NCBI GenBank assembly: GCA_963758495.1
Contig: CAVWVI010000001.1
Location: 288,001-352,000 of the forward strand
Source of the DNA: Oligoflexia bacterium
GTDB lineage: Bacteria; Bdellovibrionota; UBA1018
Direction of reading: 5' to 3'
DNA length: 64,000 nucleotides
The notes under the pieces were generated by a model. That model searched no databases. It worked only from the letters and a program-made list of their open reading frames with translations, and was not told where the DNA came from. Positions 1 through 64,000 of this stretch are shown piece by piece (within the stretch, counting starts at the first letter, position 1; each line of letters starts with the position of its first letter). The position numbers were made by a program, and so were the translations under genes.

Positions 1-512
1 GTGATTTGCATGAGTCCGCGAGCACTTTTCGAGTTCTTTTTATTTGCGAGCACTGTCGGATCAAACCCAGATTCGGATGCGATCAGCGCCTTGACGAGAT
101 TAGGATCCAACGGAACATCGGACTTCATCACATCATTCCAATACTGCACCCAGCCTGCAATAAAATCATCATACTTACTGCCATTAGTCCCAAATTTTAG
201 AGATAGGGCACAGGGTCGATTCTTCACTTTGGAAAAGTTATTCTTTGCAATTTCTTGAATTTCTGCTGGGTACAGCTGATCCTTGCTAGACGGATTCCGC
301 GCACAGTGTTCGTGGCGAGTTGTTATAGAACCATTTGGGTTCGTTTTACTCGGAGGAACGTGCATCGGATGCGTTTTGACCCAATGTTCTCCATAAGGAC
401 ACACTCTCCATGGATGAACTGGCGGCAAAGGTTGCTTAGATGCCTTTGGTTTTCGAGGTACAACTTTTGACTTTGGTTTCTTGCTCTTTTGTTTTACTAC
501 TTTTTTAGGCAC
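1..512 (-). CDS. SLT/lytic transglycosylase-like protein, partial (runs off window start); paralog of 2539-3417
   Basis: Manual translation from GTG at 512: ...VHPWRVCPYGEHWVKTHPMHVPPS...YDDFIAGWVQYWND...LVKALIASESGF...ARGLMQI. Has the SLT ES and GLMQ motifs. Not in the ORF track because it is truncated. Confidence 0.8.
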   Translation of the reverse strand, partial: MPKKVVKQKSKKPKSKVVPRKPKASKQPLPPVHPWRVCPYGEHWVKTHPMHVPPSKTNPNGSITTRHEHCARNPSSKDQLYPAEIQEIAKNNFSKVKNRPCALSLKFGTNGSKYDDFIAGWVQYWNDVMKSDVPLDPNLVKALIASESGFDPTVLANKKNSKSARGLMQI

Positions 513-750
513 AGTGGCTCACCTTTGAGATTTATCGAGAAAGTTCTAAGTGCAACATATCAAATCTTTTTTTTAAAAGAATGCATTATGATCTGATCAA
601 TAGCTTAAAGTTTGCCCTTCCAACGCTCAAAGATCCGCTGAATGGTGCCATGGTTCCACGAAACTCGACCTTCCCTGTTTTTCAGGCCCTTGGACTCCAT
701 CGCTTCTCCAATCCTCTTGAACGACAACCCTTTTTTTTACCTAAAGGAGG

Positions 751-1947
751 TTGCTCGTGGGTTACTACGTCCGATCTCTTACTTGGAAAAAATCTCATCC
801 CCAGTGGAAGCTTCAATTTATTTCCTACCGGATGGAGGACTGCCAAAAGTCCGGCGCAAAAAAACGAAAAAAGGAATGGGCCATCACACCCGAGCGATGG
901 CGAAGCATTGGATTCCATTCCCAGATGACATTCGAAGATGCCAGATGCCGCGCAAGCCAACTTAATGCACAGACTCTCCTAAAGGGCCAAGAGGAACGAA
1001 TAAAAAAAGATACAATTACGACTTTAAAATTACGAAATCAAAAAGCCGCCAAAATTCCTGACGAATTTGCCTCTGAATTTGAGCACAGATTTATTCGTAC
1101 TAGAGATAGTGAAACTGAATCAGGAAAGAGACGAATGAGTCGGGCCCAAAATCTCTGGCGGGCTGCCCAACGAATGATCTCAGCCATTCGTCACGAACCT
1201 TCTGAGTGGTTCTATTACGTTCCGGATATTTATGACTATTTCCACGAAAAACAATACAGCGTTCGATACATCAGTGCAGTTTTAAAAATGGCAAATCTCT
1301 GGGGATTTTTTATTGCTCGAAAAACAGCAAAGCCTTTTCATCCCATTTCACATCCAAAAGGATATGAACGACAGAGATTGATCGAAGCTTATTACAAGAA
1401 GACTCGAAATACCAGACGCCCCTCAAAGGTGCTTCTGCCAATCCAGCTGGAGGCCGTTTACACAAAAATGAATCATCCTAATTTTAACTGGCTCTTTCTT
1501 TCTGTCTGGTTAGGCCTAAGACCCCAAGAAGTCAGTAACCTCAACGATCGAAGTCTATGGTTTATTGAAACTTTGTCCACAGGTAGGATTATTCTTTGGA
1601 TCTATCAAACAAAAATCGTCGCTCTACCTCCTGAAGATCGCTGGAAACCAATTCCCATTCTTTACGATGAACAGCGGTTCTCACTTCGGATCATCCAGGC
1701 ACGCACGTTTAAACGCCCCATTGCAAAAACGATGAGATCCTATTTCGGATATGGAACTGATCTCTATGCTGGACGAAAAGGTTTTGTAGATCTAATGCTC
1801 TCCAAAGGGCAATCCCTAGAAAACATCAGCATATGGATGGGACACACTACACTCGATCGCACATGGAGAAGCTATAAAAACAAACAGAAATTTCACTTTC
1901 AAAGAGATAGTTTCTTGTCGACAGGAATAAATAGAGGGGTCACTTAG
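751..1947 (+). CDS. Tyrosine recombinase/integrase family protein
   Basis: LGLRPQEV (Arg I), LYAGRKG (Arg II region), MGHTTLDRTWRSY (His...Tyr nucleophile). Confidence 0.8.
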   Translation: MLVGYYVRSLTWKKSHPQWKLQFISYRMEDCQKSGAKKRKKEWAITPERWRSIGFHSQMTFEDARCRASQLNAQTLLKGQEERIKKDTITTLKLRNQKAAKIPDEFASEFEHRFIRTRDSETESGKRRMSRAQNLWRAAQRMISAIRHEPSEWFYYVPDIYDYFHEKQYSVRYISAVLKMANLWGFFIARKTAKPFHPISHPKGYERQRLIEAYYKKTRNTRRPSKVLLPIQLEAVYTKMNHPNFNWLFLSVWLGLRPQEVSNLNDRSLWFIETLSTGRIILWIYQTKIVALPPEDRWKPIPILYDEQRFSLRIIQARTFKRPIAKTMRSYFGYGTDLYAGRKGFVDLMLSKGQSLENISIWMGHTTLDRTWRSYKNKQKFHFQRDSFLSTGINRGVT

Positions 1948-2542
1948 AACTGAATCGGGGGGATCCAATATCACAGTCTCCTTCGAAGTAGGAGTAACAA
2001 CCTTTCCTGGTCTTGAACTTATCCCAGGTCCAAGCATGAATAGCCTTTAAGGCTCCGTCAATCTTCTCTTTACGTTCACCCTCGTTCTCAGCATAGAAAC
2101 ACACGAATTTCTCAGCCCGGGTCAACTTCTTCCATTTTTTTACATAATCACGGCAAAATGTTACGGGCAGTGCACGCCGCTCAAAGAAGCCATGAATCTC
2201 ACCGTCCCGCTCGGCCCAAGTCTCAAGATCGCACAAAGTCTCAACCAGATGTGAAGGCCCTCTTCCATCTGTACCCCTCCAAGTGCGATATTTATTCTTC
2301 ACGTTTTTTACTGGAAAACACTGCCAAAAAAGCGCTCCCGATTGCCCGCCTTTTGGATTATAGAGTACGGGCTTGCGCCGACGAGTATCATAAGCGAGAT
2401 CGTCTTCGGTTAGAACTTCGTAGCTAGGAGTGAGAAGTGCATAGGGATACTTCATTGAGTAGGGTGGTATATTAGAAAGTGGAATCGCAAATGCCGAGCT
2501 TAGAAAAGCAAATAAAAGGAAGTACGGTGTCATCAAATTCAT
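1940..2542 (-). CDS. Secreted Cys-containing hypothetical protein
   Basis: Signal-peptide-like N-terminus. Start overlaps the stop of the upstream SLT gene. Confidence 0.65.
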   Translation of the reverse strand: MNLMTPYFLLFAFLSSAFAIPLSNIPPYSMKYPYALLTPSYEVLTEDDLAYDTRRRKPVLYNPKGGQSGALFWQCFPVKNVKNKYRTWRGTDGRGPSHLVETLCDLETWAERDGEIHGFFERRALPVTFCRDYVKKWKKLTRAEKFVCFYAENEGERKEKIDGALKAIHAWTWDKFKTRKGCYSYFEGDCDIGSPRFSSK

Positions 2543-3417
2543 TGCTTTAACTCTTTTAGACGTTCTCTAAAGTTTATCATTCCTTCTGGATTTTTATTTT
2601 TTCCTGAAAGCATATCATTGAGATAAGCCTTGTAATTAGCAATCGTTTCTTCCCACGTTGCCTCCCGTCCAAGCAGGTAAGTTGTCAATTTTCTTTTTTG
2701 AAATAACCATCGAATTCCAGCGCATAAGGTCACATTAGGGTCTAAAATATCTACCTCTTTTATCATGACCAGATGATCCTTTAGTTCTCCGTTGGGATTG
2801 CTAAGAGCCTGGATCGCCTCATCAGTTAATTGGATCAGACCGTGAGCTTTGCCTGCTTTACCGGCAGATACAGGCTTCGGGTTCGACTTGAATCGAGATT
2901 CCGAAGCGATTAATGCCTTGACTACGTCTGGATCAAGTAGAACCTCAGGTTTAAATATCTCATTCCAATATTTTGTCCAACCACGTATCAAATCATCATA
3001 TTTGTCAGCGTCTTCATATTGCTTCAGCTTTCCTCCTGCTGGAGATCCAGTAAGGCCGCTGAAGTAATCCTTGGCAATCCTGTGAATTTCTTCAGGGTGA
3101 ATGACGTCCTTGACCACCCGCTTATTCTTGCGTTGAGGATTCTTACAGCATCCCACAATACGGGTCGTGATTCCTTTTGGATTTTTTTCACTGGAAGGCA
3201 CATGCACTGGATGTGTACGCCTCCAATGTTGCCCTATAGGGCAAGTTCGCCACGGATGTACTTTTTCTTCAGCCTGGCTAGAGGACGAGGGCTTCGGAGC
3301 TGGAGGAGACCTCTTCTTATTTTCCTTTTTATTTTCCCTCCAGACACGTTTGACGATCTCACTTACCCCTCGGGTCAAAACTAATTCGGCCAATCTTTCA
3401 AAGATACCTTTCGCCAT
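2539..3417 (-). CDS. SLT/lytic transglycosylase-like protein with N-terminal Cys/His motif
   Basis: VKALIASESRF, AHGLIQL and NY motifs; N-terminal HPWRTCPIGQHW. Confidence 0.75.
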   Translation of the reverse strand: MAKGIFERLAELVLTRGVSEIVKRVWRENKKENKKRSPPAPKPSSSSQAEEKVHPWRTCPIGQHWRRTHPVHVPSSEKNPKGITTRIVGCCKNPQRKNKRVVKDVIHPEEIHRIAKDYFSGLTGSPAGGKLKQYEDADKYDDLIRGWTKYWNEIFKPEVLLDPDVVKALIASESRFKSNPKPVSAGKAGKAHGLIQLTDEAIQALSNPNGELKDHLVMIKEVDILDPNVTLCAGIRWLFQKRKLTTYLLGREATWEETIANYKAYLNDMLSGKNKNPEGMINFRERLKELKQ

Positions 3418-3499
3418 AAACTCAATCCTCTTAGTTTTACCTGTCGCGACCTATTTTCTTCTTGTCATTCTTTTCCGTGCATACGAAATAGCATATCGA

Positions 3500-3849
3500 C
3501 TGACTTTGCAAAAGCGCTCAGTCTCACAGCAGAAGTTGTTGAAAAGGACTACGTACTAGGTTGGGTGTTGGCTGGAATTAACAACACAGCTTCAATTGAA
3601 AGCAATTGGATTTTCAAAGGAGGGACATGTCTCAAAAAATGCTATTTCGAAACTTACAGTTTTTCAGAGGACCTAGACTTCACTCTCTCAGATGAAGCTC
3701 AACTAAATGAGGATTTTCTAACCCAACATTTTTCTGAAATAGCTGATTGGGTCTACGACAATACTGGTATTCAAGTCCTAAAAAATTTGACCAAGTTTGA
3801 TATCCATCCTGATCCAAGGAAAAAATACGTTGAAGGTAAAATTCGATAG
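3500..3849 (+). pseudogene. AbiEii-like nucleotidyltransferase toxin fragment
   Basis: VVEKDYVLGW...WIFKGGTCLKKCY...FSEDLDF. Only ~110 aa and no antitoxin nearby. Start is approximate. Confidence 0.75.
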
Positions 3850-4112
3850 CCTACATATTCTCCTTAACTCCCTTCTTGAGAAGAATCTTCTTGCTACATG
3901 GAATGGGCCCTGAAAATGCACACACGTTTAAAAGGATTACTCAAATTTTTGGATTCAAATATGATTTATACATTGCTTAAAAGGCGCGTCAAAGAAGATT
4001 TCTTCGAAACAATGGCAATCTGAACAGAATTTGGTGCCTGTGACTCGGGCCAAATCAAGAGCCGCATAGACTTTTGAGGTATTCGAAAGGAGAAGACATT
4101 TCGTGACCGAAC

Positions 4113-4664
4113 TTGCTGCAAGTCAGCCCACCTGTTGGAGGATACTTGAACTGGGAAGCTCTTTGGCGTCCACAAACTTCATTAGTTGAAGTCGTATTTC
4201 GTTCGACCTTTATTTTCCTTTTCGTACACGTTGGATTTCGCATTCTCGGACGTAAGGAATGGACTAGGTATTCCACTTTCAACGTCTCAATTTTATTTCT
4301 AATTGCTGTTGCACTTCGTATGACCCTAGTCGGTAATGATACCTCCCTAACTGCCGGACTCGTTTCTCTAGTAACCATGCTTTTTGTCGACTGGCTCCTA
4401 TCCTATTTGACCTATAAGAGCGCTTCCTTCTCCAAATGGATTAATGGTCCAATTCGGCCTTTGATAGTGAAGGGAGTTTTAAATACGAATGAGATGCGCA
4501 AAGCGAGAATGTCAAAAGACTCAATTCTTTCCGAGCTAAGACTACGCGGACACTGGGACCTGAATGACGTAGAAGAGGCGCTTCTTGAACGAAATGGACA
4601 AATTTCATTCAAGCTCAAAACTTCTAGCGAGGGTTCCTCTACAGTGTACTACCCAAACTCTTGA
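4113..4664 (+). CDS. DUF421/YetF-family membrane protein
   Basis: Three TM segments followed by LRLRG...ALLERNGQIS. Confidence 0.8.
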   Translation: MLQVSPPVGGYLNWEALWRPQTSLVEVVFRSTFIFLFVHVGFRILGRKEWTRYSTFNVSILFLIAVALRMTLVGNDTSLTAGLVSLVTMLFVDWLLSYLTYKSASFSKWINGPIRPLIVKGVLNTNEMRKARMSKDSILSELRLRGHWDLNDVEEALLERNGQISFKLKTSSEGSSTVYYPNS

Positions 4665-4761
4665 CAAACCCTCAACCGGGAAACTACACGAACTTTTTTT
4701 GAAAGAATGCAGTTTGCAACCTAAAGCAACAATCCATGTTTCAACGCTTCTCATTAAAAAT

Positions 4762-4953
4762 TCACAATTCTAGTTGTCGCTTAACAAAATCTTTCCAAAA
4801 ATGAAAAGAAACAAGACCACCAAATACAAAGAGAGCTCCCAGCTTCAGGATTTCGCCGAGAGCACCCGTAAACTTAAAAAATCGATCCACGAGATCACTC
4901 TTCATTGAAGCTACGGCGAGGAGGCTAATTGAAAAAATCAGGAGTGGATTCAT
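4762..4953 (-). pseudogene. Membrane transporter (cation:proton antiporter-like) fragment
   Basis: Short hydrophobic ORF containing GEILKLGALFVFG. Confidence 0.35.
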
Positions 4954-5136
4954 ATATCAATTCAATTTCTCATAGAGCAACCCTCTTTTTTCCCGGAGCC
5001 AGGCCAAGTTGTTTATATTTTATTCACCGTTAAGACAATGGAATCACAGGCACCGGGTTATACCAAGTCCATTGCTCATAAAAGGGATCGTTCCGCAATA
5101 ACCCATAGCTTTGCCCCCACTTTCCCATCTAGATGA

Positions 5137-6070
5137 TTAGGCTGCAAACTTTTCCGCCTCCTTCTTTTTTGGAACTAGCCCAAATCCTGGTACTGACGGA
5201 TCAGGTTTCAAAAGACCGTTTACTGGCCTTAAGGCACCATCGAACAACATTTGCTCAATGCGAACATGATCGTGAAAATATTCTAAATGTCGAACCTTCT
5301 TCGAGTGGCACCCTAAAGCCACGTGCACACTGGGTGCACAATGCCCAGAGAGCGGAAAGTGGGCAGCTTCGGCAATCCCGAGAACTTTTAAGAACCCGGT
5401 AATCCCGCAACAACGAGTAGCATCTACTTGAACGACATCCACTGCTTTCTTGGTCATCATTCGAAGAAAATACTCTGAATCGAAACCATACTCTCCCGCC
5501 GCGATGTCCATTTTGGAGGGTACCTTGTTTCTTATCCATCTCAGCCCTTCCAAATCATCGGAGGAGACCGGTTCCTCGAACCACGAAACACTCATTTCGG
5601 AAAACTGCTCCGCCAACACTACTGCTTGTTTTCGATCATAAGCTCCATTGGCATCCACAAAAAGTTCTGCCTGCATTCCTATAGCTCGTCTTGCTTGCCG
5701 GACCCTCGATAGGTCTTGATCCGAATTACGCCCTACTTTCATCTTTACACGAGGAATTCCTTTTTCTACCCACCCACCCAGCTGGCTCTCTAAGTCTTTC
5801 ATAGAATAGGACGTAAAACCCCCACTGCCATAAATCGGGACTTCATCTCGCTCGGCTCCCAGGAGCTTGTGAACAGCAAGTCCCAGAAGTTTTGCTTTAA
5901 GATCCCAGAGGGCGAAATCCACTGCAGCAATCGCCATGGATGATATCCCGGGACGACCCGTGTTTCGGACTGATCGAATCATCGAGTTCCAAGCATTGGG
6001 AATGTCTAATGCTTCTTTCCCCAAGATTTCTGGCTTTAGCTTTTCTTTGATTATGCCCGCAATTTCCTTA
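5137..6070 (-). pseudogene. Mandelate racemase/muconate lactonizing (enolase superfamily) protein, N-terminally truncated
   Basis: AVDFALWDLKAK, KMKVG, VDAN, WFEEP and GE motifs. The frame is closed by TAA near 6107, so the N-terminus is missing. Confidence 0.75.
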
Positions 6071-6215
6071 ACTCCAAAAGTGCCGTTCGGCGGATCGAAT
6101 CTTTTTTATTTAAAACCTAATTAACCCCATTGAGACCAATATTTGCATTTTGAGTAATACATGGAAAAAATGACCTTTATCACCTTTGCTGAACCTCAGG
6201 AATAGGATTCACACG

Positions 6216-7277
6216 ATGAAAAATTTCTTGCGCAGACAAAAAAGGAATCGCGTGATTATTGTCACCGGAGCAGCCGCCGGAGTTGGGCGAGCGATTGCAC
6301 GAGAGTTTGGAAAAGAGCGAGCTAGGGTTGGTCTAATTGCCAGGAATCAAGAGAGTTTGGAAGCTGCCAAAAGTGAAATTGAGTCTATGGGCGGACAGGC
6401 ACTCGTTTTACCTTTAGACGTTTCTAACTCAGAGGCAATAGAAAGAGCTACACAGCAAGTTGAAGATACGTTCGGTCCAATTGATGTTTGGATTAACGAC
6501 GCGATGGTCTCAGTATTCTCCCCCGCCGAAGAAATGCAACCAGAAGAATTTAAAAGGGTCACTGAAGTTACCTATCTCGGATATGTCTATGGAACTCTGG
6601 CCGCTCTAAAAAGAATGAGACCACGCAACCATGGGATCATCATTCAAATTGGATCAGCGCTGGCCTATCGGAGTATCCCACTTCAATCGGCTTATTGCGC
6701 AGCCAAACATGCAATCGCCGGCTTCACCGAGTCTCTCAGAACAGAGTTGCTGCACCAAAAAAGTGAAGTAAAAGTTTGCCAAATAAACCTCCCGGCAGTC
6801 AATACACCTCAATTTAGTTGGGTTAAATCAAGGCTTCCTCGTCATCCCCATCCGGTCCCACCCATTTACCAACCCGAGATGATTGCTCGCGCCGTTCGAC
6901 ATATTTCCCACCATCCAAGAAGACGACTCGATATCGCCTTTTCAACTGTCAAAGCAATCTTGGCCGAAAAATTTGCGCCTGCGTTCGCTGATCGCTATTT
7001 AGCAAAGTACGGATATTCCTCTCAACAAACGGGCCAATCTGTTCAGAAAGATCGGAAGGACAATCTTTGGGCTCCGGTTCCAGGAGACTATGGAGCTCAC
7101 GGAATCTTTGATTCGCAAGCGCGGAACTCGAGTCCGACACTCTGGCTTGACATCCATCGTCTTCCTATTTTTATGGGTTTAGGAGCAATCCTAGTTGCAG
7201 CAATAGGCATCGGATTGCGCTCAAGGTCGAAACAAGTTCTAATAAAGGAATTCAAGGAACAAAAACTCGCTGCTTAA
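6216..7277 (+). CDS. SDR family oxidoreductase with C-terminal hydrophobic tail
   Basis: TGAAAGVG Rossmann motif and YCAAK catalytic motif. Confidence 0.9.
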   Translation: MKNFLRRQKRNRVIIVTGAAAGVGRAIAREFGKERARVGLIARNQESLEAAKSEIESMGGQALVLPLDVSNSEAIERATQQVEDTFGPIDVWINDAMVSVFSPAEEMQPEEFKRVTEVTYLGYVYGTLAALKRMRPRNHGIIIQIGSALAYRSIPLQSAYCAAKHAIAGFTESLRTELLHQKSEVKVCQINLPAVNTPQFSWVKSRLPRHPHPVPPIYQPEMIARAVRHISHHPRRRLDIAFSTVKAILAEKFAPAFADRYLAKYGYSSQQTGQSVQKDRKDNLWAPVPGDYGAHGIFDSQARNSSPTLWLDIHRLPIFMGLGAILVAAIGIGLRSRSKQVLIKEFKEQKLAA

Positions 7278-9640
7278 GCCACTTTGCTTTCCGGTCGCTG
7301 GGCCTCTGGTACATCAGCAACACGAATATTTCCGGTTATCTTTTGAACCTGCCAGCGAGTCTTCATGGAACTTTGCGTGTCGCTCTCCCTCCAAAAGTGA
7401 ATTTTCAAACAACTCGATCCCACTCGTAAGTTCTCAAGGGTCATCCATGAAATCCAGTCAGGTAAAACGGGGTCCAAGTAAAGCACTCCCAAATCTGCGC
7501 ACGGTCTGATCCCTAAAATCGTTTGAATAAACTGAGAAATTGCCGAAACTGACCACGTCTGTAAGAGGTTTGCGAAATTGTACATTCCTGGGACTGGAAA
7601 TTCAGGACATCGCGAGTGACCTCCAAAAACCTCAGGCAATCTCATATGCTGAAATAGAGCAGCAAGACTGAGTTGGCCACCCATAATCTGATTGGCTTGA
7701 TCGTGAAACCCCAGGAGTGCCATTCCATCCGCGATAATCGCGTTCTCAACCGGCCAGACGGAACCCCGATGATAAGAAAAGGGATCGTAAGCGGGATTCT
7801 GTGAAGAAAGAGTTCGAACTCCCCATCCAGAAAACAGATCTTCATTCATCAATCCGGCAATCACACTGTTCACGCGGGACGACTCTATGATTCCGGTACC
7901 TAGACAATGCCCAATATTTGAAGCCTTGGATCTCAAAGGGCATCCTCTCTCATCGAGAGCAAGAGCATAAAAGGTGTTCTCCTCTGTCCAAAAACACTGA
8001 TTGAATCTTACTTTCAAGGCTTTTGCTTCCGAACGCAGTAACTCCTGATCTACCTTGGAATCCACAACTGACAGTAGCTCAGCCGCTTCGTTCAAGGCTT
8101 GATAAGCATAACCCTGAATTTCAGCCAACGCTAAAGGTGGAACCTGAATATGACCCTCATTGTCGACAATTGCATCACCTGAATCTTTCCACGCTTGGTT
8201 ACGATTCTCATCGTCCAGCGATGCCGAGGCGGGTGCATAGTAAATAAACCCATCCCCCTTTTTTAGGCGACGAATGATCCAATGACAGCACCTTTCAATA
8301 GTCTGCAAATGCCGCTTGATCAAGTCTCGCTCTCCCGTCCAGCGGTAAAGGCTAGAAAGCGCCAATATCCAAAAGGGGGTCGAAGTGACATCTCCAAAAT
8401 AGAGATTACGATTCATTTTTCCAACTTCTGATTGAGGATTAAGCCTTCTTTCGTGAAGCATCCGATCCGGCTCTTCATCACGCCAATCATCAAATTGAAT
8501 CCCTTGATAAAGAGCAACCCTTTCGAGTGCAGGTTCAAGAAACTGGGGCTCAAATAGAATACTTTGCCATCCTGAAATCACTGTATCTCTACCGAACAGT
8601 CCTATATAACGGGGAACACCCGCAATGAACCCAATATAGCGATTAGAATTTTCAATCTCTTCATTATTAAAGAGAGGTAACCTCAGGGTTCGAAGATCCG
8701 ACATGGCTTGGCCGACTAGAAGATTCAGTGTAGAATGACTACTGGAGAAACGAAGGGAATCCTGAGGAATATCTGCTTCCGCACGAGGGAGTGGTAATAA
8801 GCCATCCATATTCGGTGCACTCATTCGGACGCCATCAATCAGCGGCTCATAGCCGAGCTGAAGACAGATTTCTTCCCTCGGCCCAAGCTGAGCCCTAAGC
8901 TGAATTCGAGTTTGCCTTCCTCCCAGAATCTTAATCTTGGCTCTCGGATGCCCCGGTCTTAAGGAAACGGAAAGATCTAATCCTCGGATGACAGGGTCGC
9001 CATCTTTCGGAGTATGGGATCCATAAATTGCTCTCAATTCTTGAGTTGGGGTTCTTTTTCGCCTTCCAAAATTCCTTTCATAATGAAGTAAAAGATCGTC
9101 TGAACGTTCTGAGAGCTTGGGGCGAACACCTCGAACATTTAACTTTTTATCTCTTTTCATTTCCTCATCAAATTCACTGTCATGTATCGGGCATGCAATT
9201 TTAAGTTCAAGATGAATTTTTCTTTTTGGAATACCGTTATTTTTAACAAAGAGTTGTTCAGATACACCCTGGTCGCATTTGCGAAGAATTCGAGTTTCAA
9301 TTGAGCCTTTTGGGAGCGTTCCCTCAGGGAGATTGCCAGAATCCCCAGAATTGAGAATCGCTCCGGTACTCGTCCACTCGTTTGCTGAAAGCTGGACGGA
9401 AAACCGATGGCTAATTGGTTCTCCATTGACCCTAATTTCGTATGCAGTCATGAGTCTGGTCTCGGCACAAAAGAGACCCTGCAAGGGCTCACCTTGCATC
9501 TCCCCATGATTGTCGGTTGTAAAGCGGGTCCAGCCTTTGAAGAATGTAATAGTCTCGGGCTCAACTCGGGCTTGTGCAAAAATTCCATGAAGTGTTGCTG
9601 TTTCAGGAAGCGATACTTTTTTTAAAGCTCTATTGTTCAT
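7274..9640 (-). CDS. Amylo-alpha-1,6-glucosidase / glycogen-debranching family protein
   Basis: AGVPRYIGLFGRD, NQAWKDS, YHRGSVWP and RLPE motifs. Confidence 0.85.
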   Translation of the reverse strand: MNNRALKKVSLPETATLHGIFAQARVEPETITFFKGWTRFTTDNHGEMQGEPLQGLFCAETRLMTAYEIRVNGEPISHRFSVQLSANEWTSTGAILNSGDSGNLPEGTLPKGSIETRILRKCDQGVSEQLFVKNNGIPKRKIHLELKIACPIHDSEFDEEMKRDKKLNVRGVRPKLSERSDDLLLHYERNFGRRKRTPTQELRAIYGSHTPKDGDPVIRGLDLSVSLRPGHPRAKIKILGGRQTRIQLRAQLGPREEICLQLGYEPLIDGVRMSAPNMDGLLPLPRAEADIPQDSLRFSSSHSTLNLLVGQAMSDLRTLRLPLFNNEEIENSNRYIGFIAGVPRYIGLFGRDTVISGWQSILFEPQFLEPALERVALYQGIQFDDWRDEEPDRMLHERRLNPQSEVGKMNRNLYFGDVTSTPFWILALSSLYRWTGERDLIKRHLQTIERCCHWIIRRLKKGDGFIYYAPASASLDDENRNQAWKDSGDAIVDNEGHIQVPPLALAEIQGYAYQALNEAAELLSVVDSKVDQELLRSEAKALKVRFNQCFWTEENTFYALALDERGCPLRSKASNIGHCLGTGIIESSRVNSVIAGLMNEDLFSGWGVRTLSSQNPAYDPFSYHRGSVWPVENAIIADGMALLGFHDQANQIMGGQLSLAALFQHMRLPEVFGGHSRCPEFPVPGMYNFANLLQTWSVSAISQFIQTILGIRPCADLGVLYLDPVLPDWISWMTLENLRVGSSCLKIHFWRESDTQSSMKTRWQVQKITGNIRVADVPEAQRPESKVA

Positions 9641-12600
9641 ATTGCCTTTTTTAGTTTCTGGAGTGACTCCTCAATATCGCTGAATTTACTTTTCGCTTGA
9701 ATTTTTCTTAACCATAAGCCACCGGCCACTATAACACCTGCAGCTATCAAAACCTTCTTAGCAAAGTGCGAGGAACCTTCAGCCCATTCGGCGGCTGGCT
9801 GTATAAACTGATTCTCCGGGAATTGAGAGCTTGAAAAGGATGTCTCATTTAAGGATGAGGTCTCTTGTGACTGGATTGCTAAGTCGATGACCTGAGCTAG
9901 GTGAAGTGCTCTTCGAGGGGTTCCTTGTTCAATTTGAGTTCGGCAGCTAAACCCTTCAGTCATGATGATACTATCAGAAGGAGCCTCTCGAACTTTCGGG
10001 AATAAAACCCGTTCACCACAAGCTTGGGAGATCTCATACTTTTCGGGTTCAAACCCAAATGACCCTGCCATCCCACAACAGCCCGAGTCTAAGAGGTTGG
10101 CCTCCGTCTCCATTTTCTTCAATATCTCCTGATCTGCTTCACAGCCTAAAACAGACTTATGATGGCAGTGCATGTGAACAACGACTTTCTTATGGAGTTT
10201 CGGTAGTTCAAAATGAGAAGCTTTCTTCGTCAAGAACTCAGCAAGCGTAAATGTTTGATCATGAAGCCGCTTTACATCCAAATCGTTAGGGAGGAGGCTC
10301 ACCATTTCATCCCGGAATACGGAAACACAACTCGGCTCCAATCCCACTAAAGGAACCCCTGCCCGAATTTCGTCCCGCAAAACCCCCACGATTTGTTGAA
10401 TCTGACGCTTCGCTTGATCGAGTAATCCGAAATCATAAAGAGGTCGTCCACAACAAAGGAAGGCCTGAGGTACTTGGACCTTGAAACCTGCCGCTTCCAA
10501 TACGCGAGTTGCAGACTTAGCCGTTTCAGGATGGAAATGATTATTGAAAGTATCCGGCCAAAGAATGACTGGGATTCCCTCTAAGTTGACCGGCGCTCTT
10601 TTTTTAAACCACTGTTGAAAAGTCTCACGGGCATAGTTGGGAATAGACCGTTTCCGTTCTAACCCTCCGAGTTTCTTTGCCACTTCAGATAGTCCAGGAG
10701 TTTTGAAAATAAAATTCACTAGGCCTGGTATTTTAGAAGCAAGCTTTGACCAAATATGGATGAATCCCATTGAGTAGGCAGCTATCGGACGCCGATGGGA
10801 CTCATAATAATGAGATAAAAATTCTGATTTATAGGTGGCCATGTCAACGTTGACCGGACAATCCCCTTTACATCCCTTACATGCTAAACAAAGATCGAGT
10901 GATTCCTTGACGGCCTCACTTTGCCACTGATTTTGAATCGGGTTGCCCTGCAACATTTCAAAGAGGAGGCGTGCTCGACCCCGAGTCGAATGTTTCTCCT
11001 CGCGAGTCACCATGAAGCTAGGACACATGGTTCCGCCCTCCATTCTCCGACACTTTCCTACACCCACACAGCGAGAGGTAGCACGAGCGAAACTCCCCTG
11101 GTCTTCGGGGTAAGTAAAATGGGTGCTCACCGGAAGGGGATTATATTCAGGTCCCATTCTTAGATCCGAAGTAAAGGGTCTGGCGTCGATCACCTTTCCT
11201 GGATTCATTTTCCATTTCGGATCCCAGATGGATTTAAACTCACGAAATGCCTGCATCAACTCAGGCCCATACATTTTCTCAAGGAGTTCACCTCGAGATT
11301 GGCCGTCTCCATGCTCCCCGGAAAGAGAGCCTCCCATTTGAATGCAAAGGTCTGAGGCTTCCTCAATGAAATTTCGGTATTGCTTGACCCCTTCATGGGT
11401 ATTTAGTTCAAACGGAATCCGACAGTGGAGGCATCCTTGCCCAAAATGACCATAAAGAGCCGCATCATAGTGATATTTGTCAAAAAGTTTTCGGATTCCT
11501 CTTAAATATTCGCCCATCTTTTCAGGGGGGACTGCAGAATCTTCCCAACCAGGCCAAGCGTCTTTTGATCCTGGAACACGAGCCGTTGCTCCCAGGCCAG
11601 ATTCGCGAATTTCCCAAATCTTTTCCTGAATTTCGAGGTCTGAATAGATTTTATAATGAGGCGAATGAGGTAATTTATTTATGAAAGATATCATCCTTTC
11701 GGATTGATCTCGGGCATCTTCCTTCGAGTCGCCTCCGAACTCCACAATAAGGAACCCTTTCCCTTCTGGAAGATATTTGAGGCTCTTTTGATGAAGCTTC
11801 TTAATTTGTTCATGTTCTATGAGTTTATGGTCGATGCCTTCAAGCCCGATAGGCCCAAACTTCATGATTTGTGGCACGTGATCTGCTGCCTCAAAAACCG
11901 AGGAATAACCTAATACAACGAGTGAACAAGCTTGAGGAGTAGGAATGAGCTGAACCGTGGCTTCTAAGACCGTAATTAAGGTTCCTTCACTTCCTACTAG
12001 GGCACTGGCCACATTAAATCCATTTTCAGGAAGGAGGTCGTCTATATTGTAGCCTGAAACTCGTCTTGGGATTTTTGGAAAGCGAGCACGAATCAGGTTG
12101 GCATAACGGTCTCTTAAATTTTTAAGGTCTTTGTAGATTTGTCCTCGACGATCTCCATTTCGGCCAGATTTAATTATCCTTTCCAGCTCAATTTCGGAAG
12201 TAGGCCCAACACGGAAGCGACATCCATCGTAGGTAAGAATCTCTAGCTCTCGAACATTATCTGAGGTCCGAGCGCCTATGCCTGCTTTCGCAGCCATGAC
12301 AGAATGAATTCCACAGGAATTATTTCCAATCATTCCACCGAAGGTATTGTGATTATGTGTCGCTGGATCTGGCCCAAATGTAAGTGAATGCTGTTGCTCC
12401 GCTTTATTTCGAAGGTCATCTAAGATCAAGCCAGGTTGCACACGAGCGATTTGTTGATGAGGATCAATGTCGATAATCTGATTCAAATATTTGGAGAGGT
12501 CCAAAATAACTGCATGATTTGTCGAAGACCCTGAAAGGTCTGTCCCTCCGCCCCGAGGAAGGACCGGAACTTGGAATTGATGACAGACTTCCATCGTTGC

Positions 12601-12834
12601 AACGACATCATCCGTGCTTCGGGGAATGACCACTCCAATCGGAACAAATCGATAGTTTGAACCGTCGGTCGCGTAAAGAGCCCGATCTCCATCATTAAAG
12701 CGTACCTCTGCTTGCGTCTGATCGCTCAGTGCACGTTCTAGTTGATTGCGTGTCTTTTTACCAATTTGGCTATCAATTTGGCCGTTGATCCCCTCTTGCT
12801 GAGGGTGGAAAGGTTTTAATAGAGGTCTAGTCAT
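9637..12834 (-). CDS. FAD-binding and (Fe-S)-binding oxidoreductase (GlcD/Dld-like fusion)
   Basis: PRGGGT FAD loop, SGEHGDG, CxxCxxCxxxCP and CCG domains. Confidence 0.9.
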   Translation of the reverse strand: MTRPLLKPFHPQQEGINGQIDSQIGKKTRNQLERALSDQTQAEVRFNDGDRALYATDGSNYRFVPIGVVIPRSTDDVVATMEVCHQFQVPVLPRGGGTDLSGSSTNHAVILDLSKYLNQIIDIDPHQQIARVQPGLILDDLRNKAEQQHSLTFGPDPATHNHNTFGGMIGNNSCGIHSVMAAKAGIGARTSDNVRELEILTYDGCRFRVGPTSEIELERIIKSGRNGDRRGQIYKDLKNLRDRYANLIRARFPKIPRRVSGYNIDDLLPENGFNVASALVGSEGTLITVLEATVQLIPTPQACSLVVLGYSSVFEAADHVPQIMKFGPIGLEGIDHKLIEHEQIKKLHQKSLKYLPEGKGFLIVEFGGDSKEDARDQSERMISFINKLPHSPHYKIYSDLEIQEKIWEIRESGLGATARVPGSKDAWPGWEDSAVPPEKMGEYLRGIRKLFDKYHYDAALYGHFGQGCLHCRIPFELNTHEGVKQYRNFIEEASDLCIQMGGSLSGEHGDGQSRGELLEKMYGPELMQAFREFKSIWDPKWKMNPGKVIDARPFTSDLRMGPEYNPLPVSTHFTYPEDQGSFARATSRCVGVGKCRRMEGGTMCPSFMVTREEKHSTRGRARLLFEMLQGNPIQNQWQSEAVKESLDLCLACKGCKGDCPVNVDMATYKSEFLSHYYESHRRPIAAYSMGFIHIWSKLASKIPGLVNFIFKTPGLSEVAKKLGGLERKRSIPNYARETFQQWFKKRAPVNLEGIPVILWPDTFNNHFHPETAKSATRVLEAAGFKVQVPQAFLCCGRPLYDFGLLDQAKRQIQQIVGVLRDEIRAGVPLVGLEPSCVSVFRDEMVSLLPNDLDVKRLHDQTFTLAEFLTKKASHFELPKLHKKVVVHMHCHHKSVLGCEADQEILKKMETEANLLDSGCCGMAGSFGFEPEKYEISQACGERVLFPKVREAPSDSIIMTEGFSCRTQIEQGTPRRALHLAQVIDLAIQSQETSSLNETSFSSSQFPENQFIQPAAEWAEGSSHFAKKVLIAAGVIVAGGLWLRKIQAKSKFSDIEESLQKLKKAI

Positions 12835-12840
12835 AAATCC

Positions 12841-14598
12841 TCATATCAGCTCTCTGAGTTGATCTTCCGTGACAGTGGCAATAATCTTACCGATATATTT
12901 CTCTCCTCTCGCCAAAGCCGTGGCGAATTTCTTTGCTTGCTCAGGCTTTATTTTGGGTGGCAAAGGTGGCTCTTGAGGGTCCACTACACATTCCACTAGA
13001 GCGGGTCCAGGCGCTTCAAGAGCTCGATCAAGAATGTCACCGCAACTCTTGGGATCATCAATCGAATAAGCTCTGACACCACAAGCTTCTGCTACTTTGA
13101 CAAAATCGATAGGTTGAAGATCACAAGCATATTCTGGGTTGCCCAGCATCACCATTTGCTCCCACTTGATTTGACCTAATGTATTATTCTTAATGACAAT
13201 TACTTTGACGGGGAGACTATATTTCACGCAAGTCGCAAGTTCGGCCATGAGCATCGAGAGTCCACCATCTCCCACAAAGGCAACGACTTGACGGTCGGGA
13301 TGGGCAATCTGCGCCGCAATCGCATAAGGTAGTCCGCATGCCATGGTGGCTAGGGTTCCAGAAAGAGAAAATAATTGGCCTTTTCTAGCGGGAATTTGCC
13401 TTGCCCACCAAGTGGCAATCGTACCAGAATCACAAGTAACTATAGCGCGATCTGAGAGCCTCTTTCCCAACTCCCAAGCTGGAACCTGTGGCTTCATGGG
13501 TTTATCAGACCTTGTCCCCCGCTCTTCCATCAGTTTCCACCAGTATTCCATTTCATCCTGAAGAGTCTCAATGAACTTTCTATTTTGCTGACGTTTCAGA
13601 AGCGGCAGAAGTTCTCGAAGAGTATTCCTACTATCCCCGACAAGTCCTACCTGCACCGGGTAACGAAGCCCTAACCTTTCAGGGTCAATGTCAATTTGAA
13701 CTGCTTTCGCTTTTCCTGGCTTAGGTAAGAATTCAAGATAGGGAAATGACGTTCCTACCATAAAAAGAGTATCGCACTCCTCCATCGCGTGTTGCGATGG
13801 ACTTGTTCCTAAAAGTCCGATGCTGCCGGTGGTGTAGACACAATCATCTGGAACGGCTCCTTTTCCCAAAAGAGCCTTAATGATGGGAGCACCCAGAGTT
13901 TCAGCAGCCTGAATCAGCTCATCAGTAGCATCATTTGCACCTTGCCCTGCGAGAATAGCCACCCGTTTGCCCGAATTTAAAATATCGGCTGCAGCGCTCA
14001 GGTCGTCTCCTTTCGGAACCTCCGCAGACCCCGTTCTCACTGCAGAGGTATGATGAGGCTTGTTGCGCATCGAAGGATGCTTCTTCTTCATAGGCATGTC
14101 TTGAAAATCGACTGGTATAGTGATGTGAGCAACGCCTCTCTTTGCTAAAGCCGTACGGCAGGCAATTTGGGTCACGCTTTCGATATGAGCTGGCCCCATC
14201 ACCCGAGTGTTATAGACCGTCACGTCTTCGAAAAGGCGATCCAGATTAACATCCTGTTGAGAATGGGTATCCAGCAGATCATGATAGTGCATTCCCGTAA
14301 TGGCAAGTACGGAGGCTCCATCAAATTTTGCATCATAAAGCCCATTCAAAAGATGGATACCCCCCGGTCCTGAGGTCGCAAGGCAAACTCCCAACTTCCT
14401 GGTAAATTTTGAATAGCCACAGGCCATAAAAGCAGCAGCCTCTTCATGACGGGTTTGGATAAATTTGATTTTCTCTTTGCGCTTACGAAGAGCCTCAATG
14501 AGGCCATTGATTCCATCACCAGGAATCCCGAAGATGGTATCTACGCCCCAGTCGTCAGTCAAAATATCAAAAAGAACATCCGCTGCTGTAGTCTCCAT
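12841..14598 (-). CDS. ThDP-dependent pyruvate oxidase/dehydrogenase (PoxB-like)
   Basis: RHEEAAAFMA, TSGPG and the GDGG...NN ThDP motif; AAGGA RBS before ATG 14598. Confidence 0.9.
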   Translation of the reverse strand: METTAADVLFDILTDDWGVDTIFGIPGDGINGLIEALRKRKEKIKFIQTRHEEAAAFMACGYSKFTRKLGVCLATSGPGGIHLLNGLYDAKFDGASVLAITGMHYHDLLDTHSQQDVNLDRLFEDVTVYNTRVMGPAHIESVTQIACRTALAKRGVAHITIPVDFQDMPMKKKHPSMRNKPHHTSAVRTGSAEVPKGDDLSAAADILNSGKRVAILAGQGANDATDELIQAAETLGAPIIKALLGKGAVPDDCVYTTGSIGLLGTSPSQHAMEECDTLFMVGTSFPYLEFLPKPGKAKAVQIDIDPERLGLRYPVQVGLVGDSRNTLRELLPLLKRQQNRKFIETLQDEMEYWWKLMEERGTRSDKPMKPQVPAWELGKRLSDRAIVTCDSGTIATWWARQIPARKGQLFSLSGTLATMACGLPYAIAAQIAHPDRQVVAFVGDGGLSMLMAELATCVKYSLPVKVIVIKNNTLGQIKWEQMVMLGNPEYACDLQPIDFVKVAEACGVRAYSIDDPKSCGDILDRALEAPGPALVECVVDPQEPPLPPKIKPEQAKKFATALARGEKYIGKIIATVTEDQLRELI

Positions 14599-14636
14599 AT
14601 GGAATTCCTTTTCTGTCAAAGTCCTTTTATAAGACG

Positions 14637-15029
14637 CTACCCTGTCAGCTTCTCATTGCCACGATCCTGAAACTTCTGATTTTCCGAAGACGTCGGAACA
14701 AGCCGCAAAAGATTTGAACTGACCTTCTTTATTTTGTCCCGATTTCTAAACAACATGAAACCCAATGTTCCAATGATCAATCCGACCCCTCCATATCCGA
14801 ACGTCCTTACAGCAGCTCTCCTTGCTCCGCTTGGCTTTACCCAAGCTTGGGCTTGTTTCAAATAGTGATTTTTTCGATCAGGCCCTCGAACGTTATCCAG
14901 TGTTGTAGAAAAGTGTTCAGAAACGTTAAATAGCTGCTGCATAGGTGTGGGATCCTCTGTACCGACTTGATACTGCAATTGAGGTTCCAGTAGTCCGATG
15001 ACGCAGGGAAAGTAAACGCGATCCCTCAA
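14637..15029 (-). CDS. Hypothetical protein or C-terminal gene fragment with a hydrophobic tail
   Basis: ORF lies in line with the downstream operon; no recognisable family. Confidence 0.35.
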   Translation of the reverse strand: MRDRVYFPCVIGLLEPQLQYQVGTEDPTPMQQLFNVSEHFSTTLDNVRGPDRKNHYLKQAQAWVKPSGARRAAVRTFGYGGVGLIIGTLGFMLFRNRDKIKKVSSNLLRLVPTSSENQKFQDRGNEKLTG

Positions 15030-15199
15030 TTGGAGCCGCTGACCTAATTACCGTGAATGTGAATTCCGGAGAAGTTGATATGAGTGGAATTGTCGACACA
15101 TGGGCACAGCACCACAGAGTGACTCATGCCGCTTTTCTTGCAGGAGCAAGACTCGTTGTGAATCACCTCCGCGTCCGACAAGAACCATCGCAATCGTAA
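15002..15199 (+). pseudogene. BON-domain fragment
   Basis: Manual translation RDPSIGAADLITVNVNSGEVDMSGIVDTWAQ...AGARLVVNHLRV; no start codon. Confidence 0.5.
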
Positions 15200-15264
15200 C
15201 AGCGATTTGTCTACCGGCACGATCCCTTTGTTGCCAAAGAGGGATTTGGCTCTTCGGGATGAAT

Positions 15265-15373
15265 GCCATCCCGAAAGCTGCTTTTGAAGTGATTCTATTG
15301 AATATGAGGTAAAACCCCCGCTTCCATAAACAGGTACAGCATCGATTCCGTGCTGTGTCTGTGCAAGTTTCAT
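15265..15373 (-). pseudogene. Fragment of a second enolase-superfamily gene
   Basis: VPVYGSGGFTSYSIESLQKQLSGW matches VPIYGSGGFTSYSMKDLESQLGGW in the 5137-6070 gene. Confidence 0.6.
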
Positions 15374-15636
15374 ATTCTCTTCCTGGAGACTGCAATAAAA
15401 TTGCTGAGCACCTTGTTGCGATTCTTGCAGGATCTTGAATTGGATACGGGAGACTCATGAGATCCGAGCATAAGCCGGTCAAAAGTATAAATATGTCTAT
15501 GTTAAATTTTTACATAAACAGAGCAGGAAAAAATTTGTCGCCCCCACGACGAGCCATACTAAACCGCGCTAAGGGAGAGCTTCGAAAACTCTACAACCGG
15601 AAGTGAAAAACACCTTCCGACACTAGGAGAATCCAA

Positions 15637-16113
15637 ATGCCAGAAAAGAAAACCTTAGAACGAGCAAGAGAAGACGCCCGGGAAGGAAAATCTCCTTCCA
15701 CACAAGCCGGGGAATTTGTTCGAGAGGAAATTCACCATGTTCGGGAAGGAAAACATGGAGCTCGCTCAGCCAAGCAAGCGATCGCCATTGGCCTATCCAA
15801 AGCCCGCAAAGCCGGAGTAGATCTCCCTCCTCGGCGGAGGAAAGGATTGAAAGCCAACCTTTCTAAAAATCAGAAACGTTCGCAGCATCGTCCTTCAGCT
15901 AAACGCTCCCAAGCTATTTCTGAAGTTCTTCAAAAAGAATCCCATAGGTCTGTGTCTCCTGGCGCACTCTCCAGACAGGCTCGACAAAGCGCCAATCGAA
16001 GAGGTGCAACGAACAGACACCAAGCAGCACTCAAGGCGGTTCGCACCAAAGGACATGAAGGCCTAAGAGTAGCTGCCCGCAAAGGAGCTCGAACCAGGCA
16101 GAAGGCAGCATAG
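15637..16113 (+). CDS. Basic putative DNA-binding protein (DUF6496-like)
   Basis: GKSPSTQAGEFVREEI...KQAIAIGLSKAR; AGGAG RBS. Confidence 0.75.
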   Translation: MPEKKTLERAREDAREGKSPSTQAGEFVREEIHHVREGKHGARSAKQAIAIGLSKARKAGVDLPPRRRKGLKANLSKNQKRSQHRPSAKRSQAISEVLQKESHRSVSPGALSRQARQSANRRGATNRHQAALKAVRTKGHEGLRVAARKGARTRQKAA

Positions 16114-16310
16114 AAAATTGTCGGAAACGAAAAAAACCCTCCACTTCTAGTTGTCGCTTAACATTCTACGAAGCATTAGCGCAACGACCAGGTATTTCCA
16201 AAATAGAATGGCGTCCTACAATGTCAGAGCCGTAGAATTCCTAGTTGCTATTCAGAGTGGCTTCTTTTCTGCAGCACTCATCACTATTGCGTGGAATTCA
16301 CTCGATAGAG

Positions 16311-18731
16311 TCAGGCCTGTTTCTTTGCCAGGCGCTGACACTCAACTTCTTGTTCCCTAGAATTATTCAACCCAACGTCAATAGAATCCGCGAATGGAAT
16401 TTCAACAGTAAAAGTTGAACCTTTTCCGAGTTCACTATCAACACGAATCATCCCTCCATGAGCCTCAACGATTTGACGGGTGATATACAGTCCCAACCCA
16501 AAACCACTGATCTCTGTACCTTTTACCACTCGCTCAAAACGCTCAAAAATTTTTCGGCGCATCTCGGGCGCAATTCCAATGCCGTGATCAGAGATCTTAA
16601 GTAAGACTTTTCCACCCTCGCGCCGCAGACTTACCTCAATAGGTTTTCCCTTTCCGTACTTAAAGGCATTAGAAAGGAGATTTGTAACCACTTGCTCCAT
16701 TCTCATTCGGTCCCAATTTCCCTCAATCGAAGGATCAACATCTACCGCCACATCTACACCCCGAAGGTGAAAATCGGCATTTGAACGTTCAACCACGTCC
16801 GCAATGACCTCAGATAAATTTATCTTTTCAGGGCTTAATATCAACCGGCCAAGCCTGACCCGAGTGAAATCCAGCAACTCGTCTAACAGATGTCCTAGAC
16901 GTTGAGTTTGCTCCCCCGAAGCTCTGATCTGCTGTGCGAGCTTTGCTAGAGTGATACCGCTGACTTGGGCGACATTTTCATCAGGTCCGATAGGAATGTT
17001 CTCCTGCACGTTTTTCCAGATGGTACGATCCAACAATTGAAGCTGAAGAGAGATTGACGTGAGAGGAGTTTTCAGCTCGTGGGAAGCAATAGATAAAAAC
17101 TCGTCACGAGCTTGAATAGCTTCCTTAGCCTCATTCAATGCACGCTCACGCTCCTCAGCAATGTGTTTCTGATCATCAATATCGGTGTTGGTGCCAAACC
17201 ACTGGATCACTTCTCCCTTTTCATTCCGAAGCGGAGATATCCGGGTCAAAAACCATCGAAAATGTCCATCTCCTCCTTTGAGAGGAAATTCCATAGCGAA
17301 TGACTGTCCAGTATCAAGTGACTCTTTCCATTTCTTCATCACTCGGGGAAGAGTTTCGGGGCAGTGAACTCTTTGCCAACCCCAGCCTTCCAAATCCTTG
17401 AAAGTAGCTCCCGTATAACGATACCAGTTTTGATTATACCAATAGATGTAGCCATCGGCGCGAGCAACCCACGCAAGCTGAGGAATAGACTCGGCAAACT
17501 GCCTAAAACGTTCCTCACTATCTTTAAGCTGCTGCTCGGCTTTCTTCGTTTCCGTGACGTCCTGATAATTAGAAACTCGGTAGAGGAGCCTGCCCTGATC
17601 GTCTTTAACTGCAGTCACTTCTGCAAGGACTGGGAACTTAGACCCGTCCTTTCTTACATGAATTGATTCATAAGAAGTATGCCCCACTTCGTAGGCAGCT
17701 TGGATCCACTTATCCAGAAAGGATTTAGACTCATCCGCAAACATATCTAAGAGTGATCTCCCTATCCATTCTTCTGAAGTAGTTCCATGCATCTGAGCAA
17801 ACATAGGATTTACTTTGATTAACTTGTTGTCCGCACTCGCAATAGTTACACCCCAACCAGCTCGTGAGAAGACTGACTCCCATTGCGCAAGCTCGGCAGT
17901 GCGCTCTTGAACACGTTTTTCTAGATTTTCATATGAATGCCGAAGCGCTTCCTCAGCATTCTTTCGTTCGGTGATATCACGGGTTACCTTGGAGAATCCC
18001 AGAAGTGTACCCTGATCATCCCGAACTGCAGTAATCACAACGTCGGCCCAAAAACGAGAACCATCTTTTCGGACACGCCACCCTTCATCTTCAAAGCGGC
18101 CTACCCGTTTGGCTTCTTCCAATTCGCGCTCAGGCTTGCCATTCTTGAGATCTTCGGGCGGATAAAACGTTGAAAAATGACGTCCCAGAATCTCTGAGGA
18201 TTTATAATATTTGATCCGTTTTGCCCCTTCATTCCAGCTTGAAACCCGTCCTTGAGGATCGAGCATAAAGATCGCGTAATCTCTCACACCGTCGACAACA
18301 ATACGGAGGGTTTCGTCCCGCTTACGTAGTTCGACCTGCTGTTCCTCGGCTTTACGAGAGGCATTAACCATTGCGGCCACCCGTGGACGAATTGGGATCA
18401 TGTAGACCGCAGTTGCAACGGAAGCTGCGGCAGTAATCACTTTCGCGAGCGCCGCAAGCCAGTAAGAAGGAATCCAAAGCGTAAAAACTTCCATGAAATG
18501 GGTCACACCACAAGCTGCGATAAAGAGACCGAAGGCTAGGATCATCGCGGAAAAAGGGACATTAAGTCGACGTACAAAAGAATAGAGACAAGAAGCAATG
18601 AATAGGTAGGAAAGGCCAATCAGTGAGTCGGTCACGACCATCGTCCAAACTAAACTTGGCGTCCAGAGGTAGCAGTGCCCATGCGGCATGAAACCGTCGG
18701 TAGAAAAGAGACTATATAAAATGCTAGCCAC
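16311..18731 (-). CDS. Membrane sensor histidine kinase: ethylene-receptor-like N-terminal TM domain, three PAS domains, HisKA and HATPase
   Basis: FIAACGVTH in TM2; PAS repeats; ASHELKTPL; NLLSNA; DHGIG; GFGLGL. Confidence 0.9.
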   Translation of the reverse strand: MASILYSLFSTDGFMPHGHCYLWTPSLVWTMVVTDSLIGLSYLFIASCLYSFVRRLNVPFSAMILAFGLFIAACGVTHFMEVFTLWIPSYWLAALAKVITAAASVATAVYMIPIRPRVAAMVNASRKAEEQQVELRKRDETLRIVVDGVRDYAIFMLDPQGRVSSWNEGAKRIKYYKSSEILGRHFSTFYPPEDLKNGKPERELEEAKRVGRFEDEGWRVRKDGSRFWADVVITAVRDDQGTLLGFSKVTRDITERKNAEEALRHSYENLEKRVQERTAELAQWESVFSRAGWGVTIASADNKLIKVNPMFAQMHGTTSEEWIGRSLLDMFADESKSFLDKWIQAAYEVGHTSYESIHVRKDGSKFPVLAEVTAVKDDQGRLLYRVSNYQDVTETKKAEQQLKDSEERFRQFAESIPQLAWVARADGYIYWYNQNWYRYTGATFKDLEGWGWQRVHCPETLPRVMKKWKESLDTGQSFAMEFPLKGGDGHFRWFLTRISPLRNEKGEVIQWFGTNTDIDDQKHIAEERERALNEAKEAIQARDEFLSIASHELKTPLTSISLQLQLLDRTIWKNVQENIPIGPDENVAQVSGITLAKLAQQIRASGEQTQRLGHLLDELLDFTRVRLGRLILSPEKINLSEVIADVVERSNADFHLRGVDVAVDVDPSIEGNWDRMRMEQVVTNLLSNAFKYGKGKPIEVSLRREGGKVLLKISDHGIGIAPEMRRKIFERFERVVKGTEISGFGLGLYITRQIVEAHGGMIRVDSELGKGSTFTVEIPFADSIDVGLNNSREQEVECQRLAKKQA

Positions 18732-19007
18732 TCAACCTCCACGCTCCAACAATTATCTGTTCTTGTGATAAATGTGGCGAAAAATAGAATGGACAAAATG
18801 TCTTGCACTTTTCTGGCGAGCTAATACTCTCTCTCTCTCTCTAATCCTCAATGCAATGCAATGCACCACAGAAACTCTCCAGGAGTATTTCGTTCGGGTG
18901 CATTCCGAGAATCCTCCAGTTTCGTTTGTAACACTGTTAATCACTAGCTTCATGTGCCATATTTCGGGTGATTTCAAAAGCAATTTCAAGGCAAGGAAGT
19001 TGCCCAA

Positions 19008-19406
19008 TTATTTCCGTTTCGACGGAGGCGGACCACAGTACTCAAGAACTATTTTCATCAAGTAAGCGAGATCAACAGGCTTTTTAACTAGACCCTTAAT
19101 CTTGCCTGACTCAGATATCACTTTGATCTGACCTTCATTTGGGGCCGCAGAGACAACGACAATAGGGATTGTAGCAATGGTGTGTGTAACACTCGCCAAT
19201 TCAATAAATTTGTACCCATCCATAACCGGCATGGTTAGGTCTGTCAGGATAAGACAGGGTGTGCGGAGAACGTCCAAAAGGGCGAGCGCCTCCTCACCAT
19301 TACTTGCTATTCGGACCTTGTAACCTTCAAATTCGATAATGTGCTGCAACGTTTCTCGAATAGATTGATCATCCTCAATGACAACTACCAAACCGCACGA
19401 CGTCAT
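19008..19406 (-). CDS. Single-domain response regulator
   Basis: EDD, DLTMP and KP receiver motifs. Confidence 0.9.
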   Translation of the reverse strand: MTSCGLVVVIEDDQSIRETLQHIIEFEGYKVRIASNGEEALALLDVLRTPCLILTDLTMPVMDGYKFIELASVTHTIATIPIVVVSAAPNEGQIKVISESGKIKGLVKKPVDLAYLMKIVLEYCGPPPSKRK

Positions 19407-19464
19407 GAGCGTCTGGTTTCAAGTAACATGCCAGCGCTACCAACCCCTTCATTCCTATTGGGCT

Positions 19465-20004
19465 CTAGGCAACGCTCTTCTTGTCGTGAGCTTCATGCGT
19501 AGATGACACATCCCTGGCACCGTTCTGATTCAGGATATCTTTTGCCTTAGATGTCCACTCGGAATTATCAGTATGAACAGAGAGAAGAATGCCTCCTTTT
19601 TTGACAAAACCTTCGTAGCGCTTTGCCTCATACTCAGGAATTCCCATCCCGATCAGAGCGCCGCTAATACCACCCACCACTCCTCCGACTCCTGCACCCG
19701 CAAGTGCTGCCATAATGGGACCTGCAGCGATAAAGGGACCTATACCAGGAATGGCCAATGCGCCAATTCCGGTAAGCCATCCTAAAACACCACCCACGGC
19801 AGCTCCCGCCGTCGCCCCCGTTGCAGTACCCTCAGGAGCCTTGGTCTGCTTTTCGTGAGCAAATTCACGGGTACTACTTGAGTCAGACATAAGGACAGAA
19901 ATGTCTGAGTTTCGGAATCCAGACATTTTAAGGGCTTCCACTGCGCGCTCCAATACAACCCGATCCCCAAAAATTCCAAATACAACGGTCTTTCCTTCTT
20001 GCAT
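19465..20004 (-). CDS. General stress/DUF3341-like membrane protein with glycine zipper
   Basis: Gly/Ala-rich hairpin, IPGIGPFIAAGP, GIPEYEAKRYE. Confidence 0.75.
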   Translation of the reverse strand: MQEGKTVVFGIFGDRVVLERAVEALKMSGFRNSDISVLMSDSSSTREFAHEKQTKAPEGTATGATAGAAVGGVLGWLTGIGALAIPGIGPFIAAGPIMAALAGAGVGGVVGGISGALIGMGIPEYEAKRYEGFVKKGGILLSVHTDNSEWTSKAKDILNQNGARDVSSTHEAHDKKSVA

Positions 20005-20048
20005 ATTCTTCCTCCTTCTTAGGATTAATAGATTGAGTGCCTGAAAAT

Positions 20049-20471
20049 TTAGTTCTTGCTCATCACTTCTAACTGGTCCTGAACATTGTCAGCTCCGGCA
20101 ACCAACTGGGCCTTGTGTTCAATATTTGACTTTTCTTTTTCTGAATGAACTGGACCCTTCAGAGTCACTTTCCCATTTTCCGTAATTATTTTCACGTTGT
20201 GACCGTAAGTAGACAAACTTTTGTCTTTCACGATATTTTGTCGAATTTTTTTTGTGATTTGTAAATCCGAGCTATTGTTCTTTTGTTGTTCCGCCGTTAC
20301 ATCTTGAGAAGAATTTGAATTTCTATTCATTTTAGAATTGTCAGCTGAAGTATTTGGTTCTGTATCGGCGAACAGGGACTGCACAGAGTTGAATAATAGC
20401 GTAAGAGCACACAACCCAATGACTCTTATAGGTTTAAATTTGCGTACAGCCTTCCACATTCTGAGAGCCAT
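20049..20471 (-). CDS. Exported BON-domain (OsmY-like) protein
   Basis: Signal peptide; NVKIITENGKVTLKGPV. Confidence 0.85.
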   Translation of the reverse strand: MALRMWKAVRKFKPIRVIGLCALTLLFNSVQSLFADTEPNTSADNSKMNRNSNSSQDVTAEQQKNNSSDLQITKKIRQNIVKDKSLSTYGHNVKIITENGKVTLKGPVHSEKEKSNIEHKAQLVAGADNVQDQLEVMSKN

Positions 20472-20711
20472 ATAAACACCTCACTTTTCTCAATCAGGTT
20501 AAACATTCTATCGTTGCCATTAAGCAAATTCAATGACACGAGGCAATTAGGGTAATCACAAAAACCCAATACAAATAGCCAGCAATCTTTATTTGGAGGA
20601 AGCAAGTTATATTCCTTTTAACGGTTTGAAGAGAAACATTCATTGGTACGGCATCAAACGTGCAACCTCATTCGATATCTTACAAATTAAATTTAAATCA
20701 CGGAGATATTC

Positions 20712-20939
20712 ATGCGTAACTCAAGAAATGCATTCCTTGCTCTGGCAGTACTCGGTGGAATTTTTGCGTGGCGTAATCGATTTGCAATTCAACGTAGACT
20801 TGAATCATGGGGCATCCGAACTCCTCTTTTAGAGGGGAGCATTGAAGAAGCGGCACGCTCAGTTGCGTCGAAAGCCAGTGGAAAGATGAAGCACGGCGCC
20901 ACTATCGCCGAAGATATTATGAGCCGAAAAGCTGGCTAA
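20712..20939 (+). CDS. Small membrane-anchored hypothetical protein
   Basis: GGAG RBS, N-terminal TM segment, sigma54-like site upstream. Confidence 0.6.
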   Translation: MRNSRNAFLALAVLGGIFAWRNRFAIQRRLESWGIRTPLLEGSIEEAARSVASKASGKMKHGATIAEDIMSRKAG

Positions 20940-21441
20940 ATTAAGACCAGTGTCAAAAGCTGTACCGCGCCAACCAAATGCTCAAGGCTCCAGTCAGCGG
21001 TCATCTGAAACTCGGGCGGCGTGATTTCCTGCATCGGCAAGCACACACTACCGTAGCCTTCTTCGACTAGCTTGCGCTCGGGTTCCCAAAATGGTCCCAG
21101 TGCATCCTTATATAGTTTCATCACGACCGCATCGATCTCAGGTGTGATCGTGCAAAGTTCGTAACACCAAAATGCCAGCACGCCCGTGGGCCGCAGTACA
21201 CGATTAGCTTCAGCGAAGAACTCATCGTGCTTGAACCAAGGACCAATATCATCTGCTTGACCGACGCGTCCCATTGCGGTCGCTGCTCCAAGCTGTTTTC
21301 TAGCCTCATCCGTTCTTCCGCCGCCAAAGTCCGTGTCTAGGGCACCGGGAGCGACGATATTAGATCGTATTTTTCTATCAGCAAATTCTCGGGCCAGGTA
21401 CACAACATGGTGAAGACTTCCATTGCCCCTTTAACCGCACC
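20936..21441 (-). pseudogene. Chimeric remnant: SDR C-terminal fragment joined to a class I SAM methyltransferase fragment
   Basis: GAVKGAMEVF/YLAREF...NIVAPGALDTDF...GRVGQADDIG (SDR), then WFKHDEFFAEANRVLRPTGVLAFWCY (MTase). Confidence 0.7.
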
Positions 21442-21976
21442 TTGAACTACCTGCCCCTCACAAGGGGCGAGGATTCCTGATCCACAGCTCCTAAGCTGTT
21501 TTTTCAACAGGCACTGACCCTGGTTCCCAAGGAGAGAAGCGATAGGCCCGCTTCTTGATCACTTTCGCTGCATTCCTATCTGCATTTTCTTGCTGACCAC
21601 ATTCACTGCATTCAAATACCGATTGGCTCTTCCGGCTTTTTGCATCCACGTGTCCACAAACGCTGCACTCACAGGAGGTGTTTTTAGGTGGAACAGCTAC
21701 AAACCAGCGCCCATTCCACTGACATTTATAGCGGAGTACTTCAAAGATCCGACCCATGGAGACTCTTAAAATGGCTCGATTCAAACCTGATTTCTGAGCT
21801 ACATTTCGTCCCGGCTCTTGAACGGTTCCTTGAGCCGAGGCGGTCATGTTCTTTATCCTCAGATCTTCTACGGCAATCCCCCCATAGGATTTCACTAAGG
21901 CTGTAGTCACCTGTTGAATAAAATCTTCTTTAATTCTCCGAATTCTACGATAAAGCTTGTATTGTGCGCCTGTCAC
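21442..21976 (-). mobile_element. tnpB: Truncated IS200/IS605-family remnant: tnpB 3' half (21491-21976) plus right end
   Basis: IAVEDL, CSVCG/CSECG zinc finger, NADRNAA. Right end GGAATCCTCGCCCCTTGTGAGGGGCAGGTAGTTCAA finishes at 21442 and abuts the SDR remnant. Confidence 0.85.
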
Positions 21977-22083
21977 GAAGGACGAGTTTAAGTTAAATCA
22001 TCATGATGACATCGCTTTTTTGATAACTTGATGATGAGTGGGTTCAGATCGCCACTTTACCTTGATGAATACATGAGTTCTTT

Positions 22084-22440
22084 ATGGTTTTTTGCAATTC
22101 ATCCTTCGTGGCAGGCGCACAATGTAAGTTTACCAGCAAGAATGGAACAATCTCAATCTTGGCAGATGAGCTGCAAGGGGCCATACAGATAAAAGTCTTA
22201 GACAACGGAGCAGGAATTGCCCATGAAAATATTCCTAAGGTTTTCGATCGATTCTGGCAAGCGAAGGACCTGCTCTATCGTGGCACTGGACTTGGACTAC
22301 CTATCTCTAAGGGTCTCGTTGAGGCAAATGGGGGGAAGATTTGGGTAGAAAGCAAGCCCGGCGTTGGAAGTACCTTTTTCTTTACTTTGCCAATCTATAA
22401 TAAAGAGGAGTTTAAGCAATGGTACAAAAAACCGGCTTAA
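22084..22440 (+). pseudogene. Histidine kinase HATPase C-terminal fragment
   Basis: DNGAG, GTGLGL and GSTF motifs; no HisKA domain. Confidence 0.75.
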
Positions 22441-22682
22441 GAAGCTTGTCTAAATGGTAACTGATATTTAAGCGAGAGGCGAAAAGGTTAAAAAAAGTAA
22501 AAAAGTTAACATGCGGAGATCACGCGACGTATCACACTACATTGGACCTTTTAGGTTGTGGCGAGTTCCGGTAGAGATCGATAACAGTTATATATCACTC
22601 TCCTTCACGTTTATGAACTTGCTGGCAAAGGTGATGAGTTTGCCACTACCATTTTCACTGATCCATTGAGCGACGGCTTTTT

Positions 22683-23537
22683 TCATTGGAGACAGCACTT
22701 CTTAAACTTCTTCCCACTACCGCATGGGCAGGGGTCATTGCGTCCTGCTTTCTCAGATTTCACGATGGGTGAATGAGTCGGGTGACGTTTTCGATAATCA
22801 GCATAGAGCCTCACCAGTTGCTTATGACGTTTTGAAAACTGGCTAAGAATATCAGGGTACTTTTCCTTGAACTGACTCCAAACATCCTGGGCTGGTCGGC
22901 TCAACCCGTCCCCTGGATCTACGCTGCTGATCACTCCTGTCTTATAGTGAAGGTCTATCATGGGAGGTATGCCTTCAGTTTGCTTTCCATCCTTAATTGG
23001 AATCAAGCACACGGCTACGCTGTCGCAATCACAGCCGCTTCTCAGGCAATAGTGCTCGTCAATGATGATGCAGTTCGAATACTCCCCAAGAATAAGCTTG
23101 TTCCCGTGTGGAAGGACTTCACTGTATGGAACTCGCTCCCCATGAACCTCAATGTCCTGAGCCATTTGAAAGTGAGCTTTGGTTTTCTCAAAGTCAAGGT
23201 TCTCGGTCATAAAAAGTTTCATATTTGAAAAAACGTCAAACAACGATTTCCAGTCAGCAGTGTCAAACTGCTCGATGAGAGCATCAGTAATCAAGCGATG
23301 CTTGTCTTCATCCTTATATGTTGAACGTCTTTTATCTAAAACATCGACTCTGAAGGTAGCAACAATCGTTTTCTGGTCAGGGTTTGCAAGACCAATTGTC
23401 ACGTCGCCACATTCACAGGCAGCATTGTCACAAACATAAAATACCATCCCCAATTGCTGCCCAGCCCAAGGCCCATTAGGGACGGTAAGGCGTCCTAGCT
23501 TCTTGCCTTCATAGGTTTGGATCTCGACTAAAGACAT
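22683..23537 (-). CDS. SEC-C motif protein with duplicated Cys-rich domain
   Basis: C-terminal [18 protein letters not shown]; internal CDNAACEC and CLRSGCDC. Confidence 0.85.
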
Positions 23538-23714
23538 ACTTCAAGCCTCACTTTTCCATCCTTTTCATAATCCCAGTGGCGGTTGTCGTGCAAGTTCAAT
23601 ATGAGGGTCAGACCAGTGGAGCTTTCCAGAATCCCCTAAGACAACTCACTGCGCGAGTGCCTTCGATATTACCTCGTCCTGTTAAACACACATTCTGTCA
23701 CACATTGATCTCAA

Positions 23715-23822
23715 CCCTAAGCGAGGCGTTTGACTTTGTGTATGATCTCGCCAAGAAGAAAGTCATCACCGATGAAAGACATTCTGAGGATCCACAGGCT
23801 ATTTTATTACAGGATTGATGAG
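23715..23822 (+). pseudogene. Fic-family N-terminal fragment, frameshifted
   Basis: SEAFDFVYDLAKKKVIT / KDILRIHRLFYYRIDE spread over two frames. Confidence 0.5.
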
Positions 23823-23899
23823 GTTGCCAGAGAGCATGGGAAAAATGCTTTGATCGCGACTGGACCTTGTGTTGGAATCAATGAAGAAGGAGAAACGTC

Positions 23900-24385
23900 A
23901 TGGGAAAAAATGAATTCAAAATAGAGCGCATTTTCAACGCCCCGCGCGAAATGGTATTCAAGGCTTGGACTAACCCAGTGTACGTCAAGCAGTGGTGGGG
24001 ACCCGAACAATTTACATCGCCCCATTGTAAAATAGATTTCAAAGTCGGAGGACAATTCCACTTTTGCATGCGCTCACCGAATGGAGCTGAATACTGGAAT
24101 ATTGGAACATATAAAGAAATTGTCGTGCCGGAGAGGATCGTGACAATCATGCACTTTAGCGACAAAGATGCCAATATCCTTCCCTCGTCACATCACTTCG
24201 GGGAATCGGACTTTCCGAATGAAATGATAGACATTGTCACTTTTGAAAAACTCGAAGGAGTCAAAACAAAACTAACCCTTTGCCGAAATCATTCCATTGA
24301 TCTTGCCAACAAGTTCGGTGAAGTCCAGGGCTGGAACAGTTCGCTGGATAAGTTTGCAACGGTAGTTGAAAAGTCCAAGCTCTGA
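23900..24385 (+). CDS. SRPBCC/AHSA1-like protein
   Basis: ERIFNAPREMVFKAWT...WWGP...GWNSSLDK. Confidence 0.9.
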   Translation: MGKNEFKIERIFNAPREMVFKAWTNPVYVKQWWGPEQFTSPHCKIDFKVGGQFHFCMRSPNGAEYWNIGTYKEIVVPERIVTIMHFSDKDANILPSSHHFGESDFPNEMIDIVTFEKLEGVKTKLTLCRNHSIDLANKFGEVQGWNSSLDKFATVVEKSKL

Positions 24386-24687
24386 GTGGGTATTCCGTTT
24401 CTGGTTTTCGGAAATAATTTCTGAGTTTGGTTCGTCATCGTCTCAGATGACGATGGGTTGATTACCCAAAGAATCGATATTTATTCCCTTTTTTTGGATA
24501 TTCTTTTCAGCTTTCCCCGGTCTTTTTTTGAAGATGGCAGCCTTTTCGTTCGTTTGCTCAAGCTCTCCTTCACGCGAAACTTGACGATCTGGCTGACCAG
24601 GGCAAGAGCTGATTCCTATTCTGGGTCGATTTTGAAAAGGTGCCTTGTCCATTTCTTTTTCTAACGAACGTGCTAGGTTTTGTCGAG

Positions 24688-26160
24688 ATGAGCAGCAGCA
24701 GATTTTATTATGGCCTACACTGGTTTCGCCGGGATCTTAGGGTTGTTTCCAATCCTGCCCTAACGCGGAACTTAGAACACCACAATGGCAGGGTCGTCGG
24801 GATTTTTTTCTTCGACTCGAAATTTCTCGCTCGGTCAGACTTTTCAAACAATCGTTTTGCTTTTTTTTTGAAAACACTGACTGCCTTGCGCGAAGAGATG
24901 GCCGCAGTGGGCGGAGACCTATTAGTATTGAACAGTCCCCCTTTAGAGGGTTTTGTAGAAGTTTTTGCAAAAATCCGAGACTTCAAAGGATCTCTTCCAC
25001 AGCTTTGCTCTTTCAACCGGGACTATGAGCCGTTTGCCCGCGATAGAGATGCGCGGGTAGAGCAAGTTCTTTTTAAGGACTATGGAATCAAAACACTGAC
25101 AACCCAAGATCATCTTCTACTTGAGCCTCAAGAAGTGCGGCGGCCCGATGGCGGCACCTATCAAGTATTTACCCCCTTTTCTAAGACCTGGCTTTCTCAC
25201 TTCGTTTTGTCTTCCTGTCAGGGTCGTCTTACGGAGGCAAAGACTGGTCTTCGATCACTGGATCAACGAGAACGAGGACAGAGTCCTAATAAAAGTTTTT
25301 ACTTGAAGTGGGCAGACCTGCTTGGGGGATCGGAACCCTTTAAGGACCCACTCACGACATTTACTGAAGCCAATAGAAAAAAAGTCACGGTACCGATACC
25401 AGATGCTGGAAGCTTGGCTGCATACAGAAAGTTACTAAGCTTTAAAGAGAAACTTGCCCACTATGCTAAGGGCCGCGACTACCCGGCCGAGAAAAATACT
25501 TCACACCTGTCCATTTACTTAAAAAATGGGTCTTTGACGACAGCACAGGTTTTTGGTGTCCTGGGGGATCAACCGAACGCTCAGCCCTTCTTGAGACAAC
25601 TCATTTGGCGGGAGTTTTACTATCATATTTTATTTCATCATCCTCGCGTAGAAACTGAGGCATTTAGGGAAAAATATCGAACCCTAAAATGGAAAAACCG
25701 CACCGATTGGTTTGATGCTTGGAAACAAGGACGAACAGGCTATCCGATAGTGGACGCAGGAATGCGTCAACTCCTGACTACAGGGTTAATGCATAATCGG
25801 GTAAGAATGATTGTCGCCTCTTTCCTAACTAAAGACCTCCTCATTGACTGGAGATGGGGGGAACAATGGTTCATGCAAAACCTGCTGGATGGAGACTTAG
25901 CAGCGAATAATGGAGGTTGGCAGTGGGCGGCTTCGACCGGATGTGATCCTCAACCCTATTTTCGTATATTCAATCCAGAATTACAGAGTCGTCGTTTCGA
26001 CTCGAAAGGGGACTATATCCGCCAGTATGTACCGGAACTCAAGGACTGCTCAGACCGGGAAATTCATGCTCCTCCGAATCATAAATACCTCGGGGTCTAT
26101 CCTGCCCCCATTGTCAATCACGCTGAGCAAAAACTAGCAGCCCTACGGTTATTTCAGTAA
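24688..26160 (+). CDS. phrB: Deoxyribodipyrimidine photolyase (cryptochrome/photolyase family)
   Basis: WFRRDLR, TGYPIVDAGMRQL, MHNRVRM, NNGGWQW and RIFNP motifs. Confidence 0.9.
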   Translation: MSSSRFYYGLHWFRRDLRVVSNPALTRNLEHHNGRVVGIFFFDSKFLARSDFSNNRFAFFLKTLTALREEMAAVGGDLLVLNSPPLEGFVEVFAKIRDFKGSLPQLCSFNRDYEPFARDRDARVEQVLFKDYGIKTLTTQDHLLLEPQEVRRPDGGTYQVFTPFSKTWLSHFVLSSCQGRLTEAKTGLRSLDQRERGQSPNKSFYLKWADLLGGSEPFKDPLTTFTEANRKKVTVPIPDAGSLAAYRKLLSFKEKLAHYAKGRDYPAEKNTSHLSIYLKNGSLTTAQVFGVLGDQPNAQPFLRQLIWREFYYHILFHHPRVETEAFREKYRTLKWKNRTDWFDAWKQGRTGYPIVDAGMRQLLTTGLMHNRVRMIVASFLTKDLLIDWRWGEQWFMQNLLDGDLAANNGGWQWAASTGCDPQPYFRIFNPELQSRRFDSKGDYIRQYVPELKDCSDREIHAPPNHKYLGVYPAPIVNHAEQKLAALRLFQ

Positions 26161-26388
26161 AAGGAGTCCCGAAGTTCTGGCCAAAGAAGACGCGACCTTA
26201 AGAAGCGTTTTTGAGGCATAGCGCCGCATTGATTTTATCGAAGCTACAGAAAGTGTGGATACCAACGCTTGGAGCAGGCGGTTTCTGTAGAGTCCATTAA
26301 ATGCAGCAACGAGTAAGTAAGACTCCTACGTCGAGACTTATTGAATCCATTGGTCCATAGATTGCTTCTATGAAAGCTAGATAAGAGA

Positions 26389-27213
26389 GTGAGAATTTTA
26401 AAAAAAAAGGATAAGCCTGTGATTCTTTCTTTAAAAAATTTGTCCGGCTATTCGGTCCATGGGAAAGAAGGAGAAGTCGGAAAAGCAGATCAATTCTATT
26501 TTGATGATGAGAAATGGACTATTCGATATTTCATTGTAGATACTGGCCCATGGTTTAGCAGATCAAAACTACTCGTATCTCCTCTTGCGATACAAAATAT
26601 AGACTCCTCAAACCGAACCATTGTAACAAACCTCACTCGGAATCAACTTCTTAAAAGCCCTGATATCGATACTGACATGCCTATTTCTCAACAAACTGAG
26701 ATGCAATATTTAGATTACTACAAGTGGCCTTACTACTGGACCGGTGCTGGCGTCTGGGGGACAGGTGCCACTCTCGAGGGAGGCTTTTCACTTCCTCCTT
26801 CCTTCGAAAACTCAGAAGTCGAGCTCGGTACAATGCCAAAGAATGAGGACAAAAGTGACTCTCATCTCAGATCTACAAAAGAGGTTTTTGGATATCATGT
26901 CGATGCGACTGATGCCGAATTCGGTAGATTAGATGATTTTATTGTAGACGAGTCAAACTGGACTGTGCGTTATCTAGTAGTCCACCTTAGAAAATGGCTA
27001 CCGTCAAAAACAGTACTCATATCTCGGGAATGGGCCGAATCCTTCAGTCTGAGACAAAAGAAAATCCGAGTATCGGTTTCACGGGATCAGATCCAAGGAA
27101 GTCCAGAGTTTAATCCGGATGCACTACTAAATCGCGAATATGAAGCGCAATTACACGAACATTATGGCCGAGAAAAATACTGGGAAAGAAAACGACCCAA
27201 ATCTGCAGCTTGA
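26389..27213 (+). CDS. PRC-barrel domain protein (two barrels)
   Basis: FYFDDEKWTIRYFIVDTG and FIVDESNWTVRYLVV. Confidence 0.85.
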   Translation: MRILKKKDKPVILSLKNLSGYSVHGKEGEVGKADQFYFDDEKWTIRYFIVDTGPWFSRSKLLVSPLAIQNIDSSNRTIVTNLTRNQLLKSPDIDTDMPISQQTEMQYLDYYKWPYYWTGAGVWGTGATLEGGFSLPPSFENSEVELGTMPKNEDKSDSHLRSTKEVFGYHVDATDAEFGRLDDFIVDESNWTVRYLVVHLRKWLPSKTVLISREWAESFSLRQKKIRVSVSRDQIQGSPEFNPDALLNREYEAQLHEHYGREKYWERKRPKSAA

Positions 27214-27431
27214 ATCACTTTGCAAATTCGAATGCTCTCTCGAATGCCTCGGTTCTCTTGATTTGTAAAAGTCTAGACTTTGGCCGAAAATGCCCAACAA
27301 CTTATCGAGGCTAATAATGCCAATCAAAGGTTGAAATAGACAACTCAATAAATCAGGGCAGACGTACGGCCGCGCTGCACTATCGGTAGGCAGCATTTTA
27401 GTGCGGCCGGAACCAAGATCAAAGCTCAACA

Positions 27432-27951
27432 CTGAGTACTCCGATTGACGGCATGGTGGGGCTTATTTTGGCTGGTGAAACACTTACGAGAGACTTCTGT
27501 GCTGTGAGGATGGGATCGCAATCCGGCTGGCAAGGAGTGGCTATCCCGTTTTGTTTTCCCCTGGGGAAAAGGGAGTGGCACAATTGAAAGTAGGGGCAGT
27601 GAGTTATAGGGTTCTGTTAAAGTGCTTCAGTGATATTCTTCCTGAAATGTAAAGTAAACTGGCCAACCACCGTGTGTTGGTACACTTACTTTCTTTACTA
27701 CTTCGGAAACTTGGCCAGCAAGCATATGAAAAACAGAGCATATACTAAACTTTACATAAATACTAAATCTAATATCTCCGGACATCACCACGCCTCACCT
27801 CTCACTACCCCAAACCTCCAAAACAGAACAAAGCGAGGCACCTCCTCCTTGGCAAGCCGGATTGCGGTTTCGTTTTATTGCAAAGGCGTCTCTCGTAAGT
27901 GTCTCACCAGCCAAAATAAGCCCCACCATAAAGTCGCCCGGAGCGCCCCAG
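27432..27951. repeat. Gene-less element with long imperfect inverted repeats (MITE/REPIN-like)
   Basis: 27453-27494 matches the reverse complement of 27888-27929 at 41/42. Weaker similarity continues inward (CGCAATCCGGCT, AAGGAG) and outward (CTG..CTCCG..GAC). Outer ends are approximate. Confidence 0.8.
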
Positions 27952-28140
27952 GTACGACCTCAATTTCGGAAGCGATCATACTGGCTTCCTCTGCAGTAGA
28001 CTTTTCGAAATAGTGAGGAACGGATCCACGTAACGTAACAATCCCATCTTTCGCAGCAACACTGAATTGAGTAGCGGTCACACTTGGATCCCACTTCAGT
28101 TCACTCATAACATCCTCGACAATCTTCGAGTCTTTCTTTT
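27952..28140 (-). pseudogene. BON-domain protein fragment truncated at the inverted-repeat element
   Basis: ELKWDPSV...VAAKDGIVTLRGSVPHYFEK; the frame runs on into the repeat. Confidence 0.7.
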
Positions 28141-28254
28141 TAAAATTAAACTTATCATTCCCCTTTGTTGCTTGGTTCCTACCGATCAGGACATAGATGA
28201 CTGCACGTTCATCTATGAATTGTAATTATGAGTTGCAGTTTTCAATAATTGAAG

Positions 28255-28271
28255 TGCATCGAATATGCCCA
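28255..28271 (-). promoter_or_regulatory. Putative sigma54 (-24/-12) promoter
   Basis: TGGGCATATTCGATGCA (GG-N10-GC); identical 17-mer at 33504-33520. Confidence 0.55.
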
Positions 28272-29080
28272 GAACTAAAAGACTTTGTTTTACCATTCTA
28301 GTTCTGCCATAACGCCAAAATGATCCGACGGATAGACCGGCATGGGACGGTTTAAAACAACATCGCAGGTAAGAATATTCGTCGAGCTTGAACAAAATAT
28401 GTAATCCATACGCCGGTTAGGTTCTTGGCAACCGTGTGTGAGAGGATTCTTATTGTCCCAAGTATTTCCTGGTTCATTCACGTGTATTGCTCGGTAGGCG
28501 TCTCGAAAATGTTCAGAAATCAAGCATATGACGGGCTCATCTTCAGTAGCATTGAAGTCGCCTAACAGAATACATCGCGAGGAAGAATCATTAGCGCTAG
28601 GAAGGATCTCTTGAAGAATCATCCCCATTTGCACCAGGCGGTTTTCCGTCTCTTCTGGTTTCCACGATAAATGCGTAGTCGCCAACTTAAGCGGTCCTTC
28701 TGGAGTCAGTAGAGTGACGATCATTGCTACCCGTACGTCTTGAATTCGATCGTGCCCTGGGCAAAGTCTTCAGTTACGAATATTTCCAATTGGCCAACGT
28801 GAGACAAGGGCAACACCACCTTGATCTCGACTCATGACTTCTACAGGATTTCCATAGGGAGCGAAGGCAGAAATGGGAAGTCCTACGGCTTCCCCCACAG
28901 TTCTCGCTTGATCATACAGAATTCCCCTACTACTTCTAATCGTACTCTCTTGGAAGCACACCAAATCAGGATTGAGAGACTTAAGTTCTCCAACGAGCGC
29001 ACCGAAACGCCTCTCAAACCAATCCAAACCAAGCCCTTTCAGATTAATTGTAACGCAACGAACTGCTGCAAAAAACGTGT

Positions 29081-30352
29081 TCAAACGTAGTTACCTACTT
29101 TGATCTCTTTTTTTACATTTATACATGTTTCTCGTTTCAAACCAGACAACTTACGACTTGCAAATCTCTTGCGAGATGCACAAGGCATAGAGGCTCTCTG
29201 TCCACGAGCGTGATTTCCCCGTCGGCCACGGGTACAGTGAATCAGAATATTTCGAGAAGCATGAACATCTCTGTCCTCACGATGAGCACACTCTGAATTC
29301 ACACAGGAAAAAATCCGATCTTTTAAACTCAGGTTTTCATTTTTAGTTCGGCATTTACGACATTCTTTCGAAGAAGGGAAAAATCGCTCTGCATAAAGGA
29401 CTTTCCCGCCTCTTTGGGCTGTCTTATATTTAATTTGTCTTTTGAACTCATGAAAGGAGATATCTGACAAAGAACGAGCAAGCTTGTGGTTTTTAAGCAT
29501 GCCAGCGGTGTTCAGATCTTCAAGACAAACGATTCCGAATTGATTGGCAACTTGGGTCGTTGTTTTATGGATAAAATCCAGACGAACATTGACTATTTTC
29601 TGATGAACTTTTGCTACTTTTTTTGCTGCTTTCTTCCTCCTCTTACTCCCCAATGTTTTGCGATGCAAAGAACGATTCTCTCTTGCTAATTTCTTGAGAT
29701 GTTTTCTAAGTGACTTCGGACCCCGAAACTTCCTCCCAGTTGATAAAGTCAAATCTGTCTCAAGACCTAAATCGCCTGCAACTGACTGAAGAGGGTTTTT
29801 ACATTTACGGTGAGGAAGTGGGGTTTCAACTTGAATGGAAATAAACCAACGATCCGCATTCCTTCCAATGGTTGCTCCTAAGACCTTCCCAGAGAATCGT
29901 AATGACTCCACTAAAGAAACTTTTCCAATGTGAGGAAGGTCTACAAATTGATCCTGAACCGAAAACTGATCATTGGAAATATAGAAGGAATCCCTAGATT
30001 TCCCCTTCTTTTTAAATCGGGGTTGCTTCGTTTTACGAGATGTCTTCTTGTTCAAATCACGAAAGTAATTTGCCCAAGCTGCCCCTAAATCGGCTAAAGC
30101 CCCTTCAGGAGCGCATTTAGTGACCTCATACATCCATGGAAATTGCACTTCCTTGAGTGAGTTGAGCTTTTTCTTTAATGCCATCCAATTCGGCCGCTCT
30201 CCCTCTTGATACTGCTTCTTCCATTCTGCCAATCCCCAGTTATAAGAAAACCGCGCTACTCCGCATGCCTTTTGAAAATACAAGACCTGCTCCTCCGCAG
30301 GGAGCATCTCAATCTTATGTGCGATCTTATAGAGTAGGGTTTGTTCGGTCAT
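29081..30352 (-). CDS. tnpB: IS607-associated TnpB RNA-guided nuclease
   Basis: RFSYNW, GDLG, LEDL, zinc finger and DRDVHA; ATGA overlap with tnpA. Confidence 0.9.
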   Translation of the reverse strand: MTEQTLLYKIAHKIEMLPAEEQVLYFQKACGVARFSYNWGLAEWKKQYQEGERPNWMALKKKLNSLKEVQFPWMYEVTKCAPEGALADLGAAWANYFRDLNKKTSRKTKQPRFKKKGKSRDSFYISNDQFSVQDQFVDLPHIGKVSLVESLRFSGKVLGATIGRNADRWFISIQVETPLPHRKCKNPLQSVAGDLGLETDLTLSTGRKFRGPKSLRKHLKKLARENRSLHRKTLGSKRRKKAAKKVAKVHQKIVNVRLDFIHKTTTQVANQFGIVCLEDLNTAGMLKNHKLARSLSDISFHEFKRQIKYKTAQRGGKVLYAERFFPSSKECRKCRTKNENLSLKDRIFSCVNSECAHREDRDVHASRNILIHCTRGRRGNHARGQRASMPCASRKRFASRKLSGLKRETCINVKKEIKVGNYV

Positions 30353-30963
30353 TCCTTTTGTACAGCCATTTCTAAAATAGTCTTCTTGTATTTTCGAAGT
30401 CCATAAAGCCGCGATGAAAAGCAATGAATGATGGACATCAAATCTTTCGTCATCTCTTGTTCTGGAGAAAGGGATTCTTGATTCATGACTGCAATCTGAG
30501 TGCCATGAAGTTTGCAAAAATGCTCAAACCATTCAAACCCAAATCGAACTAACCTATCTTTATGAGCCACAATGATCTCTGCGATCTCGCCCCGCTCAAC
30601 ACGATTCATGAGCTCAATAAAATTCTTGCGCTTGTAGTTTAAGCCTGAACCTATGTCTTCATATTTTTCATGGATGATTCTGCCCGAAGCAACACAAAAC
30701 TGCTCAACAGCTTTTTTTTGAGACATGAGGTCCGGTTTTTGGGCACTTCCCGAAACGCGCACATAACTTACGTTTATCCTTTGTTTGTCTTTCTGTCCCA
30801 CTACTTGAATATAATCTTCATGGGTATAGTATCGTCTATTCGTGGGTGTTCGCTTTGCTTGAAGAATCTTTTCACGATCCCATCGTTGGAGAGTGCCGGT
30901 CGAACGACCTATGAGTAAACCAAATTGTTTTGGGCTGTATATTTTTGTATTCAAAGCAGGCAT
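30349..30963 (-). CDS. tnpA: IS607 serine recombinase transposase
   Basis: N-terminal MerR-like HTH (TLQRWD...RRYY), YVRVS catalytic Ser, DIGSG, DRLVRFG. Confidence 0.9.
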   Translation of the reverse strand: MPALNTKIYSPKQFGLLIGRSTGTLQRWDREKILQAKRTPTNRRYYTHEDYIQVVGQKDKQRINVSYVRVSGSAQKPDLMSQKKAVEQFCVASGRIIHEKYEDIGSGLNYKRKNFIELMNRVERGEIAEIIVAHKDRLVRFGFEWFEHFCKLHGTQIAVMNQESLSPEQEMTKDLMSIIHCFSSRLYGLRKYKKTILEMAVQKE

Positions 30964-31186
30964 ATATTAATATATTTATATATACTTTTTAAGTACTATT
31001 CACAACTCTCACATTTTCTCCCACAAACCAGCAACCATTACGAAAAAGCCATCTCGGAATCCATGAAATTACGGACAAAGCAAGGAGTGCGCCGTATAAC
31101 AGTTCATTGAAGATCTGAATCTGAAACCCCTCCCTGATCCCCCTTGCCATCCTGCTTTTTGCATACGACTCCCGCGGGGGTGAATC

Positions 31187-32761
31187 ATGCCTAAATATAT
31201 TCGGAGCATCGTTATTTTATGGGGATTAGTGAGGGTTCTTTCCACATCAAGTTACGCATCACCCAGCTTGAAAGAGAAGCTCGAGACGGCATGGAGTCGG
31301 TATGCATTCGCAAGGGAATCTCTCCTGAATATCTTGAAAGATCCTCATATCCCACCTGATCAGAAAAAAGTCTCAAGAGAGGTATGGGAAGGGTGGCTTG
31401 AAGTTCCTCCTGCCTATGTGCTCACCTCGGAAGACTTCGACGAACTCAATAGGGATCAGAAGAACCGAATCGATAAAGCAAGACATGAGGACGAAAGAAC
31501 ATCAAAAATCGATCTTCAGGCCTTGCGAGAGCTGACACCCTCTCGATCCAAGGAAGCCATCTCTCACTTTTGCTCAAAGTTTCCCAAAGGAGCACTGCTC
31601 CATATTCACCCCGGAGCAACCGTTCAACGAAACACAGCTAAAGCGATCTTAAATCATTACAATCCGAATCTTCCCTTCAGCTCGATTCTGAGAACTATCA
31701 ACACTCCAGACTCGGGGGACTATCTCTATCCAGATGAAATCAGCGTTGTGGAATCTATGGGAGCAGATCAACCCTTTCTCAATTTAGCGCATCAAAATCA
31801 GGAAAATTTCATTAACTTGATGTTCTTGCCTCCAGGAGTTCAGCCCTTCGAGAGATTTGACGCCACCTTTCTTTTCATTCGTCCTGCTCTGTTTGACTGG
31901 CCGGAAACCGAGTCGGCCTATCTTGAATTTGCGAAAAGAGCGGCAGCTGAAAGAGTTTCTTATGTTGAATTTACCACCGGAATCACGTCATCCTCCGTTA
32001 AAACCCTGACAGATATTGTGGACCGTATCGAAAAGCAGACCGGAGTGACCATTCGTCTCAATCGTGCATTTGTTCGAACTTCTCCCGATGCCGACCTGAG
32101 GTCCCAGCTTGCAGATCTTTTAACCTTTCAAAACGATCCTCATATTACGGGAATAGACCTAATCGGGAATGAAAACAGAAGATCGGCACTAGACGCTGGC
32201 CAGTATGTCTACGGGACGGTTCTCGCCGATGTTGAAGCAGGTCTCAGCAATCTCCACCGCACTATGCATGCCGGTGAACTAGGAGAACCGAGAGACCCTC
32301 GAGATGGCATCATTCTAGGCTCAGAACGCTTAGGACACGGAGTGAAACTCGCATATGACTCGGTCGCGCTAGAATATGCATCTCTTCACCACCTTCCGAT
32401 AGAAATCAACCTCTCAAGCAACCTCCGGTTGGGAGTTGTAGAAAGTCTAAAAACCCATCCCTTTCTGAAAGAACTTCGCTTAGGTCTTCCTGTCAGTTTG
32501 AGCACTGATGATGAGGGCATTTTTGAGATTGATATCAATCATGAATGTGAAGTCGCGATTGCAAAGACTGATGTCAATTATACCGAAATGAAACAAATGG
32601 CCTTGAATTCGATTCGGACTTCTTTTTTACCTGCAACAGAAAAGGAGCACTTACTGAAAAAACTAGAGGACGATCTCATTCGATTTGAGGATGAGGAAGG
32701 CTGTGGCGAGAATCACTCTGTGGCTCCGCGAATTTCTAGTCAAGCCGGCGCTAGAATGTGA
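31187..32761 (+). CDS. Secreted adenosine deaminase-like protein (ADA2/ADGF-like architecture)
   Basis: Signal peptide; PKGALLHIH, HAGE, RLGHG, SN and STDD motifs. Confidence 0.8.
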   Translation: MPKYIRSIVILWGLVRVLSTSSYASPSLKEKLETAWSRYAFARESLLNILKDPHIPPDQKKVSREVWEGWLEVPPAYVLTSEDFDELNRDQKNRIDKARHEDERTSKIDLQALRELTPSRSKEAISHFCSKFPKGALLHIHPGATVQRNTAKAILNHYNPNLPFSSILRTINTPDSGDYLYPDEISVVESMGADQPFLNLAHQNQENFINLMFLPPGVQPFERFDATFLFIRPALFDWPETESAYLEFAKRAAAERVSYVEFTTGITSSSVKTLTDIVDRIEKQTGVTIRLNRAFVRTSPDADLRSQLADLLTFQNDPHITGIDLIGNENRRSALDAGQYVYGTVLADVEAGLSNLHRTMHAGELGEPRDPRDGIILGSERLGHGVKLAYDSVALEYASLHHLPIEINLSSNLRLGVVESLKTHPFLKELRLGLPVSLSTDDEGIFEIDINHECEVAIAKTDVNYTEMKQMALNSIRTSFLPATEKEHLLKKLEDDLIRFEDEEGCGENHSVAPRISSQAGARM

Positions 32762-32796
32762 AAAAGTCCGTTACAGTAAGATTGCCAATTGAGGAT

Positions 32797-33018
32797 TCAT
32801 CCTGTTTTTTGCTGGGGATTTTCCTCGCTACCTTCACACTCGTCTACATGATTACCGTGGATACGATGAAAATGTCCGTCGTGAACATAGTCAACATGAT
32901 CCCCATGCTGAACGGCCTTGCAGCCGCAACTCTCTCCATGCTGGTGGTCGTGATGTTCGTGAATGTTGCAAGAGTCACTTACTGAATTTTCTCTTTCTGA
33001 GCTTGTTTTTGCCATCAT
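32797..33018 (-). CDS. Small His/Cys-rich putative metal-binding protein
   Basis: HEHHDHQHGESCGCKAVQHGDHVDYVHDGHFH; GAGGAG RBS. Confidence 0.75.
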   Translation of the reverse strand: MMAKTSSERENSVSDSCNIHEHHDHQHGESCGCKAVQHGDHVDYVHDGHFHRIHGNHVDECEGSEENPQQKTG

Positions 33019-33065
33019 TTACTCCTCTTTTGTTGTTCAAAGTAATCGGCTTTCATGGTCCTATT

Positions 33066-33434
33066 TCATTTCCTGTTTTCCTGAGGGTCTATTAAATTTT
33101 CTTCACCCATGTTTGGATCGTCTTCTCTATCCTCAATCTTGAGATCACTTTTGGAATCCTCTTTTCTCTCGACATCACCGCTATAAACATCATTGTCGTA
33201 TTCCTCGATAGAGCGGTAACCATCGTAGCTAAGCTCACTTTTAAAGTTGGGATCGTTCGTGTCAAGACTGTCTCCAAAATTGGCCATTTCCTCTTTGTCT
33301 ACTTCCTCGAGTTTTTCCTCGGCCACATTCTTTTTGACTAGCTTTAGCGCGGCCCCCGAAGCTTTCTTAGCTGAAACTTCTTTTGGTTTTACTTCGCTTT
33401 TTCGACGCTTAGGTTGATTCATAATTATGTCCAC
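33066..33434 (-). CDS. Hypothetical protein with basic N-terminus and acidic C-terminus
   Basis: Charged low-complexity ORF downstream of a sigma54-like site. Confidence 0.6.
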   Translation of the reverse strand: MDIIMNQPKRRKSEVKPKEVSAKKASGAALKLVKKNVAEEKLEEVDKEEMANFGDSLDTNDPNFKSELSYDGYRSIEEYDNDVYSGDVERKEDSKSDLKIEDREDDPNMGEENLIDPQENRK

Positions 33435-33503
33435 CGGCTGAACCTCGCCAAGCTGCGATCTTCAGCTCATTTATGAATTGCAGTTTCCAACAATTAAATA
33501 AAA

Positions 33504-33520
33504 TGCATCGAATATGCCCA
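33504..33520 (-). promoter_or_regulatory. Putative sigma54 promoter
   Basis: TGGGCATATTCGATGCA, identical to 28255-28271. Confidence 0.55.
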
Positions 33521-33641
33521 CTTCGACGGCAGACGGTTTAACTTGTAATCGGCACAATGCAAGCAATAGCTTCTTTCACAATAAACCAGCAGGCAGTTTT
33601 ACCCTCCAATTAGGATTAAATATTTATGGAGTATTAAAGTA

Positions 33642-33890
33642 ATGAAAATCGCCACTGCAGCCCAAATGAGGGAGATGGACCGTCAGAGTATTGAAAGATT
33701 TCACGTCCCGGGTCTGATCCTCATGGAAAATGCAGCTCTTCGGGTCGTGGAGATCTTGACAGAACGTTTCGGGTCTCTAAAGAATAAATGCATCGCAGTT
33801 GTCTGTGGCAATGGTAATAATGGCGGCGACGGCCTAGAAATCGCCCGTTGCCAAAAAGAGGATCAGGAGGATCATAATGAGTCCTGCTAA
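33642..33890 (+). pseudogene. NAD(P)H-hydrate epimerase (YjeF-N/NnrE) N-terminal fragment
   Basis: MREMD...LMENAA...CGNGNNGGDG, then an abrupt end. Confidence 0.8.
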
Positions 33891-33911
33891 AATCAAGAAG
33901 GGACTACTCTG

Positions 33912-34715
33912 ATGTGGCACTGGCTTCGCGACCTCCGGCACAGAAAAATTCTTCAAACCCCATTTCCTCCCTACTGGGAAACGATTCTCGAAAATAATGT
34001 CACTCACTATCGCCGATTGTATCCGGAAGGGTGCCATCAGTTACAGCACCTAGTTCAGGTTTTCGTCGCCGAAAAGCATTGGGAGGGATGCGGAGGGCTG
34101 GTATTAACCGATGAAATACGAGTTACAATCGCGGCGCAAGCCTGCCTGATGATTCTTGCCTTGCCTCACGATCTTTACCGCGATGTGGAATCGATTTTCG
34201 TTTACCCATCGACGGTCATGACTCCTGAGCGAAGACCGGGAGTATTCGAAATCTCTATGAGCCCAACCCCGACATCTATACCGATCCTAGGACAAGCTCA
34301 ATACAAAGGGCCAGTGATTCTGGCTTGGGATTCAGTCAAACGAACGGCGCGGCATCCGGAAAGCGGCCATAACGTCGTTTATCATGAGTTTGCACACAAG
34401 CTTGACCTACTCAATGGAGAAGCGAACGGGACACCGCCACTTTCTAGCCCTGAGGAGTACAGACGATGGAAAGAAGTCTGTGAGAGGGAGTTCCTGCGTC
34501 TCCGCGCAGAATCAAAAAACGGCAGACATACTTTTCTAGATTCCTATGGTGCTACCCATGAATCGGAATTTTTCGCCGTCGTAACCGAAAAGTTCTTCGA
34601 TCAGCCTTTGGATCTCCTGAAGCACGGCCCGGAATTGTATGGAGTATTGAAGGATTTTTATCGGCAAGATCCAGCAATCCTAGTGATGCCGATCCCAAAT
34701 CAGAAAAGAAATTAA
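33912..34715 (+). CDS. Zinc-dependent peptidase, M90/MtfA family
   Basis: IAAQAC, NVVYHEFAHKLD, EFFAVVTE. Confidence 0.9.
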   Translation: MWHWLRDLRHRKILQTPFPPYWETILENNVTHYRRLYPEGCHQLQHLVQVFVAEKHWEGCGGLVLTDEIRVTIAAQACLMILALPHDLYRDVESIFVYPSTVMTPERRPGVFEISMSPTPTSIPILGQAQYKGPVILAWDSVKRTARHPESGHNVVYHEFAHKLDLLNGEANGTPPLSSPEEYRRWKEVCEREFLRLRAESKNGRHTFLDSYGATHESEFFAVVTEKFFDQPLDLLKHGPELYGVLKDFYRQDPAILVMPIPNQKRN

Positions 34716-34754
34716 GAGCAGGTACTCTTTTTGCTTCTTTCAAAAGGAAGATAA

Positions 34755-35138
34755 GTGAAGGAGATGTTTATAAGCATCACATTAGATCACACTATTGTGC
34801 CAGCACATAACAAGGAGGCGTCAGCAAGGTTTTTCGCAAACCTCTTTGGGCTCAGTTACGATGGTTTGATGGGCCCATTTGCGCCTGTTCGAATAAATGA
34901 AACACTTACACTTGATTTCGACGATCGCCGGGAGAATTTCGAATGGCACCATTATGCTTTTCATGTGAGCGACAAAGAATTTGACACCATTCTGAACCGT
35001 ATCAAAGCCGCAGGCATCAGCTACGGAAGTGCGCCTTGGTCTTTGGAAGATAAAAAAATCAACGACAAGCGAGGCGGCCGCGGCGTCTATTTCTGCGAAT
35101 TGAACGGCCACATATTGGAACTTCTCACTCATGCTTGA
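34755..35138 (+). CDS. VOC/glyoxalase family protein
   Basis: LDHTIV, HYAFHV, GGRGVYF...LELLT. Confidence 0.9.
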   Translation: MKEMFISITLDHTIVPAHNKEASARFFANLFGLSYDGLMGPFAPVRINETLTLDFDDRRENFEWHHYAFHVSDKEFDTILNRIKAAGISYGSAPWSLEDKKINDKRGGRGVYFCELNGHILELLTHA

Positions 35139-35246
35139 ACGGGGGGAGTCATTGTAATTTAATCAGGTGCTCTATAGATGAAACAAGTGGGTACTATCAG
35201 CGTCATTTTGATAGAACTTTTGCGGAAAAATTAAAAAGGTTTCAAG

Positions 35247-35397
35247 TTGTATTTCATGCTCCAGTTCCTCCATCGAACTACCGCGCTTCCGGCTTGCTGC
35301 TTGTTCACTCGCTCGCATCCCGCTCGCGCCCGGCTACGCCGGTACCGTGAACAAGACCTTAGAGAGGAAAGCATTGAAAGATAGTTATGTTTTTTTT
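35247..35397 (+). repeat. Left copy of the ~150-bp structured inverted repeat flanking the HNH gene
   Basis: 35247-35355 matches the reverse complement of 40880-40988 at 105/109. The next 42 nt align ungapped with about 10 mismatches. Confidence 0.9.
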
Positions 35398-35614
35398 AAA
35401 ATAAAAATGAATCAATCAAAGCTGAGGTAGGCCGCCATTTTTTTTGCCCCGTAAGTCTCGATTGCTCTCATTCTATTATGCATTGAACACTTTAATTCAA
35501 GATTCTCCACAGTGTTCGGTCCGCCGAAACCAAATGGAATGATGTGGTCTTGACGTCCTCCCCTGCCTAAAGGCTGGCCTTGCGGCCACCTGCCCAACGC
35601 AGGAGGGGATTCCC

Positions 35615-38600
35615 TTAAGCGACTTTCGTCGCTCTTAGCGATTCACGCCCGAATCGGAGAATATTTCTAGCTGCATTAACGTCACGATCGTGATGAGCAT
35701 GACATTCGCTGCAAGTCCACTCTCTTACCCCAAGACCACTTAGTCCGCTCGGACCTGTTTTTGTATGACAGTTCGAGCAAGTGACCGTGGAGGAACTTTC
35801 ATTCACTTCGTAGTAGTTTCCTGAATGCCTAATGGCTTTATACTTCAAGAGATTTCGGATGATTCCGAACGAAGCGTCTGCTGAACTTTTTCCACTTCCT
35901 GCTTGTGTGAACTTTCCGCTCACATTACCAACATACAAAGTGTTGGCTTTTCTTACTGCTTTTGTAGTCTCCTTATGTACATAGTCTTTCCGTTTGTTTT
36001 TAATCTTCGCGTGAATCTTCTTAACTCGTTTCTTTTTATTGGCTCGCTGCGCTGTAGCAAGCTCATCTTCGAGTTTTCTAAATTCACTGTTATTTTTTAT
36101 GAAACTTCCATCACTGAATGTCATTGAAGTCTTTAGGCCGGGATCTCCACCTAATTCTTCTATAGGGTGCTTGTGATCTATTTTTGAGACTTCACAAGCA
36201 AGATTCACGTACCAACGACCCTGAGCGTCTTGAGAAAATGAACCAGACAAGATTCGACCTTCAATCGGACGAGAGAGCCATATCTTGTAGCTATGCCCAA
36301 GGTAACAAACCCTGTGACCGTCCACTTGAATTGAATTCGCCTTGAATGGAATCCAGCCCAATGAACGCCTTGAGCCCCTAGATGTGCGCCAACGGAGCTT
36401 CCTTTTTTTGAACTGGATTCTCCGAATTACGTATTCTTCACAGATTGCCTGCACAGTTACACTATTAAGTCCAAGCTCTTGAGAGGAGCCCGAAGTCAGA
36501 TTTTTTAGGTCTATGGCTGAAAGAAATTCTCCATGATTTCGAATGGCATTGAAAGAAGTATCGTTGTCGAGTAAGGGGTAAACCTTACGGTTTACCCCTC
36601 CTCTAAGAACGCATCGTGCGAGTTTCCCCGCAATACGCTCAAGCCTCTCTGATACCCTTTGCAGGATACGGTTCACGTTGATGGAGTATTTCGTGACAGA
36701 TGGAATGAACTAATTCAAGATTGCTCATTTTATTACTGCCACCTAAACTCTTTTTGACCTTGTGGTGGACTGCCCACCCGGATTTAAAGAAAATAGGCTT
36801 TTTGCAATAAGAACAAGCTTTTTCTTGTAAGCTGTAGAGGTACATGCGGGACTTGATCGCTTGAGAACCGAGAGACATTTTTTGCTTCTGTCGATCCTCA
36901 AAGTATCGATCCCAGTCCGGATCATATGGGTTGGCTGCTGCTCTGACCTTGATATGACGGCTAATCTTAGTAGCCGCCATGTTATTTAGTTCAACGTATT
37001 CCCAGGTCCCATCCTCTGCTTTTTTCTTCCCGAAGAAAACCCAGTTCCGATCTCCATTAGTTCGGAAGTACTTTTGTTTAATCCATTTCCTGGATTTAAA
37101 GGGATGCCTTCGGTTCGACCATTTCCACAGAGCATGATAAATACTCATCGCCATGCGCTGGAAAGTTTTTGCACTACATACGTGACGATAATAATTGGCC
37201 CAACCCCTAATAAGTGGGTTGAGAAGATCAATTACAAGCGTCGGTTTTGCCTGCTTATTCTTTCGGATTATTTCCCGTATTTTATCTGACACCCTCTTCA
37301 CATTTGCTTTAGCTGGCTTTGTGATGAGTGTGCCTTTATACTTACGGAAATTAAAACCTAGGAAATCAAATCCATCCTCTATATGTGTGATCTTAGTTTT
37401 CTCTTTCGATAGCTCGAGACCACGTTCCTTCAGGAAATCTACGATCATTGGTTTGACCGATTGTTCGAGAATTTCCTTCGAGGCGCCAGTGACAATAAAG
37501 TCATCCGCATATTTGACGATGTTCACCTTGTATTTCATTATGATTCTTGGATTTGCTCTGAAGGTCGCATATAAACGACGCTCTAGGCCATCTAAGGTCA
37601 TATTTGCTATTACAGGGGATGCGATTCCCCCCTGAGGGGTCCCTTCGTTCGTTGGGTTCAGGATTTGATTTTCTATATATCCGGCTTTCAACCATCCTTT
37701 TAGAATCTTCTTTTCCATTGGAATATTATTTTCCAACCAGGTGTGATTAATTTTATCAAAGCAGGATTTAATATCTCCTTCTAAGATCCAACGTGCACTT
37801 CCCGGTTTCCCTAATGCCAGAAAACACTGTTCCATCGCGTCCTGAGTAGAACGCTCTTTCCTGAATCCGTATGAATTAGGATCAGCAGTGCTTTCTGCGA
37901 CAGGGTCCAGTCCCATGAGATAGAGAGCTTGCATCGCCCTGCATTTCATAGTTGGAATCGAAATAGGCCTTTGTCGGCCATCTTTCTTTGGAATATAGAT
38001 TCTTCGGAGTGGCTGAGGTCGATATCCACGCTGTCGAAGCGAGTATACTGCTCGCATCTTTTCCTCGGGTGTTTTCCATATTTTCTGGTCAACACCTGGG
38101 GTATTTCTTCCATCATTTTCGGTCACTCTGCGCACTGCCAAAAGCTTTGCGTTTTGTGATCGAGTTAGTAGGTATTGGAGCGATTTAACTCGTCCCCACC
38201 TACCTTCTTTCGTTGCCTTTACGATACGTGCCTGAAGACGACTCACTTCTTGGATTGCCGAATCCCAGCTAGTGGATTCCCATTCTTTGATAAAGTGAGA
38301 GGCCGCACCAGTAGATAGTGTTTTTGAATTGCCATTTACCGTCATCTGCTTTGCCTCCTTTATCGCTTTGTCAGGTTATTTCGTAATGAGAGACCCGGTA
38401 GAAGTCAGCTCGCTTTCACGCCGGTAATTAAACCGTATTCGATTCGTTATAAATCGACTTTCGCTTTCTCTACCATCCTTTACCTACATGCCTATGGGCT
38501 CGTCTTGCGACTCACTTTCCGTTTAAGGAGGCATGTAGGCTTACCGAGTTTCGTTGTTAAAACATCAATCGATTTAGGCTCGCCCTATTCACCGACAGCA

Positions 38601-39069
38601 TTGGTCCATGATGAGAGATACAGCACAGCTCTCATTCCCAGCTGCTTGCCTTTTGGCTCAAGTCTATCAGCACCTTTGACTTGTTATGGATTACGGCGTT
38701 TATCAGGCATTCACTTATGTTAGCCCTGTCGACTATCCTAGCCCTGATCCGCTTTAGTGCTAGCAGAATTGATCTGGACTCACGTCCAAATCTAGGTAAT
38801 TGACCCAGGATACATTGTCAGAGTGCTTCATACGGATTGTTACCTCTCCGCATTTACTCCTAGGATACTTGCTATGGAAGGCAAGGTTACATCGCCTCGC
38901 AGGCTTATAACAATTTTAGCAACGACTTTCCTCGTCGCACGCAGTAATTCCACACAAAATTAACAGCACGAGCAAGCTGGTCGAGTCTGTTTAATTCTGA
39001 GGCGTCCTTGATCCTATAGCGTAAGGTTGTTGTCACCTTGTTAGGATCTTTTTCCTTTCTCTTAGCCAT
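35615..39069 (-). CDS. tnpB: TnpB split by a group II intron (exon 1 39069-38941, exon 2 36565-35615; ~359 aa spliced)
   Basis: Phase-0 join ...NFVWNYC|NDTSFNAI...; GGDPGLK, zinc finger CSNC/CSEC, HDRDVNAARN. Confidence 0.9.
36566..38940 (-). mobile_element. Group II intron (2375 nt, IIB/chloroplast-like class)
   Basis: 5' end GTGCG at 38940. Domain V GAGCGTATTGCGGGGAAACTCGCACGATGCGTTC at 36640-36607. Domain VI hairpin GGGGTAAACC..GGTTTACCCC with bulged A. 3' end AC at 36566. Confidence 0.93.
36639..38345 (-). CDS. ltrA: Group II intron reverse transcriptase/maturase with C-terminal HNH endonuclease
   Basis: TPGVD, SYGFR, GDIKSCFD, GTPQGG, YADD, GWANYY, CxxC...HH...N...H; GGAGG RBS. Confidence 0.95.
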   Translation of the reverse strand: MTVNGNSKTLSTGAASHFIKEWESTSWDSAIQEVSRLQARIVKATKEGRWGRVKSLQYLLTRSQNAKLLAVRRVTENDGRNTPGVDQKIWKTPEEKMRAVYSLRQRGYRPQPLRRIYIPKKDGRQRPISIPTMKCRAMQALYLMGLDPVAESTADPNSYGFRKERSTQDAMEQCFLALGKPGSARWILEGDIKSCFDKINHTWLENNIPMEKKILKGWLKAGYIENQILNPTNEGTPQGGIASPVIANMTLDGLERRLYATFRANPRIIMKYKVNIVKYADDFIVTGASKEILEQSVKPMIVDFLKERGLELSKEKTKITHIEDGFDFLGFNFRKYKGTLITKPAKANVKRVSDKIREIIRKNKQAKPTLVIDLLNPLIRGWANYYRHVCSAKTFQRMAMSIYHALWKWSNRRHPFKSRKWIKQKYFRTNGDRNWVFFGKKKAEDGTWEYVELNNMAATKISRHIKVRAAANPYDPDWDRYFEDRQKQKMSLGSQAIKSRMYLYSLQEKACSYCKKPIFFKSGWAVHHKVKKSLGGSNKMSNLELVHSICHEILHQREPYPAKGIREA

Positions 39070-39120
39070 TTTTCGCTTGGGCTTTATCATCAACATTTGC
39101 ACTTACGATTACATTGGTCT

Positions 39121-39594
39121 ATGACAGTGTCAATGAGAAATATTAAAAGCCCAAAGAATAGTCCTGAGGCTATAGCTAAGCGAAAAACACCAGGAATTAG
39201 GCATGGACGCCATTGCGTATTTCTGATGCATGTGCATTTAGTATTTGTAGCCAAATATCGCAAAAAATTATTTACGAAAGAAATTTTAAATTTCATGGAA
39301 GAGATATTTAGAGACGTTTGCAAGGACTTCGATGCTGAGCTAAAAGAATTCAATGGTGAAAGTGACCACGTTCATCTCTTAATTAACTACCCATCCAAGA
39401 TTGCAGTCTCAAACTTAGTTAATAGCCTGAAAGGGGTTTCATCTCGACATGTACGGAAAAAGCAATTTCCTTCACTCCACAAATATATTTGGATGGATGC
39501 TCTTTGGACCCCAAGCTATTTTGCTGGATCATGTGGCGGTGCTCCTCTGGAAGTCATCAAACAATACATTGAACAACAGAAACCACCACACTAA
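39121..39594 (+). CDS. tnpA: IS200/IS605 Y1 HUH transposase
   Basis: HLVFVAKYR, ESDHVHLL (HUH), LKGVSS, KQYIEQQ. Start codon uncertain. Confidence 0.92.
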   Translation: MTVSMRNIKSPKNSPEAIAKRKTPGIRHGRHCVFLMHVHLVFVAKYRKKLFTKEILNFMEEIFRDVCKDFDAELKEFNGESDHVHLLINYPSKIAVSNLVNSLKGVSSRHVRKKQFPSLHKYIWMDALWTPSYFAGSCGGAPLEVIKQYIEQQKPPH

Positions 39595-40837
39595 AGTGCG
39601 GACGCCTTATATCCCCGGGATGAACCCCGGGGTTTTACGGCGCGTGTGATAATGAATTGCATGCGAAGATCCGCATTTTCGACCACTCGTGGGATCGACA
39701 TACTGACATTTTCCTTCATCACGATAATAAACAGTACGTTTCACTTCGGCTGGAATATATCGCGTCGGTGCTTGAGTTGGAGCTTCATCAGCCGTAGCTA
39801 TAGGCTCTCCCACGACTACCGTAGCACTTTGATTCGTCTTCACTTTTTCTCCGACGCCGGAGCGGACCTCACTTAGTTTGTGCGTAGACTTAGGCTCCGA
39901 CTTTTGAGGGAGTTTAGGCTTGAGTTTCTCCAGGCTTAACTTTGCCATTTCAGTGAACAATTCACTCAGCGTGAGATGAGGGTATTTGTTTGCGAGGAGG
40001 CCCCTCACTTCTTCCAATTGATCCAGCAGCGTCTGATCCGCCACAAAACGAACTTCAGAATGGGTCGGAGTCACAGACTTGATCTGGTCAGGCTTTTGAA
40101 TCGCAAGCGGCTGTGAAGAGTGTTGTATCAGTTCCCTTTCCGCTTCCCGACTGGATTTATTCATTAAATTTTCGAGAATCTCTTTTTTCTTCTCCAAATC
40201 AATTGGCTTTTTCAACTCCGCTTCCGTTTGAAATAGTCTTTGTGCCATCGCCGCGTTTGAAAGAGTGATTGTTCCTTTTTCAATTTCGTTTTCGACTTCT
40301 GGCATTTCAGTCAATAATATCATCGCACTTATTCTTCTCTGAGCCGCCCCGTCTGAAAACCCCAATTCCCGAGTGACATATTTAAAAAGCGACCGATAAC
40401 CCAGCGTCGCAAAAAGACGCCTCCGATAGACTTCCTGAAGATGATGCAGAACTTCTAAAGTAATTTTTCTCTCCTCTTCTGCGAGAGATTTTATTTTCCG
40501 TAAGAGTTCTTCATTATTGAGTTTGCGAATTGAATATGTCATCGATATACTTTCTGTGTAAATTTTCTTTCAATCACCCTAACACAGGTTTTAAAACTCA
40601 AAAATTACGCACGAGGATTGGGTATTGCTGATTTTTTAATATTCTTTATAGCCCTGCGCCAAACTCCGCCAGGAAAGGCTCCTGAAGTCATAAGAAAGGC
40701 TAAAAAAAGCATTTTAGAAAGGTTTGGCTATTGTCTAAATTGCATTTGAGATTTTGTTCAAAACAGTGTCAAGCCCGAAATCGAATCTTGGTAACTAAAG
40801 TAGCTTTTTTCTCCGACGCCGGAGTTTGCCTTTAGCA

Positions 40838-40988
40838 AAAATAAACAAAACCATCCTTCAATACCTTCCTCTTCATGGCCTTGTTCACGGTACCGGCGTA
40901 GCCGGGCGCGAGCGGGATGCGAGCGAGTGAACAAGGAGCAAGCCGGAGGCGCGGTAGTTCGATGGGGGAACTGGAGCATGAGATACAA
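40838..40988 (-). repeat. Right copy of the ~150-bp inverted repeat
   Basis: Reverse complement of 35247-35397. Confidence 0.9.
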
Positions 40989-41020
40989 GTAAGTAGTTCC
41001 TTTAGGGCTGTTGACAAGCA

Positions 41021-41399
41021 CTACATTTTTCCCTTGGAACGTAACAGATCAGCTGGAGTTTCACCGTCATCATCTTTTGCGTTCAATGATTCAGGATATT
41101 TCTTCGCTAGAAATTCAATAATATCTAGCTTTCCTTCCCGTGCAGCTAAATGAGCTCAATCATATATGTAGCTGCAAACCCGTAGCAGGTGCCAAAATCC
41201 AACTGATTGAAATCTTGAGTAGGTTTATATCAATCTTCTATATACTCGCTTCGTCTTTAATTCGCTTTTCTTGTCCTTGAGGACACCCAGCAGACTGTGC
41301 AAAAGCCTGCAAAGGAGGCATTAAAGGCGAAGCTAAAGCAAGGAGACCTAACAAGGGGGAGCAGAAGGGCGGCGGCGTGAGGGGTCTAAGCTTGGGCAT
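41021..41399 (-). pseudogene. Secreted ankyrin-repeat protein remnant
   Basis: Signal-like start MPKLRPL...LLGLLALASP and C-terminal AHLAAREGKLDIIEFLAKKYPESLNAKDDDGETPAD; the middle is disrupted. Confidence 0.6.
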
Positions 41400-41486
41400 G
41401 ATCTTATGATTCTAGTGGAATGAAACTAAATCATCAACTGGACAGGAATTCTCTATAAACTTGCGTGATTTTCTTAAAAATGCAAA

Positions 41487-42506
41487 CTACAACGGCCACC
41501 TTTTTTGAATGGCTGCTCCAAATATACGACTCAAACTTACATTTTTGACAGGTCCAACCAGTGTCTGATCCGTATAGACTGCGCTTACTGCCCAATCTCC
41601 CTCCAACACATAACTGAATTGAAGAGAGGCGTTCCAAACAAGTTGAGACTCTGAGACTGAGGTGATTTCACCCTGCGAGCGAATGGCATCTTCATAGATT
41701 GGAGAAAGACTGAGTCCCATCCGAAATGCACCGCCCCCAGGGCTGAGTCCGATTCCTACGATTGTGCTTCCACCCCATCCTGGTGACAGAGTAAGAGTGG
41801 AGCCATCCGCATTCTGAAATGTTCGAGAAAGGGCTCGATGGAGTTCGGCTGATAATAGAAAATCCCAATTTCCTAGAGTTTTTAACAGGGCGGCACCCAG
41901 AGAGATGGACAGGAACCCACGACTTCTCGCATCCAGCAGGTAAGGCTCGTTGGCATCATAGATTGAAGGACTCGTTGGAAGGGTAGATTGTACGAATAAA
42001 AACCCTTTAGGCTTCCAGGGGGAATAACTGAATTCAGGAAGAAACTCATAAGCTATGTCTAAAGCGAGATCTCCGATGCCTTGTGCTGCAGCTAAGTCTG
42101 TACCCACTTCACGACTTCTTCGAATTAAAGGAACCACTGTCCCAATTTGTAGACCTTCTGTCAAAAGATACGCTCCACTCAAATTGATCGTATCGATTTC
42201 TTCTGCGTCTTCCGAACTGCGAAAAATAGGAATCCCCTGCGGCGGAGCATCTCCTATAATAGCGCCTCTCGAAACCAGAACTGACATTTGTGAACGGTCG
42301 TCACCTGTAATCAGTGAGGGTAAACTTGATCCTCCTCCGCAACAGGGCGCCGCCCAAACAGGAATGATTTGTAGAGCAACGCCCAACGCTATGCTCGCAA
42401 AAGCTCCCCCCAGTTTGGGGGGCCATTTAGATATTAACGTTTGCAATGGATTCTTCCTGTACTTTTGACCCGCTTCTGAGTTGAACATGGACTTCCCAGG
42501 CTCCAC
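41487..42506 (-). CDS. Putative outer-membrane beta-barrel protein with N-terminal CCGG motif
   Basis: Signal peptide, AAPCCGGG, GIGDLAL, alternating beta-strand pattern. True start is probably downstream. Confidence 0.6.
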   Translation of the reverse strand: MEPGKSMFNSEAGQKYRKNPLQTLISKWPPKLGGAFASIALGVALQIIPVWAAPCCGGGSSLPSLITGDDRSQMSVLVSRGAIIGDAPPQGIPIFRSSEDAEEIDTINLSGAYLLTEGLQIGTVVPLIRRSREVGTDLAAAQGIGDLALDIAYEFLPEFSYSPWKPKGFLFVQSTLPTSPSIYDANEPYLLDARSRGFLSISLGAALLKTLGNWDFLLSAELHRALSRTFQNADGSTLTLSPGWGGSTIVGIGLSPGGGAFRMGLSLSPIYEDAIRSQGEITSVSESQLVWNASLQFSYVLEGDWAVSAVYTDQTLVGPVKNVSLSRIFGAAIQKRWPL

Positions 42507-42960
42507 TCATAATGAAGTAGACATTGCTTCCTTCATAAACTCCAGGGATGCTCTGATGACCAGAATCATGTGATTGAACCGTAGTAATCGGAGAGGAACC
42601 ATGACCCATTGAGGGCATCCATAACTTCACGAATACTTCGTTGGGTGGATTTGAATAGGGACCATGGTGAGTCGCTGCACCACTCTTCCAAAACCTCAAA
42701 GTAAAGGAGGAAGGATCTTGGGAGTTTGGGATCCCGTTCCATGATAATTCCGCGCACATCCTCTGCCGAGGAAACGACAGTGGACACTCGAACGCATCCT
42801 CAGTCCGAATAGGTGAATTTCCCGGGGCTGCTGAGGGAGCTCCAGCCGGAGTTTGGGCAGTCGCGTGTTCCATAATGGGCGAATCACACCCCATAAATAC
42901 AGTAGCCAAGAGAGTCACAACAACAAGACCCATCCATCCAAAAGTTGTTCTAATACACAT
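42427..42960 (-). CDS. YtkA/FixH-like lipoprotein
   Basis: Lipobox-like FMGC, LWMPSMGHGS, YFIMSGAWEV. Confidence 0.7.
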   Translation of the reverse strand: MCIRTTFGWMGLVVVTLLATVFMGCDSPIMEHATAQTPAGAPSAAPGNSPIRTEDAFECPLSFPRQRMCAELSWNGIPNSQDPSSFTLRFWKSGAATHHGPYSNPPNEVFVKLWMPSMGHGSSPITTVQSHDSGHQSIPGVYEGSNVYFIMSGAWEVHVQLRSGSKVQEESIANVNI

Positions 42961-43015
42961 GAAAAATTCCCCCTTTTAAATTTCTATTGAATCTGATTTC
43001 TTGAAATTAATTATA

Positions 43016-43663
43016 CTAAGAACGTTTGATAATACAGCCTAAAGTACGTACTTCTTGCTTTGATGGAGCCTTACCCTGAAAGATCGCCGACAGCGCCTCT
43101 TTGAGGTATTGTTTCTGGGCAGATTGAGCTATATGACTGTCGTCCACACCTCCTTGAAATAGGACTTTCCCATCAGGATTTACTACGAAGACATGAGGTG
43201 TCTTAAGCGCTCCGAGACTGTTCGCAATGTGAGACCTTTCGTCTTCAATTACTGGAAAAGGTAAGTGCGCTTCCGCAAAATGACGAGAAGAGAGATCGAA
43301 GGACTCGTCTGAGTTTGAATGAATACCGATAAACTGAAATCCCTTGGATGAGAATTGAGTAAAAAGTTCAGCCAATTTGAGTTCGTGACTCGCTGAACAA
43401 GGACATTTTGCAGATAAAAAAACAATCACTGTTCCTCGGGCAGAATCTCGAACGGTTACGGAAACTTCTCTTTTATTAACAAGATCTTTTCCAATGATTC
43501 TGCTTGGTGTTGTATTGGCGTGCGTTATTTCAAATCCTGATGAAACAAAAAATAGAAGAATTAAGTTTAGACTAAAATAGAGATAAAGAATTTTTATCAT
43601 TACAATCTTACTCCTACATGGAGATAAAGAATGAGTATTAACTGCTCTAAAGTAGGAATTCAA
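43016..43663 (-). CDS. Exported redoxin (AhpC/TSA thioredoxin-like)
   Basis: FLSAKCPCS, GALKTPHVF, GCIIKR. Start probably at MIKIL. Confidence 0.8.
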   Translation of the reverse strand: MNSYFRAVNTHSLSPCRSKIVMIKILYLYFSLNLILLFFVSSGFEITHANTTPSRIIGKDLVNKREVSVTVRDSARGTVIVFLSAKCPCSASHELKLAELFTQFSSKGFQFIGIHSNSDESFDLSSRHFAEAHLPFPVIEDERSHIANSLGALKTPHVFVVNPDGKVLFQGGVDDSHIAQSAQKQYLKEALSAIFQGKAPSKQEVRTLGCIIKRS

Positions 43664-43719
43664 TCAAAGAAATATTGTCCTTGAAAATCAGGAAAGCATT
43701 ATGCCAACATGAATTCTAA

Positions 43720-44112
43720 ATGAGGACTCTTCGCCAAATTCATCTTTATTTCGGATGTATTTTTGCTCCCTTGATTATCTATTTTTCCCTTTCTGGAGCT
43801 TGGCAGGTATTTCGCTTGAATGACATTCCTAAAAATGATCCGCTATCACCGCCGTCGCGCACTTCAATGATGCACTCTATTTTTCATGAACTCTCGAAGC
43901 CTCATACAAGTTCAACGCTACCGGGATCGAATCCAAAAACAGAACACTCAGTGGCATTCACGTGGCTTGCGCTCTTACTAGCATTGGGAATGACCTTAAC
44001 CACTTCCATTGGAATCGTCCTAGCTCTGACGTATGGCCGATCACCTCGAATAGTGGCGCTCTGCATGGGTATGGGTGTTGCACTTCCAGTCTGCCTCTTG
44101 ATTTTACGATAG
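43720..44112 (+). CDS. PepSY-associated TM helix-like membrane protein
   Basis: LRQIHLYFG...SG plus TM segments. Confidence 0.6.
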   Translation: MRTLRQIHLYFGCIFAPLIIYFSLSGAWQVFRLNDIPKNDPLSPPSRTSMMHSIFHELSKPHTSSTLPGSNPKTEHSVAFTWLALLLALGMTLTTSIGIVLALTYGRSPRIVALCMGMGVALPVCLLILR

Positions 44113-44165
44113 TTCTTATGTAATTTTTATGGGAACGTTACTGCTTCAAAGAGGGACTACTCAAT

Positions 44166-44603
44166 ATGAATCAGGGTCAGAAGTGTTCATACCGCTTGAG
44201 CCTAAAACGATTTTTAAGACGAGAGTTCCGGCCAAATTTAACAGAAAAATTTTTTACTTCCTCTGTGATCCTGCTCCTGCTCAACATGACCTCTTCCTGC
44301 GCCTTCTATAATGAAAAAAACCCTGGGGACCCAAGTACCATTACACCTCAAACGGTTTCCTGGCAGCGCGTTTCCACCGAATTTTTCCAGCCCCGATGCG
44401 CCATCTGCCACGGACAAGGAGGAGCGAATATCAACATCTCCGATTATAGCGCAGTACTTTCTGAAATGAGCCGTATTCAACAGCAAGTACTTATGAAGAA
44501 GAGTATGCCCCCAGACTCCCCGTTAACGCCTTACGAAGAAAAACTTTTATCCACTTGGATTGAAAACGGAACGCCTTACGGAGCGACAGGAGAAGGTCAA
44601 TGA
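44166..44603 (+). CDS. Monoheme cytochrome c lipoprotein
   Basis: CAICH heme motif, distal MPP, WIENG; lipobox-like TSSC. Confidence 0.8.
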   Translation: MNQGQKCSYRLSLKRFLRREFRPNLTEKFFTSSVILLLLNMTSSCAFYNEKNPGDPSTITPQTVSWQRVSTEFFQPRCAICHGQGGANINISDYSAVLSEMSRIQQQVLMKKSMPPDSPLTPYEEKLLSTWIENGTPYGATGEGQ

Positions 44604-45766
44604 AAAATAGTCTCGCCTTCCTGAGTCTGAGCTTAGCTCTATGGACAATAGGCTCTACGCCCGTATTTGCGTTTCCAGAAATGATTCGGCACAATTACGT
44701 TAACTGTACGTCTTGCCATGTGAGTCCAAACGGCGGAGGCGTGCTGAATCCCTACGGTCGCCAAAGTTCCGTTGCTGCTCTGAGCACGTGGGGAACTGAA
44801 AATGAAGCAAAGCCCCTTTACAACCTTTTCGCCCAACCGGATTGGATTGATACCGGGGCATTCATACGCGGAGTCCAAACCGCTCAGAATAACTCACAGG
44901 TCAGTAGCGGCTATTATTGGTGGATGCAGGGCCAGCTTGAAGCGGCGGCTCGATTTGGACCTGAAGGGAAATGGACGGCTGACCTTGCTTTAGGAGTGAG
45001 CCCCGATGTTCTCAACGGTCTGCTTCCTAATGGAGTTTCCCCTTTATCAAGCCCCAGGCAATATCTCATGTACCGACCGTCAGAAACCACTTCAATCCGT
45101 GCCGGTAAATTTCTCCTCGATTACGGCATCTATTTTCAGGATCATACGATAGCCACTCGGCAAGGAGTCGGCTTTGATGAGGGCAATGAAACCTACAACC
45201 TCGAATACAGCTACCAAGGAGAGGCGTGGTCAGGGTCGATTAGCGCTGATTTTGGTCGTCCCGATAACATAAGTCTGATGATGGAACGAGGAGCTGCTGC
45301 TACCGGAGGATATAACTTAAACGACCACGATAAGGTGGGCTGGAGCGCTTTCGTGGGAGCGCAAAATGGAAACAGCCGACAGTTGACAGGTCCTTATGTC
45401 CTTCTTGGATTTTCTCCTCACTTTTACTTTGTAGGTGAGATGGATCTTCAATTCTCTCAACCCACCCAAGGCAGTTCAACGCAAGGACTCTTTCAGTATG
45501 GAAAAGTAGGCTATGAACTCATACAGGGACTTCACTTCTATATTCTTGAGCAAGCGTTCGTTCACTCCTTTAATGGGACCTATCAGCCACTCCCTCAAGA
45601 TTTTAAATATGGTCCGCTCGCGAATCGTCTCTATGGAATTGGCCCAGGTATCTCTTGGTATCCACGCCCTCATTTTTACATTCAATTAGAGGTCCAACAG
45701 CAATTCAGTGCCGAACTCCCCTCATCGCAAACTTCTGGATTTTTGACAGGAAACATTTATCTATAG
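44600..45766 (+). CDS. Outer-membrane beta-barrel with N-terminal CxxCH heme motif
   Basis: Signal peptide, CTSCHVSPNGGGVLNPYGR, porin-like strands. Confidence 0.7.
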   Translation: MKNSLAFLSLSLALWTIGSTPVFAFPEMIRHNYVNCTSCHVSPNGGGVLNPYGRQSSVAALSTWGTENEAKPLYNLFAQPDWIDTGAFIRGVQTAQNNSQVSSGYYWWMQGQLEAAARFGPEGKWTADLALGVSPDVLNGLLPNGVSPLSSPRQYLMYRPSETTSIRAGKFLLDYGIYFQDHTIATRQGVGFDEGNETYNLEYSYQGEAWSGSISADFGRPDNISLMMERGAAATGGYNLNDHDKVGWSAFVGAQNGNSRQLTGPYVLLGFSPHFYFVGEMDLQFSQPTQGSSTQGLFQYGKVGYELIQGLHFYILEQAFVHSFNGTYQPLPQDFKYGPLANRLYGIGPGISWYPRPHFYIQLEVQQQFSAELPSSQTSGFLTGNIYL

Positions 45767-45775
45767 GGGTATTAG

Positions 45776-46387
45776 ATGAAATCTATCAAGCTCAGTCAAT
45801 TTTCTCCGTCGTTGCTCTTGATCACTACAATTTGCATAAGCCCTTGGGTCGCTTTTGCCGATTCAACCCAAGTCAACCTAGATCAAGGTTCGGGTGTAGT
45901 AGAGTTTCATGCAACAGGGCATCCAAGCGCACTCAAAATAGTTGGAAAAGGAACCTCTCCTAAAGGGATTTTCACCATAAACGGAAAGCTTGTCAGCGGC
46001 AGCGCCCATTTTCAGCTTGCTTTGTTAGATACTGGGATCGAAATGCGGGATCGCCATATGAAGGAAAAATATCTGGAAGTGCAAAAGTACCCTGAAGCCG
46101 CGCTCACTCTCACAAAACTAGAACTTCCCCAAGAGTTCACTCACGACGCCTCATTTAGCAAGGTCCCTTTTACAGGAACACTTTCTCTGCATGGTGTGCA
46201 ACACTCTGTAAGTGGCACAGTGGACGTTTCAAGGAAAGAAAACCAGGTGATGATCCACGCAAACTTCGGTCTTAAAATTGCGGACTACGCCATCGCTTTG
46301 CCGATCTTTGCAGGAATTACAATGGCCGACGATGTGCAAATCATGATTCAAAGTACAGCGCCCCTTGTAAAGAGAAATGTTGAATAA
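45776..46387 (+). CDS. YceI family protein
   Basis: LDTGIEMRDRHM, YP, GTLSLHGV. Confidence 0.85.
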   Translation: MKSIKLSQFSPSLLLITTICISPWVAFADSTQVNLDQGSGVVEFHATGHPSALKIVGKGTSPKGIFTINGKLVSGSAHFQLALLDTGIEMRDRHMKEKYLEVQKYPEAALTLTKLELPQEFTHDASFSKVPFTGTLSLHGVQHSVSGTVDVSRKENQVMIHANFGLKIADYAIALPIFAGITMADDVQIMIQSTAPLVKRNVE

Positions 46388-47072
46388 ACCATTTCTTAGC
46401 ATGCTCTGAGACAGCCTCAAGTGTGCCAGGTTCTTCAAAAAGATGAGTCGCTCCTGGTACAATCACAAGCTTTCCGGTAGTGAGATACTTGAGAGCTTCC
46501 TGATTCATTTCAATGATGGATTCATCGTCCCCCCCTACAATCAAGAGAGTAGGGGCTATCACTTCTCTTAAACGAGAAATAGCAAGATCCGGACGTCCAC
46601 CTCGCGAAACCACAGCGGAAATTTTGTCGCATAAGTCAGCAGCTGCCCATAAAGCAGCTCCTCCTCCTGTACTTGCCCCCAAGTAACCTAATGGAAGTTT
46701 TGCTCGTAAGCTCTGATTTTTAATCCATTGTCGTTGCCATTGAATGATCCACGCTGTGGCAATCCCAAGACGGCTCGCTAGGAAAGGGATGTCAAATACA
46801 TTTTCTCGATCTTCGGCTTCATCCAGAGTAAGGAGATCAAAAAGGAGTGTTCCCAAGCCTCCTTGATTCAGCGCCTGAGCCACCTGTAAATTTCTGGGAC
46901 TTAAACGACTGCTTCCACTTCCATGAGCAAAGATCACGATTCCACGAGGGTCTGAAGGAAGTACTAAATGTCCTGGTAAACAGACCGAACCATCTGTCAC
47001 CTCAACCTCTTCAGAAAACTCCAAATGATTCAACTGTGCGGTCGACCTTTTCCGGTGCCCTTTTGGATTCAT
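46341..47072 (-). CDS. Dienelactone hydrolase-like alpha/beta hydrolase
   Basis: FAHGSGSSRLSPRN, GASTG, SRGGRPDLA, GATHLFEE. Confidence 0.85.
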   Translation of the reverse strand: MNPKGHRKRSTAQLNHLEFSEEVEVTDGSVCLPGHLVLPSDPRGIVIFAHGSGSSRLSPRNLQVAQALNQGGLGTLLFDLLTLDEAEDRENVFDIPFLASRLGIATAWIIQWQRQWIKNQSLRAKLPLGYLGASTGGGAALWAAADLCDKISAVVSRGGRPDLAISRLREVIAPTLLIVGGDDESIIEMNQEALKYLTTGKLVIVPGATHLFEEPGTLEAVSEHAKKWFIQHFSLQGALYFES

Positions 47073-47144
47073 AGCATTAACTTATCTACCTTATCCATGA
47101 ATGAGGGTGCATAGTCTAGACCAGCGTCTCAACCCTCTGCTCGA

Positions 47145-48092
47145 ATGAATCGATGGCACTCCCTTAGCAGACTATTTTCAGTAATGATTCCTACTCACTT
47201 TATCCAGAGGAGAGTCGTGACACTACCTGAGGGTACCTCTATCAACCAAGCGGCAAAATTGATGCGCAATCACGCAATTGGCTCTATCCTTGTCACTGAT
47301 TCGAAAGACTCTTTAATTGGCATTGTGACTGATCGTGATCTAGCTTGTATAGCTGTTGGAGAAAGGAAAAGCACAGATCTTTCCGTCACTGATGTCATGA
47401 CTCCTCGTCCTCTTACAGTCGAACAGTCAGAGGATCTAGAACATGTAATCTATCTCATGCAGGAATCGGGTATTCGAAGGATTCCTGTAGTTGAAATCCT
47501 TTCCGATGGAAGTCAAAAGTGCATTGGATTGATTACGCTAGATGATTTGGTAGCCTCGAAAGCTATTGATTACGATTATGTATCACGGATTATTCGAAGT
47601 CAGATTGAAAGGCGACATGCCATCCGCAAATATCAGAAAATTGGCCATCCAACTCATCAGACTCAACTAGCGGGTCGTCATCCCAGCCTCAATCGATTTT
47701 ATCGTAAGATCCAGGACAAAACAGGACTTAAAGACAATCAGCTCAATGATGTAACACTAGCGATTTTAGCAGCCATTGTCCAAAGACTGCACTATTCGGG
47801 TGCTGCCCACTTCATTAGCATACTACCAGAGGGACTCCAGGGTCCCCTTCTCGATCTTCCTCCGGGCCCAGATCAAAAAGTAACTGCTACTACCCTAAAA
47901 GATCATCTCTCTTCGCGATTTAATTTTTCTTTCCAGAGAGTGGAATCAATATTGATGCACTTCTTTCAAGGCCTTTCGAAATTGGTGCCGCCTTCGGAAA
48001 TCGAGTACCTTCGTTCGTCCCTACCTGAAGAGCTCATTCAATTATTACCGAAGAGCGACTCTACTCAAAGAAAACCAGATGCAGCGGCGTAG
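47145..48092 (+). CDS. CBS-pair plus DUF2267-like protein
   Basis: GIVTDRD, IRRIPVV, C-terminal LPEEL. Confidence 0.8.
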   Translation: MNRWHSLSRLFSVMIPTHFIQRRVVTLPEGTSINQAAKLMRNHAIGSILVTDSKDSLIGIVTDRDLACIAVGERKSTDLSVTDVMTPRPLTVEQSEDLEHVIYLMQESGIRRIPVVEILSDGSQKCIGLITLDDLVASKAIDYDYVSRIIRSQIERRHAIRKYQKIGHPTHQTQLAGRHPSLNRFYRKIQDKTGLKDNQLNDVTLAILAAIVQRLHYSGAAHFISILPEGLQGPLLDLPPGPDQKVTATTLKDHLSSRFNFSFQRVESILMHFFQGLSKLVPPSEIEYLRSSLPEELIQLLPKSDSTQRKPDAAA

Positions 48093-48133
48093 CCTGTTGG
48101 TTGAACTGGAGCCGACAACCACGCTTCCATAAG

Positions 48134-50236
48134 TTAAATCATTTTTTTAATCAGTGCCCGTGCCCGCGCCACTACGTGCTCAACCGAGAACCCATACTCT
48201 TTCATTAAGAAATCACCCGGCGCCGAAGCCCCGAATCGCTCCAATTTATCACCCACACTGATGACATCCCCCTCCAAGCCGACCCAACGATGCCATCCGA
48301 AAGAACATGTCGCCTCGACAGCGAGCCTACACTTCACCGCCTGCGGAAGCACGCTCTCGCGATATTCCGGGCTCTGCCGTTCAAAGAGTTCCCATGATGG
48401 CATTGACACAATACGTACACGGAGCCGATCCTGACCTAAGACCGGTTGAGCTGCCAAAATTGCTTCGGCTGCGACAACGAGCGAGACCTCGGACCCCGTT
48501 CCAATCAAAATGAGTTCTGGATCCTCCACGCTAGAATTGAGTACGTATGCACCCCGGCGAAGCCCGTCTGCGGGCGTCAGAAAACTTCGGTCCAGGGTTG
48601 GGACACTTTGTCGGGATAGAATGAGTACCGTAGGTCCTGTAGAGTTCTCCATGGCAACTTGCCAGGCACAGCGGGTCTCATTAGCATCGGCAGGCCTGAT
48701 CACTATCATCCCTGGGATAGCCCGCAAGCTCGCGATCTGCTCCACCGGTTGATGTGTCGGCCCGTCCTCTCCAACTCCGATGCTATCGTGAGTAAAAACC
48801 CAAATGGATCGCAACTGAGCAATAGCCGAAAGCCGAATAGGAGGCCGCATATAGTCTGCGAATACTAGAAAGGTCGCGCCGAATGGAATGAATCCTCCGT
48901 GATACACAAGACCATTGACTACGGCACCCATCGCATGTTCTCGAACTCCAAAATGAATATTCCTACCAGCATAGCTCCAACCGCCGCCCACAATCCCTTC
49001 AACACCCTCACGCTGCCGTATCGGTGATTCGAAATCTCCATCCTGCTTGAGCCAGGTGAAGGTCGATGGATCCAGGTCACCGGATCCTCCGACGAGTTCC
49101 GGTACTGCATTTGCCAAAACTTGCAGAACGGCCTCGGATGCTTTTCGAGTGGCCATTCCCTTGGCATCAGCCATAGAGCCAAATGGAAACTGAGGTAACT
49201 TGGCATCCCATCCACTCGGTAGCTTTCCGCTAAATCGTCGTGTGATTTCTTCAGCAAGTCCGGGATATTCTTTTTTATAGATTTCAAAGCGGCGCTTCCA
49301 ATCGTCTTGTAACTTTTTCCCGCGCTCGAGGGCAGAACGAAAGTGTGCGAGTGCCTCTTCTGGAATGTAAAAAGACGGTTCCTCAGGCCACCCGAGATTT
49401 CGTTTCGTCTTTTTAACTTCTTCGATGCCTAGCGGGTTTCCATGCGCATGCCACGAGCCTGCCAAATCTGGCGCACCAAAAGCAATGACAGTCTTCACTA
49501 TAATCAACGACGGTTGCCCTTTTACATCTTGCGCCGACACAATTGCTCGCGATATTTCGGATAGATTATTTCCATCGGCGACGTGCTGCACGTGCCAGCC
49601 ATACGCCCGATAACGTGCCGCCACATCTTCGGTAAAAGCGAGTGACGTGGTGCCTGACAAGGTGACGCGATTTGAGTCATATAGAATGATCAACTTGCTT
49701 AAATTAAGGTGCCCTGCGAGCGAAGCCGCTTCAGCCTGCACTCCTTCCATCAAATCTCCATCACTGGCGAGCACATACGTATAGTGACTGAAGATCTCAT
49801 ACCCAGGCCGGTTAAATCGGGCTGCGAGATGAGCCTCCCCGATCGCCATGCCCACAGCGTTCCCGATGCCCTGACCTAACGGCCCAGTTGACGCTTCAAC
49901 TCCCCGGGTCAGATGGCTCTCGGGATGCCCCGGTGTCAAGCTCTGCCATTGTCGGAAGCGTTTCAGTTGTTCCATTGTCATTTGTTCGTAACCTGTGAGG
50001 TGAAGAGCGGCGTAGAGTAGCGCCGACCCATGGCCAGCAGATAGGACCAAGCGATCGCGATCGATGAAGCTTGGGTCAGCGGGATTATGACGAATCAAGC
50101 GCGACGCCAGTACATAGACCATAGGTGCCGCGTCGAGCGGCATACCGGGATGGCCGGAATTCGCTTTTTGCACCATATCAACAGCAAGAAAGCGAAGAGT
50201 GTTCACGCACATTCTATCTAGATCATTTGAGTTCAT
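48134..50236 (-). CDS. tkt: Transketolase
   Basis: SGHPG, GHPE, GPLGQG, FGVREH and GEDGPTHQP motifs; ATG overlaps the zwf stop. Confidence 0.95.
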
Positions 50237-51651
50237 GCGGCCCTCTTCACCTGGGCCTTTAGGTCCAGATTTATATCGAAGGGTTGGAACCAACTCTGAG
50301 GGACTGCCCCCACCAGACGATCCGCGTCTGGAGGGCCCCATGTCCTTGGCTCGTAAGTCAGGGGCTCAGCCTTGAGATCAATCACGGGATCAACAATTCG
50401 CCACTGAGCCTCGATAGCGTCCTGGCGAGCGAAAAGACTCGTGTCGCCTCGCATGGCATCGCCGAGCAGCCGTTCGTAGGGAAGCATGTCGCGGGCCTGA
50501 TTCTTGGATGCCCATAACTCCACTTCTTGCCCCAACATGGGCTCTCCGGGCTTCTTGATCCGTACACCGAGTGCAATGACTGTGGTATCGGGACCCAGTC
50601 GAAATCGAAGGTATTCAGAGGATGAAGCATGCTCATGGTAGATGTCGCGTACCGGTCGCTTGAGTTGCACCCGCAGTTCGATTGCGTTCAGCGCGAGACA
50701 TTTGCCAGCACGAATGAAGAACGGCACATCAGCCCAACGAGCAGTATCGATATTGAGCTTAATGGCAGCGAATGTTTCGACCTTCGAATCACGTGCCACA
50801 CCAGGCTCGTCACGATAACCTCGAAATTGCCCACGCACGATATGCTCGGGATCGATGGGCGTAATCGCCTTAAGGAGGCGCGTCTTCTCGTCACGGATCG
50901 CCTCTGAGTCCTGCCCTACCGGTGCATCCATGGCAAGGATCGCTGTCAATTGCAGAATGTGGTTTTGAATCACGTCGCGAATTGCGCCGGTTTCCTCGTA
51001 GAATTTGCCGCGACCCCGAACGCCAAAATCCTCTGCCATAATGATCTGTACATGTTCCACATGATCGCGATTCAGGACGGTCTCAGGCAATACATTAGCA
51101 AAGCGGAAATACATCAGATTGAGCACAGGCTCCTTGCCAAGGTAGTGATCAATGCGAAAGATTCTAGCTTCGGGAAAAAGTTGAAGCAGCGTTTGATTCA
51201 GTGCACGCGCGGACGCCAGATCACGCCCAAAAGGCTTTTCCAACACGACTCTCGCCTCCCTGGCACATCTTGATTTGCCCAAGCCGATGACCACTTGAGG
51301 GAAGGCGCTAGGTGGAATAGCAAGGTAATACAACGGGCGCTCAGCCGCTCCCAGTTCACGGCATAATGCTTCAAAAGTAGCAGGATCGGCGTAATTCCCA
51401 TGAACATAATGAAGAAGGGAAACCAGCTTATCGAACGCACTCTGGTTGAAGTCACCGTGATGCTCCAGACTGTCCCGGACCCGCGCACAAAGACGATCCA
51501 GGGTCCACTCTGATCTGGCAACACAGATCACAGGCACGTTCAAAACACCTCGGCGGGTCATCGCCTGGAGCGCCGGGAACACCTCCTTAAAAACAAGATC
51601 CCCCGTGGCACCAAAAATAACCAATGCATCCGAATGAAGTGGTGTGGTCAT
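50233..51651 (-). CDS. zwf: Glucose-6-phosphate dehydrogenase
   Basis: [20 protein letters not shown]. Confidence 0.95.
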
Positions 51652-52724
51652 GCTTGTTTCACCTTAGATTTGTCCTTAGATTTGTCCTTGGATTTTTCAA
51701 TATGACCACCGAACTCGAAGCGCATCGCCGACACCACTCGATCAGCGAATTGCGCCTCACCACGAGAAGCGAAGCGTTCAGAGATGGCTGTTGAAAGAAT
51801 GGGTGACGGTACGCTCTCGTCAATCGCAGCCTTAAGCGTCCAGCGACCTTCGCCCGAATCAGAAATTCGCCCGGTAAAATCGCTCAATTCTGGATTTCGC
51901 TCGAGAGCCGTAGCAGTCAAGTCGAGCAACCACGATGCGATTACGCTTCCGCGTCGCCAGACTTCGGCAATGTCACGCAGATCGAAATCGTACTGATAAA
52001 ATTCAGGGTTCGTCAGGGGTGCAGTTTCTGCGTCTTCATGCCCCTGAGCTTGCCCCTGAGCACGATTCTCCTCCTTGCCGACGTTTGCGTGGCGGAGAAT
52101 ATTGAATCCTTCTGCATACGCGGCCATAAGCCCATACTCGATGCCGTTATGAACCATTTTTACAAAATGCCCCGCACCGTTGGGGCCGCAGCGCAGATAA
52201 CCGTTCTCTGCAGGTGTGGGTGGGCCATTACGCCCAGGAGTGCGCGAAGCAGCCGCGGTCATAGATGGAGCCAAAGCAGAAAAAATTGGATCGAGACGTT
52301 TGACTACGTTGATATCTCCGCCAATCATCAGACAGTAGCCTCGCTCCTTGCCCCATATCCCTCCGGAAGTCCCAACGTCTACGTATTGAATTCCCTTCGT
52401 TGTCAGCGATTTGGAACGACGGATATCATCGTGGTAATAGGAGTTGCCACCGTCGATGATCACATCTTCGCGCGCTAATAGAGGCACGAGTGCAGCGATC
52501 ATCTCATCAACTGCTGCAGCCGGAACCATGAGCCAGATTGCACGTGGCGTATCGAGCTTACTGACCAGCTCCTCGATAGAGCTAACGCCAATCGCGCCCT
52601 CGTCAACAACCGGTTTTACTTTTTCTACATGACGATTATAAGCTACGACTTCGTGGCCCGCCTTGAGCAGGCGTACTGCCATGTTTGCTCCCATTCGACC
52701 CAACCCGACCATTCCAATTTTCAT
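51648..52724 (-). CDS. gnd: Decarboxylating 6-phosphogluconate dehydrogenase (short type)
   Basis: GLGRMG, DGGNS, KMVHNGIEY, DSGEGRW. Confidence 0.95.
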   Translation of the reverse strand: MKIGMVGLGRMGANMAVRLLKAGHEVVAYNRHVEKVKPVVDEGAIGVSSIEELVSKLDTPRAIWLMVPAAAVDEMIAALVPLLAREDVIIDGGNSYYHDDIRRSKSLTTKGIQYVDVGTSGGIWGKERGYCLMIGGDINVVKRLDPIFSALAPSMTAAASRTPGRNGPPTPAENGYLRCGPNGAGHFVKMVHNGIEYGLMAAYAEGFNILRHANVGKEENRAQGQAQGHEDAETAPLTNPEFYQYDFDLRDIAEVWRRGSVIASWLLDLTATALERNPELSDFTGRISDSGEGRWTLKAAIDESVPSPILSTAISERFASRGEAQFADRVVSAMRFEFGGHIEKSKDKSKDKSKVKQA

Positions 52725-53434
52725 GTCTCCATTCTATTCATATTTCGTTCCTCGAGTTGCGCGCACAAGCGGCGATATGCGCTTCCAGGTGCGTCCTCCC
52801 AGAAGATCGCGCTTCCTGCCACGATGAGGTCAGCGCCAGCGCTCTGGATCGCTGCGATGTTGGCGTCATGAACTCCTCCGTCCACCTCGATCATACCCGC
52901 GGGCAAGAGCTTGCGAAGTAGTCTAATCCGCTCGTAAGTATCCGGTAAGAATGACTGCCCAGAAAGTCCTGGATGAATACTCATGCACAACACGAAGTCA
53001 GCCGACTCAGCGGCAGCAACGGCTTTCTCCACGGACGTCTCAGGATTGAATGCCACGCCGACGCTGAGACCGAGCTGGCGAGCATACCGAATGGCGCTAG
53101 TCGGGTCGGCACAAGCTTCCACATGAAAGCTGACGCTATCTGCTCCGGCAGTCTTTAAATGAGCGAACTGCCGCTCTGGATCCTCCACCATGAGATGACA
53201 CCCGATCGCCCCCTGGCGCTCGTGAATGAGTGGAGCAATCGATCTGAGCACCACTGGGCCGATTGTAATATCTTCGATGAAGCGTCCATCACCGACGTCG
53301 AAGTGAAAGAGTCGTGCCCCTACGTCAAGCAATGAGAGCAGCTGCTCTCCCAATTTCAAAAAATTAGCTGCATAGATGGAAGGAACGATCTCAACCCCTC
53401 GAAACCACTTTCGCCAAGGTAATTTCTCGGTCAT
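52721..53434 (-). CDS. rpe: Ribulose-phosphate 3-epimerase
   Basis: PSI, HFDVGDG, HLMV, EVDGG, VAGSA. Confidence 0.9.
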   Translation of the reverse strand: MTEKLPWRKWFRGVEIVPSIYAANFLKLGEQLLSLLDVGARLFHFDVGDGRFIEDITIGPVVLRSIAPLIHERQGAIGCHLMVEDPERQFAHLKTAGADSVSFHVEACADPTSAIRYARQLGLSVGVAFNPETSVEKAVAAAESADFVLCMSIHPGLSGQSFLPDTYERIRLLRKLLPAGMIEVDGGVHDANIAAIQSAGADLIVAGSAIFWEDAPGSAYRRLCAQLEERNMNRMET

Positions 53435-53523
53435 TTTGGCTTAACGAGTTGCAAGAATGAATCCCAGTTATGGGATTTTAAGCCACACCTTGCACACGGA
53501 ACGGTTCAATCGAAAAAAGGTGT

Positions 53524-56500
53524 TCAAGCCACGTGCTTAAGTTGGCCCTTGTTCTTCAGACTCCTGTAGCGTCGAATCAGAGAATTAGTCGAGGAATCAT
53601 GTAAGAGTTTTGGTTCGGCCTCGCTCTCGAGTTCGGGAATGATCCTCTTCGCCAGTACTTTACCGAGCTCAACACCCCATTGATCGAATGAATCAATATC
53701 CCAGAGGACACCCTGAGTGAAAGTGCTATGCTCATAAAGCGCGACCATAGTCCCCAGAATTCTCGGTGTTAGCTCTTCGGCGAGGATCACATTGGACGGT
53801 CGGTTACCTTCCATCACACGATGAGGTACAATCTCTGGATCAGTTCCCTCAGCGCGCACTTCTTCTTTGACTTCTTCTGGGGTCTTGCCGAAAGCCAAGG
53901 CCTCGGCCTGGGCGAAAACATTCGACATGAGGATATCGTGATGATCTCCGAGTGGGTTGAGCGCTTTGCCGAAGCCGATGAGATCGAGCGGAATGAGTTT
54001 GGTGCCCTGATGAATGAGCTGGTAAAAACTGTGCTGCCCATTAGTTCCGGGCTCACCCCAGTAGACACCGCCGGTCTGATAATCAACAATAGTTCCATCC
54101 AGCCGCACGTGTTTGCCGTTGGACTCCATTGTCAGCTGCTGCAAGTAAGCAGGAAATCGTTTGAGATATTGATCATAGGGCATCACACCGAAAGTCTGTG
54201 CCCCAAAGAAATCCCCGTACCAAACCGCGAGCAACCCCATTAAAACTGGGAGATTCTGATCAAACGGTGCAGTACGGAAATGCTCGTCGAGCTCATGGAA
54301 GCCTTCCAGCATATCCTGGAAATGATCGGGCCCAATAGCTAGCATTGTAGACAAACCGATCGCGGAATCCATTGAGTAGCGTCCACCGACCCAGTCCCAA
54401 AAGCCGAACATGTTTGCGGGATCAATGCCGAACTCAGACACACGTTGGGAATGAGTCGATACAGCGACGAAGTGTTTACCGATAGCCGACTCACTCTTGA
54501 GTCCGGCGATTGCCCAATCCCGTGCCGATTGTGCATTGGTCATCGTTTCGAGGGTACCGAACGTCTTCGATGAAACAATAAATAATGTTTCTTCTGGATT
54601 CAAGTCGCGTGTAGCCTCGACGAAGTCGGTCGAATCGACGTTCGAGACAAATCGGAAATTCATGTCGCGCTTGCTATAAAATCGCAAGGCCTCATACGCC
54701 ATCACCGGTCCAAGATCCGATCCGCCAATGCCTATATTAACGACATTCCGGATAGACTTACCAGTGTGCCCTTTCCACTCCCCTGATCGCACGCTCTCGG
54801 CGAATGTCCGCATTCGACCGAGGACTTCGTGGACCTGCTTAACGACGTCTTTGCCGTCCCCATCATCCAAGATGAGTGACTCATTCTCGGGCATACGTAG
54901 CGCGACATGCAATACTGGGCGATTCTCAGAAACATTGATACGCTCCCCTCGAAACATGCCATCGATGCGTTCGCGTAGTCCGCTCTCGCCAGCGAGTTGA
55001 ACAAGCAACCGCAAGGTCTCATCAGTAATTCTGTTTTTCGAGTAGTCTAAGTGAATTCCAGCCGCATCAAGGGTGAAACGCTCCGCCCGGCTAGGGTCAG
55101 CAGCAAACAGGTCTCGCAAATGGCGACCTGAAAGTTCACGGTGGTGGTGTTCGAGGGCTTTCCAAGCGGACCGCTGTCGAAGTGGGGTGGTCATCGAACG
55201 GACCGATGGGGCTAGGTTTATCTTCTGCTGCTCGATATGCTGGAGTAGGTCTTTCCATGACTCGCTGAATGCGTTAGCTCCCTCTTCCTGGAGCCGCGAG
55301 GCCAGCTTGTGGAGATCCACACCACCAGCAGCAAACTGAGCAAGCACAGAATCGCAGTCCCCACCATCAGCCGGCATTTCTTCGCCAACCTCGCCATGAT
55401 CAGCAAATGCAATAAGGGTCTTGTCAGGCATGGTATTCACTGTAAAGGGGGCAAATAAGTTGTGTACATAAAATGTGTCGTCTAATTTTTTTGGCAATTT
55501 CTTTGGTGCGGACGGGTCGTCTTTGGTACTCGTGCTGGCCCAAAGCAGTCGCTGCATTCGAGCACCACTGTTTGCCAATCGTAGAACTCTCTCCGAGCTC
55601 ATCAGCTGCCGATACGACCGATAGATGTCCCGACCAACAGCCACGGCAAGTCGGTTTTTCAGCTCCGCAGGAACAATCGGATTGGCGGCCTTATCCCAAC
55701 GTGACATAAATACGGAGGCGACCGAGCCCACCCGAGGATTGAGTCCAGCTGCAATACGGCGTTCAATACCCCGTAAATAAGCTTCGGCTGCGCCCTGATA
55801 CTGATCGGCAGAAAAGAGCAAAGTCACGTTGATCGGGACGCCAGCAGCAATACACTCCTCGATTGCAATAAGCCCCTCAGAAGTACCGGGAATCTTAATC
55901 AAGAGATTGGGGCGACCGGCTCGCTTGTGTAGCGACATGGCAGCTTTGATAGTATTCTTCGTATCATGCGCGAGGAGGGGCGACACTTCCAATGAAACCC
56001 AGCCATCTACACCGTCGGTGCGCTCGTAAATAGGTAAGAACAGGTCAGCCGCGCGCCGAAGATCTTCAACTGCAAGACTGAAGAACAGCTCTTCTTCTGT
56101 AATTCCAGTGCTAATTCCAGTTTTGGCCTTGTCTTTAATCTCGGTGTCGTACTCCCCTGATTCTATTGCTTTGTCAAAGATAGAGGGATTTGAGGTCAGT
56201 CCGGTTACCGAGTATTGCTCCACATAGCGTGCGATTTGACCCGAATCGAGCATTTGTCGAGTAATGTTGTCGAGCCAAAGGCTTTGTCCTTCCCTATGCA
56301 ATTTTTCCGTTGCTCTCATTGAAGTTCTCCTTTCAGAAACCGGTTTTAAGTTTATTGGCAACAGCGAAGCGGCCCTGTTATCCACAAGCCATGTGATTCT
56401 CCCATTTCCGGGTCGGATAAACCGTGCCGGATACAATGAATAAGAAAAATTATCTTTTTTTGTGCCAGTTCCAATTATACTTCGAAGAATCGAAGCCTTT

Positions 56501-57132
56501 TCAGATCCAATGACTAAAAACATAATTTCTCTAGATGCATTGAATGCAGCCGGAGTAAGAGAGAATCGGTGGTCTTTTAAGTGGGTTACCCAAGGTGCGA
56601 TCACCAGACGATCTGGATCGCTGTCGCTAATTTCGGCACCGGGTATTCCATCTGGAAATAGAGACGCCGTATGACCGTCAGGACCAAGTCCAAGAAATAC
56701 CAAATCGAAAGACGGTTTATCGGATGGCCCTTTCAGCGCGAAGACGGTGCGTATGTCTTTTTCATACTCTTGTGCTACTTCTTGAGGATTGCGAAGTTCA
56801 GTGCGAAACCGATGGATGTTTTCTTTTGGAATGGGCACTTTCGAAAGCAAAGCGATCCATAGTGTATGAAAATTACTTTCAGGATGATCTGGCATGACAT
56901 TACGTTCATCGCCTAAGAACACGTGAATTTTTTCCCAAGGCAGCTTTGACTGAACCGATTGCGAAGCAAGCGCCTCGTATACTGGCCGAGGCGTGTTGCC
57001 GCCGGATCCAACAAATGTAAAATGAGTCCTATGCTGGAGTGTAGTTAATACTCGATCCATGAATAATGCGGCCCCACAGTTTGCAAAATTCCTAACGTCC
57101 GGCACAATCTGTAAGTCATATTTTTTGTCCAT
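53524..57132 (-). CDS. pgl-tal-pgi: Single ORF encoding 6-phosphogluconolactonase, transaldolase (from 56319) and glucose-6-phosphate isomerase (from 55194)
   Basis: [12 protein letters not shown] (Pgl); [20 protein letters not shown] (Tal); [29 protein letters not shown] (Pgi). No stop codons between them. Confidence 0.88.
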
Positions 57133-57190
57133 TGGTCTTTCCTTTGTGGATTGGCCTTTGTGGATTGGCCTTTGCAATTTGAGTACACTC

Positions 57191-57577
57191 ATGGGAACCA
57201 AGTGCAGCCATGTCACAGCTATTCGTGAAGTTGAACCAAAGACCCCAGAGGGCTGCCAGGAGTGCCTCGAAATGGGGGACGACTGGGTACACCTCAGGCT
57301 ATGTATGTCCTGTGGTCATGTTGGCTGCTGCGATGACTCAAGGAATCGTCACGCAACCCGCCACTTTCATGAGACGAACCATCCAACAAGTAAAGAAGGC
57401 AAACGTTGTAGTTCCATCTACCAGCTTGAATTTGATCATCACTATGTCTCGATAGCTCATGGTGGGGGTAATGCAGAAGCAAATTGTAAATTATTTTGTC
57501 GCCCCCACAATGCTGCACACCCTGTTGAGGTTTTCGGTGCTAAGTATATGGGAAATTGGCTGCCTAGTATTAATTAA
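57191..57577 (+). pseudogene. UBP-type zinc finger N-terminal part fused to an HNH C-terminal remnant
   Basis: CSH...CQEC...[22 protein letters not shown], then from ~57386 GKRCSS..LEFDH...GG..N..LFCRPHN...FGAKYM. Confidence 0.7.
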
Positions 57578-57604
57578 AGAATATTATAAGCACTGACACC
57601 TATT

Positions 57605-58273
57605 TTAGGTCTCGGGTTCTTTAAGCAAGGAATAATATTTCTCGCCGATACGAATGCTTTCGCGCCCCTGCGCGTTTCGCCAGCGATTGTTATCACGCAG
57701 AGAGTAAGCGCAACCGCAATATTCTTGTTGGTAAAAACTCTCCCGCTTGGCGATTTCCACCATGCGCGAAGAGCCACCTTGCTTGCGCCAGTTGTAAGTC
57801 CAGTACTCGATGCCTGGATAATGAGAGGCCGATCGAATACCGCTTTCGTTGATCTGCTCCATGTTTTTCCAACGGGAAATTCCAAGCGAGCTTGAAATTA
57901 AAGTAAATCCATTCTCAAAGGCGTAAAGAGCGGTGCGTTCAAAACGCATATCAAAGCACATCGAGCACCGGATTCCACGTTCGGGTTCATGCTCCATGCC
58001 TTTCGCGCGCGAAAACCAATTATCCACATCGTAGTCACAGTCGATGAACGGAATCCCGTGCTTCTCGGCGAAGCGGATATTCTCATCCTTTCGGATCTCG
58101 TACTCTTTCTTCGGATGAATGTTCGGGTTGTAAAAGAAGATCGAGTAGTCGATACCGGAAAAGATCAATGCTTCCATCACCTCGCCAGAGCAGGGCGCGC
58201 AACACGAATGAAGCAGGAGCTTTTGATGCCCTGCGGGAAGGGTTAGGCGTTCGCGATCGAGATGTTTTTGCAT
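57605..58273 (-). CDS. queH: Epoxyqueuosine reductase QueH
   Basis: [31 protein letters not shown]. Confidence 0.92.
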
Positions 58274-58402
58274 GCGCCGAACCTAACTGAAAACTCAAAG
58301 GACCGTCAAGGATAACATTGACATCTGTGGTTTCCCCAGTTTAGGCTCAATCTCTGGTCCTTCTCAACCTCTGGCCCTTAAAAAAGAGGTAGAAAGAGTG
58401 CT

Positions 58403-59911
58403 ATGACTAAAAAAATACCCCTTTTTCTGAATGGTGAATTCGTTGAAAGCCGCACATCCCAATATCTTCCCGTCACCAATCCTGCAACCCAAGAGATCCT
58501 CGCGCAAGTTCCTTTGGCGACTGCCGACGAAGTGGATCGCGCTGTCGCAGCCGCGAAAACTGCGTTCATCTCCTGGAAAGAGGTTCCAGTTCCCGAGCGA
58601 GCGCGGCTGTTCCTGAAATATCAGCACATTCTCAAGGAAAATCAGGACGAAATCGCCAAAATTCTCTCGAAAGAAAACGGCAAGACTTTACCCGATGCAA
58701 AGGGCGATGTATGGCGCGGGATCGAGGTCGTCGAGCAAGCCTGTAACGTCTCCTCCCTCATGATGGGTGAAACGGTCGAAAACGTGGCCCGCAACATCGA
58801 CACCTACAGCTTGATCCAACCTCTGGGCGTCTGCGCCGGTATCACCCCATTCAATTTTCCAGCGATGATTCCTTTATGGATGTACCCGATGGCGATTGCC
58901 TGCGGAAATACTTTCGTCCTCAAACCATCCGAGCAAGATCCGATGACGCCGACTCGGCTCGCTGAACTTTTCAATGAGGCTGGATTTCCAAAAGGCATTC
59001 TGAATGTCGTTCATGGCAGCAAAGAGCAAGTGGATCAGCTTCTCTGTCACCGCGATATTCAGGCGATTTCTTTTGTGGGCTCGGTTCCTGTGGCTGAGCA
59101 CGTCTACCGCACAGGCACGCACCATTTGAAGCGAGTCCAGGCGTTCGGTGGAGCCAAGAATCATATGGTCGTCATGCCGGATGCGAACCAGGAGCAGGTC
59201 GTAAACAGCCTCGTCGGCGCTTCCTGCGGAGCCGCCGGCCAACGCTGCATGGCGATCAGCGTGGCCGTGTTGGTGGGCAAGGCCGGCGATATGGCCAACA
59301 ATATCCAGAAAGCCCTGTCGCAGATTCGGCCGGGGAATTGGGATGACGAAAGTGCGGCTTTCGGACCTGTCATTAGCCCAAAGGCTAAGGATCGTGTGCT
59401 CTCCCTGATCGCTCAGGGGCAAAAAGAAGGAGCCCAGCTCCTTCTCGACGGGCGGAACTGTAAGGTGGACAAGTATCCCAAGGGTAACTTCATCGGCGCG
59501 ACGCTCTTTGACAAGGTGACGCCCGAGATGACGATCTATCAAGAGGAAATCTTCGGCCCCGTCCTCCTCTTGATGAGAGCGGAAAGCCTCGAAGATGCCA
59601 TCCGGATCATCAACAACAATCCTTACGGCAACGGAACCTCAATCTTCACCGCATCGGGCGCTGCCGCCCACAAGTTCCAGCACGAGGTCGAAGTGGGCCA
59701 GATTGGCGTGAATGTCCCCATTCCAGTGCCACTCCCCTTCTTCTCCTTCACCGGATGGCGACGGTCGTTTTTCGGCGATCTCCATGCCTATGGTAAGCAG
59801 GCTGTTCGCTTTTACAGTGAAACAAAAACAGTGACGGCGCGATGGTTTGAGTCGGATATCGCATCATCATCTCCTATTTTTTCTCCTAATATGACAATCC
59901 AACTTAAGTAA
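58403..59911 (+). CDS. mmsA: CoA-acylating methylmalonate-semialdehyde dehydrogenase
   Basis: [28 protein letters not shown]. Confidence 0.93.
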
Positions 59912-59930
59912 GATAGACGGAGAGTGAATC

Positions 59931-61091
59931 GTGGATTTCAATCTCACTGAAAATCAGATCAACTTTCAAACGGCGGCCAGGGACTTTGCGGCAAAAGAGT
60001 TCACCCCTCACGCCTCCAGATGGGATAGAGAAAAAATCTTCCCTCGCGAGGCGATCCGCAAAGCCGGTGACATGGGATTCTGTGGCCTCTACATCAATGA
60101 GGATGTTGGTGGGCTGGGACTCTCGCGCTTGGATGCCTCTATCATCTTTGAAGAGCTGGCGGTGGGGTGTCCCTCAACGACAGCCTACCTCACGATCCAT
60201 AATATGGTGACTTGGATGATTGATCGCTTCGGGTCAGATCAGCTTCGTCATCGATTCTGCCCTGAGCTTGCAAGAGGTCAGAAACTCGGATCGTATTGCC
60301 TGACAGAGCCCTGGTCTGGATCAGACGCGGCGAGCTTGAGGGCAACGGCGCGGAAGCAGGGTGGTCATTACGTTCTCAATGGGACGAAAGCATTTGTCTC
60401 AGGTGCGGGCGAAAGCCAGGTTTTCGTGGTGATGGCTCGAACAGGAGATCAGACCCCCAAAGGTATTAGCAGTTTCGTCGTACCGGCGGATCTCAACGGC
60501 ATTTCATTTGGAGAAAATGAAAGGAAAATGGGCTGGAACTCACAAAGTACGCGCATCGTTAACTTCGATCAGGTCGTGGTTCCGCTTGAAAATCTTCTCG
60601 CTAAGGAAGGCACCGGTTTTAAGATTGCCATGTCAGGGCTTGACGGTGGGCGCGTCAATATCGCGACTTGCTCAGTAGGTGCTGCACAGGCAGCCTTGTG
60701 CATCTCCCAAAATTACATGCATGAGCGCGAGCAGTTTGGAAAGCCGCTGGCGCAGTTCCAGGCGCTTCAGTTCAAGATCGCAGATATGGTGACGGAATTG
60801 GTGGCCTCGCGCCAGATGGTTCGCTTGGCCGCCTCGAAACTCGACCACAAAGATCCGCAAGCGACCACCTACTGCGCGATGGCCAAACGCCTTGCGACTG
60901 ATATGTGCTTCGATGTCTGCAATCAGGCCATCCAGATTTTAGGAGGCTACGGTTATAGCCAAGACTATCCGCTTGAGCGATTGATGAGAGACACTCGAGT
61001 TCATCAAATCCTGGAAGGAACCAACGAGATCATGCGCGTGATCATCTCCCGAAAAATTTTGGAAGATGGGGCGACACTTGAGATTCGCTAA
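59931..61091 (+). CDS. Acyl-CoA dehydrogenase (isobutyryl-CoA type)
   Basis: YCLTEP.SGSD, KMGW, GGYGY, ILEGTNE; valine-degradation context. Confidence 0.9.
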   Translation: MDFNLTENQINFQTAARDFAAKEFTPHASRWDREKIFPREAIRKAGDMGFCGLYINEDVGGLGLSRLDASIIFEELAVGCPSTTAYLTIHNMVTWMIDRFGSDQLRHRFCPELARGQKLGSYCLTEPWSGSDAASLRATARKQGGHYVLNGTKAFVSGAGESQVFVVMARTGDQTPKGISSFVVPADLNGISFGENERKMGWNSQSTRIVNFDQVVVPLENLLAKEGTGFKIAMSGLDGGRVNIATCSVGAAQAALCISQNYMHEREQFGKPLAQFQALQFKIADMVTELVASRQMVRLAASKLDHKDPQATTYCAMAKRLATDMCFDVCNQAIQILGGYGYSQDYPLERLMRDTRVHQILEGTNEIMRVIISRKILEDGATLEIR

Positions 61092-61134
61092 ACATGCGCT
61101 CAACTTGCGCTAAACCGCAAAGAAAGGGTCAAAT

Positions 61135-62460
61135 ATGATTCTTTTCGAACAACGGGGTGGTCTCGGAATAGTCACGCTGAACTCTCCCAACACCCTGAAC
61201 TCCTTAAATCTTCGGATGATTAGGGAGCTTCACTCTCTCCTGAAAAAGTGGAAAGAGGATGATCGCATCTCATGTATCTTTTTGCAGGGAGCCGGAGATA
61301 AGGCATTTTGTGCAGGAGGCGACGTTCGGCACTTACATGACGCCATGATTCAACAAAGAAATCAAGACACCCGTACTCCAGCCAGGGACTGCGTGGAATT
61401 TTTCGCTGTGGAGTTTTTCGCTGAGGAGTATCGACTTGACTATGAGATCCATCGCTACCCTAAACCAGTCGTGGTTTGGGGCGACGGGATCGTCATGGGC
61501 GGTGGGATAGGATTGATGGCAGGAGCCTCCCATCGGATCGTCACTGAACGGAGCAAACTTGCCATGCCTGAAATTACCATCGGACTTTATCCCGACGTCG
61601 CGGGCACTTGGTTCCTGAACCGAATGCCCAACGGATGGGGCATGTATCTAGGGTTGACGGGTACTCGCTTGAATTCCGCCGACTCCATTTATTTAGGCTT
61701 GGCCGATACATTCATGATGAGTGATCAGAAAAACGAACTGATTGAGCGCTTGAGTCGCTGCAAATGGCAGTCGAAAGCATCCGAGAATAGGATTACCGTC
61801 ACGGAACTTTTAAAAGAAATCAGTGAAAAATTCGTTCCTCCTCCGTCTTCATCTCAGTCTCCGTCTCAGTCTCAGTCTCCGTCCCAGTCTTTGGCAAAAG
61901 AACACGAAGACCTCATTGGGCGGATTTCAGGCGCTCAGTCCGTGTACGAGTTTCGAGATCTTCTCCTTGCGATTCCGACTCCGACTGGTAAAAAAGACGA
62001 ATGGGTTTCAGCCGGAATCAAAAATTTCCAGGCAGGCTCTCCTAGCTCAGCCTTCATCATTATTGAGCAGCTTCGGCGTGGCAAGAAGATGACCTTGGAA
62101 GAGGTTTTCCGCTCTGAACTGAATCTGTCCGTTCAGTGTACCTTGCATCCTGATTTTGCCGAAGGGGTCCGCGCCTTGCTGGTCGATAAAGATCAAAAGC
62201 CTCAATGGCAACCCGCGACTCTGGAAACAGTCACCCAGGAATGGGTGGAAAGCTACTTTCAGCCGCTTTGGACGGAAAGAGAACATCCGCTACGAATCAT
62301 GAATTCAGTGAATTCAGTGAATTCAGCGAATTCAGCGAACCCAGTGAACCCATCAGGAGGCCATCATCATGATAAAAATCGCTTTCATCGGTCTTGGAAA
62401 CATGGGCGGGCCAATGGCCGCCAATCTCGTGAAAAACTCATACGATGTGATCGGCTTTGA
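61135..62460 (+). CDS. 3-hydroxyisobutyryl-CoA hydrolase (crotonase family)
   Basis: FCAGGD, GIVMGGG, MPE..IGL.PD, EGVRALLVDKD. The C-terminus overlaps mmsB. Confidence 0.88.
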   Translation: MILFEQRGGLGIVTLNSPNTLNSLNLRMIRELHSLLKKWKEDDRISCIFLQGAGDKAFCAGGDVRHLHDAMIQQRNQDTRTPARDCVEFFAVEFFAEEYRLDYEIHRYPKPVVVWGDGIVMGGGIGLMAGASHRIVTERSKLAMPEITIGLYPDVAGTWFLNRMPNGWGMYLGLTGTRLNSADSIYLGLADTFMMSDQKNELIERLSRCKWQSKASENRITVTELLKEISEKFVPPPSSSQSPSQSQSPSQSLAKEHEDLIGRISGAQSVYEFRDLLLAIPTPTGKKDEWVSAGIKNFQAGSPSSAFIIIEQLRRGKKMTLEEVFRSELNLSVQCTLHPDFAEGVRALLVDKDQKPQWQPATLETVTQEWVESYFQPLWTEREHPLRIMNSVNSVNSANSANPVNPSGGHHHDKNRFHRSWKHGRANGRQSREKLIRCDRL

Positions 62461-63286
62461 TCTATCTCAGGAGGCCTTAGCAGCTTTCGAGAAGGCGGGC
62501 GGTAAAACGGCAGTCACTGTACTTGACGCTTGTCGAGAGGCCGAGGTCATCATCACGATGCTCCCGTCTGGAAAGCACGTCGCTCAGGTCTTGACCCCTG
62601 AACTTGTCGGCCAGCTCAAGCCGAATACACTTATGATCGATAGTAGTACGATCGACCCAGCCACCTCGAAGAAAGTGGCCCAACTCGCAGAGCGTCGCGG
62701 AGTCCTCATGATTGATGCCCCTGTTTCGGGTGGAACGTCCGGGGCTCAGAATGCGACTCTCACATTCATCGTGGGTGGATCGGCGGCAGCACTGGAACGC
62801 GCAACCCCCATCTTGCAGTGCATGGGAAAAAACATCTTCCACGCCGGTCCCAGTGGATCGGGCCAAGTCGCAAAAATTTGCAACAACATGCTCCTTTCCA
62901 TTCATATGATCGGTACAGCAGAGGCGCTCAACCTCGGCGTGGCTCATGGTCTTGATCCCAAAGTCTTAAGCACGATCATGCAAAAAAGTTCGGGTCGCAA
63001 CTGGTCGCTTGAGGTTTATAATCCCTACCCAGGAGTCATGGATGGCACGCCCGCGTCTAGAGAATACAAAGGCGGTTTCTCCGTCGATCTCATGACGAAA
63101 GACCTTGGGCTTGCGGCCCAGGCGAGCGAGGAAACACAGACAGCAACTCCACTCGGATCAGCGGCGCTCGACCTCTATCAACGATGGCGCGAGACTGGTG
63201 GCAGCGGGTCTGATTTTTCCAGCGTGATCCGTTTCCTCGATCGCCAAAAAGGGGACCAAGAAGTTAAAAAGAAAGGTAAAAAATGA
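62369..63286 (+). CDS. mmsB: 3-hydroxyisobutyrate dehydrogenase
   Basis: FIGLGNMG, DAPVSGG, KICNNML; AGGAGG RBS. Confidence 0.93.
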   Translation: MIKIAFIGLGNMGGPMAANLVKNSYDVIGFDLSQEALAAFEKAGGKTAVTVLDACREAEVIITMLPSGKHVAQVLTPELVGQLKPNTLMIDSSTIDPATSKKVAQLAERRGVLMIDAPVSGGTSGAQNATLTFIVGGSAAALERATPILQCMGKNIFHAGPSGSGQVAKICNNMLLSIHMIGTAEALNLGVAHGLDPKVLSTIMQKSSGRNWSLEVYNPYPGVMDGTPASREYKGGFSVDLMTKDLGLAAQASEETQTATPLGSAALDLYQRWRETGGSGSDFSSVIRFLDRQKGDQEVKKKGKK

Positions 63287-64000
63287 ACTTCGAAACCATT
63301 TCTTATCAGCAGGAAGGCTTCATCGGTTTTCTAACCATCGAACGCCCCCAATCCCTCAACGCGCTGAATTCGCAGGTTCTACGTGAGCTCACCACGCTTT
63401 GCGACGAGCTGAAAACGAAGAAGGACATTCGCGCGCTCATCATCACGGGTGCGGGAGAGAAAGCGTTCGTCGCTGGCGCGGATATTAAAGAAATGACGAA
63501 CATGTCAGCGCAAGAGGCCAAGGATTTCGCACGTAAGGGTCAAGCTACTTTTAATAGTATTGAAGCCCTACCCTTCGCCGTGATCGCAGCTGTCAATGGC
63601 TTTGCTCTGGGAGGCGGCTGCGAGCTGGCACTGGCTTGTGACATCATCCTGGCAAGCGAAAAGGCGAAGTTCGGACTTCCCGAAGTCACCTTGGGACTTT
63701 TGCCTTCGTTCGGAGGAACCCAACGTTTGGCCCGCTCCGTGGGCCTATTCAAGGCGCGAGAAATGATTTTTTCTGGCGAGTTCTACTCGGCTTCCGAGTG
63801 TTTGAAAGTCGGTTTGGTGAATCAAGTTATTCCCCCCGATCAACTCGCCAAAGCGGCCCGAACGCTCGCCGAAACCATCACCAAGAGAGGCCCGATGGCC
63901 ATTGCAAATGCAAAACGCGCCGTGAACACTGGCTTTGATCGCCTTCTGAGCGAAGGCCTCGCGCAAGAAGCAGAATTATTTGGCGAACTTTTCTCCACCC
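63283..64000 (+). CDS. Enoyl-CoA hydratase/crotonase, partial (runs off window end)
   Basis: MNFETISY...LNALN...AFVAGADI...ALGGGCELA...FGLPEV. Confidence 0.9.
   Translation, partial: MNFETISYQQEGFIGFLTIERPQSLNALNSQVLRELTTLCDELKTKKDIRALIITGAGEKAFVAGADIKEMTNMSAQEAKDFARKGQATFNSIEALPFAVIAAVNGFALGGGCELALACDIILASEKAKFGLPEVTLGLLPSFGGTQRLARSVGLFKAREMIFSGEFYSASECLKVGLVNQVIPPDQLAKAARTLAETITKRGPMAIANAKRAVNTGFDRLLSEGLAQEAELFGELFST

Follow-up and report, generated by a model that had tools for sequence, protein, structure and literature searches.

Several described systems resemble the locus analyzed here. REP13E12 is presented in PMC10589994 as a class of repetitive element. The REP13E12/DUF222-HNH genes of mycobacteria (PF02720 plus PF01844) are, like the gene described below, multicopy, and their products have a helical N-terminus and a C-terminal HNH domain. 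DUF222-HNH genes are widespread and remain unexplained. Our protein differs in having a shorter N-terminal region with a predicted ribbon-helix-helix (RHH) module, and most members of its family fall below the Pfam cut-off; literature searches returned no description of long inverted ends, gene-free doublets, or paired palindromes for DUF222-HNH genes. Ssn (SsnA) GIY-YIG nucleases with NTS/SRM repeats (PMC11893778) are also non-transposase nucleases flanked by hairpin repeats of their own in an IS-like layout. In both systems, repeats on both sides are seen for some homologues only (14-42% for Ssn; here, inverted flanks in 11 of 137 full homologues with enough flanking sequence). The Ssn repeats are 20-50 nt long, with up to hundreds of copies, whereas the repeats here are 80-200 bp long and low-copy (8-39). 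Moreover, Pfam and a structure model identify our protein as an HNH protein, multi-domain and with predicted dsDNA-binding modules, rather than as a single-domain GIY-YIG nuclease.

REPtrons (TnpA-REP/RAYT with REP, BIME, and REPIN; PMC6006769, PMC8266576) share with our locus inverted doublets, the absence of target duplication, and one-strand hairpins with DNA-type loops, and some copies of the repeat studied here (repeat A) do adjoin RAYT-like Y1 genes. In contrast to REPtrons, the gene enclosed here does not code for an HUH enzyme (the sole Y1 gene between the repeats belongs to an inserted IS), and repeat A is a 110-nt three-way junction of low copy number that has no 5' GT[AG]G guide where the stem begins (in the repeat-A alignments, none preceded a hairpin of 7-20 bp at a distance of 0-2 nt on the 5' side). 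HEARO/IscB-omegaRNA systems likewise have an HNH domain near a structured non-coding element. Here, however, RuvC and an Rfam HEARO match are absent, the repeat is found on both sides, and the strand that folds is the one reading outward from the gene. The HNH part of one homologue (P0013) matched the IscB profile at E 2e-7, but with 30 bits against a cut-off of 175; no RuvC-plus-HNH protein with an upstream omegaRNA was recovered by this profile or by Rfam.

The locus is contained in a 64,000-nt stretch of an Oligoflexia bacterium genome (the whole stretch is referred to as the window, and the source genome as G000). Its features are as follows:

35195..35222, minus strand: 28-bp motif beyond the left arm, with one further copy near another family remnant
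35247..35397, minus strand: left arm of repeat A, 15 bp past the stop codon, with the conserved fold on the outward-reading strand
35412..35549, minus strand: 3' part of the HNH gene (codons 299-343 plus stop), beginning at the HNH Asp-His; Pfam HNH E 0.002
35550..39648, no strand assigned: IS605-type insertion with divergent tnpA/tnpB, TTAT target, and TCAA right end
35615..39036, minus strand: tnpB, split by an intron; 348 aa without it
36566..38940, minus strand: group II intron (Rfam RF02012, RF00029) with an RT/maturase/HNH ORF at 36639-38345; TIGR04416 360 bits (cut-off 300)
39097..39594, plus strand: tnpA, the Y1 transposase of the IS (PF01797 E 2e-42; NF033573 above cut-off)
39649..40542, minus strand: 5' part of the HNH gene (codons 1-298), which runs into the beginning of the zinc-HNH domain
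39844..39862, no strand assigned: palindromic site in the linker-coding region (codon 226), identical at 19/19 positions to 40806-40824 (repeat family D13)
40806..40824, no strand assigned: palindromic site, candidate protein-binding site, 282 bp ahead of the start codon and 14 bp inside the right arm
40838..40988, plus strand: right arm of repeat A, on the upstream side of the gene, with the conserved fold on the outward (plus) strand
40989..41021, plus strand: 5' third of an unrelated hairpin repeat of high copy number that abuts the right arm; it is outside the unit and sets its visible end

The two 151-nt arms match at 105 of 109 positions in the outer core, as the initial annotation had stated, and at 32 of 42 further in; they are the longest of 68 inverted pairs within 30000-46000 (the runner-up is 30 nt at 70%). 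The 4099-bp IS, preceded by TTAT and terminated by TCAA, splits the HNH gene just ahead of the catalytic His. Reconstruction of the sequence without the IS reproduced the annotated repeat-bounded unit of 1643 bp, with a single 343-aa ORF (40542 to 35412, minus strand). Because the break falls before the catalytic His, the window copy is probably inactive; it could work only after excision of the IS, provided that the intron does not stand in the way of this. Neither Pfam nor NCBIfam revealed a transposase in the ORF, so the earlier statement that the unit has no DDE, serine, or tyrosine transposase of its own held, and the DDE gene of a classical IS or MITE is absent. Like the initial annotation, we saw no target duplication beyond a 3-bp chance word, though at the right end this test is confounded by the truncated copy of the high-copy hairpin, which starts exactly at 40989. 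The 28-bp motif outside the left arm recurs once (2 mismatches) in the same orientation, 163 bp downstream of another family remnant, and may mark a longer true end of the unit. The labels that the initial annotation gave to the flanks are weak. On the right flank, with its putative ankyrin remnant, 41021-41156 matches a multicopy stretch on C3. The flanking gene annotated as VOC did match Pfam Glyoxalase, but only at E 0.008, which is below the cut-off.

The locus holds a single disrupted copy of a multicopy HNH-nuclease cassette between inverted repeats, and we lean towards the view that this cassette moves, as a selfish element, in the form of a repeat-bounded unit. The gene family was present in 27 of 41 genomes, with a maximum of 53 matches per genome; such many dispersed copies are also a trait of DUF222-HNH genes and REP13E12-like elements. 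A whole unit was duplicated recently in the source genome, where two units of a paralogue, at C1:199k and C1:254k, share 99.3% identity across 1590 bp but sit in unrelated flanks. Some copies are old and fixed, since three Bdellovibrio genomes share one copy at the same site as a single orthologous insertion (L122, L125, L126). Peredibacter strains differ in the positions of HNH genes that may belong to this family (PMC13147790). No empty site was found for the window among comparison genomes from other genera, nor in the Bdellovibrio genomes; sequence divergence kept junctions from being recovered in more distant genomes.

The window protein is predicted to consist of a ParB/KorB-like helical domain (residues ~23-143), an RHH domain (~160-210), a disordered linker, and a zinc-HNH domain. 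These predictions rest on a structure model of a homologue (P0002), which matched the folds of KorB (Z 6.5, rmsd 3.4, 99 aligned), the NikR RHH (Z 5.0, rmsd 1.9, 45 aligned), and a phage HNH (Z 6.8), with five ParB-family chains matching residues ~23-143 at Z 4.9-6.9; every Z-score was below 8, the tool's own level for conclusive likeness. Foldseek returned no match at E<=0.001 in the PDB. The C-terminal HNH domain initially proposed is confirmed by a site that is intact in the read-through of the broken gene and by PF01844 matches in 36 of 46 homologues; the Asp-His is kept in 32 of the 46. DUF222 (PF02720) was matched by 5 of 46 homologues at E<=0.01 (best E 1.3e-7); the window protein itself scored 13.3 bits against a gathering score of 24.4 (E 0.05), and the nearest Atlas clusters include one DUF222 cluster at 0.96.

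A subfamily-specific palindrome of ~16 bp, absent from the initial annotation, recurs upstream of the gene and inside it. For the window's palindrome, a genome-wide search allowing up to 1 mismatch returned the sites at 40806 and 39844 and no others. In 13 of 68 genes, kin among them, the linker palindrome had a match within the 600 bp upstream of the same gene, and in the other 55 it had none at 1 mismatch; a further 64 of 132 genes had no linker palindrome. Matches were seen for 0 of 46 N-terminal palindromes and in 3 of 632 other-locus controls. A first far-upstream control (9/137 at 15+ nt) was replaced because several cases held further copies of the linker palindrome. The flanks of the palindrome are unrelated between copies, and each subfamily has a palindrome sequence of its own. 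In G001, the upstream region common to some copies begins at the palindrome, and in G113, from another family, the window's order of gene, palindrome, and outward repeat was also found. The palindrome appears to be a better candidate than the arms for the protein's own site, and would fit its predicted ParB-like DNA-binding domain.

The initial annotation described the arms as structured. All three elements that it listed are indeed present (a 9-bp stem, a hairpin with a GTA triloop, and an AGTTC/GAACT stem whose loop carries one mismatch), but isolated arms fold barely beyond chance (z of -2.04, -2.57, -0.98, and -0.88 as DNA, and -0.31 to -1.35 as RNA). Support for arm structure comes instead from covariation, which is strong for a three-way fold on the outward strand. 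In helix P1, double changes were observed at 9 of 10 pairs and 95.6% of positions were paired, a result reached in 0 of 500 shuffles (slid controls gave 33-51%). G.T pairs outnumber A.C pairs on the outward strand (15 versus 3). A C-GNA-G loop closes 22 of 32 P2 hairpins, although the opposite-strand control for it (10 matches) was unclean, stem letters being counted too. C-NGGAN-G loops were found in 31 of 40 P3 hairpins and in 17 of 40 tail hairpins, and a GTAG/TTAG/TCAG/GCAG word follows 3' of the structure on the folded strand in two repeat-A alignments. The arm matched no family in Rfam 15 (best 13.9 bits versus 31, E 1.6); a scan of the region, of the arm by itself, and of 11 related loci returned the intron only. 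Two further ideas were dropped: an attC site, since inspection showed no RYYYAAC at the inner end, and a c4 antisense RNA, for lack of an Rfam match.

A relative, G035, has 39 matches of its own 80-bp repeat, different from repeat A. As we paired these matches, eleven inverted pairs enclose a family gene, eight single matches adjoin one, two pairs are gene-free (626 and 665 bp), and five matches are otherwise placed; 19 of 22 family loci carry the repeat. Thirteen units have one common outer boundary, the gene-bearing ones being 1163-1677 bp long, and 12 of the 13 have no target duplication; an 8-bp repeat was seen at one of two C-type copies in the source genome. These repeat-gene-repeat units give good support to a mobile unit. 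Two of the grounds on which the initial annotation would reject its proposal nevertheless apply in part. The first is the absence of repeats around HNH homologues, as 126 of 137 homologues lack inverted flanks; among the 11 flank matches, one is the palindrome alone and one is at 69%. Together with repeat A and with repeat B/C of the source genome, at least three unrelated repeat families act as ends. No conserved fold was found in the G035 repeat or in B/C, so the idea of a shared fold for all end families was dropped and structure is not a general need.

In G000, all eight repeat-A copies lie within 392 bp of a family gene; such stretches make up 0.73% of the genome, and both non-seed copies fall inside them (5e-5 by chance). 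A second enclosing pair in this genome (C4:555.9-557.4k) and the close likeness of the window's arms to each other also support a repeat-bounded unit. Outside G000, by contrast, only 8 of 35 copies adjoin family genes, which brings in the second ground for rejection, repeats dispersed independently of HNH genes. The other copies lie by Y1 genes (6), by a recombinase-like gene (3), or by neither (18, 16 of them at contig ends), and G079 has a strong copy, found by BLAST of the arm, without an HNH gene. Covariance searches gave matches in 9 of the 126 other genomes from the class, with 1 weak match further out; weak copies may be missed because only 25-50 candidates per genome were scored. Plasmid records, phage records, and viral contigs gave no match. 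The proteins linked to repeat A occupy five tree positions, with 22-36% identity between groups (FastTree, 161 rows, Spirochaetia and frameshifted rows left out, L261 entered twice; deep branches are weak and clades were placed without a formal test). Given these positions, the other genes by repeat A, the small share of homologues with inverted flanks, and the G035 ends without a conserved fold, the idea that structured ends are the dedicated partner of the HNH protein is not supported as proposed; what survives of the selfish element initially suggested is the repeat-bounded unit.

This distribution bears on a different reading, in which mobility lies with the repeats, as doublets of the REPIN or MITE kind that a Y1/HUH or DDE transposase moves in trans, and the HNH gene would either travel as cargo or land in or beside them as a cassette. 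Gene-free back-to-back repeat-A doublets in G001 and at C3:178k argue for it, as do repeat-A copies upstream of Y1 genes (4 of 6 in G001, 1 of 14 in G003; the proteins match REP_Tyr_transpos at E 4e-8, below cut-off) and an outward pair in G084, 96% identical, around a gene for a 581-aa protein that we take to be recombinase-like from its motifs and that has no Pfam match. Repeat B/C also shows weak similarity (E 3.5e-4 to 9e-3) to the 230-bp ends of a DDE element for which an 8-bp duplication was seen, and DNA-type GNA loops would suit ssDNA recognition. Yet the query used detected the RAYT-like Y1 family in neither G000 nor G084, and repeat A is present at only 1 of 30 Y1 loci drawn from 30 genomes, so this family was dropped as an obligate partner. 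In G000 no repeat-A copy lies away from an HNH gene, 30 of the 39 G035 ends are beside one, the lack of duplications at the G035 units speaks against a DDE enzyme, and the 5' GTAG guide is missing from the foot of the stem. We consider this reading possible but unlikely.

Pair-specific similarity would instead favor a local by-product, in which the upstream repeat was copied, inverted, to the other side after DNA near the cassette had broken (perhaps through a self-inflicted cut at the palindrome), leaving the enclosed unit immobile as such. The window arms are each other's nearest relatives (similarity 0.92 versus at most 0.75), and the second enclosing pair of the source genome (C4:555.9-557.4k) is 79% alike over 198 nt, unstructured AT-rich flanks included. 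The palindrome-to-palindrome region upstream of the gene in G001 is itself one long inverted repeat, and paralogues without inverted repeats share only the sequence from -110 to -330 bp through the stop codon. The single boundary of the 11 enclosing G035 pairs, their equal likeness within and between pairs (0.718 versus 0.717), and the same arrangement arising with three repeat families make this explanation improbable. The arms could also be genes for small structured RNAs read outward, such as a CsrA-binding RNA, carried with mobile genes; paired ncRNAs were the alternative raised in the initial annotation. Strong covariation with G.U-type pairs on one strand is consistent with this, as are the C-NGGAN-G loops, which resemble CsrA sites, and an AT-rich inner side that could hold promoters. 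Some doublets, however, leave ~50 bp between stems, the arms belong to no Rfam family and are strictly linked in position to mobile genes, and GNA triloops and tandem G.A pairs are signatures of DNA hairpins; small RNA genes are thus very improbable.

On balance, the reading that we favor is a selfish HNH cassette similar to REP13E12 whose inverted ends can be exchanged. The long ends look exchangeable because at least three repeat families serve as ends, and because repeat A occurs in gene-free doublets and beside other mobile genes; most homologues appear to have lost long ends or never had them. Against this reading, HNH domains are not known to carry out strand transfer. The HNH protein is predicted to bind the short palindrome upstream of and within its own gene and would likely nick DNA, starting copying by host recombination and repair; we infer this binding, nicking, and route of movement. 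More tentatively, and with some doubt, the units may represent a transposase-free element class of Bdellovibrionota, whose ParB-like/RHH/HNH protein would recognize a subfamily-specific palindrome both upstream of and inside its own gene, cut, move a unit with long exchangeable ends without target duplication, and leave gene-free MITE-like derivatives. If so, the same process would account for the mycobacterial REP13E12/DUF222 repeats as well. Three handles make the spread of DUF222-HNH genes testable with one protein and three short substrates: units whose inverted ends are defined, of which one genome has 11; an ssDNA-type fold that covaries and is absent from Rfam; and a protein-specific palindrome, which predicts the binding target of each protein. 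Should the HNH protein be the mover, this would be a new way of transposing; should it not be, repeat A would be an uncatalogued structured module common to HNH, Y1, and recombinase-like genes.

As a separate observation, the group II intron of the window resides inside tnpB of the inserted IS.

The inverted repeats placed around an HNH-nuclease gene by the initial annotation are real: each arm measures 151 nt, with an outer core matching at 105/109 positions and a further inward stretch at 32/42. Removal of the insertion sequence (IS) reproduced the claimed 1643-bp unit, whose sole gene encodes 343 aa. The arms, here called repeat A, and the insertions between them are arranged as follows:

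35247-35397, minus strand: left arm of repeat A
35550-39648: IS605-type insertion (target TTAT, right end TCAA) in which tnpA and tnpB diverge
36566-38940: group II intron, splitting tnpB of the IS605-type element
40838-40988, plus strand: right arm of repeat A

The IS lies between codons 298 and 299, directly ahead of the HNH site's Asp-His, and the window HNH copy is therefore broken. Nesting at 35550-39648 has four levels (group II intron in tnpB, in the IS, in the HNH gene, in the repeat pair). Elsewhere in this genome (G000, with contigs C1, C3 and C4), the IS is present only as a 92-bp right-end remnant (C3:1437.4k). As annotated, no target duplication was found at the unit; a different repeat, itself truncated, directly abuts the right arm from 40989 onwards, and the true right end may therefore be lost. 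A high-copy hairpin repeat of ~100 bp, found at 40989-41021 and genome-wide (e.g., C4:1082745-1082845; 134 BLAST matches, 32 full length), has a fixed left end, a long near-perfect stem and many deleted forms. A 28-bp motif at 35195-35222 recurs at C4:346215; each lies downstream of a gene of this family, with like orientation, and a third copy was not found below 7 mismatches. To the left of the unit by 4 kb, 29081-30963 holds an IS607-type element that encodes TnpB and a serine resolvase with a MerR-like HTH.

A profile search of the 3.66-Mb genome revealed eight copies of repeat A, none farther than 392 bp from a family gene (a DUF222-like+HNH homologue of the window ORF) or a remnant, and covariance models recovered the same eight. 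Six were profile seeds; the two new copies also fell inside family-gene windows, which span 0.73% of the genome. Four of the eight make up the enclosing pairs of the window and C4:556k, two form a doublet that precedes a gene at C3:178k, and the remaining two stand singly at remnants. At C3:177.5-180.4k (L202), a family gene and its upstream doublet lie between ~360-bp direct repeats (88%) of neighbouring sequence. An internally deleted derivative (L208, and L209 at C3:534.2-534.5k), sharing both flanks with the family remnant at C4:347k, carries an inverted repeat of 22 bp that has no relation to repeat A.

The repeat had also been described as self-folding. A single arm folded alone was near chance, but covariation across copies supports a structure. 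Nine copies yielded a three-way junction with compensatory changes at 12/23 pairs. In 40 copies fitted to the model, an alignment thereby biased towards its own structure, helix P1 was 95.6% paired, with double changes at 9/10 pairs, and the weak tail helix was 68% paired; P1 pairing lay beyond all 500 shuffles and every slid control. Since G.T exceeds A.C (15 versus 3) and G.A exceeds T.C (36 versus 3) on the outward-reading strand, we conclude that this strand is the folded one.

Long inverted ends proved to be a minority feature of the family. The 156 full genes collected were the best matches to the window protein, not a random sample; in 137 the flanks were long enough, and 11 of these (5 in G000, 3 in the relative G035) have an inverted match, which the rest lack. 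Close paralogues without long ends have sequence in common from about -110 to -330 through the stop codon. A different repeat family, B/C, bounds the G000 paralogues at C4:117k, C1:199k and C1:254k; the latter two occupy unrelated sites and share 99.3% identity across 1590 bp. Seven of its 20 matches in G000 are beside family genes; the others are gene-free doublets, singles, or flank other genes. One gene-free inverted doublet, with arms of about 200 bp, lies at window 27379-27997; C1:352.7k and C3:1306k have doublets like it, and a Fic-like gene lies between two same-direction copies at C3:1215.6-1217.6k. The clearest case is G035, which has a third, unrelated 80-bp repeat with 39 matches (40 candidates scored of 46); its family genes gave 24 matches at 22 loci. 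When the two sets are set side by side, 11 pairs of the repeat enclose a gene, 8 single copies adjoin one, 2 pairs are gene-free and 5 fit none of these. One outer boundary is common to thirteen units, 12 of them without duplication, and the repeat consensus showed no fold. The pattern suggests repeat-bounded elements that form one family, are of the window unit's size and have MITE-like derivatives.

A second, shorter feature, absent from the initial annotation, was a palindromic site present at both 40806-40824 and 39844-39862, which are identical over 19 bp; no further copy at one mismatch was found in G000. A linker palindrome is present in 68/132 genes and recurs within 600 bp upstream in 13 of the 68, compared with 0/46 N-terminal palindromes and 3/632 other loci. 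A looser targeted comparison added C1:199k, the relative G113 and others. The sites are kept while flanks differ, each subfamily having its own sequence, and some cassettes in the relative G001 begin at the palindrome. Two G001 loci (L326, L329) carry an unrelated ~150-bp element with inverted ends inside the palindrome centre, with a 4-bp duplication.

Searching with the 297-aa N-terminal piece, we identified 65 relatives in a set of 2342 candidates comparable in length (best identity 55-59%). Pfam HNH matched 36/46 aligned homologues and DUF222 5/46. Named relatives come chiefly from Bdellovibrionota, plus some Spirochaetia MAGs, and the family was present in 27/41 genomes searched (0 to 53 matches per genome). 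The structure model of one homologue, P0002 (pLDDT 85.8), has a helical domain and a ribbon-helix-helix-like part, joined through a disordered linker to an HNH domain. The helical domain aligns at Z 4.9-6.9 with the DNA-binding domains of ParB, KorB, Spo0J and VirB, and the ribbon-helix-helix-like part scores Z about 5; because all Z-scores are below 8, these fold assignments are predictions. A dimer with such ParB-like domains would bind a palindrome of this kind.

We lean towards a selfish HNH cassette, whose protein would bind its palindromes and nick DNA, host recombination then completing the copying; the long inverted ends, exchangeable and often lost, would move as part of the unit where present. 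No empty site for the cassette was observed when sought, nor any circle or activity. A less likely, though serious, alternative is that Y1 or DDE enzymes move the doublets in trans, with the HNH gene as cargo. Repeat A occurs in 9/126 other genomes of the class. Beyond G000 there are 35 copies: family genes adjoin 8 (7 in G001, 1 in G113) and RAYT-like Y1 transposase genes 6; 3 surround a 581-aa recombinase-like gene; the other 18 are by none of these, and 16 of the 18 lie no more than about 400 bp from the end of a contig, with one side unseen. Given this distribution, repeat A is private neither to the HNH gene nor to Y1, and the proposed dedicated pairing of protein and structured ends was not supported in that form. 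The Y1 family, present in 37/74 other genomes of the taxonomic family with up to 19 matches each, was not found in G000, and repeat A was at 1/30 sampled Y1 loci. A weak match links repeat B/C to the ends, each 230 bp, of a DDE element flanked by an 8-bp duplication. Proteins linked to repeat A occupy five tree positions (between-group identity 22-36%); the G001 doublet, located upstream, is directed at its gene, opposite to the window layout, and G113 repeats the window's order.

Local inverted duplication is improbable. Over the model, the two window arms score 0.92 in likeness to each other, against 0.75 at most for any other copy compared; in G035, likeness within pairs is no greater than between pairs. 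We give slightly less credence still to paired small RNAs. C-GNA-G loops occur in 22/32 P2 hairpins and C-NGGAN-G loops in 31/40 P3 hairpins; GNA triloops suggest ssDNA, and NGGAN loops resemble CsrA sites. Repeat A matched no Rfam family.

In the accessible portions of published accounts, Ssn nucleases are flanked by their own repeats (PMC11893778), TnpA-REP/RAYT systems occur with REP, BIME and REPIN (PMC8266576), REP13E12/HNH/DUF222 are classed as repetitive elements (PMC10589994), DUF222 is an additional domain of HNH nucleases (PMC3592412), and two Peredibacter strains have 10 and 13 HNH genes, 6 at common sites (PMC13147790). The corresponding part of PMC6006769 sets out the REP definition and Y1 classes, its REP/Y1 account mentioning neither HNH nor Bdellovibrio. 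Such inverted ends were not found described in the accessible literature on DUF222+HNH, REP13E12, Bdellovibrio HNH and REPIN/RAYT+HNH, a scope outside which most subscription literature falls.

Several further elements were observed. The DDE-type element of G000 (L314:1441-3781; C1:532940-535280) has terminal inverted repeats of unusual length (230 bp, 99%), an 8-bp target duplication and a stop in the transposase frame after residue 363. The multicopy RAYT-like Y1 family (L255, L256, L262 and L305 in G001; L265 in G003) falls below both NCBIfam cut-offs, with repeat A upstream of some copies. In G084 (L248:2477-5782), an outward repeat A pair (96% alike) surrounds two genes that diverge and encode 323 and 581 aa, neither with a Pfam match and the latter also without an NCBIfam match; the 581-aa product carries what we take to be tyrosine-recombinase-like motifs. 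A second, similar copy of this locus is present on L249.

Follow-up and report, generated by a model that had tools for sequence, protein, structure and literature searches.

A group II intron in the tnpB gene of an IS605-group element that interrupts an HNH-family gene

We analysed a window of 64,000 nucleotides from a 578-kb contig of an Oligoflexia bacterium, in which a group II intron lies in tnpB of an IS605-group element that lies in turn within an outer HNH-family gene. The outer gene (minus strand) is divided into a 5′ part of 298 codons (39649–40542) and a 3′ part of 45 codons plus a stop (35412–35549), which holds the DH and NL..C..HN motifs. As it stands, the 5′ part reads 13 codons into the insertion sequence before a stop and would encode 311 amino acids without the DH of the HNH motif. 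Removing 35550–39648 in silico gives a 343-codon frame across the joint AIHY|DHIIP, and removing 36566–38940 gives a stop-free TnpB of 359 amino acids. The nesting order, exact junctions and coordinates given in a preliminary description of this DNA are borne out, and both joins are in frame, as it had claimed, and in register with intact homologues; the intron-site motif is in register in 65 of 68 TnpB homologues (mostly WNYCN, the rest variants), the other 3 being gapped there. A frame test alone cannot define the boundary of the insertion sequence, because about one third of 49 tried offsets also stay open. That boundary is fixed by the register with HNH homologues, by a left-end TTAT and a right-end TCAA that are both common to relatives, and by a 93-bp copy of the right end elsewhere in the genome (G000 C3:1437424–1437516), which is 100% identical and whose flank diverges one base past TCAA. 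Catalytic motifs were found in TnpA, TnpB (rearranged-RuvC type), the RT-HNH protein of the intron and the outer HNH protein, and none of the four open reading frames contains a frameshift or stop.

The insertion sequence (35550–39648, minus strand as the active strand) measures 4,099 bp with the intron and 1,724 bp without it. Its left end (39613–39648, minus strand) abuts a TTAT target motif, or TAM (39649–39652, minus strand), and carries the guide tetranucleotide AAAA (39633–39636) followed by a 7-bp hairpin. The right end, together with the predicted omega-RNA scaffold (35550–35700, minus strand, 5′ limit approximate), carries the guide GAAT (35609–35612), a hairpin and TCAA (35550–35553), and its predicted fold scores z −2.35 against shuffles. 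The tnpA gene (39133–39594, plus strand) encodes a Y1/HUH transposase of 153 amino acids with an HUH motif and a C-terminal tyrosine (PF01797, E = 2e-42; NF033573 above cut-off), motifs that agree with those of all nine relatives shown; TnpA is a fourth DNA-cutting enzyme in the stack, beyond the three listed in the preliminary description. The element has subterminal hairpins, guide tetranucleotides, a left-end target motif, no target duplication, divergent tnpA and tnpB, and a tnpB that overlaps the right-end RNA, as is typical of the IS605 group. Its ends are of the IS608 type (TTAT target, TCAA end), as confirmed in relatives and by the second right-end copy. Nine of ten left ends detected in relatives combine TTAT with the guide AAAA and one combines TTAC with AAAG; guide and target covary at the left end in relative L098, and all 17 loci with a detected right end (28 were fetched) end in TCAA. 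With its TTAT target, we take the element to resemble IS609.

Neither a second full copy of the insertion sequence nor an empty allele was found in the assembly, and a search of 40 related genomes returned one weak match to TnpB, so that no empty allele of the site was found there. The sole other trace in the genome is the 93-bp stump, which lies beside an IS110-like gene and whose complete identity suggests that the element moved recently. The active strand of such elements is biased towards the lagging-strand template, and at the nest guanine is enriched on the minus strand, which fits this bias. Scarless excision of IS200/IS605 elements, on which the preliminary description drew, is supported by the cited part of PMC10055086, where an E. 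coli assay with another element detected it in at most 0.7% of cells.

The tnpB gene (minus strand) consists of exon 1 (38941–39069; 43 codons, with a start possibly up to 11 codons further upstream) and exon 2 (35615–36565; 316 codons, NF040570 above cut-off), and its product is recognised by Pfam as TnpB. Exon 2 encodes the RuvC residue D184, a glycine (G256) replacing the usual glutamate, an alternative glutamate (E299), D338 and four zinc cysteines. All 68 homologues share the D/G/E/D set, 43 residues separate the alternative glutamate from the glycine, and the protein departs from consensus at 6 of 180 conserved columns (relatives: median 3, 90th percentile 10). The same rearrangement is described for active TnpBs in the cited parts of PMC10691335 and PMC10530073; TnpB2/RIIr-5 proteins such as TvTnpB share the glutamate-to-glycine change at RuvC-II and have their alternative glutamate about 45 residues on, and our assignment to this type is by motif, not by a tree with reference TnpBs. 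Following the guide arrangement reported in PMC10055086, the predicted guide would be read from 35530–35549 (minus strand), the first bases of the 3′ part of the HNH gene; with the TAM assumed to equal TTAT, a match to TTAT plus at least 8 guide bases occurs nowhere else in the genome. According to the cited part of that paper, TnpB cleaves the resealed donor joint, leading to retention of the element, and an intact-looking TnpB may not cut, that of H. pylori IS608 being inactive. IS608 and IS605-group elements with TnpB-driven restorative homing share with this element divergent tnpA and tnpB, terminal hairpins, tetranucleotide guides, insertion without target duplication and a guide from the right flank (PMC10055086, PMC13565253). 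Unlike the examples in the cited parts, the element described here has a TTAT target, a TnpB that would need prior splicing and a branched right-end hairpin, and its TnpB is a candidate rearranged-site nuclease for which TTAT is the predicted motif.

The intron (36566–38940, minus strand, same sense as tnpB) is 2,375 nt long, runs from GTGCG to AC and matches Rfam families RF02012 and RF00029. The RF00029 match (E = 8.5e-8) puts its 3′ end exactly at 36566, and a domain-I model matches at 38741–38886; pairing in domains V and VI is kept, the domain V triad and bulge are present, and the ends conform to GUGYG and AY. We placed the exon-binding sites (38608–38690, minus strand) by eye and checked their positions against intron L028: EBS2 lies at 38686–38690, EBS1 at 38619–38624 and EBS3 at 38608. 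They pair with the IBS at 11 of 12 positions in an IIB pattern, with one U·U mismatch in EBS1, a score equalled at 894 of 7,324,416 genome positions (background 1.2e-4). A single intron-encoded protein (36639–38345, minus strand; 568 amino acids, YADD at residue 279; TIGR04416 at 360 bits, cut-off 300) contains RT, maturase and HNH by Pfam and motifs, and from this domain make-up we presume class CL1/IIB1. The RT is off consensus at 25 of 241 conserved columns, above every one of 118 relatives (median 4), which may only reflect an outgroup position, as its best matches are 52–58% identical, but may also be a sign of decay. The assembly contains no second copy of the intron, and an RT lay inside tnpB at none of the 28 fetched loci of IS relatives. 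The 21 scorable relatives have an empty intron site that forms 9–11 of 12 pairs with the intron (10–11 in 19 of them). The anatomy bears out the preliminary description in that the intron should be able to splice and occupies a site cognate to it. Promoter-like sites were no more frequent than chance would give (10 against an expected 9.6), and the same held for a terminator scan.

The preliminary description called the outer gene a host HNH gene. It is probably not one: its family varies in copy number and shows signs of mobility, and the gene resembles a selfish element of a little-studied kind rather than an ordinary host gene. Its 3′ piece matches HNH weakly (PF01844, E = 0.003), PF01844 is matched by 25 of 32 family members, and the protein keeps the family consensus at all but 1 of 42 conserved columns. 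Of 26 genomes of the same taxonomic family, 25 have family matches, which are not copy numbers (0–63 per genome, 1–63 where present). A quick tree was built from 50 of 79 candidate rows, after a motif filter had removed 29, among them the two near-identical G000 copies. Its rows group by genome (21 label changes; 33.2 after shuffling, 0 of 200 as low); such clustering is partly expected because each genome represents a different genus. The tree also holds an 11-member clade in G017, a genome-specific expansion, and the G017 copies have in common only a promoter-like box, a leader of about 170 nt and the open reading frame. A search of viral contigs gave 14 pattern matches, none of which was confirmed, and no description of the family as mobile was found in the literature searched, which left subscription journals mostly outside.

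DUF222-HNH genes, or REP13E12 repeat units, of Actinomycetota are multi-copy, combine a helical N terminus with a C-terminal HNH domain and are associated with hairpin repeats. The outer family resembles them in its multi-copy genes with a helical N-terminal part and a C-terminal HNH domain, associated with hairpin repeats, but DUF222 is matched weakly by only 4 of 32 of its members (best E = 1.9e-4) and not by the outer protein; in one Atlas cluster, 23% of members carry DUF222. A Foldseek search with a model of the homologue P0122 (mean pLDDT 84) gave no match at E 0.001. The best Z scores of the model, 6–7 to ParB/KorB DNA-binding domains and HNH nucleases, fall within the range of common arrangements and so provide a lead only.

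The outer gene is flanked by 151-nt inverted repeats that were absent from the preliminary description. The upstream arm (40838–40988) holds a branched hairpin and is 91% complementary to the downstream arm (35247–35397); a truncated copy of an abundant palindromic repeat (40989–41025) abuts its outer edge. Double changes affect 12 of 19 pairs of the arm hairpin in a set of nine sequences, two of them the window's own arms, a level reached by 0 of 500 shuffles; whole-arm folding is no better than shuffles (z −0.3 to −1.4), and the inner hairpin alone is supported, through covariation. G000 contains two copies of a paralogous unit of 1,590 bp whose ends are inverted; the copies are 99.3% identical and have unrelated flanks. 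One of these copies has an 8-nt direct repeat; its twin and the nest locus have none, and at the nest the outer edge abuts another repeat. Inverted arms of at least 41 nt occur at 5 of 13 family loci in G000 against 0 of 150 random spans, and all 8 homologues of the arm in G000 lie within about 500 nt of an HNH-family gene. In other genomes, inverted arms were found at 0 of 69 scored family loci (55 + 14, with 4 loci with short flanks left out) and the arm profile matched 0 of 83, and inverted arms as a family-wide trait were rejected for the genomes sampled. One of the three clear arm homologues elsewhere adjoins an HNH-family gene. With the insertion sequence set aside, the arms enclose the HNH gene alone and no transposase or recombinase, and no empty site of the outer unit was found. 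Some arm pairs have no HNH gene, and the arms may therefore constitute a repeat of their own.

We consider it likely that the nest arose by sequential insertions along known routes, each mechanism being taken from published work on the families; from the anatomy, junctions, motifs and pairing potential observed here we infer the order of events, splicing, excision, cleavage and mobility of the outer gene. The first occupant would have been an HNH-family gene flanked by two structured arms in inverted orientation; this gene is probably a dispersed selfish one. The IS605-group element would have entered in single-stranded form next to TTAT, immediately ahead of the HNH Asp-His, cutting the gene off from its active site, and the group II intron, with its RT-maturase-HNH protein, would have reverse-spliced into tnpB where the site pairs with EBS1–3. 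The insertion sequence may have come already carrying the intron, either order being possible for these two steps. Because the intron leaves TnpA and both ends untouched, the element should still be able to excise and move with its passenger. TnpB would be made only after splicing and, because its guide would be read from the 3′ part of the HNH gene, it should cut the resealed HNH allele, with the element restored by recombination. Given that splicing would restore TnpB, a published cutter of the resealed donor site, the layers should oppose each other: by cutting the resealed joint and driving re-installation, a working intron and TnpB should keep the outer gene broken. With splicing on, TnpB would be on and HNH held off; with splicing lost, the insertion sequence could be lost and the HNH gene return. 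The earlier suggestion that every layer could still be active thus survives in part, in that splicing, which operates on each transcript, would restore TnpB, but excision would alter the DNA and TnpB would remove its product. The locus is a small natural system for asking whether TnpB-driven retention of a transposon is gated by splicing of an intron.

That both interruptions are freely reversible, with all three nucleases expressed from the locus, seems improbable to us. The intact motifs of all four proteins, the near-consensus outer HNH protein and the excision frequency published for another element would fit such a reading, and poor splicing could keep TnpB scarce enough for excision products to survive. 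However, excision is a heritable DNA change rather than a switch, its product should be removed by TnpB, recent insertion also predicts intact sequence, and the assembly holds no empty allele. A dead pile-up, in which mobile DNA gathered in dispensable sequence and at least one layer no longer works, or a mis-assembly, is likewise an explanation to which we give little credence. The single-copy state of the intron and the full insertion sequence, the divergence of the RT, the lone stump beside the IS110-like gene and a 1-base deletion in tnpB exon 2 of one IS607 copy in this genome are in its favour; against it stand the four uninterrupted reading frames, the kept pairing of domains V and VI and the recent movement implied by the stump, motif-exact junctions would be hard to produce by mis-assembly, and the contig measures 578 kb.

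Compatible with sequential insertions is the reading, to which we give an even chance, that the outer gene and its arms are themselves mobile and that the stack contains no host gene. The breadth and variable number of family matches, the G017 expansion with its minimal shared sequence, the duplicated 1,590-bp unit, the enrichment of arms at G000 loci, the proximity of arm homologues to family genes and the hairpin covariation argue for it. Set against these are the lack of arms at loci of other genomes, the single adjoining arm homologue there, the target-site repeat at just one of two near-identical copies, the missing transposase and empty site, the arm pairs without HNH and the part of the clustering that different genera would produce. 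More specifically, and only tentatively, the outer layer could represent a kind of mobile element not yet described, found in Bdellovibrionota-type bacteria: a single, transposase-free gene with helical/RHH-like DNA-binding and HNH parts, and possibly a unit of 1.5–1.8 kb copied between structured inverted arms here and as promoter, leader and open reading frame elsewhere. If so, the locus would be three selfish elements deep and splicing of the innermost would decide, through TnpB, whether the outermost can return; multi-copy HNH genes that move without a transposase would constitute a type of mobile element for which our literature searches gave no description. We doubt that the intron's lineage has specialised on the conserved WN motif of tnpB. 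In favour of that idea, members of the IS family keep the site, which pairs well in the empty relatives, and the related intron L028 is inserted one codon off, in the corresponding motif of an IS607 tnpB, and has a perfect EBS1. Yet among 80 related RT loci a single one lies in tnpB (many are on short contigs, and all are 48–57% identical, so the sample has no close kin), which leaves specialisation of the clade unsupported; the intron is in none of the 28 IS relatives, and the EBS1 mismatch at −3, which a specialist would be expected to fix, recurs in 21 of 21 empty relatives.

As an intron in a transposon, the nest neatly illustrates a habit that is already published and alters little, introns in IS605 elements and tnpB being already on record (cited parts of PMC4810608 and PMC2882425). 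A published RT-HNH group II intron in an IS605 element is the same combination in a different host lineage; relative to the cited description, the locus here adds a tnpB of the rearranged-RuvC type, an exact map of the EBS/IBS pairing and an outer, third layer. One published route of intron proliferation is insertion into other mobile elements (PMC2882425), and the TeI3 family F4 introns of Thermosynechococcus elongatus, in ISEL1 (IS200 family) and with twintrons, also occupy a conserved IS site; the F4 introns are ORF-less and number three copies, whereas the intron here is single and encodes its own RT. IStrons share the combination of intron and insertion sequence, with splicing and TnpB in one locus, but their intron spans the whole element and repairs the host mRNA (cited parts of PMC4227781 and 10.1101/2023.11.20.567912), whereas here it lies inside tnpB and brings no benefit to the outer gene. 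An IStron identity was rejected because 36566–38940 is wholly inside tnpB, with boundaries that are not at the IS ends. A second case occurs in the same genome: an IS607 element, found at two sites with differing flanks and 99.87% identity, has its tnpB split by a different intron, whose RT is 35% identical to the one described here. In L098 and L099 another intron lies within tnpA of the same IS605 family.

The minus-strand HNH-family gene (5′ part 39649–40542, 3′ part 35412–35549) is interrupted by an IS605-group element (35550–39648), the tnpB of which is interrupted in turn by a group II intron (36566–38940). Both in-frame joins proposed in the preliminary description were borne out: in silico deletion of 35550–39648 produced a 343-codon open frame, and deletion of 36566–38940 yielded a 359-aa TnpB with no stops. 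An open frame alone is weak proof of a boundary, and the boundaries were checked independently of frame. Of 68 intact TnpB homologues, up to 79% identical, 65 carry the motif of the tnpB join at the matching position, the DH motif of HNH homologues falls exactly at the start of the outer gene's 3′ piece, and the intron begins with GTGCG and ends with AC, with the Rfam domain V/VI model ending at 36566. The anatomy first described is right, and the nest (C1:288001–352000 of a 3.66-Mb, five-contig assembly, GCA_963758495.1) is real and exact. It is another instance of a published habit of introns within IS605 elements: passages of PMC4810608 describe RT-HNH group II introns inside such elements (Fig. 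S9 may show the same site), and part of PMC2882425 describes an IS200-family element with introns at a conserved site. PMC7923331 deals with how such elements cluster, not with how they nest.

The IS605-group element carries tnpA (39133–39594, plus strand) divergent from tnpB (minus strand). Its left end lies directly after TTAT and bears the guide AAAA and a hairpin; its right end has the guide GAAT, a branched hairpin and a terminal TCAA. Among 28 metagenome loci of this IS family, 9 of the 10 left ends visible follow TTAT, the remaining one follows TTAC with the guide altered to AAAG, and all 17 visible right ends stop at TCAA. A 93-bp stump at C3:1437424–1437516, identical to the right end, diverges one base beyond TCAA; it adjoins a 347-aa ORF that resembles an IS110 transposase. 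TnpB has Gly at the usual RuvC-II Glu position and a conserved Glu 43 residues on, and D184, G256, E299 and D338 are invariant in the 68 homologues. This layout matches the rearranged-site TnpBs covered in part of PMC10691335, and excerpts of PMC10530073 show such TnpBs to be active. Elsewhere in this IS605 family, a group II intron belonging to a different type (RF01999) lies in tnpA just past the catalytic Tyr (L098:1184–3055, with counterparts in loci L099 and L096), and is a further independent intron insertion.

The tnpB intron is complete and encodes an RT–maturase–HNH protein. Exon pairing, with EBS1–3 located by visual inspection and by positional comparison with the related intron L028, is 5/5 for EBS2, 5/6 for EBS1 and 1/1 for EBS3, and is equalled at 894 of 7.3 million genome positions. 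The site is empty in all 21 scorable IS relatives, which pair at 9–11 of 12 positions and are therefore possible homing targets. As far as sampled, the clade to which the intron belongs does not specialise in tnpB: one of 80 related RT loci (48–57% identical) lies in a tnpB, one codon off in the matching motif. This one locus, the L028 intron (L028:3345–5767), interrupts an IS607-type tnpB carried by a Chloroflexia genome, lies directly after a YNW motif, starts with TTGCG and pairs 6/6 at EBS1. The RT differs from the consensus of its relatives to a greater degree than does any of the 118 compared, which may be an outgroup effect or, conceivably, decay.

Because TnpA and the IS ends lie outside the intron, the element could move with the intron as a passenger. 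A parallel case in this genome is an element of IS607 type, whose tnpB contains a different group II intron and which is found at two sites (C3:6–4644 and C3:1301164–1305801; intron at C3:1068–3480, spliced frame 501 aa). The copies are 99.87% identical with differing flanks; one starts at a contig end, and one has a 1-base deletion in tnpB exon 2. Either the element moved with the intron already inside, or two homing events took place. Separately, an intact-looking IS607 element (resolvase and TnpB) occupies window positions 29081–30963, with a 99.6% identical copy at C2:121926–123872.

By analogy with published work on these families, TnpB would most likely be made only if the intron is spliced. 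Just beyond the IS right end lies the catalytic exon of the HNH gene itself, the sequence that would then serve as the TnpB guide; TTAT plus eight guide bases has no other match in the genome. According to sections of PMC10055086, cleavage of the scarless donor joint by TnpB leads to retention of the element; working splicing would thus keep the outer gene, which as it stands encodes a 311-aa product without the HNH core, broken. Hence the two interruptions would not be reversible in the same sense, and the earlier proposal that three layers are live independently within a host gene holds only in part. This testable chain from splicing to retention is part of the locus's interest, most of which lies, together with it, in the outer HNH family.

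Of the three layers, the outer gene is the most poorly known. Of the four Atlas clusters listed for its protein, three consist mostly of Bdellovibrionota, and the family is matched in 25 of 26 genomes of the bacterial family (1 to 63 matches each). A structure model of a homologue resembles ParB/KorB DNA-binding, ribbon-helix-helix and HNH folds only weakly. A rapidly built tree, covering 50 of the 79 candidate rows, groups members by genome and includes an 11-member clade in another genome, G017; all that the copies of this clade have in common is a box resembling a promoter, a leader and the ORF. Dispersed G017 copies (L145–L158) carry a TTGAC box and a conserved leader of ~170 nt, which may be a structured RNA; similarity ends at the stop codon.

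Whether the outer unit is itself mobile we judge to be close to an even question. A 1,590-bp unit of the HNH family, its inverted ends imperfect, occurs at C1:198998–200587 and C1:255246–253657 (99.3% identical, flanks unrelated), with an 8-nt direct repeat flanking the former copy only. The outer gene is flanked by 151-nt inverted arms (40838–40988 and 35247–35397; 91% complementary), and inverted arms occur at 5 of 13 family loci in this genome versus 0 of 150 random spans. All eight homologues of this arm in this genome adjoin outer-family genes and keep a branched hairpin, 12 of its 19 pairs showing double changes. Several results speak against a simple transposon: the armless relatives (arms at 0 of 69 family loci from other genomes), the three clear arm homologues in other genomes, of which only one adjoins a family gene, and arm pairs with no gene between them. 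For the unit, neither a transposase nor an empty site was found, nor any target duplication that is consistent between copies. We found no description of the family as a mobile element in the open-access papers searched. A distinct, undescribed element class is less likely than not.

The genome holds further repeats. A second arm family forms inverted pairs without an HNH gene between them (window 27453–27929; C1:352630–353271; C3:1306040–1306640). A palindromic repeat of ~100 nt with a sharp 5′ start has a truncated copy at window positions 40989–41025 and others genome-wide (94 BLAST rows for a 50-nt query); a search with the TnpA query found no RAYT-like or second Y1 transposase. At C3:1215364–1217511, 420-nt direct repeats flank a 383-aa ORF that resembles a Fic protein. 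A gene start at window positions 41021–41200 contains ~102-nt repeats that resemble ankyrin repeats, with paralogous arrays at C3:1222727–1227857.

Follow-up and report, generated by a model that had tools for sequence, protein, structure and literature searches.

A group IIB retro-intron within the conserved WNYC motif of tnpB in an IS605-type transposon

Results and Discussion

Features of the locus

The analyzed window comprises 64 kb of an Oligoflexia bacterium and contains a tnpB gene that is divided into two exons by a group II intron (Table 1). The gene is part of an IS605-type element extending from 39648 to 35550, with hairpins at both ends. The element has the defining features of the IS605 group: its Y1 tnpA is encoded divergently from tnpB, the hairpins are subterminal, the target is not duplicated, and the left end is preceded by a short target motif. 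This motif, TTAT, and the sequence ...GACGTCAA at the right end are both shared with an intron-free relative (L174; TnpA 78% and TnpB 77% identity). The tnpA frame opens with a TTG codon, and the true start may lie downstream of it.

If the IS is taken out, the parts of the host gene on both sides form one frame of 343 aa (...HAIHY/DHIIP...; here and below, a slash marks a joint). About ten paralogues of the split gene (30-50% identity) occur in the genome and make up one family with it. The assembly holds a single full copy of the intron-bearing IS, and neither an intron-free allele of this tnpB nor a second copy of the intron was found in it. An identical 93-bp piece of the right end lies elsewhere (L006 2424-2516, G000:C3:1437424-1437516) beside another flank and is cut off by an IS110. 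This piece corresponds to the 3' part of the omega-RNA scaffold; it is a trace of a second insertion and could supply another guide. A second, intron-free element of the IS607 type, consisting of a serine recombinase gene and tnpB, is located 5 kb away at 29081-30963 of the window. A promoter scan upstream of the interrupted tnpB returned one site, which equals the chance expectation.

Table 1. Positions of the features at the locus, counted from the first base of the window.
Feature	Position	Strand	Evidence and remarks
Host gene, 5' part	39649..40542	-	HNH-type motif at the break (read by eye; Pfam without match)
Likely TAM TTAT, last four bases of host 5' part	39652-39649	-	TTAT also before the L174 left end
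IS605 left end with subterminal hairpin	39595..39648	-	DNA hairpin of -13.5 kcal/mol; like the L174 left end
tnpA, Y1 (HUH) transposase	39097..39594	+	PF01797, E 2e-42; NF033573 above cut-off; 78% identity to L174 TnpA
tnpB exon 1, 43 codons from ATG 39069 (alternative starts 39096, 39102)	38941..39069	-	WNYC end; IBS2 GTGGA, IBS1 TACTGC
Intron	36566..38940	-	Group II, IIB type, GTGCG...AC; Rfam, empty-site match
EBS2 UCCAU	38686..38690	-	5/5 pairs with exon positions -13 to -9 (GTGGA); covariation in relatives
EBS1 GCUGUA	38619..38624	-	5/6 pairs with UACUGC (one U-U mismatch)
EBS3 U (T38587)	38587..38587	-	Pairs with first exon 2 base A; 68/73 relatives complementary
Intron-encoded protein, 568 aa: RT (YADD), maturase, HNH endonuclease	36639..38345	-	Pfam, TIGR04416
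Intron domains V and VI (AGC triad, bulged branch A)	36566..36642	-	RF00029, fold z -7.2
tnpB exon 2, 316 codons: RuvC-I D, RuvC-II Glu to G with downstream E, zinc finger, RuvC-III D	35615..36565	-	NF040570 above cut-off
IS right end with predicted omega-RNA scaffold, ending ...GACGTCAA	35550..35660	-	Same end in L174 and L170; fold z -2.5
Host gene, 3' part; first 16-20 nt predicted guide	35412..35549	-	Guide position inferred from known IS605 layout

Structure of the intron

The intron has a length of 2375 nt. At its 5' splice junction (38941/38940), exon 1 ends with ...GGAATTACTGC and is followed by GTGCG, and the 3' junction (36566/36565) reads ...CTCGAC/AACGAT. Exon 1 measures 129 nt from the ATG at 39069, and the intron is thus inserted in phase 0 after codon 43, a number that depends on the chosen start, as the ATG at 39096 or the GTG at 39102 would give 52 or 54. 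Many relatives of this TnpB are 368-370 aa long. Removal of the intron yields a joined ORF of 359 aa with a terminal stop only, which is collinear with the intron-free relatives, exon 1 ending in W-N-Y-C and exon 2 starting with N-D-T-S. At the insertion point the relative L174 reads WNYC/NETSFN, and since this empty site matches, both intron boundaries were fixed without the use of intron models.

The Rfam scan of the window gave two group II models and nothing beyond them: RF02012 for domain I at 38886-38741 (76.7 bits, gathering threshold 34) and RF00029 for domains V and VI at 36642-36566 (53.9 bits, gathering threshold 40). The further hallmarks of group II introns are present as well, with a GUGYG start, an AY end, the catalytic triad in domain V, a domain VI with a bulged A seven bases from the intron 3' end, and an intact RT-maturase. 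The frame of the latter is uninterrupted, contains YADD in its translation, and matches RVT_N, RVT_1, GIIM, and HNH, all above the Pfam cut-offs, as well as the group II RT/maturase equivalog TIGR04416, also above cut-off. By its N-terminal motif, the encoded protein is a candidate member of class CL1. An HNH domain excludes classes C-F (PMC4424553).

An earlier note on this locus had described a complete phase 0 intron after codon 43 with intact YADD and HNH, and the Rfam and Pfam matches together with the joined ORF bear this description out. Its statement that full-length TnpB would come only from spliced RNA follows from the anatomy, that is, from the joined frame and the intron-free relatives. 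Likewise, the 3' omega-RNA region, which it considered untouched, was found in good order, with the tnpB 3' end and the TCAA of the right end (35553-35550) intact despite the intron. The distinction it drew from IStrons agrees with the exclusive presence of group II models in the window and with an intron that is inserted inside tnpB and not at the IS ends. The intron also explains a trap for gene calling, in that exon 2 was entered in the database as a 353-aa 'TnpB' (P0121) whose N-terminus is translated from the intron.

Predicted reading of the target by the intron RNA

The exon-binding sequences were evaluated by comparison. Intron ends were called in 158 related loci, 80 from genomes and 78 from metagenomes, of which 70 were dropped for lack of a callable 5' end or as duplicates, leaving 88 distinct relatives. 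The loop aligned with EBS1 pairs at five or more of six positions with its own exon end in 85 of the 89 introns (window intron plus relatives), compared to a mean of 34.5 and a maximum of 49 in 300 shufflings of the intron-exon pairs. For the EBS2 region, 5/5 pairing was found in 61/89 introns versus a shuffled mean of 11.7 and a maximum of 22. Here, the best register was searched in the real and in the shuffled sets, and the relatives are not independent of each other; the gap is wide. After a further 15 relatives had been left out, the base at the column of T38587 was the complement of the base that opens exon 2 in 68/73, with 41/73 for the next best column, which identifies it as EBS3. The candidates for EBS1 and EBS2 proposed in the earlier note lie where it placed them and covary with the exons of the relatives. 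Its proposed folding check returned the ATGAGAG/CTCTCAT stem around EBS1, though the 35-nt EBS1 hairpin on its own folds no better than its shuffles (z -0.05), and the support for the pairings is comparative. The predicted EBS1, EBS2, and EBS3 together with the endonuclease domain place the intron in subgroup IIB, for which exon recognition by these three elements is a published criterion (PMC4424553).

On the side of the target, the motif WNYCN occurs in 75 of the 108 TnpB homologues compared. Eight of ten intron-free loci would offer the intron a full set of partners (IBS1 5/6, IBS2 4-5/5, IBS3 A), while in the remaining two the site was not readable. Opposite the third positions of the Tyr and Cys codons, the EBS elements have G residues, and pairing is therefore kept when these codons change synonymously. 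EBS1 leaves one mismatch with any Cys codon, and the fit to WNYC is therefore good but imperfect; a single mismatch is common, as 34/89 introns pair at 5/6 in EBS1. In ISDra2 TnpB, the TAM-reading residue Y52 is described in the N-terminal helix region (PMC10097598). The WNYC motif would lie in this same region; the sequence alignment to the structure ended short of it.

The EBS1 mismatch and the single copy could also be taken as signs of a chance ectopic insertion, in which the real target would be another gene and retrotransposition into tnpB would have left the latter effectively dead. Against this speak the agreement of all three pairings with the present site (EBS2 5/5, EBS1 5/6, EBS3), the sense orientation and phase 0 of the insertion, and the result that the genome contains no other copy of the intron.

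Condition of the interrupted gene

The active site of the TnpB contains VGNVS, with Gly in place of the RuvC-II Glu, and a VNE motif, and the same pattern is found in most of the 108 homologues; this reading is based on motif counts in these homologues and on the alignment of one of them (P0122) to a solved TnpB. The replacement of the RuvC-II Glu with a compensating Glu is known as the rearranged active site RIIr-5 (PMC10691335), and the RIIr-5-like arrangement predicted here is a described active-site type and not damage. In comparison with five intron-free relatives, pN was far below pS in every segment of tnpB (0.04-0.21 versus 0.45-0.88). The gene has neither a stop nor a frameshift, and decay of tnpB was rejected.

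Residues 181-280, encoded within exon 2 (35615-36565), share 64% identity with the 30 homologues nearest to this TnpB, well below the median of 83% among these, and the whole protein departs from near-invariant columns 14 times (median of the homologues: 4). Both values would suit an insertion into a dying gene. However, the frame without stop or frameshift, the retained catalytic pattern of the clade, and the low pN argue against it, and we regard a chance insertion as very improbable. Because the rest of the protein is typical, the divergent residues are read as a likely recombined patch.

Silencing of TnpB in avoidance of self-targeting was considered separately and rejected, since the assembly has no intact site of TAM plus guide; it has only three sites with four mismatches, and the TAM is absent from these.

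Distribution of related introns

The search for close relatives of the intron-encoded protein covered several collections. At an E-value of 1e-40, the RT was found in none of 74 further genomes from the family, and ten related tnpB loci were likewise without a match to it. RT relatives above 58% identity were detected neither in genome contigs, where 80 of 163 loci were kept, nor in metagenome contigs, where the best 80 of 572 matches gave 78 loci; all RT matches in 1467 plasmid records stayed below 60% identity, and the best 120 of 7966 matches in the protein database showed 52-58%. In the RT tree, the protein sits on a long branch apart from other tnpB introns. The nearest RT relatives (48-58% identity) have changed their targets repeatedly, mostly toward motifs that are conserved in mobile genes, and the WNYC site is used by 0/88 related introns with a callable junction. 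An intron-derived N-terminus was found in none of the 108 TnpB homologues. The genome, plasmid, phage, and metagenome searches were samples, and their zeros hold for the records sampled.

Searches with junction patterns and sequences were carried out as well. Matches in viral contigs (L168, L169, L190) are put down to chance, with no RT or Rfam match in them. Among 400 other genomes of the phylum, the two junction matches in G310 fall in a continuous protease-like frame, and G310 contains no RT. The patterns were found in 0/401 genomes of another class. A blastn search with the 5' junction gave nothing in plasmids or phages, and a longer query gave only partial matches to intron RNA in plasmids. 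One DNA sequencing run had only short pieces in common with the locus and no joints.

Related introns in tnpB were found at 5 of the 158 loci, and these occupy three other sites. In L034, the intron follows YNW, one codon upstream of the site in the window; in L161, L162, and L166 it follows DLGIK at RuvC-I; and in L117 (1541-1665) it lies at the zinc-finger end, where the 3' junction only is available. The intron of L034 (3344-5767) has a copy of 89% identity in L195 (G426:C20), inserted after YNY. Both copies hit the same codon, in host tnpB genes that are 41% identical to each other. These two introns start with TTGCG and end with GC, and both lie in one Chloroflexia genome that has at least 29 tnpB matches. 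The three introns placed right after DLGIK, the catalytic motif of RuvC-I, form a small clade, and its sister group consists of introns inserted in other genes at a PGRK motif. In L117, the intron 3' end is followed by the last tnpB codons and a right end reading …GACGTCAA, the same end type as in the IS of the window.

The hosts of the 88 related junctions include at least 20 other group II introns, identified by motif, and also IS110, IS21, IS66, Tn3, and tnpB, identified by Pfam (the host of L104, for instance, is Tn3 by Pfam); 37 of the 88 carry no motif label.

A second tnpB intron occurs in this genome. It measures 2413 nt, is inserted in phase 0 after codon 134 of an IS607 tnpB, and encodes an RT with 35% identity to that of the window intron. 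The IS607 with this intron exists in two copies of 99.9% identity with different flanks (L001 6-4644, i.e., G000:C3:6-4644, and G000:C3:1301164-1305801), and the tnpB of one copy is frameshifted. The pair differs at one position in the intron and at five in the IS (Fisher p 0.11), and these values fit joint movement of IS and intron as well as separate homing of the intron into each copy.

Judged from these sequences, introns of several lineages do target tnpB motifs, and have done so repeatedly. The suggestion of the earlier note that the intron may target a conserved tnpB site holds in part: the conserved motif and the pairing at eight of ten empty loci support it, and the absence of the WNYC site from the 88 relatives does not favor a WNYC specialism. 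The comparison of close homologues which it had suggested met with none above 58% identity, and those at 48-58% sit elsewhere.

These data bear on the proposal of a stable partnership, according to which a WNYC-specialist intron lineage and the IS form a composite where splicing gates TnpB, TnpA spreads the pair, and TnpB retains it. Pairing that persists at the empty loci despite synonymous change would be expected of such a lineage. The related lineage specialized one codon upstream, in widely differing tnpB genes, and the two IS607 copies that both carry an intron can be cited in the same sense. However, no second intron was found at WNYC, neither among the 88 junctions nor by the pattern searches with their chance matches; no homologue bears an intron-derived N-terminus, the RT stands on its long branch, and the IS607 pair is equally explained by double homing, with one tnpB frameshifted. 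For the window intron itself, relatives at 58% identity or less are compatible with the existence of a WNYC-specialist lineage as well as with its nonexistence, and taken as a whole we consider the stable partnership unlikely. A similarly low probability is given to the related idea that the N-terminal W/Y-N-Y/W helix of TnpB is a recurrent hotspot used by at least two independent lineages (after WNYC here and after YN[WY] in the Chloroflexia genome), both of which would read the motif with tolerance for synonymous change, and that the IS is a working composite which is moved by TnpA and retained by spliced TnpB, and in which the splicing rate sets the nuclease dose. If true, the element would be a naturally occurring and testable case of an RNA-guided nuclease gated by splicing. 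It would also offer a living model for the insertion of an intron into tnpB, a step that has been proposed for how IscB/Cas9 acquired HNH.

Proposed mechanism

Our preferred explanation, with a probability of roughly 0.8, is that a selfish retro-intron of subgroup IIB homed into a conserved motif of tnpB, a dispensable mobile gene, and rides the IS605-type transposon, with TnpB probably reduced and not regulated. In its favor are the intact intron, the match of all three pairings to the present site, close tnpB relatives that are, as a rule, intron-free, and the location of most related introns in other mobile DNA. The intron RNA would read its target through pairing of EBS2, EBS1, and EBS3 with the DNA, and because this DNA encodes a conserved TnpB motif, many related tnpB genes should continue to offer the target. 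A precursor transcribed through tnpB would serve for production of the intron protein; protein-assisted splicing would then free the mobile intron, with the in-frame tnpB mRNA as a by-product. The IS could carry the intron as passive cargo, because TnpA and both IS ends are intact. With one intron-bearing IS copy in the assembly, homing and transport are hypothetical for this element.

The net effect on TnpB would most likely be a reduction without a regulated switch, and the omega-RNA, being 3' of exon 2, need not be affected. Reduced TnpB is expected because published introns residing in IS elements or plasmids splice poorly or lower the host mRNA: splicing of RmInt1 was measured at 0.07% (PMC3035460), and Ll.LtrB lowers its host mRNA (PMC6003770). 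These figures come from other intron classes, and efficiency differs between introns.

Comparison with known systems

The earlier note had presented the arrangement as a surprise. Site-specific group II introns in tnpB and their composite transposition were, however, already put in print by Kapitonov, Makarova, and Koonin in 2016 (PMC4810608, Suppl. Fig. S9), and the element is a further case of this known arrangement. In IS605-1_CC and IS605B-1_CC of the cyanobacterium Coleofasciculus chthonoplastes, group II RT-HNH introns of about 2.5 kb interrupt tnpB as well, though at the site EQQ/N (codons 50-51) and in three copies, whereas the present intron occupies WNYC in a single copy. The part of that report consulted contains neither a map of EBS-IBS pairs nor a splicing test; here, the EBS elements were mapped, and TnpB belongs to the type with a rearranged RuvC.

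RmInt1 in ISRm2011-2 of Sinorhizobium meliloti (PMC3035460, PMC8632793) also has its homing site in an IS gene that depends on splicing. That intron lacks the endonuclease domain, and its host gene encodes the transposase. The TeI3 family F4 introns in ISEL1 (IS200 family) of Thermosynechococcus elongatus occupy a conserved site in an IS200/IS605-family element, as in our case, but are ORF-less, unlike the window intron (PMC2882425). IStrons likewise combine an intron, TnpA, TnpB, and omega-RNA in one element; as described (bioRxiv 10.1101/2023.11.20.567912), the IS is surrounded by a group I intron, and there is competition between splicing and the omega-RNA at the 3' splice site. The present element, in contrast, has a group II intron with its own RT inside tnpB, 1 kb from the omega-RNA.

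Our literature searches, with most subscription journals outside their reach, yielded no paper on the WNYC site and no bench test of the TnpB output from an intron-bearing allele. The case leaves the knowledge of group II introns and of IS605 elements unchanged. Its value lies in a clean and fully resolved example, in which the ends of the IS and the TAM are defined together with the 5' and 3' splice sites and three pairings to the exons, and for which close relatives without the intron exist. It is a ready system for determining how much TnpB an intron-bearing IS provides and whether the intron is copied when TnpB drives homing.

Introns of most classes, namely those other than class C, are described as hiding in mobile elements (PMC7306698), and a tblastn search of this assembly gave five full-length group II introns, all of them inside IS elements. 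A third intron family in the genome (about 1.9 kb, RF02005) occupies the non-coding 3' end of an IS110; it has two copies and an interrupted RT frame. The loci concerned are L003, L004, and L006 (G000:C3:325000-332000, C4:21500-28500, and C3:1437511-1439219), and an empty allele is present as well.
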